The notes below the pieces were generated by a model that searched no databases, had not been told where the DNA came from, and saw only the letters and a program-made list of their open reading frames with translations. From contig JARDZU010000003.1 of assembly GCA_029240695.1 (NCBI GenBank), forward strand, positions 1-36,668: 36,668 bases of DNA. The letters are read 5' to 3'. Of the stretch, positions 1-36,668 are shown one piece after another; within the stretch, counting starts at the first letter, position 1, and the number at the start of each line of letters is the position of its first letter. A program made the translations under genes and the position numbers. The stretch is from Acidimicrobiia bacterium (GTDB lineage: Bacteria > Actinomycetota > Acidimicrobiia > Spongiisociales > ZC4RG35).

Positions 1-275
1 TGAAGAGCGAGGATTCATTCGCTCCGGTGGTCAACGGCCTGATCCTCCCCGTCCTGCTCCTGTCGGGGATCCTCCTGCCCATGACGCTCGCCCCGGGCTG
101 GCTCCAAACCATGGCCGACGTGAATCCTTTGACCCACATCGTCGACGGGGTGAGGGCGATGTATCGCGGCGAGCTCGCATCGACCGACGCCTGGCTCGGC
201 GCCGTTCTCACCGTCGGCCTCTTGGTCGTCGGCGTCTTCTACGGGGGGCGGGTCTTCCGCAAGGAATCCGCCTGA
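1..275 (+). CDS. ABC-2 type transporter permease, C-terminal fragment (5' end outside window)
   Basis: Frame is open from position 3 (KSEDSFAPVVNGLILPVLLLSGILLP...). LLSG.LLP, P.WL and NPLTHIVDGVRA are typical of the ABC-2 permease C-terminus. Ends with a TM helix. Confidence 0.85.
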   Translation, partial: KSEDSFAPVVNGLILPVLLLSGILLPMTLAPGWLQTMADVNPLTHIVDGVRAMYRGELASTDAWLGAVLTVGLLVVGVFYGGRVFRKESA

Positions 276-331
276 ATCTCTCCCCCCGAAGGGGGGAATA
301 CCGGTGCAGCAGAGAGGGGAGAACATTCAGG
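271..331. repeat. Nested inverted repeat (REP-like or terminator-like hairpin)
   Basis: Inner TCCCCCC-GAA-GGGGGGA (281-297). Outer CCTGAAT (271-277) pairs with ATTCAGG (325-331). Confidence 0.5.
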
Positions 332-362
332 TATCGGCCGGGGTTGGCTCGGCCGATACCAT
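330..362 (+). promoter_or_regulatory. 11-bp perfect dyad overlapping the putative leaderless -10 box of pfkA
   Basis: GGTATCGGCCG (330-340) / CGGCCGATACC (350-360). TACCAT at 357-362 lies 6 nt before GTG 369. Confidence 0.5.
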
Positions 363-368
363 CACATC

Positions 369-1484
369 GTGGCGAGAAGCATCGGGATACTCACTGCCGG
401 CGGCGACAGCCCCGGTCTGAATGCCGCCATCAGGGCCGTGGGCAAGGCCGCCCAGCGTGCCTACGGGATGCACGTCATCGGCTTCTATGACGGTTTCCTG
501 GGCCTGATGCAGAACCGGTTCGTACGATTCGACTCCGATTCTCTGTCGGGAATCCTCACCAGGGGAGGCACCGTCCTTGGCACCAGTCGGGCCAAGGTCG
601 ACAAGATGGAGATGGGCGACGGCAGACGCATGGACATGCGGTCCCTGATGCGTGACGTCGTCGATCAACACGATCTCGAGGCCCTCGTGGTCCTGGGCGG
701 CGACGGCACGATGCGCAACGCTCTCAAGCTCGAAGACGTCGGCATAAAGGTCCTGGCCCTTCCCAAGACAATCGACAACGACGTCACCGGGACCGACGTC
801 ACTTTCGGCTTCGACACTGCGATGGGGATTGCCACTGAGGCCATCGACCGGTTGCATTCGACCGCTCACTCCCATCACCGAATCATCCTCGCCGAGGTAA
901 TGGGGCATGAGGTGGGGTGGCTGGCGCTGGGTGCTGGGCTCGCCGGTGGTGCCGATGTGATCCTCATCCCCGAGATCCCATACGACATCGAGGCCATTGC
1001 CTCGTCTATCCAGGCGAGGAAGGCGGCGGGCAGCGCCTTCTCCATCATTGCTGTGGCCGAGGGCGCATATTCCAGGGAGGACTCCCGCCTCCGGGCCTCA
1101 CTCCTGGCGGACATGGATAGCACCGAGGGGGAAGATCGACGCGCCGTCAAGGAGAGCCTGACGGCTCTCGCCAGATCAGCACGGACCGAGAAGCTCGCCG
1201 CCGCCCTCGAAGAGGTCACCGGGCTCGAGTCGAGGGTGACGATCCTCGGGCATGTTCAGCGCGGGGGCACACCCTCCCCAGCCGACCGTCTCCTCGCCAC
1301 GAGACTGGGCACGGCGACCGCTTCCTACATCGCCGATAGCGTGCACGGCGTACTGGTGGCGGCCAGAGGGCAATCGACCGAGGCGGTGCCTCTGAAGAAA
1401 ATCGCGGGGATCACCAAGTTCGTGCCCCTCGATCATCCTTGGGTGGCCTCCGCACGGAGCCTCGGCATCGTCCTGGGAGACTGA
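369..1484 (+). CDS. pfkA: 6-phosphofructokinase (PfkA family, group III type)
   Basis: [58 protein letters not shown] motifs. Confidence 0.95.
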
Positions 1485-1486
1485 GA

Positions 1487-2053
1487 ATGACTCTGCTCGG
1501 CGCTGTCCTCGCCGGCGGCGCCAGTCGGCGCATGGGCACGGACAAGGCCGATGTCGAGATCTCAGGGTCCACCCTCCTCGACCGTGTGACGTCGGCCGTG
1601 GCCGAGGTCACGGACAGGGTGGTGGTCCTCGGTGGGCAGCGCGAGGGTTACGAGACCTGGCCCGACGAGGCACCCGGCTCCGGGCCCCTGGCCGGGTTGG
1701 CGACCGCCCTGAGCCGAATGACGGAGGACCGGGCCCTGGTGGTCGCAGTCGACAACGCATTCGTCCAGGCCGGAACCCTTGCTCATCTTGCATCCGTCGA
1801 GTCGGACCTGCCCGTGGTGCCGGTCGATCACAGCGGGGTGCGTCAGGTCACTTGTGCCGTATACCCGCGCCAGATCGCCGGTCAGGCGCTCGAGGAGGCG
1901 GAGTCGGGTGGTTCGGTCCAGACTTTGCTCGACCGTGTCTCCTTCCTACCGGTCACGCCCGAACAGTGGGAGGCGTGGGGCGAGGACGGCCGGAGCTGGT
2001 ACTCGGTGGACAGCTCTGAAGCCCTCGCCACCGGGATGCGCCGCTTCACCTGA
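1487..2053 (+). CDS. mobA: Molybdenum cofactor guanylyltransferase
   Basis: LAGGASRRMGTDKA N-terminal motif, GPLAGL and VAVD. ATG 1487 lies 2 nt after the pfkA stop and is a better start than the ORF-track 1439. Confidence 0.85.
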   Translation: MTLLGAVLAGGASRRMGTDKADVEISGSTLLDRVTSAVAEVTDRVVVLGGQREGYETWPDEAPGSGPLAGLATALSRMTEDRALVVAVDNAFVQAGTLAHLASVESDLPVVPVDHSGVRQVTCAVYPRQIAGQALEEAESGGSVQTLLDRVSFLPVTPEQWEAWGEDGRSWYSVDSSEALATGMRRFT

Positions 2054-2060
2054 GCCTCGG

Positions 2061-3296
2061 TCAGAGTTCGGCCCGCTCCTCGAGGAAGCGTCTTTCTGTC
2101 TCGTTGGCGGTGAGCGAGAGGGCACGATCCAGTGCCTCACGCGCCTCTGTCTCCTCTCCCAATTCGCGCAGCATCTCGCTTCGGGCGAGATGAAAGGCGT
2201 GATACCCGTCGAGAGCTCCTGCCAGATCACCCAACGCGGCCAGGCCTTCGGTGGCGCCGAATGCCTCGAACACCGCGACCGCACGGTTGAGCCGGACCAC
2301 CGGTGCGGGGTGGATCGACGTCAGGCGGTCGTACAACTCGACGATATGGGCACGGTCGGTCGCATCTGTCGACGGCGCCATGGCGTGTTGTGCAGCTATC
2401 TCGGCCTGCAGCTGATAGGGCCCGGGTCGCCCGAGCCGCCGAGCACGTTCCAGTACGTCGAGGCCGGCGCCGATCGCTCCTGTGTCCCAGCGTGAGCGAT
2501 CCTGATCACGAAGCAGGACCAGTCGGCCCAACTCGTCGACCCGGGCATCACGACGGCTGTGCTGGAGCAGCATCAGGGCGTGGAGCCCGAGGACCTCTGG
2601 TTCGTCGGGCATCAGGTCTGATATCAACGAGGCCAGCCTGATGGCTGATTCGGCGAGGTCGGTCCTGACCAGGTCATCACCCGTCGTGGCGAAGTAACCC
2701 TCGTTGAACACGAGATACACGACGGCGAGCACCGCCGAGAGCCGGTCGCCCAGGTCGACGCCGGTGGGGACCCGGAACGGGATGCCGGCGTCCCGAATTT
2801 TCGATTTGGCCCTGACCAATCGCTGGGCCATGGTCGGCTCTGGGACGAGAAAGGCGTGAGCGATCTCGAGTGTGGTGAGCCCTCCGACGGTGCGCAGGGT
2901 CAGGGCGACCTGCTTGTCGGTCGCCAGCGACGGGTGACAACAGGCGAAGAGCATCTCGAGACGGTCGTCTCCGAGGGATAGGTCGGTCACGCCTTCGGGA
3001 GGGCTGTCACGGTCTGCCTTCTCGTAACCGGCCAGGATGGAGGTCTTCCTCACCAGCGTGGCCTGGCGGCGGATGCGGTCGATGCCCCGACGTTGGGCGA
3101 CCGCCGAAATCCAGCCGGGCGGATTGTCGGGGATTCCCTTCTCCGGCCAGCTGCGGAGCGCCTCGACAAGAGCATCCTGAACCGCTTCCTCGGCCAGGTC
3201 GATGTCGCGGAATCGAGTGGCCAGCCCGGAGAGGACCACGGCATACGACTCCCTGAACACCGCCTCGATGACATCCTTGTGGTCTACCGAGCTCAT
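2061..3296 (-). CDS. ECF sigma factor with long C-terminal TPR-like extension (ECF42 / DUF6596 type)
   Basis: Sigma2 [11 protein letters not shown]...G.P.NP.GW; [12 protein letters not shown]; [13 protein letters not shown]; VYLVFNEGY; DQDRSRWD; [11 protein letters not shown]; [16 protein letters not shown] precedes ATG 3296. Confidence 0.9.
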
Positions 3297-3330
3297 CCCT
3301 CCCAAGTCTCGTCGCCAACATCACCCAGGA

Positions 3331-3358
3331 TGTCGAACACGACAACCCCGTGTCGACT
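3331..3358. promoter_or_regulatory. Putative ECF42-type promoter, readable on both strands
   Basis: Plus strand: TGTCGA(3331-3336)-N17-CGAC(3354-3357). Minus strand: AGTCGA-N17-CGAC pointing at the sigma gene. Resembles the ECF42 consensus as I recall it (-35 TGTCGA, -10 CGA/TC). Confidence 0.5.
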
Positions 3359-3366
3359 CCTACCCG

Positions 3367-3416
3367 CGAACCTGAGGTTCTGCGTCACGTATTTGTTACG
3401 GAGAGCCTCAGCTTCG
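3367..3416. repeat. 50-bp palindromic element, copy A
   Basis: CGAACCTGAGG-ttctgcgtcacgtatttgttacggagag-CCTCAGCTTCG (11+28+11). Confidence 0.85.
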
Positions 3417-3436
3417 TCTCAGACAGGGCCCCCGGT

Positions 3437-3486
3437 TGAACCTGAGGCGGTTGGTAACGCATTTGTTACGTGCAACCTCAGGTTCG
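3437..3486. repeat. 50-bp palindromic element, copy B (70 bp after A)
   Basis: TGAACCTGAGG-cggttggtaacgcatttgttacgtgcaa-CCTCAGGTTCG (11+28+11). Confidence 0.85.
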
Positions 3487-3515
3487 GGGCAGCAGAACCC
3501 CTATTCTCGCCAACC

Positions 3516-4040
3516 GTGCCACTCCACCTGCCCGAGCCGAAGATCGATCCTGGGGCTTTCGTGGCTCCGGGGGCCCACATCTACGGCGATGTGACCCTTC
3601 GACACGGGGTTTTCGTTCTCTTTGGGGTGGTGATTCGGGCGGAGCTCGATCGGGTCGAAGTCGGTGCAGAGACGAACATCCAGGACAACTCGGTCCTCCA
3701 CTGTGACGAAGACGTGCCGTGCGTGCTCGGGAGGCGGGTGACAGTCGGCCATGCAGCCGTCGTCCACGGTGCCCTGGTCGGGGACAGGTGTCTCATCGGG
3801 ATCGGCGCCAGGCTGCTCAACCGCTCACGTCTGGGCGAAGGCGCCTGGCTCGCCTCGGGCTCCGTCCTTACCGAAGGCAAGGACGTACCACCCTGGACCC
3901 TGGGGCTGGGCATCCCGGCGAAGCCGGTGCGGGAGCTGACCGAGGCAGAGATTCAGAGAGCCGACGAGGGCGTCGACCACTACCAGGAGCTCATGGAGAG
4001 GTACCGCGGGCACCTCGGAGCCGGATCAGGGACTGAATAG
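3516..4040 (+). CDS. Gamma carbonic anhydrase family protein (YrdA/PaaY-like hexapeptide repeat)
   Basis: IDPGAFVAPGAHIYGDV, VIRAE, TNIQDNSVLH, TVGHAAVVHG metal-binding His motifs. GTG 3516 follows TATTCT (3502-3507). The upstream extension in the ORF track is non-coding. Confidence 0.9.
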   Translation: MPLHLPEPKIDPGAFVAPGAHIYGDVTLRHGVFVLFGVVIRAELDRVEVGAETNIQDNSVLHCDEDVPCVLGRRVTVGHAAVVHGALVGDRCLIGIGARLLNRSRLGEGAWLASGSVLTEGKDVPPWTLGLGIPAKPVRELTEAEIQRADEGVDHYQELMERYRGHLGAGSGTE

Positions 4041-4072
4041 GTCGACCGCCCGCCGCGCCCTACGATGAGACC

Positions 4073-5503
4073 GTGGCCAAGGAGGTAGCCGTCCCCCTCA
4101 CCAAAGGCCCCCGCGAGGCGTGTGGGGTCTTCGCCGCCTACACACCCCGGCAACGGGTCTCCAGCCTGATCTACTTCGGCCTCTACGGGCTTCAGCATCG
4201 GGGCCAGGAGTCAGCCGGCATTGCGACATCGAACGGGGAGACAGTCACGGTGTTCAAGGACTTGGGCCTCGTGTCCCAGGTCTTCGACGAGCCCGCGCTC
4301 GCCGGTCTGGACGGTCACCTGGGCATCGGACACACCCGATACTCGACGACCGGCTCCAACAATTGGGCCAACGCCCAGCCAGCACATCGACAGGTCGGTG
4401 CCACGAGCATCGCCCTCGGGCACAACGGGAACCTGACCAACACCCCCCAGCTGGCTGAGCGCCTCGGAATTCGGGGGGCGACGACCGACTCGGACCTCAT
4501 GGCCGAAGGCATCGCCCGGGCCATCGACGACGAGCGCTCCGACCAGCGTGGCCTCGAGATGGCGGTGATGGAGGTGGCCCCTACATGGGAGGGCGCCTTC
4601 TCACTCGTGATCATGGATCAGGGCCACGTCATTGGGTTGCGGGACCCCAACGGGTTCCGCCCTCTCTGCCTCGGCTCATTGCCCGACGGCGGATGGGTTC
4701 TGTCCTCGGAGACTGCCGCCCTCGATCTGGTGGGCGCGAGATTCGTCCGCGAGATCGCGGCCGGGGAGATGGTGGTGATCGACGCAGTCGGGGTGCACAG
4801 CTTCTACCCGTTCTCGGCCACAGACCCGACACTCTGTCTCTTCGAGTTCGTCTACTTCGCCCGGCCCGACAGCCAGATGTACGGGCGCGGGATCCACGCG
4901 GCGAGACGGCAGATGGGCGAGACATTGGCCGCCGAGCACCCGGCCGACGCCGACGTGGTCGTCCCGGTACCCGAGTCAGGGCTACCCGCTGCTCAGGGAT
5001 TCGCCGCCGCCAGCGGTATCCCTTACTCCGACGGCCTGGTGAAGAACCGCTACATCGGTCGCACCTTCATCGAGCCCAGCCAGAGCCTGCGTGATCGAGG
5101 GATCAGGCTCAAGCTGAACCCGATACCGGACAACCTCAGGGATAAGCGGGTGGTCCTGGTCGACGACTCGATCGTGCGCGGCTCGACAACCCGGAAGCTG
5201 GTCCACATGGTGCGCGACGCCGGAGCCACCGAAGTCCATCTCCGCGTGTCTTCCCCTCCTTACCGCTGGCCATGTTTCTACGGCATGGACACATCGGACC
5301 GGAGCACCCTGATCGCGGCGTCCCTCGAGGTCGACGAGATCAGAGAGCACATCGGGGCCGACTCCCTCGGTTACTTGTCATTGCAGGGCCTGCTCGATGC
5401 GACCGGAGTCGCCGACGCCGGGTTCTGCACGGCTTGTCTCTCCGGCAACTATCCGACCGAGGTCCCGGAGGCAGCAGACAAGTTCCAGCTCGAGCGCTCC
5501 TAA
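4073..5503 (+). CDS. purF: Amidophosphoribosyltransferase
   Basis: Propeptide then EACGVF; LQHRGQESAG; GHTRYST; VLVDDSIVRG PRPP motif; Fe-S cysteines CLFE, PCFYG, CTAC. Confidence 0.97.
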   Translation: MAKEVAVPLTKGPREACGVFAAYTPRQRVSSLIYFGLYGLQHRGQESAGIATSNGETVTVFKDLGLVSQVFDEPALAGLDGHLGIGHTRYSTTGSNNWANAQPAHRQVGATSIALGHNGNLTNTPQLAERLGIRGATTDSDLMAEGIARAIDDERSDQRGLEMAVMEVAPTWEGAFSLVIMDQGHVIGLRDPNGFRPLCLGSLPDGGWVLSSETAALDLVGARFVREIAAGEMVVIDAVGVHSFYPFSATDPTLCLFEFVYFARPDSQMYGRGIHAARRQMGETLAAEHPADADVVVPVPESGLPAAQGFAAASGIPYSDGLVKNRYIGRTFIEPSQSLRDRGIRLKLNPIPDNLRDKRVVLVDDSIVRGSTTRKLVHMVRDAGATEVHLRVSSPPYRWPCFYGMDTSDRSTLIAASLEVDEIREHIGADSLGYLSLQGLLDATGVADAGFCTACLSGNYPTEVPEAADKFQLERS

Positions 5504-6478
5504 ATGACCACCTACGGGGAGGCCGGGGTAGATCTGGAAGGCGCCCACCGGCACGTCGAGGCTATCGCCAATCCGGTAACCGCCACGTGGACCGAAAACG
5601 TCATCGGCAACTTCGGTGGCTTCGCGGCGGGCGTCACCATTCCCGCCGGCTACCGCGAGCCCGTGCTGATGATGTCGACCGACGGGGTGGGAACGAAGCT
5701 GGAGCTGGCGAGGAGGGCCGGTCGCTGGGATGGAGTGGGCCAGGATCTCGTTGCGATGTGTGTCGACGACCTCGCCGCGGTAGGGGCGAGACCCCTCGGA
5801 TTCGTCGACTACCTGGCCGTCGGCGCCCTCAACGCGACGCGCGACCGGGCCATCGTCGAATCGGTGGCTGCGGCATGTGCCATCGCCGGGTGCCCCTTGC
5901 TGGGCGGGGAGACCGCTGAGCACCCCGGAGTGATGGAGCCCGATGCCGTCGACCTGGCCGGCGCGGTCATGGGCATCGTGGAGCGTGGCCAGGAGTTGGG
6001 CCCGACCCTGGTGACCGAGGGTGACGTCGTCGTGGGTCTCACCTCACCCAACCTGCGGTCGAATGGGTTCTCACTCGTCAGGGCGCTGTTTGGCGACGAC
6101 ATCGAGTCCCAGGTCGACCGATTTCTCGAACCCTCGGTCATCTACTCACCGGATGTCCTGAGAGCAGTAGAGGGTGGCGGGGTTCGAGCCGCAGCGCACA
6201 TCACCGGCGGTGGGCTGGCCGGGAATCTGGCGAGGGTCCTCCCTCCCGGGATGGGCGCCCACGTGGATACCGGTGCCTGGGAGGTGCCGCCCGTCTTCGA
6301 GACCATTGCGTCACGTGGTGCCCCCGATGCCGAGATGTGGTCCACATTCAACATGGGGATCGGCTTCTGCCTGGTGGTGACTCCAGACGCCGCCGAATCT
6401 GTGATTTCGACTGTCTCCGCCCACGAAGGAAGGGTCATCGGCGAGATCGGCGTCGGTGAAGGAGTTGCGCTCGGGTGA
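5504..6478 (+). CDS. purM: Phosphoribosylformylglycinamidine cyclo-ligase (AIR synthetase)
   Basis: Y.EAGVD, STDGVGTK, DLVAMCVDD, GGETAEHPG, SNGFSLVR, HITGGG, TFNMGIG. Abuts purF (TAA ATG). Confidence 0.97.
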   Translation: MTTYGEAGVDLEGAHRHVEAIANPVTATWTENVIGNFGGFAAGVTIPAGYREPVLMMSTDGVGTKLELARRAGRWDGVGQDLVAMCVDDLAAVGARPLGFVDYLAVGALNATRDRAIVESVAAACAIAGCPLLGGETAEHPGVMEPDAVDLAGAVMGIVERGQELGPTLVTEGDVVVGLTSPNLRSNGFSLVRALFGDDIESQVDRFLEPSVIYSPDVLRAVEGGGVRAAAHITGGGLAGNLARVLPPGMGAHVDTGAWEVPPVFETIASRGAPDAEMWSTFNMGIGFCLVVTPDAAESVISTVSAHEGRVIGEIGVGEGVALG

Positions 6479-7269
6479 AATTCACCGGCGCCTCGGCGGT
6501 GGCACCCGCCGGACAGGGGATCTGGAAAGCAGACGTACAGCCGGACTGGGACATCTTCGGGATCGCGAACGGCGGCTATCTGATGGCCATCGCCGCTCGG
6601 GCGATGTCAGCCGCGGCTGGGGGCCGTCTTCCGGTGAGCGTCACCGCCCATTTCACGAGGCCGGTCGCGGCAGGCGCTGTCATGGTGACGGTGGACCCTG
6701 TGAAAGCGGGTCGCACTTTCTCCACCCTGCGGGCCACCTTGACCGCCGAATCCGATTCCATCTCGCTCCTGGGCAGTTTCGCCGAGCCACAATCCGGCGC
6801 CGTCGAGCCCCTCTATGCGGCAGCCGCTCCACCGGAGATGCCGCCACCAGAGGAGTGCATCCGCGCCGTTCCCTCGGTGGACGGGCCCCTTCCCCCACCG
6901 CTGATGGCCCAGTTCGAAGAGCGAATCCACCCCGAAGACGTCGGGCCGCTGCAAGGTGAGCCCAGCGGCACAGCCCAGATGCGAGGGTGGTTTCGACTCC
7001 ACGATGGTGAGCCGCTGGACGCCTTCACGCTGCTGCTCGCAGCCGACTCCTTCCCACCCGCGGTCTTCAACGCCGACCTTCCCCTCGCCTGGACCCCGAC
7101 CCTGGAGATGACCACCCAGATCCGCGGCGTACCCGTCCCGGGTTGGCTGAGGTGTCAGTTCTCGACGCGTTTCGTGACCGGCGGCCTGCTCGAGGAAGAC
7201 GGGGAGATATGGGACGAGGCCGGCCACCTCGTCGCCCTATCCCGTCAGTTAGCCCTCGTCCCCCGCTGA
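6475..7269 (+). CDS. Acyl-CoA thioesterase-like double hot-dog fold protein
   Basis: W...GIANGGYL, SVTAHF.RP, K.GRTFS, LLAADSFPP, WTPTLEMT, EEDGEIWDE.G.LVALSRQLA. GTGA overlap with purM. Confidence 0.85.
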   Translation: MKFTGASAVAPAGQGIWKADVQPDWDIFGIANGGYLMAIAARAMSAAAGGRLPVSVTAHFTRPVAAGAVMVTVDPVKAGRTFSTLRATLTAESDSISLLGSFAEPQSGAVEPLYAAAAPPEMPPPEECIRAVPSVDGPLPPPLMAQFEERIHPEDVGPLQGEPSGTAQMRGWFRLHDGEPLDAFTLLLAADSFPPAVFNADLPLAWTPTLEMTTQIRGVPVPGWLRCQFSTRFVTGGLLEEDGEIWDEAGHLVALSRQLALVPR

Positions 7270-8259
7270 GAAGGATTCGAGATCGAGGAGCAGCGCGGTC
7301 TTCCTCCTGTCATCGAGGAACGATGAGTTGATCGAGTTGCGGGCGATGACCGTGATCGTGGCATCGTCGAGGCCCAGATCATCCCGGACACCGCGGTAAT
7401 TGTCGCCGATATACCCACCGAAGTACGCAGGGTCGTCGGAGTTGACCGACACCACCAGCCCTGCCTCGATCATCGCGGGAAGCGGATGTCGTGCCAGATC
7501 CTCGACGACCTTCAGGGCCACGTTGGACAAAGGGCACACCGTGAGCGGAACCTTGTCGCGGCTCAGCCTCGCCACCAGCTCCGGGTCCTCGAGGCTGCGC
7601 ACACCGTGATCGATCCGCTCCGCTCCGAGGACGTCGAGGGCGGCTCGGACGTACTCTGGCGGGCCCTCCTCTCCGGCATGGGCGACGGAGCGAAGACCGA
7701 GCTGCCGGGCCCGGGCAAAGGCCCTCTCGAACAGGTGCGGAGGGCGACCGCGCTCCGACGAATCGATCCCGACCCCGATAACCCCGTCGAGGAACGGCTC
7801 GGCCTCCTCGATCGTGGAGACGGCCTCTTCCCCCGACAGATGACGGAGAAAGCACATGATCAGGTCTGCACTGATTCCCCGCCGTCTCCGGCCATCCGAG
7901 ATGGCATCCCGGAATCCCCTCATGAACACTTCGAAGCCGATGCCCCGCCCGGTATGGCTCTGGGGATCGAAGAAGATCTCGGCATGTCGCACCCCATCGT
8001 CGGCAGCCCGGTCGAGGTAGGCGGTCATGAGGTCGTAGAAATCATCCGGAGTGCGGAGGACCTCGCCACCCTGGTAGTAGATGTCGAGGAACGACTGGAG
8101 GTCGCTGAATCGGTAGGCGGCATGGACCTGGTCGATGTCCTCGAAAGGCAGCGACAGGCCGTTTCGGGTGGCGAGGCGAAACATCATGTCCGGCTCCAGC
8201 GTGCCCTCTATATGGACATGCAACTCCGCCTTGGGGAGACGGGTGATCAGATCGTCCAT
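7249..8259 (-). CDS. add: Adenosine/adenine deaminase (probably adenine-deaminase subtype)
   Basis: PKAELHVHIEGTL, EIFFDPQ, VAHAGEEG, RIDHG, TVCPLSN, NSDDPAYFGGY. Confidence 0.92.
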   Translation of the reverse strand: MDDLITRLPKAELHVHIEGTLEPDMMFRLATRNGLSLPFEDIDQVHAAYRFSDLQSFLDIYYQGGEVLRTPDDFYDLMTAYLDRAADDGVRHAEIFFDPQSHTGRGIGFEVFMRGFRDAISDGRRRRGISADLIMCFLRHLSGEEAVSTIEEAEPFLDGVIGVGIDSSERGRPPHLFERAFARARQLGLRSVAHAGEEGPPEYVRAALDVLGAERIDHGVRSLEDPELVARLSRDKVPLTVCPLSNVALKVVEDLARHPLPAMIEAGLVVSVNSDDPAYFGGYIGDNYRGVRDDLGLDDATITVIARNSINSSFLDDRRKTALLLDLESFSAGDEG

Positions 8260-8269
8260 GTCCGAAATC

Positions 8270-10495
8270 TCATTCGAGAGCGATGTCCTGTGGGCGAATG
8301 GGCACCCGATTGAGCTCCTTCCCCGAGGCGGCTCGAATCGCAGCGGCGACCGCCGCCGTCGAGGAGATGGTCGGCGGCTCTCCCACGCCCTTCGCCCCGA
8401 AGGGGCCCCACGATCCCTCCCTTTCGATCAACAGGGCCTCGACGTCGGGTGCGTCCAGGATGGTGGGGAGCAGGTAGTCGGTGAATGTCGGATTGAGAAT
8501 GACACCATCCTTCATCACCAGCTCCTCCATCACGGCCAGACCCACCCCCTGGAGGATGCCGCCTTCGATCTGACCTCGCACCGACTGCGGGTTCAGGGCG
8601 AGACCAACGTCTTGCGCAGTGTCGACACGGACCACCTTGACCAGGCCCAGCTCGGTGTCGACGTCGACCACCGCCCGATGGCCGGCCACGGCGAAGTCGG
8701 CGTGTATCACGCCTTGACCGTTCTCGTCTGGGCCGGTCGTGGGCGGGTGCCGGAAGGTGACTGTCTCTTCCCAGTCTTCCTCAGCGAGGACCGACCAGGA
8801 GACCACTAGCTCATCGCCCTTCCAGACCCCGTCATCGTCGAGTTCCTCACCTTCGTGTCTGTCCAGGACCCTCTGCCGGAGCTTTACCGAGGCCTCGAGA
8901 GTGGCCCCACCGGAGAGCTGGGTCTGCCTAGAAGCCGAGGTGGAGCCGGCTGAGTCGATCTTCGATGTGTCCACGTGGTTCACGTCGACGCGGGAGATCC
9001 CCAGCGCGCTGCGGACTATCTGAGCCAGGACGGTGACCAGGCCCTGCCCGACTTCTATCGCGGCGGTTTCGACGACCGCACCATCAGGAGTAAGGCGAAC
9101 CCTTGCCTGGGCGTAGTCATCGGATCCCTCGGAGAAGCCGAGGTTCTTGAGACCGAGGGCATATCCCACCCCTCTCCGAACGTGATGTGGCTCGGTGGTG
9201 AGACCCGAGCCTCCGGGAAGCTCGCTGTGATGCGCCATCGTTGCCGGTTCCGGAAGAGGCATTGCCTGCAGACTCCGTATCACCTCGATCGTGGGAAGCG
9301 GGGTCTCGATCACCTGCCCGGTGGTCGGCATCGGGTCGCCGGTGCCGAGAGCATTCAGCTCGCGCAGATCGAGCGGGTCCATTTCGAGGGCCGCGGCGAG
9401 CCGGTCCATTTGTGCTTCGTAGGCAAAGCAGACCTGTACCGCTCCAAATCCCCTCATCGCCCCACAAGGCGGGTTGTTGGTGCGGGCTCCCACCCCGTCG
9501 ACTGCGACCGAGTCGCTCCGATATGGCCCGACTGCGAAATAGCACGCGTTGGCCAGAACGGCGGATGTTGTCGAGGCGTAGGCCCCACCATCGATCATCA
9601 CCCGCGCTTCGACGCGGACTAGACGTCCGTCCTCATCGGACTCGTGGCGGTAGCGGAGCCACGCCGGATGGCGGTGGACATGCCCGGTGAACGACTCCGA
9701 GCGGTGATAGACCATCTTGACCGGCCGCCCGGTGTGGAGGGCCAGCATGCAGAGATGGATGTGCAGGTTGACGTCTTCTCTGGCCCCGAAGGCGCCACCG
9801 ATCCCCGTCGGGTGGGCTCGCACCTGATCCGGTCGGAGACCGAGGCTGGCCACCACTTGCTCTTGATCGACGTGCACGTATTGGCTCGTCGCGTATAGAT
9901 CGACACCACCCTGGCCGTCCGGGATGGCGAGACCGGCCTCGGTCCCCAGCGGCGCCTGATCCTGCATCCCGACCTCGTACTCACCTTCGACCACGACGGA
10001 CCCGTGCAAGCCCTGGTCTCCGCGACGGATGCTCAGCCGGCGAAACACCTCGTCACGGTCGTCGGCCTCTTCGGGGTCGGTCCGCGCGTCGAGCTCTTCG
10101 TAGCGAACCTCGACCGCAGCCGCCGCCCTCCTGGCGGTGTCGTCGTCCTCGGCGGCTACCACTGCCACCGGCTCTCCCCAGAACTTGACCTCGTCGCCGG
10201 CCAGAACCGGCTGGTCGGCGTGCTCCAATCCAAACGTAGCCCTCCCCGGGACATCGGCTGCCGTGAGACACGCGTGCACACCGCCGATTGCCAGCGCCGG
10301 GCCCAGGTCGATCGAGACGACGCGTGCCCGGGCGTGGGGGCTACGGACCGTGGCCGCCCAGAGCATCCCCTCGGCTCTCAAGTCCTGGGCGTATTCGAAC
10401 TCGCCACGGAGCTTGGGCACGCCATCGGGACGGAGCGGGGAATCCCGGATCACACCACGCGGCACTCCGACGCGGCGTCCCGTCCTAGTGCTCAT
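8270..10495 (-). CDS. pucD: Xanthine dehydrogenase molybdopterin-binding subunit (PucD-like)
   Basis: VRSPHARA, IGGAFGARED, AMRGFG, EVGQG, TSASRQT, GQIEGG..QG, KGVGEPP (catalytic Glu). Start ATG 10495 overlaps the pucE end. Confidence 0.9.
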   Translation of the reverse strand: MSTRTGRRVGVPRGVIRDSPLRPDGVPKLRGEFEYAQDLRAEGMLWAATVRSPHARARVVSIDLGPALAIGGVHACLTAADVPGRATFGLEHADQPVLAGDEVKFWGEPVAVVAAEDDDTARRAAAAVEVRYEELDARTDPEEADDRDEVFRRLSIRRGDQGLHGSVVVEGEYEVGMQDQAPLGTEAGLAIPDGQGGVDLYATSQYVHVDQEQVVASLGLRPDQVRAHPTGIGGAFGAREDVNLHIHLCMLALHTGRPVKMVYHRSESFTGHVHRHPAWLRYRHESDEDGRLVRVEARVMIDGGAYASTTSAVLANACYFAVGPYRSDSVAVDGVGARTNNPPCGAMRGFGAVQVCFAYEAQMDRLAAALEMDPLDLRELNALGTGDPMPTTGQVIETPLPTIEVIRSLQAMPLPEPATMAHHSELPGGSGLTTEPHHVRRGVGYALGLKNLGFSEGSDDYAQARVRLTPDGAVVETAAIEVGQGLVTVLAQIVRSALGISRVDVNHVDTSKIDSAGSTSASRQTQLSGGATLEASVKLRQRVLDRHEGEELDDDGVWKGDELVVSWSVLAEEDWEETVTFRHPPTTGPDENGQGVIHADFAVAGHRAVVDVDTELGLVKVVRVDTAQDVGLALNPQSVRGQIEGGILQGVGLAVMEELVMKDGVILNPTFTDYLLPTILDAPDVEALLIEREGSWGPFGAKGVGEPPTISSTAAVAAAIRAASGKELNRVPIRPQDIALE

Positions 10496-10949
10496 CAGTC
10501 GCCCCCACTCCCTCCAGGGCGCGGATGATGGCGCCGTACCCGGTGCACCGGCAGATGTTCCCGGCCAGGGCGTCTTTGATCTCGTTACTGCTCGGATGAG
10601 CGTTCCGGGCAAACAGGTCGACCGCGGCCACGACGATGCCCGGTGTGCAGAAGCCACATTGGACGGCTCCAGCGTGGTGCATCGCCTCCTGGACAGGGTG
10701 CAGGCCGTCGTCGGGGCTGACCCCTTCGACCGTGGTCACCGACGAACCGGCGGCATCCGCCGCCATCACCAGGCAGGAGCAGACCAGCTCTCCGTCGAGG
10801 ATGACGCTGCACGATCCACATTCTCCCTGCTCACAGGCATTCTTTGAGCCGGGCAGGCCGAGCTCGTCCCGCAGGAGATCGAGGAGGCTGCCGGGGTTGG
10901 TGACCCGGGCCGTGACCGGTACTCCGTTTACCGTCAGCTCGACGATCAC
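10485..10949 (-). CDS. pucE: Xanthine dehydrogenase 2Fe-2S subunit (PucE/CoxS-like)
   Basis: CEQGECGSC..CSCL, QCGFCTPG, GNICRCTGY. Start chosen at the GTGA overlap with pucC (alternative GTG 10958). Confidence 0.92.
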   Translation of the reverse strand: MIVELTVNGVPVTARVTNPGSLLDLLRDELGLPGSKNACEQGECGSCSVILDGELVCSCLVMAADAAGSSVTTVEGVSPDDGLHPVQEAMHHAGAVQCGFCTPGIVVAAVDLFARNAHPSSNEIKDALAGNICRCTGYGAIIRALEGVGATDEH

Positions 10950-11740
10950 GAGAGACACCTCTCCAGGAGACGTCTGGCCAGGACGCCTGCCCCGTGACGC
11001 CGGTACTCCTCAGTCGACCGGTGATCGGTTATCGGCCGCACTTCTTCGCTGACGAGCCGCTGGAACTCGACCAGATCACCCGCGCTCGGATGGCCGATCG
11101 ACGAGATCATGTTCTCGGCTCCGGTAGCCCTGATGGGGGTGGGGGCCACTGACCCGAGGGCTACCGTGGTCTTGCCGTCGTCGGCCCGGGTGACCACAGC
11201 GCACACAGTGGCTATGACCATGGCGTTTCGGATCCCGATCTTGCCGAAGCATTGCCGCTCGGGCAGGCCGGCGGGCAGGTGGACCGCCATGATCAACTCG
11301 TCTGGCCGTCGGGCCGTCTCCTTGACACCGGTGAAGAACTCCTGCCAGGTCAGCGTTCGCTGTGACGCTGTCGAAGCGAGCTCGATGGAGGCGCCGACCG
11401 CGGCCAGGAACGGATGCCCGTCGCCGGCAGGGCTCGCAGTCCCCAGATTCCCGCCGATCGTCCCGGCATTCCGGATCTGTGGTGAGCCCACGGTGCGCGC
11501 CGCTTCGGCCAAGGCCTTGGGGCCATGGGTCTCGATCCGGCGCCATGTGACGCCTGCCCCGATCCGTTGGCCGTCCCACTCCTTCAGCTCGGCGAGCCGG
11601 CGCAGCCCGATGACACGCTCGGGGCGGATGTGGCCGAAGTTGACCTCGACCATGAGATCGGTTCCCCCGGCCAGTGGGATCGCTCCGTCGCCCAGTCCGG
11701 CGAGGGCCTCATCGATCGAGTTCGGGTGCACGATCTCCAC
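10946..11740 (-). CDS. pucC: Xanthine dehydrogenase FAD-binding subunit (PucC/CoxM-like)
   Basis: LAGGTDL, VGSPQIRNAGTIGGNL..ASPAGD, PITDHRST.EYRR. Confidence 0.92.
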   Translation of the reverse strand: MEIVHPNSIDEALAGLGDGAIPLAGGTDLMVEVNFGHIRPERVIGLRRLAELKEWDGQRIGAGVTWRRIETHGPKALAEAARTVGSPQIRNAGTIGGNLGTASPAGDGHPFLAAVGASIELASTASQRTLTWQEFFTGVKETARRPDELIMAVHLPAGLPERQCFGKIGIRNAMVIATVCAVVTRADDGKTTVALGSVAPTPIRATGAENMISSIGHPSAGDLVEFQRLVSEEVRPITDHRSTEEYRRHGAGVLARRLLERCLS

Positions 11741-11768
11741 TGGCGGGCAAAGCTAGTGCCGGTTTCCG

Positions 11769-13124
11769 TTACACAAGTGTCGCGGCAAGCCGGTTGTGCT
11801 CTCTGACCAGAGACGCGGTGTCGACGCCGATCAATTGGCCGCTCTCGATGACCTTCCTTCCGCCGACCCAGGAGTGATCGACCGTCACCGGGGCGCACAT
11901 CACCACCGCCGCCACCGGATCGTGGAGCGCGCCGGCAAAGTCGACCCGGTTCAGGTCATAGGCAATGAAGTCGGCGCACATCCCGGGGGCAAGTCTCCCG
12001 ATGTCGTCACGGCCGAGCACCCCCGCCCCACCTACGGTGGCCAGACCGAGCGCCTGCCGCGCCGTCATCTGCGGCCCCTCGCCGATGCCCGGCGAGACAC
12101 CGAGACGATTGAGCAGGAGCGCCTGTCGGACCTCCCCCATCATGTGCGAGGCGTCGTTCGAAGCCGAGCCGTCGACACCGAGACCCACCCCGACACCCGC
12201 CTCCAGATACCGCGAGACCGGGGCCAGCCCGGAGGCGAGACGCATGTTCGAGGTCGGGCAATGGGCGACACCTGTCCCGGAATGACCCATCCGTCTCACT
12301 TCGTCCTCGGCCACGTGCACGGCATGGGCGTACCAGACATCCGGACCGGCCCAGCCAAGGTCCTCCATGTACTCCACCGGACGACGACCGAACCGGCCAA
12401 GGCAGAATTCCTCCTCATCGGCCGTCTCGGCGAGATGGGTGTGCATGGCGACTTCCAGATCGCGTGCCAATTCGGCGGTCTCTTCCATCAGATCGGTGGT
12501 CACGCTGAACGGGGAGCATGGGGCGAGGACGACCTGCGTCATCGACCCGGGGGACGGGTCGTGGAAGAGGTCGACCACCCGCCGGGAGTCTTCGAGGATC
12601 ACATCATTGGTCTCGACGACAGAATCCGGCGGCAGCCCGCCCTCCGACCGGCCGAGGCTCATCGACCCGCGCGAGACATGAAATCGAACTCCTACCGGGG
12701 CGGCGCCTTCGATTTGATCGTCGACCCGCGAGCCGTTCGGCCACAGATAGTGATGGTCGAAGGCGGTGGTGCAGCCGCTCAACGCGAGCTCGGCGAGACC
12801 AAGACGGGTGGAGACCCGCACATGATCCGGCGTCATCCCCGCCCAGATCGGATAAAGCGTGAGAAGCCAATCGAACAAACCCGCATCCTGGGCACCCGGC
12901 ACTACCCGTGTGAGCGTCTGATAGAGGTGATGATGGGTGTTGACCAATCCGGGGAGGACGACATGGCCGCTGAGGTCGACCATCTCGTCGGCCTCTTCGG
13001 GCAGCTCGGCCGTACGGGCAACCTGCTCGATCCAACCGTCGCGTGCGAACAGACCCCCGTCCTCGATCTCCTCGCCGCCCATGGTGACCAGCACTTCGGC
13101 ATGACGGACGAGCAGGGTTCCCAT
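11769..13124 (-). CDS. 8-oxoguanine deaminase (amidohydrolase superfamily)
   Basis: PGLVNTHHHLYQTLTR, LF.WL.TLYPIW, RGSMSLG.S.GGLPPD, PCSPFSV, HTHLAET, HCPTSNMRL.SG, LGVDGSASND. ATG 13124 follows TAGCTT (13133-13138). Confidence 0.9.
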   Translation of the reverse strand: MGTLLVRHAEVLVTMGGEEIEDGGLFARDGWIEQVARTAELPEEADEMVDLSGHVVLPGLVNTHHHLYQTLTRVVPGAQDAGLFDWLLTLYPIWAGMTPDHVRVSTRLGLAELALSGCTTAFDHHYLWPNGSRVDDQIEGAAPVGVRFHVSRGSMSLGRSEGGLPPDSVVETNDVILEDSRRVVDLFHDPSPGSMTQVVLAPCSPFSVTTDLMEETAELARDLEVAMHTHLAETADEEEFCLGRFGRRPVEYMEDLGWAGPDVWYAHAVHVAEDEVRRMGHSGTGVAHCPTSNMRLASGLAPVSRYLEAGVGVGLGVDGSASNDASHMMGEVRQALLLNRLGVSPGIGEGPQMTARQALGLATVGGAGVLGRDDIGRLAPGMCADFIAYDLNRVDFAGALHDPVAAVVMCAPVTVDHSWVGGRKVIESGQLIGVDTASLVREHNRLAATLV

Positions 13125-13162
13125 CGGCACCAAAGCTAACTGCTGTCTTAGAGTCGCCCGCC
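13125..13162. promoter_or_regulatory. 38-bp divergent promoter region with back-to-back TANNNT boxes
   Basis: Minus strand TAGCTT (13133-13138) is 8 nt from ATG 13124. Plus strand TAGAGT (13149-13154) is 8 nt from ATG 13163. Confidence 0.55.
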
Positions 13163-14488
13163 ATGACTCTGCGCGATGACTCGATGACTCGCTGGGGTGA
13201 ACGTCTCGGGGCGGTGGCGACCCGTCTCGGCACCGACTTCCCGGGCGAAAGCCCCGAACGCCAGCCGGTGCACACCGTGTATGGCGGCGCCCATCTCTTC
13301 TCGGCCAACACAGCGGAACGCTTGGGCGAGTTGTCCCTGGCCGCCCTCGATCGTTGGGCTCCCGCCCCCGAGGACCTGGCTTCCATTCTCGGCCTCCCCG
13401 AATCGCAGGCCGGGCCAGTTCACGATCTCGTGGCCGAGAAATTGAGAAGGGAGCCGGTGGAGGACTTCCGCATCGATTTCGAGGATGGCTACGGGCATCG
13501 GCCCGATGACGAGGAGGACGGGCACGCCCGATCGGCTGCCACCGAGCTAGCCGGTGGCATGACGGCCGGGACGCTCCCTCCCTTCACCGGGATCCGGGTC
13601 AAGTCGCTCTCCGGTGAGCTGCACCGGCGCGCCTTGCGCACCCTCGATCTGTTCGTCACCACAGTCGTGGAGAAGGGGGGGCATCTCCCACCCGGCTTCA
13701 CCGTGACCCTCCCCAAGATCCAGGATGTCGAGCAGGTCCTAGTGCTCGGCGAGGCCCTCGCCGAGCTGGAGCAAGATCTGGGCATCGACCCCATCCCGGT
13801 GGAGCTCATGGTCGAGACTCCGCAGACAGTCATCGACCGGGACGGGACCTCAGGGGTTCGCAAATTCGTCGACGCCGGGCAGGGCCGCGTGCGTGGCGCC
13901 CATTTCGGGACCTACGACTACACGGCATCGCTCACCATCACTGCTGCCTATCAGACGATGACGCATCCGGCCTGTGATTTCGCCCGACACGCATTGCAGG
14001 TGAGCCTGGCTGGGACCGGGGTCTGGATCTCCGACGGGGCGACCAACGTGATGCCGGTGGCACCGCATCGTGGCGAGGAGTTGACCTCGAGCCAGGAAGA
14101 GGAGAACCGCAAGACCGTCCACGATGCGATGCGGCTCCACTACGAGCACATCAGAAATTCGCTGATCCACGCCTATTACCAGGGGTGGGACCTCCATCCT
14201 GCCCAGTTCCCGACTCGCTATGCCGCCGTCTACGCCTTCTTTCTCGAGGGTCTGGACCAGGCCGGCGAGCGGCTCTCCAACTTCGTCGAATCGGCGGCCA
14301 AGGCCACCCTCGTCGGTGAGGTGTTCGACGACGCTGCGACCGGCCAGGGTCTCCTCAACTTCTTCCTACGAGCTATCAACTGCGGTGCGATCGACGAGAG
14401 GGAGGCCACCACACGCAGCGGCCTCACGCTCGATGAGATCCAGACCCGCTCCTTCCTCGCCATCCTGGAGAGCCGGACCGCTGGATAG
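13163..14488 (+). CDS. Uncharacterised CitE/malate synthase/HpcH-superfamily TIM-barrel enzyme (resembles proteins annotated DUF6986)
   Basis: RQPVHTVYGGAH, RIDFEDGYG, GIRVK, TLPKI, LMVETP, HFGTYDY, DGATN, QGWDLHPAQ, FDDAATG. Embedded in the purine catabolism cluster. Confidence 0.8.
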   Translation: MTLRDDSMTRWGERLGAVATRLGTDFPGESPERQPVHTVYGGAHLFSANTAERLGELSLAALDRWAPAPEDLASILGLPESQAGPVHDLVAEKLRREPVEDFRIDFEDGYGHRPDDEEDGHARSAATELAGGMTAGTLPPFTGIRVKSLSGELHRRALRTLDLFVTTVVEKGGHLPPGFTVTLPKIQDVEQVLVLGEALAELEQDLGIDPIPVELMVETPQTVIDRDGTSGVRKFVDAGQGRVRGAHFGTYDYTASLTITAAYQTMTHPACDFARHALQVSLAGTGVWISDGATNVMPVAPHRGEELTSSQEEENRKTVHDAMRLHYEHIRNSLIHAYYQGWDLHPAQFPTRYAAVYAFFLEGLDQAGERLSNFVESAAKATLVGEVFDDAATGQGLLNFFLRAINCGAIDEREATTRSGLTLDEIQTRSFLAILESRTAG

Positions 14489-14491
14489 ATC

Positions 14492-15307
14492 TCAGCGCGA
14501 GACGATGAAACCGATATCGCCGTAGGGCTGGCTGACCGGCTGGAAGACCGTGTGCTCGTCCTCGATCCCGAATCTGGACAGGTCGTAGCTCAGGTGATGC
14601 TGATTGGGGAGTCGAAAGTCGACCTCCTCGATCTCTGGAATCGCTCCCAGCAAGGCCTCTGCCATCATCCATCCCTGGTGTTGTACGGACTCCGAGTGTT
14701 CGCCCATGAAACTCTCGATCATGGCTTCACGCGCCGTCTCCCAGGTGGCCGTGGTGTCGGCCGGGGTGGCTGAATATCGCCACACCGCCTTCACAGACGT
14801 GGCCAGGATCCGCTCGTCGGTCTCGGGAAGCAAGGTGAACTCGTCCCGGGGGAAACCGGCGAAGGCCGAACCCGTGGTCTTGAGGACCACCAATCCGTCC
14901 ACTCCGGCCCACACCCCAGCATTGGTCCCGGCGACCACCCGGCCCAACCGTCGCTCTGAGCCTCCACCGACGAAGCCCGACGGGCCCCTCCGGTTCCAGA
15001 TGAGCTGGGATACAGAGACGTCCGCTGCGCTGATGCCTTCACGCTCCAGGAAGCGGTCACAGAGGACAGCAGCGAACGCCTCCAGGTCTCGATTGAGATG
15101 CTCCTGAGCCAGGCCGTAGACGGTGTTCTTCATGGTGTCGGTAGGCAGAACGCCCCTGTTGTCACCTCGGACATGGGCCGCCTCGACGTCACCCTGGAGC
15201 AGCACCTGGACCGTCAAGTCCAGAAAATCGTCACCCGACTCGGTGCGGAGGATCTTCGACACCCGAACATCGGACTTGCCCCATCGGTTCTCGCCGAGCC
15301 GAGCCAT
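14492..15307 (-). CDS. pucL: Urate oxidase (cofactor-independent uricase)
   Basis: N.WGKSDVR, VLPTDTMKNTVY, VLKTTGSAF.GF, ERILAT, SESVQH, LPNQH, QPYG.I. Confidence 0.93.
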   Translation of the reverse strand: MARLGENRWGKSDVRVSKILRTESGDDFLDLTVQVLLQGDVEAAHVRGDNRGVLPTDTMKNTVYGLAQEHLNRDLEAFAAVLCDRFLEREGISAADVSVSQLIWNRRGPSGFVGGGSERRLGRVVAGTNAGVWAGVDGLVVLKTTGSAFAGFPRDEFTLLPETDERILATSVKAVWRYSATPADTTATWETAREAMIESFMGEHSESVQHQGWMMAEALLGAIPEIEEVDFRLPNQHHLSYDLSRFGIEDEHTVFQPVSQPYGDIGFIVSR

Positions 15308-15624
15308 CAGCTACCCCGGTAGGTCGTGTACCCGTAGCTGCTGAGCAAAAGCGGGACGTGATAGTGGTCCGGGGCATCGTCGAGGTCGACGATGACGTGC
15401 ACCTCGGGGAAGAAAGGATTGCCGGCATCACCCGTGGCAAAAACGAGACGGTAGATGCCGGCGCCCAAGGCGACGCCGAGTGCGGCGACGCGCCCATCGT
15501 CATCTGTCGTTCCTTCGCTGACGTGCTGCCAGCCAGCGTCCGATGAACGCTCCAGCGTCACCTTCACCCCGGACGCGGGCTGACCGGACTCTGTGTCGAG
15601 AACGTGTGTGCTGAGGCCGGTCAT
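15307..15624 (-). CDS. uraH: 5-hydroxyisourate hydrolase (transthyretin-like)
   Basis: LSTHVLDT..G.PA, T..DGR, HYHVPLLLS.YGY, C-terminal YRGS. Confidence 0.96.
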   Translation of the reverse strand: MTGLSTHVLDTESGQPASGVKVTLERSSDAGWQHVSEGTTDDDGRVAALGVALGAGIYRLVFATGDAGNPFFPEVHVIVDLDDAPDHYHVPLLLSSYGYTTYRGS

Positions 15625-17054
15625 CGGGCGTCTCCAAGGCAGAGCATGCGACGCAGTCTGGTCTCCGTGATCGCCCGTTGCTCCGCGGCTGCGTTGGCCA
15701 TCTCTTCGTCTCGCGTGTTGCCGAGTCGGCTGCGGGCGATGTCGAGCATCTCCTGAGCGGTCTTCCCGGAGGCATAGATGATGTAGGTGAAACCGTGGGT
15801 GGATTCGTACTCCTTGTTCGCCTCAGCCAACGCGGTCAGCAACGACCCTTCTGCATCGGCGGTGCCACTCTGCTCGCGATCCGCCTCGTGGTCTCCCCTC
15901 TCGCCGATTCGGGGGTGACCGGCGAAGGCCTCGAGCCAGTCGCTCTCATCCAGCGCATCGAAGGCGACGCCCGCTGCGGCCAGCACGGCATCGCCGTCAG
16001 CGAATGGCCGGTTCGCGATCATCCGGTCCACCCAGTTCGTGGAAGCGCAGGCGGTCTGGAAGAAGCGCCGCCCTTCCTCGTCGAACAGTGCGTTCAGGTA
16101 TGTGAGCCGAAGCTTCTCGGCTCCATCAGGGTCGGGCCGGCCCCTGACACGGAGACGTGCCACCCCGCCGTCGGGATGGATGTCTAGACGGACGAAGCGG
16201 GCTCGAGCAGGGCGATCGAGTATCAAGAGATTGACTGCGTCCGGCTTCGCCTCGGCCCGGTCGACCACCACCTCCCAGGTCTGGCCGTCATTCGAGACCT
16301 GGACCGAGACCCAGCCAGGTGCGTTTCCCTTGAAATGCCGGGTGTCGACCTCGAGGGAGTCGACTGCTCCGGGCAATCCGAGGCGGAAGACGGCCCAGTC
16401 GTTGCCCGGCCCGCGTCGACGCTTGGTCTCCCAGCCGTCCCACATCCCAGCCGGCTCGGTGGGCCGGAGGAGATTGGAGGGTGGTGAGTAGTGGACATCG
16501 GAGGCATCGAGGGCCTCGCCACCGACAACGGACGAAGCCAGGTCGATACCCCCGTCGTCGAGGCACACCTCATGTCGGGCAGGTATCGGGTCGCCGTCGA
16601 GGCGCAGGCGCGCCACCCCTCCGTCGGGGAAGATGTTGAGACGAATATGGGTGACCCGATGCGGGTCGTCGACCTCGAAGCTCGAGGTGGTGTCACCGGA
16701 GAGGGAGGTACGGGGGATGATCTGGACCCAGTCGGCCGCCTCGATTCGCTCGTCCCCACCCACGCCGCAGGCCTCCAACGAGAAGGATTCGGGGTAATTG
16801 CCGGTGAAATAGGAGGTGTCGACCGTCACCGAACGGACTCGCCCCGCCACTCCGAGGGCGAGAACACACCAGTCGTGGCCCGGCTCGCGACGTCTCCGGG
16901 TCTCCCAACCGTCCATCCATTTCCCCCGTTCGGTGTAGAGGTCCTCCTTCCACACCGGATTTGCCGTTTGCAGGAGATTGCGCGCTTCGGCGAAGAACTC
17001 GTCGTTGCAGGCAACCACCCGCCCGCCAACTGCCTCAGATATCAGATCGGTCAT
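15621..17054 (-). CDS. alc: Allantoicase fused to C-terminal OHCU decarboxylase (UraD) domain
   Basis: Two allantoicase repeats (MDGWETRRRR / WDGWETKRRR, DTSYFTGN / DTRHFKGN, PDGGVARLR twice). From about 16106 to the stop, a UraD domain (FAGHPRIG, EQSG, N.EYE...GF.YII, EQ.AIT..RL). Confidence 0.9.
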   Translation of the reverse strand: MTDLISEAVGGRVVACNDEFFAEARNLLQTANPVWKEDLYTERGKWMDGWETRRRREPGHDWCVLALGVAGRVRSVTVDTSYFTGNYPESFSLEACGVGGDERIEAADWVQIIPRTSLSGDTTSSFEVDDPHRVTHIRLNIFPDGGVARLRLDGDPIPARHEVCLDDGGIDLASSVVGGEALDASDVHYSPPSNLLRPTEPAGMWDGWETKRRRGPGNDWAVFRLGLPGAVDSLEVDTRHFKGNAPGWVSVQVSNDGQTWEVVVDRAEAKPDAVNLLILDRPARARFVRLDIHPDGGVARLRVRGRPDPDGAEKLRLTYLNALFDEEGRRFFQTACASTNWVDRMIANRPFADGDAVLAAAGVAFDALDESDWLEAFAGHPRIGERGDHEADREQSGTADAEGSLLTALAEANKEYESTHGFTYIIYASGKTAQEMLDIARSRLGNTRDEEMANAAAEQRAITETRLRRMLCLGDAR

Positions 17055-18351
17055 TGCGCCTCAACATCCTGCCAGCAATGGGGCCGACGCTCGTCCCGTC
17101 GAAGACAGTGACACCTGCGAGGATGGTCGTCACGACCGAACCACGAAGTGACATCCCCTCGTAAGGAGTCATGGGGTGACGATGTTCGAGGTCGCCCCCC
17201 CGGACGCGGGTGACGCCGTCAGGATCCCAGACAACGAAGTCGGCATCCATCCCGACCTCGATCGAGCCCTTGCGATCGTCGAGCCCGGCTAGGCGCGCCG
17301 GCTCGAGGGCCAACCATCGAGTCAGCTGCGGCAGCTCGATCTCACGCTCCACCGCCCCAGTCCACGTTGCGGGCAAGCGCAGCTGTAGTGAGCCGATACC
17401 TCCCCAGGCCTCACCGAAGTCCCCATCGTCGAGACGCTTGACCTCGGCCGGGGCCGGAGAGTGATCGGAGACGATCATGTCCAGGCTCCCATCCATCAGA
17501 CCATCCCACAGGGCGTCGCGGTGCTCGGCGGCCCGAATCGGTGGGGCGCATTTGAACGAGGTGGCGCCGGCGCCGATTTCTTCGGCGCAAAACGTCAGAT
17601 AGTGGGGGCATGTCTCCCCAGTGAGCGAACCGGGCCCATCGGCCACCGCTCTCATCGCCTCGGCCGACGACACGTGAAGCACGTGAACCCTGGCCCCGGT
17701 GGCCCGGGCCAGATCTGCGACCGTGGTGACCGCGGCGGCCTCGCCGTCGGCTGGACGGGTCTCCAGATACGACTGGTAGTCGGTCGGATCGCCCGATAGT
17801 CGGAGGATCCGGGTCGGGTCCTCGGCGTGCACGAGTGAGGGAACCTCGAGCTCCCGCATGAGGGGGAGGGCAGAGGCGAGCTCAGAGGGGCTCACCAGCG
17901 GGAACTCCTCGACTCCCGAGTCGACCAGGAACGACTTGAAGCCACAGACGCCCTCGGCCACGAGAGGGCCGATCTGATCTTCGGATCCCGGGATGAGGCC
18001 TCCCCAGAAGGCCACGTCGGCACTCAGCTTCCCCTCGGCCGCGGCTCGCTTCTTCGACAAGGCGCGGACGTTGACTGTCGGTGGAATCGAATTTAGAGGC
18101 ATGTCGACGATCGTCGTCGTCCCCCCGGCGACTGCGGCTCGTGTCGCCGTCTTGAACCCCTCCCATTCGGACCTACCCGGCTCGTTGACATGGACGTGAG
18201 AATCGACCAGTCCGGGCATCACGACCAGGTCGCCGAAGTCGACCTCGGCCCGGCCCTCACCGATATCGACGATCACGCCCTGGTCGATCCGTATCGATGC
18301 CGGGCGCACCTCCTCGCCCAACACCACCCGGTTGCTGCCGATTATCGACAT
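17035..18351 (-). CDS. allB: Allantoinase
   Basis: PGLVDSHVHVNEPGRSEWEGF, AGGTTTIVDMPLNSIP, GFKSFL..SGVEEF, ETCPHYL, FKCAPPIR, SDHSP, AWGGI. Start ATG 18351 (alternative TTG 18360). Confidence 0.95.
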   Translation of the reverse strand: MSIIGSNRVVLGEEVRPASIRIDQGVIVDIGEGRAEVDFGDLVVMPGLVDSHVHVNEPGRSEWEGFKTATRAAVAGGTTTIVDMPLNSIPPTVNVRALSKKRAAAEGKLSADVAFWGGLIPGSEDQIGPLVAEGVCGFKSFLVDSGVEEFPLVSPSELASALPLMRELEVPSLVHAEDPTRILRLSGDPTDYQSYLETRPADGEAAAVTTVADLARATGARVHVLHVSSAEAMRAVADGPGSLTGETCPHYLTFCAEEIGAGATSFKCAPPIRAAEHRDALWDGLMDGSLDMIVSDHSPAPAEVKRLDDGDFGEAWGGIGSLQLRLPATWTGAVEREIELPQLTRWLALEPARLAGLDDRKGSIEVGMDADFVVWDPDGVTRVRGGDLEHRHPMTPYEGMSLRGSVVTTILAGVTVFDGTSVGPIAGRMLRRNDRSDI

Positions 18352-18450
18352 CGGTGGCAAAAGTTACCGGTGCAGCCTTCCTTTCTTGCCGTCCCGACGA
18401 ACGAGGTGGTAAGTAGCGTGATCGCCGTCGCCCAGCCCAAAGGAGTCGCC

Positions 18451-18978
18451 ATGGAGTCGGTGAGTAGCAGCCCGCCGGATCGGACCATCAACTACGCCTT
18501 CATTCTCGGCGGTGTCACCGCCCTGATCTTCGGGATCATCCTCCTCGTCCGCCAGGAAGAGGCATTGGCCCTGCTTATGGTGGTCCTGGGATTGTGGTGG
18601 CTCATACAGGGCGCCTTCATGATCTTCGCAGTCTTTGTCGACCGCACCGACATGTGGTGGAAGCTGATAATCGGCGTCTTGGGCGTCGTGGCCGGCTTCC
18701 TCGTCCTGACCAACCCCGGCGAGGCCGCCGATGTGTTCCAAGGGGTCATTGGCGTCATTCTCGGCATTATCGGAATCGCGGTGGGAGTGACCGCCCTCAT
18801 CGGCTCCTTCCGAGGCGGTGGCGTCGGTGCCTTCGTGTTCGGGGCCGTCAGTGTCCTTATCGGCCTCCTCATCCTGTTCAACGCCCAGTTCTCCACAGAG
18901 CTCCTGATAACCCTGTTCGCCGTCCTCCTTCTCATCGACGGTGTGGCCGGTATCTATCTGGGCATCAAGAACCGGTAG
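18451..18978 (+). CDS. HdeD / DUF308 family membrane protein
   Basis: Six hydrophobic helices in repeated G..LIFG.ILL hairpins. AAGGAG RBS before ATG 18451. Confidence 0.8.
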   Translation: MESVSSSPPDRTINYAFILGGVTALIFGIILLVRQEEALALLMVVLGLWWLIQGAFMIFAVFVDRTDMWWKLIIGVLGVVAGFLVLTNPGEAADVFQGVIGVILGIIGIAVGVTALIGSFRGGGVGAFVFGAVSVLIGLLILFNAQFSTELLITLFAVLLLIDGVAGIYLGIKNR

Positions 18979-18991
18979 CGACGACCGCATT

Positions 18992-19032
18992 CCGTTGCAG
19001 GGCGTCACTGATAGATGACGCCCTGCATTCGG
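18992..19032. terminator. Strong hairpin (terminator or REP-like element)
   Basis: Perfect 12-bp stem TGCAGGGCGTCA (18996-19007) / TGACGCCCTGCA (19016-19027), 8-nt loop, followed by TTCGGTTT. Confidence 0.6.
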
Positions 19033-19076
19033 TTTGGCCACTTCTACCGGCGCCAACGAGCCGGTAGCATCCTCCG

Positions 19077-20360
19077 ATGTCCGATTTCCTGAGCAGACAC
19101 AACGACGTTCTCGCCCCCGTGCTCGCCTTCGACACGGATATCCACGCCGCCAAGGCCGAGGGGATCTGGATCACCGACGTCGACGGGAAACGCTGGGCGG
19201 ACTTCGCCTGCGGAACCGCAGTGACCAACCTGGGCCACAATCACCCGGCAGTGCTCGAGGCGGCACATCGTCAGCTGGGCTCCCTGGTGCACTCGGGCTG
19301 CATCGTCCGCTATGACTCGATCGTCGAGGCCGCCGAGCGTCTGCGGGCAATCACGCCACCCGGAATCGAGAAGTTCAGCTTCGCCAACTCCGGCGCCGAG
19401 GCGGTCGAAGCGGCGGTGAAACTGGCCAAGCACACCACGGGCAGACAGGGCGTCATCGCATTCCGGGGTGCGTTCCACGGCCGCACCATGGGGTCGGTCA
19501 CCTACACGACCTCGAATGCGAAATACCGGGATGGATATCACCCGGTGCTCGGCTCGGTGTTCGTGACCCCCTATCCCCACCCTTACCGATGGGGCATGAC
19601 CGAGGACGAGGCCACCGATCTCTCCCTCAACGAGTTGCGGATGATGTTCAAGCACGTGGTGACACCGAAGAACATCGCCTGCATTCTCATCGAGCCGGTC
19701 CAGGGCGAGGGTGGCTATTACCCGGCGCCGGCTCGCTTCCTCGATGCTCTGCGTGAGATGGCGGACGAGCACGGGATCAAGCTGCTCTACGACGAGGTGC
19801 AGTCCGGTTTCGGGCGGACGGCCGAGTGGTTCGCCTTAGATCACTACGACGCCAAGCCGGACATCATGGCCATGGGCAAGGGAATCGCCAACGGTCTCCC
19901 CCTCTCGGCTTACGGCTCCTCGCGGGAGACGATCGATGCCTGGCCCAGGGGCGCGCACGGCACTACATACGGCGGCAACCCGGTCTCGACCGCGGCCTCT
20001 GTGGCGGTGATCGATACGATGGAGGGCCTCCTCCCCCACGCGCGTGAGCTGTCGAAGCGCGCCTTCGAGCGATTCAGCGAGATGGCGGACAGTCATCCCA
20101 CGATCGGAGACGTCCGCGGCCTCGGCCTCATGATCGGCGTTGAGCTGGTGACCGATCGGGAGAGCCGCACCCCGGACGCCAAAGCCTTCAGCCACGTCGA
20201 GAAACACGCCTTCGATCGTGAGCTGATCATCATCAACTGTGGCCCGGATGCAAACGTCATTCGCTTCATCCCTCCGTTGATCACGACCCGGGAGGAGCTG
20301 GACTGGTCCCTCGATCTGGTCGACGAGGGTCTCACCAGCTGGGAAAGCCAGGACCGCTGA
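19077..20360 (+). CDS. Class III PLP aminotransferase (GabT / 4-aminobutyrate transaminase-like)
   Basis: NSGAEAVEAAVK, AFHGRT, IEPVQGEGGY, DEVQSGFGRT, MGKGIANG (PLP Lys), HGTTYGGNP. Confidence 0.9.
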   Translation: MSDFLSRHNDVLAPVLAFDTDIHAAKAEGIWITDVDGKRWADFACGTAVTNLGHNHPAVLEAAHRQLGSLVHSGCIVRYDSIVEAAERLRAITPPGIEKFSFANSGAEAVEAAVKLAKHTTGRQGVIAFRGAFHGRTMGSVTYTTSNAKYRDGYHPVLGSVFVTPYPHPYRWGMTEDEATDLSLNELRMMFKHVVTPKNIACILIEPVQGEGGYYPAPARFLDALREMADEHGIKLLYDEVQSGFGRTAEWFALDHYDAKPDIMAMGKGIANGLPLSAYGSSRETIDAWPRGAHGTTYGGNPVSTAASVAVIDTMEGLLPHARELSKRAFERFSEMADSHPTIGDVRGLGLMIGVELVTDRESRTPDAKAFSHVEKHAFDRELIIINCGPDANVIRFIPPLITTREELDWSLDLVDEGLTSWESQDR

Positions 20361-21145
20361 ACCGCAGCCGGCTGCTCCTGATCGCAGCCGTCATCGGCTT
20401 GACGGGCCTGGTGTTGCTGTTGCTCCAACTCGATTCGAGGCCGACTTCAACTACGTTTGCTGCCGCCGTCACGACCAGCGTCGCGCCATCCTCCACCTCC
20501 TCGACCACCACCACAACGACATCGACGACCACGACGGGCCCGACCACTACAACAGCCGCCGCGATCACGACTCTCTCGACGCCGGTCTTCCAGTCATCCA
20601 TCGGCCCGGTAGGCGCAGCCGATCTCCCCTCCTCATGGCGTGAGGGCTGCCCGCTGGAAGTGGAATCTCTCCGGGCGGTGGACGTCTCCCATATCGGTTA
20701 CGACGGCGAGGTGCACACCGGGAGGCTGATCGTCGCCGGCGAAGTGGCAGAGGACATCGTCGAAATCATGTCCCGGCTGTTCGAGGCACGCTTCCCGATC
20801 GAGCGCATCGAACCCGTCGATGTCTACGAGGGCGAAGACGACCTGAGCATGGCAGCCAACAACACGAGCGCATTCAATTGCCGACCGGTTACAGGCGGAT
20901 CGTCGTGGTCAGAGCATTCCTATGGGAGTGCCATCGACTTGAACCCCCTTGTCAACCCGTATGTCGCGGGGAAAACAGTCTTGCCTCCCGAAGGCGCCGT
21001 CTACGCCGATCGCAGCCTCGATGCGCCGGGCATGATCCACGATGGTGACGTGGTGGTGGAAGCCTTCGCCGCCTACGGGTGGATATGGGGCGGGACCTGG
21101 TCCTCGCCCAAGGACTACCAGCATTTCTCCACGTCAGGCAGGTGA
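20357..21145 (+). CDS. Membrane-anchored M15 family metallopeptidase (D-Ala-D-Ala carboxypeptidase-like) with Thr-rich linker
   Basis: SWREGCP, NNTSAFNCR, S.HSYG.AIDLNP..NPY, GW.WGG.W...KDYQHF. Start uncertain: CTG 20357 proposed, first canonical start is TTG 20399. Confidence 0.85.
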   Translation: MNRSRLLLIAAVIGLTGLVLLLLQLDSRPTSTTFAAAVTTSVAPSSTSSTTTTTTSTTTTGPTTTTAAAITTLSTPVFQSSIGPVGAADLPSSWREGCPLEVESLRAVDVSHIGYDGEVHTGRLIVAGEVAEDIVEIMSRLFEARFPIERIEPVDVYEGEDDLSMAANNTSAFNCRPVTGGSSWSEHSYGSAIDLNPLVNPYVAGKTVLPPEGAVYADRSLDAPGMIHDGDVVVEAFAAYGWIWGGTWSSPKDYQHFSTSGR

Positions 21146-21151
21146 GGACGT

Positions 21152-21907
21152 CTAAGTGCCGCCGGCGAAGAACTCCAGGGCAGTCTTGGTCTTGGTTTGC
21201 TGCTCTCCCGACACATCGACACCTTTGCTCTCTAGGAACGCCCGCCATTCCACCGCGGTCTGAAAAGCCTCGGACGGTGATGTCTTGGTCGACAACTCGA
21301 CGACCTGCGAACCGTCGGGATAGAGCCACAGCTCGCCGACTATCGGGTGCTTGAACCCTTTCGACTGGAACTTGACCCTCAAGGTGGGGATCGGTCCCAG
21401 CACCTGGAGATCCTCGAGAGCAGGGCCGTTCGCCGCGTGGTCCGCGAAGAAGGCGCGCTGACGCTTGGAGAAGAGCTTGCGCGCCGAACGTCCACCTGCG
21501 GCAACCTGCTTTATCTCTTCATTGTCAGCCGAGCCTTTGTAGGACGCCGAGCAGACATAGCCGCCTGGCATCGCGTCAACCTCCACGCCGAACCTCTTAT
21601 CGGCCCGAAGGTTGTCAGAGATCTCGGCGGGGTCCACAGGCCGGATCTTGACTACGGTGTCGCCCTTCTCACCCTGACGGCGGCGGGCCCGCACCACGAC
21701 ACCGGCCTCGTTGAGAGCTAGGTCCTTCGTGTCCAGGAAGAACACCTGGCGAAGCTGGGCATCCAGGGGATCGATGCCCAGTGCCTGAGCCACCCCGGCT
21801 CGCTTCGTCTCGACCAGGGTGAGCTTCAATTCGACGCTATCGGCCCCGGAGACGACATCGAGCACCTGCTGCAGCTCTTCTCCGGACATGTCGGACAATC
21901 GGGTCAT
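21152..21907 (-). CDS. CYTH-like (triphosphate tunnel metalloenzyme) family protein
   Basis: SVELKL near the N-terminus, FFLDT.DL.L...GVVVRARR, TVVKIRP, ELW...DG...VELSTK pattern. Confidence 0.65.
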   Translation of the reverse strand: MTRLSDMSGEELQQVLDVVSGADSVELKLTLVETKRAGVAQALGIDPLDAQLRQVFFLDTKDLALNEAGVVVRARRRQGEKGDTVVKIRPVDPAEISDNLRADKRFGVEVDAMPGGYVCSASYKGSADNEEIKQVAAGGRSARKLFSKRQRAFFADHAANGPALEDLQVLGPIPTLRVKFQSKGFKHPIVGELWLYPDGSQVVELSTKTSPSEAFQTAVEWRAFLESKGVDVSGEQQTKTKTALEFFAGGT

Positions 21908-21935
21908 CTCTTTCCTCTATCTCAGGAACGCCGCT

Positions 21936-23294
21936 TCAGCCGGCCACCACCGGCACGCGCTCCATGGCGGCGGCGATGCGCTCCGCAGGGTATTCGTAGT
22001 CGATGAGGGTGCCGCCCAGGTATTCCTGGTAGGCGGCCATGTCGAAATGGCCGTGGCCGGAGAGGTTGAAGACAATCACCTTCTCCGCGCCTGCCTCCTT
22101 GGCCTTTTCCGCCTCGATCATCGCCGAGGCCACGGCATGGGCGGGCTCGGGACCAGGGATGATCCCCTCGGCCCGGGCGAACAGCACGGCGCGGCCAAAG
22201 GCCTCCGTCTGATGGAGGGACTCGGCCTCGATGATCCCTTCCTCCTTGAGCAGCGATACAAGCGGCGCCATCCCGTGATAGCGAAGACCGCCGGCGTGTA
22301 TCGGGTCGGGTACGAAGTCGTGGCCGAGGGTGTGCATCTTCACCAGGGGCGTCATCCCGACCGTGTCCCCGAAGTCGAACTGATAGTTGCCCCGGGTCAA
22401 GGATGGCGCCGCCGCCGGCTCGACGGCTCGAATCACGGGGTCCATCTTCCCTGCCAGCTTCTCCCTGACGAAGGGGAAGCTGAATCCAGCGAAGTTGGAA
22501 CCGCCCCCCGCGCAGGCGATGATGACATCGGGCGTCTCCTCGACCAGGGCGAGTTGCTTGAGGGCCTCCTCGCCGATCACCGTCTGATGCATCAAGACGT
22601 GGTTGAGCACGGAGCCGAGGGAGTATTTGGTGTCATCATCGGTGGCCGCCACCTCGACCGCCTCGGAGATTGCGATCCCAAGGCTGCCGGGCGTATCGGG
22701 ATCGGCCTCACGGATGGAGCGGCCGGCCTGCGTCAGCTCCGAAGGCGAGGAGTGGACTGTGGCGCCCCAGGTCTCGATCATCGCCTTGCGATACGGCTTC
22801 TGATCAAACGAGGATCGGACCATGAAAACCTCGCATTCAAGGCCAAAGAGGGCGCAGGCAAAGGAGAGTGCCGAGCCCCACTGTCCGGCGCCGGTCTCCG
22901 TGGAGAGCTTCTTCACCCCTGCCTTGGCGTTGTAGTAGGCCTGGGCAACAGCTGTGTTCGGCTTGTGCGAGCCAGCCGGGCTGACTCCCTCGTACTTGTA
23001 ATAGATGCGAGCCGGGCCGTCGATCAGCTTCTCCAGGTTGTGGGCGCGATACATAGGGGTAGGGCGCCACAGCCGGTAAATCTCGCGGATTTCTTCAGGG
23101 ATCTCGATGAATCGCTCGCTGCTCACTTCCTGCAGGATGAGATCCATGGGGAACAAGGGGGCGAGATCATCGGGGCCGACCGGTTCATGGGTCCCCGGAT
23201 GCAGCACGGGCGGAGGGGGCACCGGCAGATCGGGGACGACGTTGTACCAGTGAGAAGGAAGGTCGGTCTCCGGCAAGGTGATCTTCGTGAGCAT
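21936..23294 (-). CDS. TrpB-like PLP enzyme (TrpB2, stand-alone tryptophan synthase beta type 2)
   Basis: [60 protein letters not shown]. Confidence 0.93.
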
Positions 23295-23360
23295 GACCGA
23301 AAGCTACACAAATGCAGATCCCAGGTACCTTTGGGTCAGTCCCCGATCGGGAGGCCCCCG

Positions 23361-24188
23361 ATGACCACCCACCGCCTGATCAATCGTCGCATGGCGATTG
23401 CCGAAATGGGGAAGGCGGGTCTCGCCGTCGTCGTCTTCGGCACCGCGGCGTGCTCGGATGAAGGTGCCGGCGCCACAACCACGGCGCCTGGAACGTCTCC
23501 AACCACCACGGCCACTCCCGGCACGAACGCCACCGCCGCAGGATCGACAACCACGCTGGCGTCGACCACCACCACCGGGCCCGCCGCCACAACTGGCGGC
23601 GCCCCGACTTCCTTTCAGCGCGTGAACCTCCAGTTCGTCTCGGCCTACATCCTCTACCGGGGTGGGGAGGCAGCCCTGGTCGACACCGGGGTGGGAGGGA
23701 GCGCAGCCGCGATCCAGGCAGCCCTCGGCGAGGCCGGGCTGGATTGGGACGCTATCGGACACGTCATCCTCACCCACAAACACCCCGATCATGTCGGGAG
23801 CGTCGACGAAGTCATGACACAGGCGAGTGGTGCCACGCTGTACGCCGGGGCGGCTGACATCCCGGAGATCGGTTCTGCCACGGCTCCGCAGGCGGTTGGC
23901 GACGACGACAGCGTGTTCGACCTCGAAATCATTGACAGCCCCGGGCACACCCCCGGACACATCAGCGTCCTCGATGCAGCGACCGGGATCCTGGTCACCG
24001 GCGACGCCCTCAACGGAACGGGCGGCGGCGTGGGCCCTCCCGATCCGGGTTTCAGCGAGGACATGACCGTGGCCATGGAGTCTGTTCTCAAGCTCGGAGG
24101 CTTCGACTACGAAGTCGCCTTGTTCGGCCATGGCGAACCATTGCTGGAGGGCGCCTCCGCCGCGGTCGCAGCCCTGGCTGCGGGCTGA
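23361..24188 (+). CDS. Metallo-beta-lactamase-fold hydrolase, predicted Tat-like lipoprotein with Thr/Ala-rich linker
   Basis: GGAGG RBS. Signal has NRRMAI and lipobox TAAC. THKHPDHVG, PGHTPGH, GDAL, FGHG motifs. Confidence 0.85.
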   Translation: MTTHRLINRRMAIAEMGKAGLAVVVFGTAACSDEGAGATTTAPGTSPTTTATPGTNATAAGSTTTLASTTTTGPAATTGGAPTSFQRVNLQFVSAYILYRGGEAALVDTGVGGSAAAIQAALGEAGLDWDAIGHVILTHKHPDHVGSVDEVMTQASGATLYAGAADIPEIGSATAPQAVGDDDSVFDLEIIDSPGHTPGHISVLDAATGILVTGDALNGTGGGVGPPDPGFSEDMTVAMESVLKLGGFDYEVALFGHGEPLLEGASAAVAALAAG

Positions 24189-24227
24189 GCTCGGGCGGTC
24201 CTGCCCGCCCCCGCCTACGATCCGCCG

Positions 24228-24707
24228 ATGGATGAGCTCGGCGAGCTGGCCATCGGCCTGATAATCGTCGTCTCACTCTTCGGGATCGTCATCCCCATCA
24301 TTCCGGGCCTTGTGATGGAGGTAATCGCGATATTCCTGTGGGCCTTCGTGAAGGGTGGCGCAGGCGCATGGGCAGTCGCCATCGCCGCTCTGCTCCTTGC
24401 CGGCGTCGGAACTTTCATCAAGTACTCCATCCCCAAGCGAAGGCTAAATGAGGTCGGAATCCCCAATCGGACCCTATTGATCGCAACTGCAGTCGCCATC
24501 GTTGGCCTTTTCGTGATCCCGGTGGTGGGGGCGCCGATCGGTTTCGTCCTGACCATCTACGTCTTCGAACGAATCAGGGTGGGTGCGGAGCAAGCCTGGC
24601 CGGCCACCAAAACCAGCCTGGGGGCGATCGCAACCTCGATCGGGATCGAGCTCGCCACCGGGCTGATCATCGCTGCTATCTGGTTCGGAACGGTGTTGCT
24701 CGCCTAG
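24228..24707 (+). CDS. DUF456 (YqgC-like) membrane protein
   Basis: GIVIPIIPG, GLFVIPVVGAPIGF...IYVFE, AW pattern. Multiple TM helices. Confidence 0.8.
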   Translation: MDELGELAIGLIIVVSLFGIVIPIIPGLVMEVIAIFLWAFVKGGAGAWAVAIAALLLAGVGTFIKYSIPKRRLNEVGIPNRTLLIATAVAIVGLFVIPVVGAPIGFVLTIYVFERIRVGAEQAWPATKTSLGAIATSIGIELATGLIIAAIWFGTVLLA

Positions 24708-24713
24708 CGGGCC

Positions 24714-26663
24714 TCAGTCCTCTGTTGTTTCCGCTGCCTTTTCCGCGATCTCGTGAACGACGGCCTCGTTGGCCAGGGTGGTCACGTCGCCGAGCTGACG
24801 TTGTTCCGAGATGTCCTGAAGGAGGCGCCGCATGATCTTCCCCGATCGGGTCTTGGGAAGGTCGTCGGTGAAGACGATCGACTTGGGCTTGGCGATCGGC
24901 CCCAGTGTGTTGGCGACGTGGTCCCGCAGCTCCTGAATGAGATCCTCATCTCCTTCTACGCCGGAACGGAGGGTCACGAAGGCAGCGATGGCCTGACCAG
25001 TGACGTCATCGCGGCGGCCAACCACCGCTGCTTCAGCGACGGACACGTGGGAGACGAGCGCCGACTCGACCTCGGTCGTGGAGATGTTGTGACCCGAGAC
25101 CAGCATGATGTCGTCCACGCGTCCCAGTAGCCAGAAGTACCCGTCGAGATCGCGCTTGGCGCCGTCTCCAGGGAAATAGAGGCCGGGAAACCTCGACCAG
25201 TACGTGTCTGCGTAGCGTTGATCGTCCCCGTAGATGGTCCGGGCCATCGCCGGCCACGGCTTGGTGATGACCAGATAGCCCCCGCCGCCGAGCGGGACCG
25301 ACTCTCCGGCGTCGTCGACCACGTCGGCAAAGATGCCGGGGAAGGGGACCGTGGCAGACCCGGGCTTGGTGGCCACAACACCGGGAAGCGGGCTGATCAT
25401 GGCCGCCCCGGTCTCTGTTTGCCACCAGGTGTCGACGACAGGGCATCCGCCTCCACCAATCGTCTTCTGGTACCAGATCCATGCCTCGGGGTTGATCGGC
25501 TCTCCGACAGTCCCGATCAGTCGCAACGAGCTGAGGTCGTGCTTGGTCACGTGCTCGTCACCCCATTTCATGAACGTGCGGATCGCCGTGGGTGCGGTGT
25601 AGAAGATGGTGACCCCGTACTCCTCGATGATCTGCCACAGACGATCGAGATCAGGGAAATTGGGGGCGCCCTCGTACATGACGCTCGTCGCCCGGTTCGA
25701 GAGCGGGCCGTAGACGATGTAGCTGTGACCGGTGACCCATCCGATGTCGGCGCCGCACCAATAGACATCAGTGTCGGGCTCGTGATCGAAGATGTAATGG
25801 TGGGTGGTGACGATCCCGGTCAGATAACCGCCCTGGGTGTGGACGATCCCCTTCGGGCGCCCCGTCGTGCCCGAGGTGTAGAGAATGTACAGGGGGTCTT
25901 CTGCGCCCAGGACTGCCGGCTCACATTCGTCCGATTGCCCGTCGACGAGGTCGTGCCACCACATATCCCGACCCTCGGTCATGTCGACTCCGTGGTCGGT
26001 CCGCTTCAGGACGACGACGTGGCTGACATCCGGAGTGCTGGCCAGGGCCACGTCGGCGTTGGCCTTGAGCTGGACCACGTTTCCGGCGCGCCACGCGCCG
26101 TCCTGGGTGATGACCACCCGGGCCTCGGCGTCGAGGATCCGGCTGGATAGGGCGTCCGAGGAGAACCCGCCGAACACAACCGAGTGAACCAGACCGAGTC
26201 GAGCGCAGGCCAGCATGGCGATGGGGAGCTCGGGGACCATGCCCATGTAGATGGCGACCCGGTCGCCTTTCGCCAAGCCGAGGCTGAGAAGCCCGTTCGC
26301 GAAACGGCACACCTCTGAGTGGAGGTCCCGGTACGTCAGCGTGCGTTTATCGCCGGGCTCACCGACCCAGTGATATGCAACCTGGTCGCCGTGCTCGCCG
26401 AGATGACGATCGAGGCAGTTGAAGGAGATGTTGAGCTCGCCGTCGGCGAACCACTCGAAGAAGGGCGGGTTGGAGTCGTCCAGGACCTGAGTCGGTTCCT
26501 TGTGCCACGTGATGCGCTGCAGGGCCTGGCGATGCCAGAAGTCGAGATAGTCGTCCGCTGCATCCTCATGGATCCCCGGCTTGGCCTTTGCTTTGGCTGC
26601 GAATCCGGGCGACGGCTCGAACTTGCGGTCTTCAGTGAGCAGGTTCTCCAGGGCCTGGGACAT
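24714..26663 (-). CDS. acs: Acetyl-CoA synthetase (AMP-forming)
   Basis: [62 protein letters not shown]. Confidence 0.97.
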
Positions 26664-26669
26664 CGATTC

Positions 26670-28160
26670 TCACTCCTCCTGGTCGATCGCGGGGGCGGAA
26701 ACTACCAGCGGCCGCCGGACGCGCCACCAGGTGAGGAGCCCGATGAGGGCGGCGGCGATCATGACGACGTCGCCGGTTCTGGCGTAGAAGGACGGTGTGC
26801 GACCGGCGACCGCGCCGTAGATGATCTCCTGGGTACCCAGTCCGGTGGTTTTGCCATATACCCCCGATGCATCGATAAACGTCGACTTCCCGGTCACGGC
26901 GGCGTGAACCACGTCGAGACCGAGCTCTGCGGCGCGCATCCGGGTCATGCCGATGAACTGGTCGGTGCCGGGGGTGGTCCCATATGAGCCCTCGTTGGTG
27001 GCAACCACGATCAGATTCGCCCCCGCCTCGGCGTGTTGGCGGGGATAGCGGGAGAACCCGCCTTCGAAGGAGATCACGGACCCGATCTGCAGCAGACCTG
27101 TATCGAACACCACCGGACCCGTGCCCGGAATCATGTCCCGGGGCACCTGTTCCAGCTCGGGGATCCAGTCGAACAGCGGCCGAAACGGGATGTACTCCCC
27201 AAACGGAACCGGGTGCTGCTTGCGGTACTCACCGACGATCTCCCCCTTCGGATTGAAGACGATATTGACGTTCTCCCATTGAGTCTCACTCAGCGGGCGA
27301 TCGCTGCCGACCAGGAACCAGGCCCCGATTCGTCGTGCCTCTTCGGCGATCGCATTCCCCACCTCGGGGTTCTGCACCGGATCGGCGTTCAAGCCCCCGG
27401 TGGATCCCTCAGACCACACAACCAAATGCACGGAGCCCGGTTCGATCGTCCGGGTCAGGTCGAGGTGCTGGAAGAAGGTGCGCAACCGCTCGTCCGGCGG
27501 ACAGTGCTCGAAGGGACAAGGAGTGGATCCCTGGACGATCGCCACGTCTACAGCAGGGAGGGCCTCCGTCGGGCTGCTCGGCCACCACGACCAAACCGCG
27601 AAGACACCGATGGCGGCCAACGGAACCCCGAGGAGCGACCACTTGCGATGGCGAAAGGTGAGAGCGACCACGGTGGCCGCGACCAACACTGTCAGCACGG
27701 TGATTCCGCTGGTCCCGTATAGAGGCGCTAGCGCGCGGGCCCAGGCCTGGTCGGAGAGGGCGTACCCGGGCGCTCCCCACTCGAAGCCGTTGAAAGGGAA
27801 GTAGGACCGGATCAACTCCATGAGAGCCCAGCCCCCGACTGCCAACGCCAGCCATATCCCCAGGGTCCGGTGGTTGTATCCGGATAGCCACCACCCGTAG
27901 AGCACATGGAACCCCGCAAACGCAACGACCAAGGGGAACACTGCGACCAGGCCGAGTTCCCCGATCCACCAGATCAGACCACTGAAGAACGTAAGTCCGT
28001 AGAGGGCCCCGTAGAGAAGTCCTTGTGCGCGGCTTCCGGCCATCCGGAGCCCGGCAAGGAATAGGGCGATGCCGGGCAGGATCAGCCAGCCCGGCCCGAT
28101 TCGGGGGAAGGCCAGAGCTGATAGGGCGGCACCGGCGAGGACGAGAAGACCACCGATCAC
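26670..28160 (-). CDS. lnt: Apolipoprotein N-acyltransferase homologue (catalytic Cys replaced by Ser)
   Basis: N-terminal TMs, E.IRS..PFNGFEW, VVWSEG, YRKQHPVPFGEYIPFR, VISFE (canonical ICYE), TNEGSYG, RMRAAE, TGKS. Confidence 0.88.
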   Translation of the reverse strand: MIGGLLVLAGAALSALAFPRIGPGWLILPGIALFLAGLRMAGSRAQGLLYGALYGLTFFSGLIWWIGELGLVAVFPLVVAFAGFHVLYGWWLSGYNHRTLGIWLALAVGGWALMELIRSYFPFNGFEWGAPGYALSDQAWARALAPLYGTSGITVLTVLVAATVVALTFRHRKWSLLGVPLAAIGVFAVWSWWPSSPTEALPAVDVAIVQGSTPCPFEHCPPDERLRTFFQHLDLTRTIEPGSVHLVVWSEGSTGGLNADPVQNPEVGNAIAEEARRIGAWFLVGSDRPLSETQWENVNIVFNPKGEIVGEYRKQHPVPFGEYIPFRPLFDWIPELEQVPRDMIPGTGPVVFDTGLLQIGSVISFEGGFSRYPRQHAEAGANLIVVATNEGSYGTTPGTDQFIGMTRMRAAELGLDVVHAAVTGKSTFIDASGVYGKTTGLGTQEIIYGAVAGRTPSFYARTGDVVMIAAALIGLLTWWRVRRPLVVSAPAIDQEE

Positions 28161-28251
28161 CGGCGGGAGAGTATGCCGTGCTTGATTCTTTCTGCACTAC
28201 GCCACTCCCTGCATTGGGAACGCGGTGTGTGCTGGCCCGTATCCTGAAGCC

Positions 28252-29058
28252 ATGTGGGAAGGTGATGTTTGGGTTGCGGTGCGTGCGGCGCGGGCCGGCG
28301 CCGGCGTGGTGCGCCGTGGCTTCGACCAGGAGTTCACCACTGAGATGAAGGGAGTGGTGGACCCGGTCACAGAGATCGACCACGAGGCGGAATACGCCAT
28401 CACGAGCGTCATCGCATCGCATTTCCCCAACGACTCGATCCTGGCCGAAGAAGGGGGAGGAGCAGACTGGCGCAGCCGCCGGGTCTGGATCATCGATCCG
28501 CTGGACGGCACGGTCAATTTCGTCAATCGAATCCCCCAGGTCGCGGTATCGGTCGCCCTCTGGGACGAGGGAAGACCCTTGGTCGGCGTGGTCATCGATG
28601 TCGCCCGGGATGAGGAGTTCGTCGCCAGCCAGGGTGAGGGTGCTCGATCGAACGGGAGGCCTATCCGCGTCTCCGAAGCGGCAGCACTCCAGGACTCCCT
28701 GCTGGTCACCGGTTTCCCCTACGACCGGCAGGAGCATGCCCGTGCCTATCTTCACGTCATGGAGCAAGTGATGACGCGATCACGGGGTACGAGACGCATG
28801 GGGGCTGCCGCCCTCGACATGGCGTGGGTGGCCTGTGGACGATTCGACGGCTACTGGGAGCATGGCGGCCCAGCCGGCGTCAAGCCGTGGGACGCGGCGG
28901 CCGGGATGCTGCTGGTCACCGAGGCCGGTGGAACGGCGACGGACAGCAAGGGATCGACCAACGAGCTCCAGCCATCCGCATTCGTTGTGACCAACGGGAA
29001 GATCCACGAGGAACTGCGTCAGATCGTCGACGATTCGATGCCCGAGCATCTCCTCTGA
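28252..29058 (+). CDS. suhB: Inositol monophosphatase family protein
   Basis: DPVTEID, ILAEE, WIIDPLDGTVNF, TGFPY, RRMGAAALD, KPWDAAAG. ATG 28252 lies 6 nt after TATCCT. Confidence 0.9.
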   Translation: MWEGDVWVAVRAARAGAGVVRRGFDQEFTTEMKGVVDPVTEIDHEAEYAITSVIASHFPNDSILAEEGGGADWRSRRVWIIDPLDGTVNFVNRIPQVAVSVALWDEGRPLVGVVIDVARDEEFVASQGEGARSNGRPIRVSEAAALQDSLLVTGFPYDRQEHARAYLHVMEQVMTRSRGTRRMGAAALDMAWVACGRFDGYWEHGGPAGVKPWDAAAGMLLVTEAGGTATDSKGSTNELQPSAFVVTNGKIHEELRQIVDDSMPEHLL

Positions 29059-30296
29059 TGTATCACGACCACCACTTCCACCCGCTGGGCTACGCCGCCC
29101 TGGTGACCGGTCTGGAGCTCATGGATGCCCCGGACCTGGACACGGTGGCGCGTCGGGTCGGCGAATTCGCCAGCCGGGTGGAAGGCCCGGTGATCGGCCA
29201 ACGTCTCAACGACGAACGGCTAGCCGAACGGCGGCTGCCCACCCGGGAGGACCTGGACAATGCCGTCGGAGAACGACCCGTTCTGATCTACCGGTACTGC
29301 GGTCACATCGCGGTCGCCAACAGCGCAGCGTTGTCGCTCGCCGGGGTCGATCGCGACAGCACCGATCCGGAAGGTGGGTCATTCGACCGCGACCTGGCGG
29401 GTTTGCCCAACGGGGTGCTTCGAGAGACGGCGATCCAGACCGTCTCCTCGGCAATCGCCCCGCTGGTGACCGGCCCTCCTGACTCAGCCATCCTGCGCGC
29501 CCTCAGCGATCTCACCAGGATGGGCATCGGATCCGTGACCGGGATCGTCTCGGCGGGCGAGCCGCTCTGGTGCGGGGTCCGCGACGAGCTCGACGCCCTT
29601 TGCCGTCTTGCCCCAGCCCTGCCCATCGATGTCGACGTTTTGGTCATCGCCTCCGACACCCATCAGCTGGCCGAAGCGGCTGAGAAGATTCGCAACACAC
29701 AGGGCAGGATTCAATTCCTCGGGTGGAAGGACTTCGCCGATGGCAGCTTCGGTGGCCACACCGCGGCGATGCACGAGCCTTTCGCCGATCGCCCGGATAC
29801 CAGCGGCACTGATCGGCTCGACGCGGAGCATGTCATGACCATGGCTCGGGCCTCGATGATGCTGGGAGGTTCGGTCGCCATTCACGCCATCGGTGATCGG
29901 GCCAACGATCGGGTCCTCGATGTGTTCGAGGAACTGGTCGAAATGGGGGCCGACCCCGAGCGTCTTCGAGTCGAGCACGCCTCGCTATTGACGGACGCGG
30001 CGATCGAGCGGATGGCTCGGCTCGGCGTAACCGCTTCGGTCCAGCCCGCCTTCCTCGCGTCGGAGGGCGACTGGCTGGAAAAGCGCCTCGGAGAGGAGCG
30101 GATGAACCGGGTCTATCCCTTCCGGTCGTTGCTCGAAGCGGGGGTCAAGGTGATCGGTGGGAGCGACTCACCTGTCGAGCTGCCCGACCCGGCGATCGGT
30201 ATCGCCGCCGCGGTCGACCGGCCCGGATTCAACCAGTCGGAGACCCTGACCCCCGATCAGGCCGAGGCCCTCTTCGCCCCACCCGCCCGCTTCTGA
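29058..30296 (+). CDS. YtcJ-like amidohydrolase (Amidohydro_3), lacking terminal beta-sandwich segments
   Basis: DHHFH, R.CGH...NSAAL, PNGVLRE, K.FADGSFG..TAAM, IHAIGDRA, RVEHA, SVQP.F, GSDSPV. TGATG overlap with suhB. Confidence 0.85.
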   Translation: MYHDHHFHPLGYAALVTGLELMDAPDLDTVARRVGEFASRVEGPVIGQRLNDERLAERRLPTREDLDNAVGERPVLIYRYCGHIAVANSAALSLAGVDRDSTDPEGGSFDRDLAGLPNGVLRETAIQTVSSAIAPLVTGPPDSAILRALSDLTRMGIGSVTGIVSAGEPLWCGVRDELDALCRLAPALPIDVDVLVIASDTHQLAEAAEKIRNTQGRIQFLGWKDFADGSFGGHTAAMHEPFADRPDTSGTDRLDAEHVMTMARASMMLGGSVAIHAIGDRANDRVLDVFEELVEMGADPERLRVEHASLLTDAAIERMARLGVTASVQPAFLASEGDWLEKRLGEERMNRVYPFRSLLEAGVKVIGGSDSPVELPDPAIGIAAAVDRPGFNQSETLTPDQAEALFAPPARF

Positions 30297-30307
30297 GCGG
30301 GCTTCCC

Positions 30308-30356
30308 CGACACTCAGTCCCACAGCCCGTCCCCGGGTCGAGGGACCTCAGGTTCG
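30308..30356. repeat. Probable decayed copy of the 50-bp palindromic element
   Basis: Exact right arm CCTCAGGTTCG (30346-30356). Degenerate left arm CGACACTCAG. Inner pairs GTCCC/GGGAC and GCCCG/CGGGT. Confidence 0.45.
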
Positions 30357-31544
30357 CAGCATCGCGGCCAGAGCCGAATAATCGTCAGCGGTGTTGTGGA
30401 GATGGGCGGAGATGCGCAGCAATTGATGGGGCCATCGCGGCCAGTTCATGACGATGGTCGAAAAGCCGGCATCGAAGAGGTCGTCCATGATCGGGGACAG
30501 CTCGCCACCGGGGTCCGGGCCGGTGGCATCGGGTAGGACCACGGAGGCCATGGAGCCCACCATCCCGTCAGGCGCCGGCAAAGGGGTTGCGACCGTCTCC
30601 GAGATCAGATGCCTCCCATATAGAACGAGGTCGTGGTTGCGCTTCATCACGGCGTCCCAACCCCCGGCCTCCAACCCGCCCACCAGACGCAGGGCGTCGG
30701 GCACAACCGCCCAGGCGCTGAAATCGTCCGTGCCCAGCCAATCGAACAGCGCGTGGTACCGGTCCTTCGGGGCCTCGACCTCGGCGTTGTATCCGTGGGA
30801 GATGACAGCCGGCACCGTCATCTCGATCCGGTCGGCCCTCGAGTGGAGGAAAGCCGCCCCCTTGGGGGCGCACACCCACTTGTGCAGGTTCCCGGTGTAC
30901 CAGGACGACCCCAGGTCATCGATCGTCAATGGAACCTGACCCGGGCCATGCGCCCCGTCGACGACAACCGCGATATCGGGCTCGAGAGCCGCAACGATGT
31001 CCTGGATCGGAAATACAAGGGCCGTCGGTGACGTGACATGGTCGATGACGGCCAGCTTCGTCTTCGGCGTAACCGCGTCGAGGACCGCCTCGGTGACCTG
31101 ATCTGGGCTTTCGATCGGAAACGGCACCCGGGCCACCACCACGTCGGCCCCGGTCCGCTCGCCGGTGAACCGGAGGATCTGACGAACCGCGTTGTAGTCA
31201 TGGGCGGTGGTCAGCAACTGGTCGCCGGGCCGGAGCAAGGGCGCGAATGATTGAAGAACCGATGCGATCCCGGTGGTCGCGTTCAGCACCGGTGCCAGGC
31301 TGACTGGGTCGGCGCCCACGAATTCGCCAACAGCCTCCCGAGAACGGTCCATGGCAGGCTGCAGCTCCCTCCACACAAAACGGCTGGGATCGGCCTCGAA
31401 CCTGCGCCTCCAATCCGTCTGCAACTCGAGCACATCGTTCATCACCGCACCGAACGAGCCATGGTTGAGATGCCGGACTCCAGGATCAAGCGCCCATGTC
31501 GGTCGACCCTGCTCGTCATGCGAACCTGATGCAGTTCGTTGCAT
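30348..31544 (-). CDS. Class V PLP aminotransferase (isopenicillin-N epimerase / C-S lyase-like)
   Basis: W.LDP...LNHGSFGA, NATTG, DHVTSPTA, DGAHGPGQ, GNLHKWVCAPKG (PLP Lys), W.GT.D, RISAH..N. Confidence 0.88.
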   Translation of the reverse strand: MQRTASGSHDEQGRPTWALDPGVRHLNHGSFGAVMNDVLELQTDWRRRFEADPSRFVWRELQPAMDRSREAVGEFVGADPVSLAPVLNATTGIASVLQSFAPLLRPGDQLLTTAHDYNAVRQILRFTGERTGADVVVARVPFPIESPDQVTEAVLDAVTPKTKLAVIDHVTSPTALVFPIQDIVAALEPDIAVVVDGAHGPGQVPLTIDDLGSSWYTGNLHKWVCAPKGAAFLHSRADRIEMTVPAVISHGYNAEVEAPKDRYHALFDWLGTDDFSAWAVVPDALRLVGGLEAGGWDAVMKRNHDLVLYGRHLISETVATPLPAPDGMVGSMASVVLPDATGPDPGGELSPIMDDLFDAGFSTIVMNWPRWPHQLLRISAHLHNTADDYSALAAMLRT

Positions 31545-31570
31545 ATGTGCAACGTAGAGCCTCAGGTTCG
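31521..31570. repeat. 50-bp palindromic element, copy C
   Basis: CGAACCTGATG-cagttcgttgcatatgtgcaacgtagag-CCTCAGGTTCG (11+28+11). Same arms and length as copies A and B. Confidence 0.85.
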
Positions 31571-31600
31571 GTGTCGCGGCCCCTCGCTACCGTGGCGGGC

Positions 31601-33565
31601 ATGACGAATTTGGATTTTGGGTTCTCTCAGGTGACTGCGGACAAGGTGAGCGAGGGGATGGACGAGGCGCTCGAGGGTGCGCAAAAGCTCCTCGAGGCTC
31701 TCGTCGCGCCAAAAGGGACCCGGACGTTTGAGAACACCATGTTGCCCCTCGACCAGATCGCCGATTTGCTCTCCAAGGCCAATGCCACCCACGCCTTCAT
31801 GGGCTATGTCCACCCCGAGAAGGAGGTCCGCTCTCAGGCCAAGGCCGCCGAGGAGAAACTGGAGACCTTCGGCGTGGAAATGGTCTTCCGCGACGACCTC
31901 AATGCAGCCATCAAGGAGTACGCCGCCACCGATGAGGCGGAGAGCTTGGAGGGCGAAAAGGCTCGTCTGGTCGAGTTCACCCTCAGAGATCTGCGTCATG
32001 CCGGCCACGAGCTCTCACCCGAGGCGAGAGCCAGGGTCAAGGAGAGGACGCAGCGCCTTGTCGAGCTCGGGGTCCGCTTCCAAGAGAACATCGACGAATG
32101 GGAGGACCACATCCTCGTCGACCCGGAGGAGCTGGATGGTCTGCCTCCCAGCTTCGCCGAGTCGCTCGAGACCGACGCGGAGACGGGCAAGCTCAAGGTG
32201 ACTCTCGCCTACCCCCATCTCATACCATTCATCGAGAACGCCACACGCCGCGATCTGCGCGAAGAGTTGTCGTTCAAGTTCAACACACAGGCGGTCGAGG
32301 CCAACCGGAAGATCCTGGAGGAGGCCCGCGACCTGCGTCATCAGATTGCGGAGGAGTTCGGCGTCCCCAGCTGGTCCCATCACAGGCTCGAGGACAGGAT
32401 GGCCAAGGATCCGGAACGGGTGGCCGCGTTCTATGAAGACCTCGTGCCACCACTCACCAAGCAAGGCGAGATCGAACTAGCTCACTTGGGTGAGCTGCTC
32501 CAAGCCGACACAGGCGACAGCCAGATCCAGACCTGGGATTGGCGTTTCTACGACACCCAGCAGCGTCGCACCGACTACGGCGTCGATCCCTTCGAGGTGG
32601 CCAACTACTTCCCGCTCGACTCGGTGCTCGGCGGGATGTTCGATTTGGTCCAGGAGACTTTCGGCCTCGAGTTCCGCGAAACCCAGGATCCGGACGTCTG
32701 GCATCCCGATGTGCGTCTGTTCGCCATCCACGACGCCGGGAGCGGCGACGAGCTCGCCCACTTCTATCTCGATCTCTTCCCGCGCGAGGGCAAGTACGGC
32801 CATGCCGCCGAGTTCCCATTGGTAATGAGCCGACGACTGGAGGACGGTTCATATCAGAACCCCGTGTGCGCCATGGTCGCCAACTTCACCAAGCCGACCG
32901 CCTCGGCTCCATCCTTGCTCCAACACGGCGAGGTCGAAACGCTCTTCCACGAGTTCGGCCATGTCCTCCACCAGAACCTGGGCAGGACCGAGCTCGCCAG
33001 GTTCGCCGGGACCAGCGTGGAGAGAGACTTCGTGGAGGCGCCGAGTCAAATCATGCAGCATTGGGTGTGGCGCGCCGACGTTCTCAGCCGTTTCGCCCGC
33101 CACCACCAGACCGGTGACCCCATCCCCGATCACCTGGTCGAGCAACTGGTCGCCGCTCGCCAGCTCAACGTGTCCATCCACCAGCTCCGCCAGCTCCAAT
33201 ACGGGTGGTGGGACCAGACGATCCACGGGACCGACCCAGAGATCGACCTCGACATCGTCCTCCGGGACGGGGCAACGCTGGGCCTTATCCCGTTCCACGA
33301 GGGCACGTTCGCCCTTGCCTCGTTCGGCCACCTCATGGGGGGTTACGACGCCGCCTATTACGGGTACATGTGGTCCGAAGTGTTCGGAGACGACATGTTT
33401 TCCCGGTTCGAGGATGAGGGAGTCACCAACCCGGAGGTCGGAATGGCCTACCGGCGTGAGGTGTTGGAAAAGGGCGGCTCGGTAGATGCCGATGAGATGC
33501 TCAGTGCTTTTCTGGGTCGTGAGCCCGACAACACCGCATTCCTGAGGAAGCTCGGCATCGAGTGA
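31601..33565 (+). CDS. M3 family metallopeptidase (thimet oligopeptidase / oligopeptidase A-like)
   Basis: WHPDV, FYLDLFPREGKYGHA, TLFHEFGHVLH (HExxH), DFVEAPSQ, GGYDAAYYGYMWSEV. ATG 31601 lies 7 nt after TACCGT. Confidence 0.93.
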   Translation: MTNLDFGFSQVTADKVSEGMDEALEGAQKLLEALVAPKGTRTFENTMLPLDQIADLLSKANATHAFMGYVHPEKEVRSQAKAAEEKLETFGVEMVFRDDLNAAIKEYAATDEAESLEGEKARLVEFTLRDLRHAGHELSPEARARVKERTQRLVELGVRFQENIDEWEDHILVDPEELDGLPPSFAESLETDAETGKLKVTLAYPHLIPFIENATRRDLREELSFKFNTQAVEANRKILEEARDLRHQIAEEFGVPSWSHHRLEDRMAKDPERVAAFYEDLVPPLTKQGEIELAHLGELLQADTGDSQIQTWDWRFYDTQQRRTDYGVDPFEVANYFPLDSVLGGMFDLVQETFGLEFRETQDPDVWHPDVRLFAIHDAGSGDELAHFYLDLFPREGKYGHAAEFPLVMSRRLEDGSYQNPVCAMVANFTKPTASAPSLLQHGEVETLFHEFGHVLHQNLGRTELARFAGTSVERDFVEAPSQIMQHWVWRADVLSRFARHHQTGDPIPDHLVEQLVAARQLNVSIHQLRQLQYGWWDQTIHGTDPEIDLDIVLRDGATLGLIPFHEGTFALASFGHLMGGYDAAYYGYMWSEVFGDDMFSRFEDEGVTNPEVGMAYRREVLEKGGSVDADEMLSAFLGREPDNTAFLRKLGIE

Positions 33566-33664
33566 TGCTCAGGTCGCCGACCCGCCATGCCGATGACCAT
33601 GAGTACATCGCCGCAGGCTGGTCTGGCGATGGTCGGTGACCCGGAGGTAGACTGGGGTTTCCAG

Positions 33665-33690
33665 GGAACCGATTCGGGCTTCCCGACGTC
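33665..33690 (+). promoter_or_regulatory. Putative ECF (SigE/SigH-type) promoter GGAAC-N17-CGTC
   Basis: GGAAC 33665-33669, 17-nt spacer, CGTC 33687-33690. Lies about 155 nt upstream of the small gene at 33845. Confidence 0.45.
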
Positions 33691-33844
33691 TCAATCCCAG
33701 GAGCGGTTGTTTACCGCCGCTTTAAGGGCTGGCTCGCACAGTGATGGTGCGCACGAGAATCCTCCGGGATCCTCGTACCGGCAAAGAATCAGATCACAAG
33801 AGACTTGAACTAATCACCGGCCCAGGTCAAGGAGGGCCACTGAA

Positions 33845-34042
33845 ATGACAGACATCGTTAGAGGGGCCGCCATCAAGGGCATGACCCGACCTTCGAAGAG
33901 ATTCAACGAAGGCCGCGTCTGCGCCAAGAAGGGCTGCACCACCAAGCTTTCCCAATACAACAAGGCGGAGTACTGCCATGCTCATGCCCCGGTCCGGTTC
34001 CCCCGGGTCCGCGGCAAGATCATGGACGGACAAGACGCCTGA
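33845..34042 (+). CDS. Small basic hypothetical protein with C-x4-C-x12-C-x2-H putative zinc finger
   Basis: Strong RBS AAGGAGGG and GC-rich third codon positions. Motif RVCAKKGCTTKLSQYNKAEYCHAH, followed by RFPRVRG. Confidence 0.8.
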   Translation: MTDIVRGAAIKGMTRPSKRFNEGRVCAKKGCTTKLSQYNKAEYCHAHAPVRFPRVRGKIMDGQDA

Positions 34043-34086
34043 GGACTCTGACCGGGACAGGTCCTCTCCCCCTCCCCGTTCCGAGT

Positions 34087-34134
34087 CAGAAAATGCAAAA
34101 CGCATCGGCGATGCCGGTGCGTTTTGCGCGTCTG
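34087..34134. terminator. Long hairpin (bidirectional terminator or REP-like element)
   Basis: GCAAAACGCATCGGC (34095-34109)-GAT-GCCGGTGCGTTTTGC (34113-34127), extended by CAGA/TCTG. Confidence 0.6.
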
Positions 34135-34169
34135 GTGGCCGACAGGAAGCAACGGGTAGCCTCGATGTC

Positions 34170-34379
34170 ATGAGCGAGGTTCTCCTGCAGGCTCCCGAGA
34201 TCCACTGCGATCAGTGCAAGACGAGCATCGAAGGCGCCGTCGGGATCATCGATGGCGTGCAATCGGTGGAGGTCGGCATCGCAGATGCCACGGTGAGAGT
34301 CGCCTACGACGACGCCCGCGTCGAGCTCGGCTCGATCAAGAAGGCCATTGAGGCGCAGGGCTACGCCGTATTCGGCTGA
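34170..34379 (+). CDS. copZ: Heavy-metal-associated (HMA) domain protein, CopZ-like chaperone
   Basis: 69 aa. IHCDQC (CxxC), GV.SVEV, V.YD, I..AIE.QGY. ATG 34170 lies 7 nt after TAGCCT. Confidence 0.85.
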   Translation: MSEVLLQAPEIHCDQCKTSIEGAVGIIDGVQSVEVGIADATVRVAYDDARVELGSIKKAIEAQGYAVFG

Positions 34380-34489
34380 CAGAGGCGCTTCCCGGGCCGT
34401 GGAGGCAGCAGTTTCAGTGCCGCGTTTGGTGCGGTTTCGCCCCGACCCGGAGTGAATCCCTAGTCGGGGACGAGGAGTAGGTTGGAGCG

Positions 34490-35311
34490 ATGGGCTCGTT
34501 GCAATGGCTCGACCGCCCGGTCCTCCAGGATCCGGTTGCCCTGGTCGCCTTCGAAGGCTGGGGTGACGCCGGCGAGTCTGCGAGTCAGGCAGTTTCCGAG
34601 TTTCTCGACAAGCTCGATGCCGAGCTGTTCGCCATCATCGACCCTGACGATCATTTCGACTTTCAGGTGCGGAGACCAATAGTCGAGCTCGATGCCACGG
34701 GGATCCGTTCGATCTCCTGGCCGCGCAACGAGTTGTACGTAGCCAGGGGTATGGAGCGGGAGATGGTGATCCTCCTCGGCGAGGAGCCGCACTACCGGTG
34801 GAAGTCGTTCACCAACGACGTGGTCGAAGTGATGAAGGTGATGGGGGTGCGCCGGGCCGTGACCATGGGCGCCTTCATCGGTCAGGTGGCACACACCCTT
34901 CCCGTCCCGTTGGTGGGGTCGGCGAACCGGCCCGACGACCTGGCGATTCACGGGTTGCTCCCGTCGGGATACGAAGGGCCAACCGGGATCCTCGGGGTGC
35001 TCAACCACTCCCTGGGCAATGTCGGAATCGATGTGATCTCGGTGTGGGCGGCCGTCCCGCACTACCTCTCCAATCAGGAATATCCCCCGGCCACTGAGGC
35101 CCTGGCGATCAAGGCCTCGGAGTTGTGCGGGGTGACGCTCGACATCGGTGACCTCGCCTCGGCCTCACGTCAGTTCCTCTCCACCGTGGACGCTGCCATC
35201 GAGGGAAACACCGAGCTCGAGGAATACGTCGAACGGCTGGAACAGGAGGCCGATGACGACCGCGGCGACCGTCTCGTCGAAGAGATCGAGAAGTATCTGA
35301 AGGGCCAGTAG
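34490..35311 (+). CDS. PAC2 family protein (proteasome-assembly-chaperone-like, actinobacterial)
   Basis: VAFEGWGDAGE.AS, D..FDFQVRRP, G.EPHYRW, V.HTLP, YEGPTGI.GVL, WAAVPHY, L.EYVE.LE, EEIEKYL. Confidence 0.88.
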   Translation: MGSLQWLDRPVLQDPVALVAFEGWGDAGESASQAVSEFLDKLDAELFAIIDPDDHFDFQVRRPIVELDATGIRSISWPRNELYVARGMEREMVILLGEEPHYRWKSFTNDVVEVMKVMGVRRAVTMGAFIGQVAHTLPVPLVGSANRPDDLAIHGLLPSGYEGPTGILGVLNHSLGNVGIDVISVWAAVPHYLSNQEYPPATEALAIKASELCGVTLDIGDLASASRQFLSTVDAAIEGNTELEEYVERLEQEADDDRGDRLVEEIEKYLKGQ

Positions 35312-35312
35312 G

Positions 35313-35340
35313 GAAAGGACCGGCACGCACCGGCCCTTTC
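35313..35340. terminator. Hairpin between convergent PAC2 and bS22 genes
   Basis: GAAAGG-A-CCGG-cacgca-CCGG-C-CCTTTC. Confidence 0.55.
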
Positions 35341-35346
35341 ACGAAG

Positions 35347-35436
35347 TCACTTCCGCTTGTGGCGATTCGCCTTCAGACGCTTGCGGTATTTGTGCTTCGA
35401 CATCTTCTTGCGACGCTTCTTGACCAACGATCCCAT
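35347..35436 (-). CDS. Actinobacterial 30S ribosomal protein bS22 / AURKAIP1-COX24 domain peptide (29 aa, absent from ORF track)
   Basis: Manual translation: MGSLVKKRRKKMSKHKYRKRLKANRHKRK*, matching the MGSV.KKRRKRM.K.K family. Confidence 0.9.
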   Translation of the reverse strand: MGSLVKKRRKKMSKHKYRKRLKANRHKRK

Positions 35437-35519
35437 GCAAAACCTCTGTTCCGGGTGGGGAGACGACACATGGTCGCACCGATCGGTTCCCTATTCAAAC
35501 CGGGCCGGCATGTCTCACC

Positions 35520-36281
35520 TCAGTCCACCGGCTGCAGCGAGCCGGCCAGCGCCAGCGTTGGACCCAGGCCCACCGTCGTCTCGAGGCGATGGGTGACACC
35601 GTCTCTCTCCCACATCAGCACGTTGCCGGCCAGCCTCGTCTCTTCCTCGACCCGCTTGCCGGTGGCGTCCTCGTATGAGATCAGATGGGGCGCCCCTTCG
35701 ATCCAGAGCCCGATTGCGGCGTCGACCTCCACGGCCCGGACCGATGTATCCGGCATGACGCTCTTCACGAAGTCCGCTTCCTCGGCCAACTCCAGTGCGA
35801 ATTGGCTGTAGACCACTCCGATCCCGGTGTCGCCTGATGCAGGAAGTGCCTCATCGCTCTCCCACACCATCGTGACCCTGCCGGACGATGGCCGGTCAGA
35901 TAGGAAGACGCCGTCCGGTGGTCCCAGATTCCCTGGCACCGACAATTCGAAGTCCACCCCCTCCGCCGCCTCCTCGAAGGTGACGGCCTCGCCGAGGTCG
36001 AGCTCACCACCCACGACTTCAGGGGGATCGGGGTCGAAGCGAATCTCGATTCCGGCGACACCGAGCAGATCGGCCACGGCTTCCCGGGCCGTCGGCGAGA
36101 AGAGAAGCAATGAGGCGACGAGGATGAGAATGAGGGCCGTAACCGGAATCCAGCGATGTCCGGTGTGGCTCCGGGGACTCCCTTCCAGACGCCTACGGAG
36201 TTCCATCGCCTGATCCGACGGCTCCGGCCAGTCGATGTGGTGGGCCAGCTCCACGAGGGCCTGCTCGATAGGCCTACTCAT
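35520..36281 (-). CDS. Putative anti-sigma factor (single TM, extracytoplasmic C-terminal domain)
   Basis: Overlaps the 3' end of the ECF sigma gene. Short cytoplasmic N-terminus, TM WIPVTALILILVASLLLF, then SP.AREAVADLLG. Confidence 0.65.
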   Translation of the reverse strand: MSRPIEQALVELAHHIDWPEPSDQAMELRRRLEGSPRSHTGHRWIPVTALILILVASLLLFSPTAREAVADLLGVAGIEIRFDPDPPEVVGGELDLGEAVTFEEAAEGVDFELSVPGNLGPPDGVFLSDRPSSGRVTMVWESDEALPASGDTGIGVVYSQFALELAEEADFVKSVMPDTSVRAVEVDAAIGLWIEGAPHLISYEDATGKRVEEETRLAGNVLMWERDGVTHRLETTVGLGPTLALAGSLQPVD

Positions 36282-36668
36282 CGCGGCCTCCTCTGCTGAG
36301 ACTCGACAGGGAACGTTCGAGACGTCCGAGGGCGCGCGCCGTTCGTGACTTGACCGTTCCCACGGGGATTCGCAGCGTTGCGGCGGTCTCGGCTTCGGAT
36401 AGGCCGAGCAGATACCGGTGGGTCACCACCTCCCGGTATCGATCGGGTAGCCCGTTGACCGCGTCCAGGATCGTCCGCCTCTCGACCCCGGTAATGACCG
36501 TCGTCTCGGGAGATGGGGCCGCACCTCCCGAGACGGGGTCGTTGGCCAGGCGCAGGCTGAGCCGTTCCCGACGTCCGCGGCGGCGTCGCTGATTGAGAGC
36601 TTCGTTGCGGACGATGCGAAGCAGCCAGGGTCGGAACGACGAGTCGACCCGGAATCGCGACATCGCGT
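36274..36668 (-). CDS. ECF sigma-70 factor, C-terminal part (5' end outside window)
   Basis: F....SFRPWLLRIVRNEA (region 2), LP.RYREVV..RY..GLSEAETA..L.IPVGTVKSR..RAL (region 4). Confidence 0.9.
   Translation of the reverse strand, partial: AMSRFRVDSSFRPWLLRIVRNEALNQRRRRGRRERLSLRLANDPVSGGAAPSPETTVITGVERRTILDAVNGLPDRYREVVTHRYLLGLSEAETAATLRIPVGTVKSRTARALGRLERSLSSLSRGGRDE

Follow-up and report, generated by a model that had tools for sequence, protein, structure and literature searches.

The window analyzed here is a stretch of 36,668 nucleotides from an Acidimicrobiia bacterium (contig JARDZU010000003.1, positions 1 to 36,668), and it contains the following features of purine catabolism.

7249..8259, minus strand: adenosine deaminase (NF006850, 494 bits)
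8270..11740, minus strand: xanthine dehydrogenase subunits, Mo-binding, 2Fe-2S and FAD (PF02738/PF20256/PF01315, PF01799/PF00111, PF00941/PF03450)
11769..13133, minus strand: 8-oxoguanine deaminase (NF006055, 666 bits against a cut-off of 532)
13125..13162, no strand: intergenic region from which 8-oxoguanine deaminase and DUF6986 diverge, 38 bp from the deaminase ATG
13163..14488, plus strand: DUF6986 gene, candidate Mg-dependent ureidoglycolate lyase, 441 aa
14492..15307, minus strand: factor-independent urate hydroxylase, or uricase (TIGR03383, 253.5 bits; PF01014)
15307..15624, minus strand: 5-hydroxyisourate (HIU) hydrolase (PF00576, 108 bits)
15621..17054, minus strand: allantoicase-OHCU decarboxylase fusion (PF03561, two repeats, and PF09349; TIGR02961, NF010372)
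17035..18360, minus strand: allantoinase AllB (TIGR03178, 481 bits)

The 441-aa gene that a sequence-only reading of this DNA had singled out is genuine, its open reading frame (13163-14488, plus strand) running from an ATG to a TAG stop at 14486-14488. The divergently oriented deaminase may start at a TTG at 13133 or at an in-frame ATG at 13124-13122 (minus strand), and the 38-bp gap described earlier holds for the ATG, shrinking to 29 bp from the TTG. At the other end, the uricase stop codon, a TGA on the minus strand at 14492-14494, lies 3 bp beyond that of DUF6986, again as described, so that the two genes are arranged tail to tail. Placement of the gene inside a purine cluster is confirmed by the profile matches of its neighbors (deaminase, uricase, HIU hydrolase, allantoicase-OHCU decarboxylase and allantoinase). 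Recognized genes in the window cover each step, as judged from profile matches, from xanthine to ureidoglycolate, which is produced along with urea by allantoicase. For the next step, from ureidoglycolate to glyoxylate, there is no recognized gene in the window, and the earlier statement that the window lacks both a malate synthase and the ureidoglycolate lyase AllA proved correct.

The window protein belongs to DUF6986 (Pfam PF22484), scoring 580.8 bits where the cut-off is 27 and covering profile positions 4-406 of 408 with residues 18-432. The family comprises 626 clusters (50% identity) at E-values up to 1e-30. Nine longer proteins containing DUF6986, each a single-member cluster from one contig with partial coverage, were considered as Rosetta-stone evidence and set aside as probable gene-calling artefacts. 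Outside its own family, the window protein gives an HpcH_HpaI match that falls short of the gathering threshold (20.2 bits, with 25 required; E 3.9e-4), and there is no match in Pfam to malate synthase (PF01274, at E up to 1) or to AllA (PF04115), nor to the NCBIfam malate synthase model (TIGR01344). Judged by sequence, DUF6986 is a distant CitE/HpcH relative with a Pfam family of its own.

The DUF6986 model superposes on solved members of the malate synthase/CitE/malyl-CoA lyase superfamily, with a TIM barrel and a C-terminal lid; every one of its leading structural matches is a CitE-like enzyme or a malate synthase, and in structure the window protein is closer to malyl-CoA lyase and CLYBL than it is to malate synthases of any kind. 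At the head of the Foldseek matches are 3r4i (Burkholderia xenovorans) and 3qqw (Ralstonia eutropha), function-unassigned CitE-like proteins that are ~120 residues shorter than DUF6986 and share 16-21% identity with it. The former is also the best sequence-profile match (E 1.9e-7), over a span that takes in the N-terminal motifs as well as the C-terminal GW..HP and a D-containing helix. Identity with malyl-CoA lyase (R. sphaeroides Mcl1, 4l9y/4l9z) and human CLYBL (5vxc) is just 14-17%. DUF6986 is longer than malyl-CoA lyase by ~100 residues (the model spans 387, as against 314 in the chain), and the contexts differ as well, being purine catabolism for DUF6986 and C1/C2 assimilation or the 3-hydroxypropionate cycle for malyl-CoA lyase. 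Malate synthases A, G and H reach only E ~1e-3 against the DUF6986 family profile, and when that profile was aligned by hhalign with the genome's own malate synthase, only core residues 178-298 were matched (probability 61%), with FDDAAT outside. Profile matches, structure matches and kept catalytic motifs thus uphold the earlier assignment to this TIM-barrel superfamily, of which DUF6986 is a separate branch. Among the characterized enzymes of the superfamily, nearly all have acyl-CoA substrates; malyl-CoA lyases are reported to contact CoA mainly via the backbone and a hydrophobic pocket (PMC3832036).

Conservation was assessed in an alignment of 56 diverse DUF6986 members, 36-57% identical to the window protein, over the following motifs.

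13472..13486, plus strand: IDFED (D105, E107, D108), invariant in 56/56; aligns with DCEDG of 3r4i
13589..13603, plus strand: GIRVK, R145 the putative catalytic Arg; G143 and R145 invariant; aligns with GVRIH of 3r4i
13706..13717, plus strand: TLPK (K185); K185 invariant
13808..13819, plus strand: MVET, E218 a putative Mg ligand; E218 invariant
13904..13921, plus strand: FGTYDY, D252 a putative Mg ligand; G249 and D252 invariant
14183..14200, plus strand: GWDLHP; W342 and D343 invariant; aligns with KWAIHP/MWSIHP of malyl-CoA lyase and 3r4i
14324..14341, plus strand: FDDAAT, D389/D390 a putative general acid on the C-terminal lid; A392 invariant

All seven lie where the sequence-only reading had placed them, FDDAAT with identical coordinates, and the malate synthase motifs to which they had been likened do occur in this genome, whose malate synthase A carries ADFED, YLPK, LIET, NAGRWDY, GTWVAHP and MEDVAT. 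Residues D105, E107, D108, R145, K185, E218, D252, W342 and D343 are invariant across the alignment, while D389 is Asp in 55/56 members and D390 in 50/56, with Glu in the remainder; such near-invariance marks the motifs as family-defining rather than due to chance. The D-x-E-D, the catalytic Arg and the Mg-ligand Glu/Asp align with motifs of 3r4i, 5ugr and 4l9y, and the D-x-E-D of CitE-like enzymes is reported to hold Mg-bound waters and to orient the catalytic Arg (PMC3832036). TLPK aligns with IPKV/LPKI of malyl-CoA lyases and 3r4i and with YLPK of the genome's malate synthase, and MVET with the strand that carries the Mg-ligand Glu in malyl-CoA lyases (LIET/IIES) and in that same malate synthase. 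FGTYDY, in turn, falls on GAADF of 4l9y (the Asp168 region; PMC3832036) and on GRWDY of the malate synthase. Tyr251, which precedes the Mg-ligand Asp and occupies a position that is Ala in malyl-CoA lyases, was considered as a block to acyl-CoA; the argument was dropped because the genome's malate synthase A has Trp there (GRWDY) and yet uses acetyl-CoA. Toward the C-terminus, D389/D390 align with the D of HDRAS in 3r4i. The catalytic Asp on the C-terminal lid of R. sphaeroides malyl-CoA lyase is reported as Asp299 (PMC3832036); residue 406 of our structure model pairs with chain residue 315 of 4l9y, and counting by offset would place D390 near Asp299. A conserved Asp at this site suits CoA-enolate chemistry and the acid role proposed below equally well.

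Gene context was surveyed at 80 DUF6986-related loci from many phyla, taking genes within 10 kb (29 of the loci have full flanks) as called by a GC3-weighted ORF picker that missed some genes, such as the ureidoglycine aminohydrolase of locus L092, which was recovered by tblastn. At least one urate/allantoin gene lies within 10 kb of DUF6986 at 58/80 loci, and at 22/29 of those with full flanks. HIU hydrolase is found at 57/80, OHCU decarboxylase at 54/80, allantoicase at 50/80 and allantoinase at 48/80. In keeping with the earlier reading, the family is conserved in gene clusters for purine/ureide catabolism. AllA had no match at any of the 80 loci. Divergent pairing with 8-oxoguanine deaminase occurs at 5/80, in the window protein's lineage. 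Two genomes (L088, L089) of a Streptomyces-like genus (g41) have no purine neighbors within ~10 kb of DUF6986, and a long-branch subclade (L098-L101) has unrelated neighbors; most of the context-free members branch among context-bearing ones in the tree. The idea that DUF6986 substitutes for urate oxidation where uricase is absent was rejected, since at the uricase-free loci L081 and L023 there is a membrane urate oxidase of the PuuD type (PF06181).

The same association is seen at the level of whole genomes, sampled from Actinomycetota (301), an Acidobacteriota-like group (221) and the Myxococcus phylum (106). DUF6986 is present in ~9-22% of these: 28/301 (full-length), 30/221 and 23/106, respectively. 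In Actinomycetota, allantoicase is found in 25 of the 28 genomes with full-length DUF6986 and in 14 of the 273 without it. All three actinobacterial exceptions carry (S)-ureidoglycine aminohydrolase, the ureidoglycolate-making enzyme besides allantoicase, and in two of them it is adjacent to DUF6986. Conversely, 13 or 14 allantoicase-bearing Actinomycetota genomes are without full-length DUF6986 (one, G136, has a fragment), among them three complete genomes of a single genus (G069, G139, G152) that are also without AllA; in another genome (G054), DUF6986 and allantoicase lie 5.6 Mb apart. Of the Acidobacteriota-like genomes with DUF6986, 22/30 carry allantoicase, and 22/23 of those with allantoicase have DUF6986, the allantoicase of the one exception containing internal stop codons. 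Neither allantoicase nor ureidoglycine aminohydrolase was found in the other 8/30, nor was allantoicase found in 8/23 DUF6986 genomes of the Myxococcus phylum. Because related genomes are not independent, all of these counts overstate the statistical weight.

The known ureidoglycolate lyase AllA is rare in these samples (6/301 Actinomycetota and 9/221 Acidobacteriota-like genomes), and among allantoicase-bearing genomes it appears as weak matches only, in 2/39 and 4/23, respectively; four acidobacterial genomes have DUF6986 together with a weak AllA match. In the Myxococcus phylum sample, 26 genomes carry allantoicase: eight of them have both AllA and DUF6986, seven DUF6986 only, four AllA only and seven neither. 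Strict exclusivity of the two was tested and fails in this phylum, where what holds is a positional either/or beside allantoicase: allantoicase shares a contig with DUF6986 within 7 kb (8 genomes) or with AllA within 3 kb (6 loci), and no contig in the sample has both AllA and DUF6986. These loci pair allantoicase with AllA, or else combine it with OHCU decarboxylase, HIU hydrolase and DUF6986. DUF6986 would thus resemble AllA in its proposed reaction and in its operon position beside allantoicase; the two belong to unrelated Pfam families, and DUF6986 would be an analog rather than a member.

In the genome from which the window derives (93% complete), AllA (PF04115) was not found anywhere. 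Ureidoglycolate can also be processed by an FAH-type ureidoglycolate lyase or by the Ldh_2-type ureidoglycolate dehydrogenase AllD. Other contigs of this genome carry three FAH-family and two Ldh_2-family genes of unassigned specificity, and ureidoglycolate is reported to decay spontaneously as well (PMC10120013), so the gap at the ureidoglycolate step is not airtight.

Most likely, with a probability of roughly 0.6, DUF6986 acts on (S)-ureidoglycolate as a Mg-dependent lyase (EC 4.3.2.3). The sequence-only reading had offered ureidoglycolate lyase as a secondary suggestion, and it is favored by gene context, co-occurrence, the lack of an AllA match in this genome and a precedent from zebrafish. 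The malate-synthase-like protein (MSL) of Danio rerio, a ~62 kDa peroxisomal member of the malate synthase orthogroup, has been shown experimentally to be a Mg-dependent (S)-ureidoglycolate lyase, in which the glyoxylate site is conserved and the acetyl-CoA site is not (PMC10120013). By analogy, this protein is a precedent for C-N lyase chemistry on the superfamily scaffold, and DUF6986 resembles it in superfamily fold, in the glyoxylate-binding core and in the link to allantoicase and uricase, as well as in the proposed reaction. The MSL clade is reported to consist of eukaryotic sequences only (PMC10120013), and the window protein, at 441 aa and with no PF01274 match, falls outside it and is nearer to malyl-CoA lyase in structure. 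If the function is the same, DUF6986 would then have been recruited to it independently of zebrafish MSL.

Context, co-occurrence and the zebrafish precedent make this the most likely reading. The analysis establishes the family, the fold, the conserved residues, the operon context and the phyletic co-occurrence; the substrate, products and residue roles are inferred, as follows. Ureidoglycolate from the adjacent allantoicase would use its carboxylate and C2 hydroxyl to bind the Mg ion coordinated by E218 and D252, much as the glyoxylate-derived half of malyl-CoA is bound in malyl-CoA lyase. D105 would orient R145, which would take or polarize the hydroxyl proton; the C2-N bond would then break, with the C-terminal acid D389/D390 protonating the leaving ureido nitrogen. 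The products would be glyoxylate and urea, the latter taking over the chemical role of the acetyl-CoA enolate, and glyoxylate would pass on to the genome's separate malate synthase A.

The headline of the sequence-only reading was instead a compact malate synthase replacing a missing one. In that form the proposal is not supported. In its broader form, in which a CoA-dependent enzyme would assimilate purine-derived glyoxylate by condensation, whether as a malate synthase isoform or as a malyl-CoA lyase (the latter perhaps alongside a thioesterase), we consider it unlikely, although its superfamily and purine-cluster components have stood. The closest solved structures, those of malyl-CoA lyases and CLYBL, are all of acyl-CoA enzymes, and the Claisen/aldol catalytic residues are all kept in DUF6986, including the C-terminal Asp (PMC3832036). 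Some allantoin clusters are also described as having a dedicated malate synthase, as with yeast DAL7 (PMC13751858). Such an enzyme would suit the 20/58 DUF6986-bearing genomes tested in which malate synthase was not found (among Acidobacteriota-like genomes, 15/29 with DUF6986, mostly MAGs of unstated completeness), and likewise locus L091, where DUF6986 directly follows malic enzyme and malate synthase is absent from the locus. However, the window's own genome already has a canonical malate synthase A (358 bits) adjoining isocitrate lyase on another contig (C190), and the anti-correlation with aceB/glcB that had been expected is not seen, malate synthase being present in 38/58 DUF6986-bearing genomes. 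At the actinobacterial locus L090, malate synthase A (TIGR01344, 755 bits) sits between malic enzyme and DUF6986, with ureidoglycine aminohydrolase coming after DUF6986; at L097, also from Actinomycetota, malate synthase A adjoins DUF6986. A malate synthase accompanies DUF6986 in 8/8 genomes of the Streptomyces-like genus, and in G054 malate synthase lies ~5 kb from allantoicase. Also weighing against a CoA-dependent condensing enzyme are the absence of a Pfam malate synthase match and the sub-threshold HpcH_HpaI score, the co-occurrence of DUF6986 with ureidoglycolate-making enzymes and the fact that, where AllA adjoins allantoicase, DUF6986 does not; the ureidoglycolate step, moreover, would stay without an enzyme.

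It is similarly doubtful that DUF6986 is a lyase or aldolase acting on some other ureide-linked small acid, or a salvage or repair enzyme for a side product, with candidates such as an HpcH-type glyoxylate/pyruvate aldolase (4-hydroxy-2-oxoglutarate) and an enzyme for allantoate, ureidoglycine or oxalurate. The weak HpcH_HpaI match points this way, as do the acidobacterial genomes without either ureidoglycolate-making enzyme (which include subclade L098-L101), the coexistence of AllA and DUF6986 in Myxococcus-like genomes and the divergent pairing with 8-oxoguanine deaminase. Yet HpcH-type aldolases score far lower and have no C-terminal lid with the conserved Asp, the leading structural matches being CitE-like enzymes and malate synthases throughout; allantoate and ureidoglycine have dedicated enzymes in the same operons, and the interspersion of most context-free members with context-bearing ones in the tree also counts against this reading. 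Finally, we regard as very improbable a coupled reaction, in which a urea-releasing malyl-CoA or malate synthase would use ureidoglycolate and acetyl-CoA in one active site with the complete malyl-CoA lyase apparatus of Arg, Mg site and lid Asp: urea would be expelled, the Mg-bound glyoxylate would be condensed with acetyl-CoA, and toxic free glyoxylate would never leave the enzyme. This would account both for conservation of the lid Asp and for the genomes in which malate synthase was not found.

A search of the main texts of openly accessible papers found no publication on DUF6986 by name, no paper that brings ureidoglycolate lyase together with citrate lyase, and none on Streptomyces in this connection. 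Among the matches listed for ureidoglycolate and CitE, none concerns the DUF6986 family, the pairing of "phosphoenolpyruvate kinase" with purine gave nothing relevant, and passages of a 2026 review make no mention of the family (PMC13751858). Assigning DUF6986 as a ureidoglycolate lyase would close the bacterial purine-to-glyoxylate pathway outside AllA-using lineages, given that most of the sampled allantoicase-bearing Actinomycetota and Acidobacteriota-like genomes have no recognized gene for the conversion of ureidoglycolate to glyoxylate. Annotation would improve as well, because DUF6986 proteins at present go by names such as "phosphoenolpyruvate kinase" or "citrate lyase beta subunit". 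If confirmed, the assignment would mean that C-N lyase chemistry arose on the malate synthase/malyl-CoA lyase scaffold on two occasions, eukaryotes having drawn on malate synthase and bacteria on the CitE-like branch.

The DUF6986 gene (PF22484) of the window is real and conserved, its product is not a malate synthase isoform, and, judged from sequence and gene context, no better candidate than DUF6986 is available for the role of ureidoglycolate lyase in bacterial lineages poor in AllA (PF04115), a known lyase for this step; we put the probability of this assignment at roughly 0.6. The sequence-only reading had placed the gene within a purine cluster, and catabolic genes do lie on both sides: adenosine deaminase (starting at 7249), three xanthine dehydrogenase subunits and 8-oxoguanine deaminase on one, and uricase, HIU hydrolase, an allantoicase-OHCU decarboxylase fusion and allantoinase on the other.

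Features of the DUF6986 gene and its divergent neighbor
13163-14488, + strand: DUF6986 open reading frame, 441 aa, ATG start, TAG stop
14324-14341, + strand: FDDAAT motif of the DUF6986 protein
11769-13133, - strand: 8-oxoguanine deaminase (NF006055, 666 bits against a cut-off of 532)

All seven motifs claimed in that reading, FDDAAT included, are found where it had put them. Its 38-bp divergent gap holds with the deaminase ATG at 13124-13122 (29 bp if the deaminase begins at TTG 13133), as does its 3-bp spacing to uricase, which lies tail to tail with DUF6986 and has its stop codon at 14492-14494.

Several other features of this region deserve mention. Allantoicase (two repeats) and OHCU decarboxylase form one 477-aa gene (15621-17054, - strand), joining steps that are non-consecutive in the pathway; in most related loci (54/80), OHCU decarboxylase matches lie directly 3' of allantoicase. 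Just downstream of allantoinase, the final ORF in that minus-strand row (18364-19056, 230 aa) drew no match in Pfam and NCBIfam searches, and its sole counterpart is in the closest relative, L012, at 46% identity. Amidophosphoribosyltransferase-like and AIR synthase-like biosynthesis genes (4073-6478, + strand) lie ~1-3 kb upstream of the catabolic cluster, making purine synthesis and breakdown genes near neighbors. At 8270-10958 (- strand), the xanthine dehydrogenase large-subunit ORF (GTG 10657) shares ~170 bases with the 2Fe-2S subunit ORF, and its real start is probably further downstream.

The window protein is a full-length DUF6986 member (580.8 bits), with a sub-threshold HpcH_HpaI match (20.2 bits versus 25) and no malate-synthase match in Pfam; its sole NCBIfam match is to a malyl-CoA lyase model (17 bits), release 20 having no DUF6986 model, and DUF6986 is not mentioned in the literature searched. 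The family is large, with relatives in at least 8000 clusters at 90% identity; clustering at 50% identity gives 2358 (E ≤ 1e-3) or 626 (E ≤ 1e-30). Relatives are named "DUF6986 family protein," "phosphoenolpyruvate kinase" or "citrate lyase beta subunit" at source, the nearest named ones among the matches listed being from Acidimicrobiia MAGs. Across 56 diverse members, D105, E107, D108, E118, G143, R145, R156, K185, E218, R242, G249, D252, W342, D343, R352, R370 and A392 are invariant, while D389 is Asp in 55 and D390 in 50. A profile built from these 56 sequences matches, in the PDB, CitE-like 3r4i (1.9e-7), malyl-CoA lyases (5e-6 to 4e-4) and malate synthases A and G (~1e-3), and DFEDG, GIR, LPK, vEt, YDY, GWDlHP and DDaAt pair with the corresponding motifs in these alignments.

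In malyl-CoA lyase, Mg binds the substrate carboxylate and hydroxyl, an Arg handles the hydroxyl proton, and the enolate is protonated as it leaves by an Asp on the lid (PMC3832036). Ureidoglycolate has the HO-CH-COO moiety derived from glyoxylate in common with malyl-CoA, and swapping the leaving group CH2-CO-SCoA for NH-CO-NH2 would give a ureidoglycolate lyase with the catalytic set unchanged. That the scaffold is capable of this reaction is established by a zebrafish malate-synthase-like protein, experimentally shown to be a Mg-dependent, (S)-specific, urea-releasing ureidoglycolate lyase with kcat/KM of 2.7e4 per M per s (PMC10120013). Its clade is described there as eukaryote-only, and DUF6986 would accordingly have been recruited separately, from the CitE-like branch.

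A degenerate-pattern scan of species-representative genomes supplied the best 80 loci of 585 relatives; these are the loci most similar to the query, which biases the sample toward its subfamily. They come from Acidimicrobiia, Acidobacteriota, Gemmatimonadota, "Deltaproteobacteria"/Myxococcus, Bacteroidota, Melainabacteria, Elusimicrobia, Chthoniobacteraceae, Dormiibacterota and others.

Genes found up to 10 kb from DUF6986 (tblastn, queried with the proteins of the window)
HIU hydrolase: 57/80 loci
OHCU decarboxylase: 54/80
Allantoicase: 50/80
Allantoinase: 48/80
Xanthine dehydrogenase subunits: 23-29/80
Cofactor-free uricase: 24/80
8-oxoguanine deaminase: 5/80
AllA: 0/80

The neighborhood survey proposed in the sequence-only reading thus finds at least one urate/allantoin gene near DUF6986 in 58 of the 80 loci (22 of 29 when the 10-kb flanks are complete); among the 22 loci that show none, 12 span less than 12 kb. 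Some loci without cofactor-free uricase have a membrane urate oxidase of the PuuD type (PF06181; L081:4661-6280 and L023:13305-15098), with a cytochrome c domain in L023 and none detected in L081. In the latter, a Flavobacteriales MAG, the operon reads PuuD, allantoinase, allantoicase, OHCU decarboxylase, HIU hydrolase, DUF6986: all steps to ureidoglycolate have genes, and DUF6986 is the sole gene left over.

A FastTree phylogeny of 96 sequences (the window and 95 of 102 loci, of which 98 had a DUF6986 match and four were allantoicase-only; loci lacking a match and ORFs truncated or under 380 aa were left out) places the window protein among Acidimicrobiia sequences that form a clade with purine context throughout. 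Context-free members are mostly scattered among context-bearing ones, except for a long-branch acidobacterial subclade (L098-L101). One context-free gene (L103:6189-8888, genome G418) adjoins phage portal and capsid genes and may sit beside or inside a prophage.

Phyletic profiles by phylum
Actinomycetota, 301 genomes: full-length DUF6986 28, allantoicase 39, both 25, AllA 6 (DUF6986 and allantoicase counts include unpublished genome G088)
Acidobacteriota-like (phylum of G301), 221 genomes: 30, 23, 22, 9 (the same counts include unpublished genome G329)
Phylum of Myxococcus (G302), 106 genomes: 23, 26, 15, 15

None of the six AllA-bearing Actinomycetota has full-length DUF6986. The three with DUF6986 and no allantoicase (G009, G165, G111) all have (S)-ureidoglycine aminohydrolase above 300 bits, directly adjoining DUF6986 in G009 and G111, so that all 28 DUF6986 Actinomycetota have a ureidoglycolate-making enzyme. 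Allantoicase occurs without full-length DUF6986 in 14 Actinomycetota, one with a fragment and several being fragmented MAGs; three complete genomes of one genus (G139, G069, G152) have allantoicase and neither DUF6986 nor AllA. At their loci (L107-L110) allantoicase is accompanied by an allantoin permease and a racemase, and L107, the only one whose flanking genes a Pfam scan identified, also has a PuuE-type deacetylase-fold gene, an adjacent class I/II aminotransferase and urease genes.

In the Acidobacteriota-like phylum, the single allantoicase genome lacking DUF6986 has an allantoicase interrupted by stop codons, both allantoicase and ureidoglycine aminohydrolase are absent from eight DUF6986 genomes, and four of the nine AllA matches are weak (36-38 bits), in genomes with DUF6986 and allantoicase. 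At G469:C1:611303-615853, DUF6986 lies in two frames and the adjacent allantoicase in three pieces, reflecting either joint decay or assembly errors.

In the Myxococcus phylum, where 13 of 15 AllA matches are strong, exclusivity fails at the genome level because 8 of 26 allantoicase genomes have both enzymes (DUF6986 only in 7, AllA only in 4, neither in 7). It holds at the locus level: DUF6986 lies within 7 kb of allantoicase on the same contig in eight genomes, AllA within 3 kb of it in six loci, and no single contig has the two together. MAG G621 carries both kinds of locus (L114 and L115, on contigs C312 and C354): in one, allantoicase precedes OHCU decarboxylase, HIU hydrolase and DUF6986, and in the other AllA comes straight after allantoicase. 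GC is 0.615 on one contig and 0.547 on the other, so the bin may mix two organisms.

The sequence-only reading had favored a malate synthase isoform and expected anti-correlation with malate synthase; neither survives. The window's own genome (2.89 Mb, 282 contigs, 93% complete) encodes a canonical malate synthase A adjoining isocitrate lyase on contig C190, so the window is not meaningfully short of this enzyme, and malate synthase is present in 38 of 58 DUF6986 genomes (Actinomycetota 23/26, Acidobacteriota-like 14/29, others 1/3). The 20 in which none was found keep alive the view that DUF6986 is some CoA-dependent, glyoxylate-condensing enzyme, but against it malate synthase A shares an operon with DUF6986 in two relatives. 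The minus-strand operon of L090 comprises malic enzyme, malate synthase A (TIGR01344, 755 bits), DUF6986 and ureidoglycine aminohydrolase; L097 runs allantoinase, allantoicase, OHCU decarboxylase, HIU hydrolase, uricase, DUF6986, malate synthase A. A second malate synthase makes little sense in such operons, while an enzyme linking the product of allantoicase or ureidoglycine aminohydrolase to the substrate of malate synthase fits exactly.

FAH-type ureidoglycolate lyase is known, and ureidoglycolate dehydrogenase AllD is of the Ldh_2 type. In the window's genome, AllA and ureidoglycine aminohydrolase were not found, nor any allantoate or ureidoglycolate amidohydrolase above cut-off. Other contigs carry three FAH-family and two Ldh_2-family genes, specificity not assigned, and for this reason the gap at the ureidoglycolate step is likely, not proven, to be real. 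Urea is released in the pathway by allantoicase (and by DUF6986, if a lyase), and neither a urease alpha subunit nor urea carboxylase scored above cut-off in this 93%-complete genome. The host may excrete urea, in which case purine breakdown would give it carbon and the deaminase nitrogen only.
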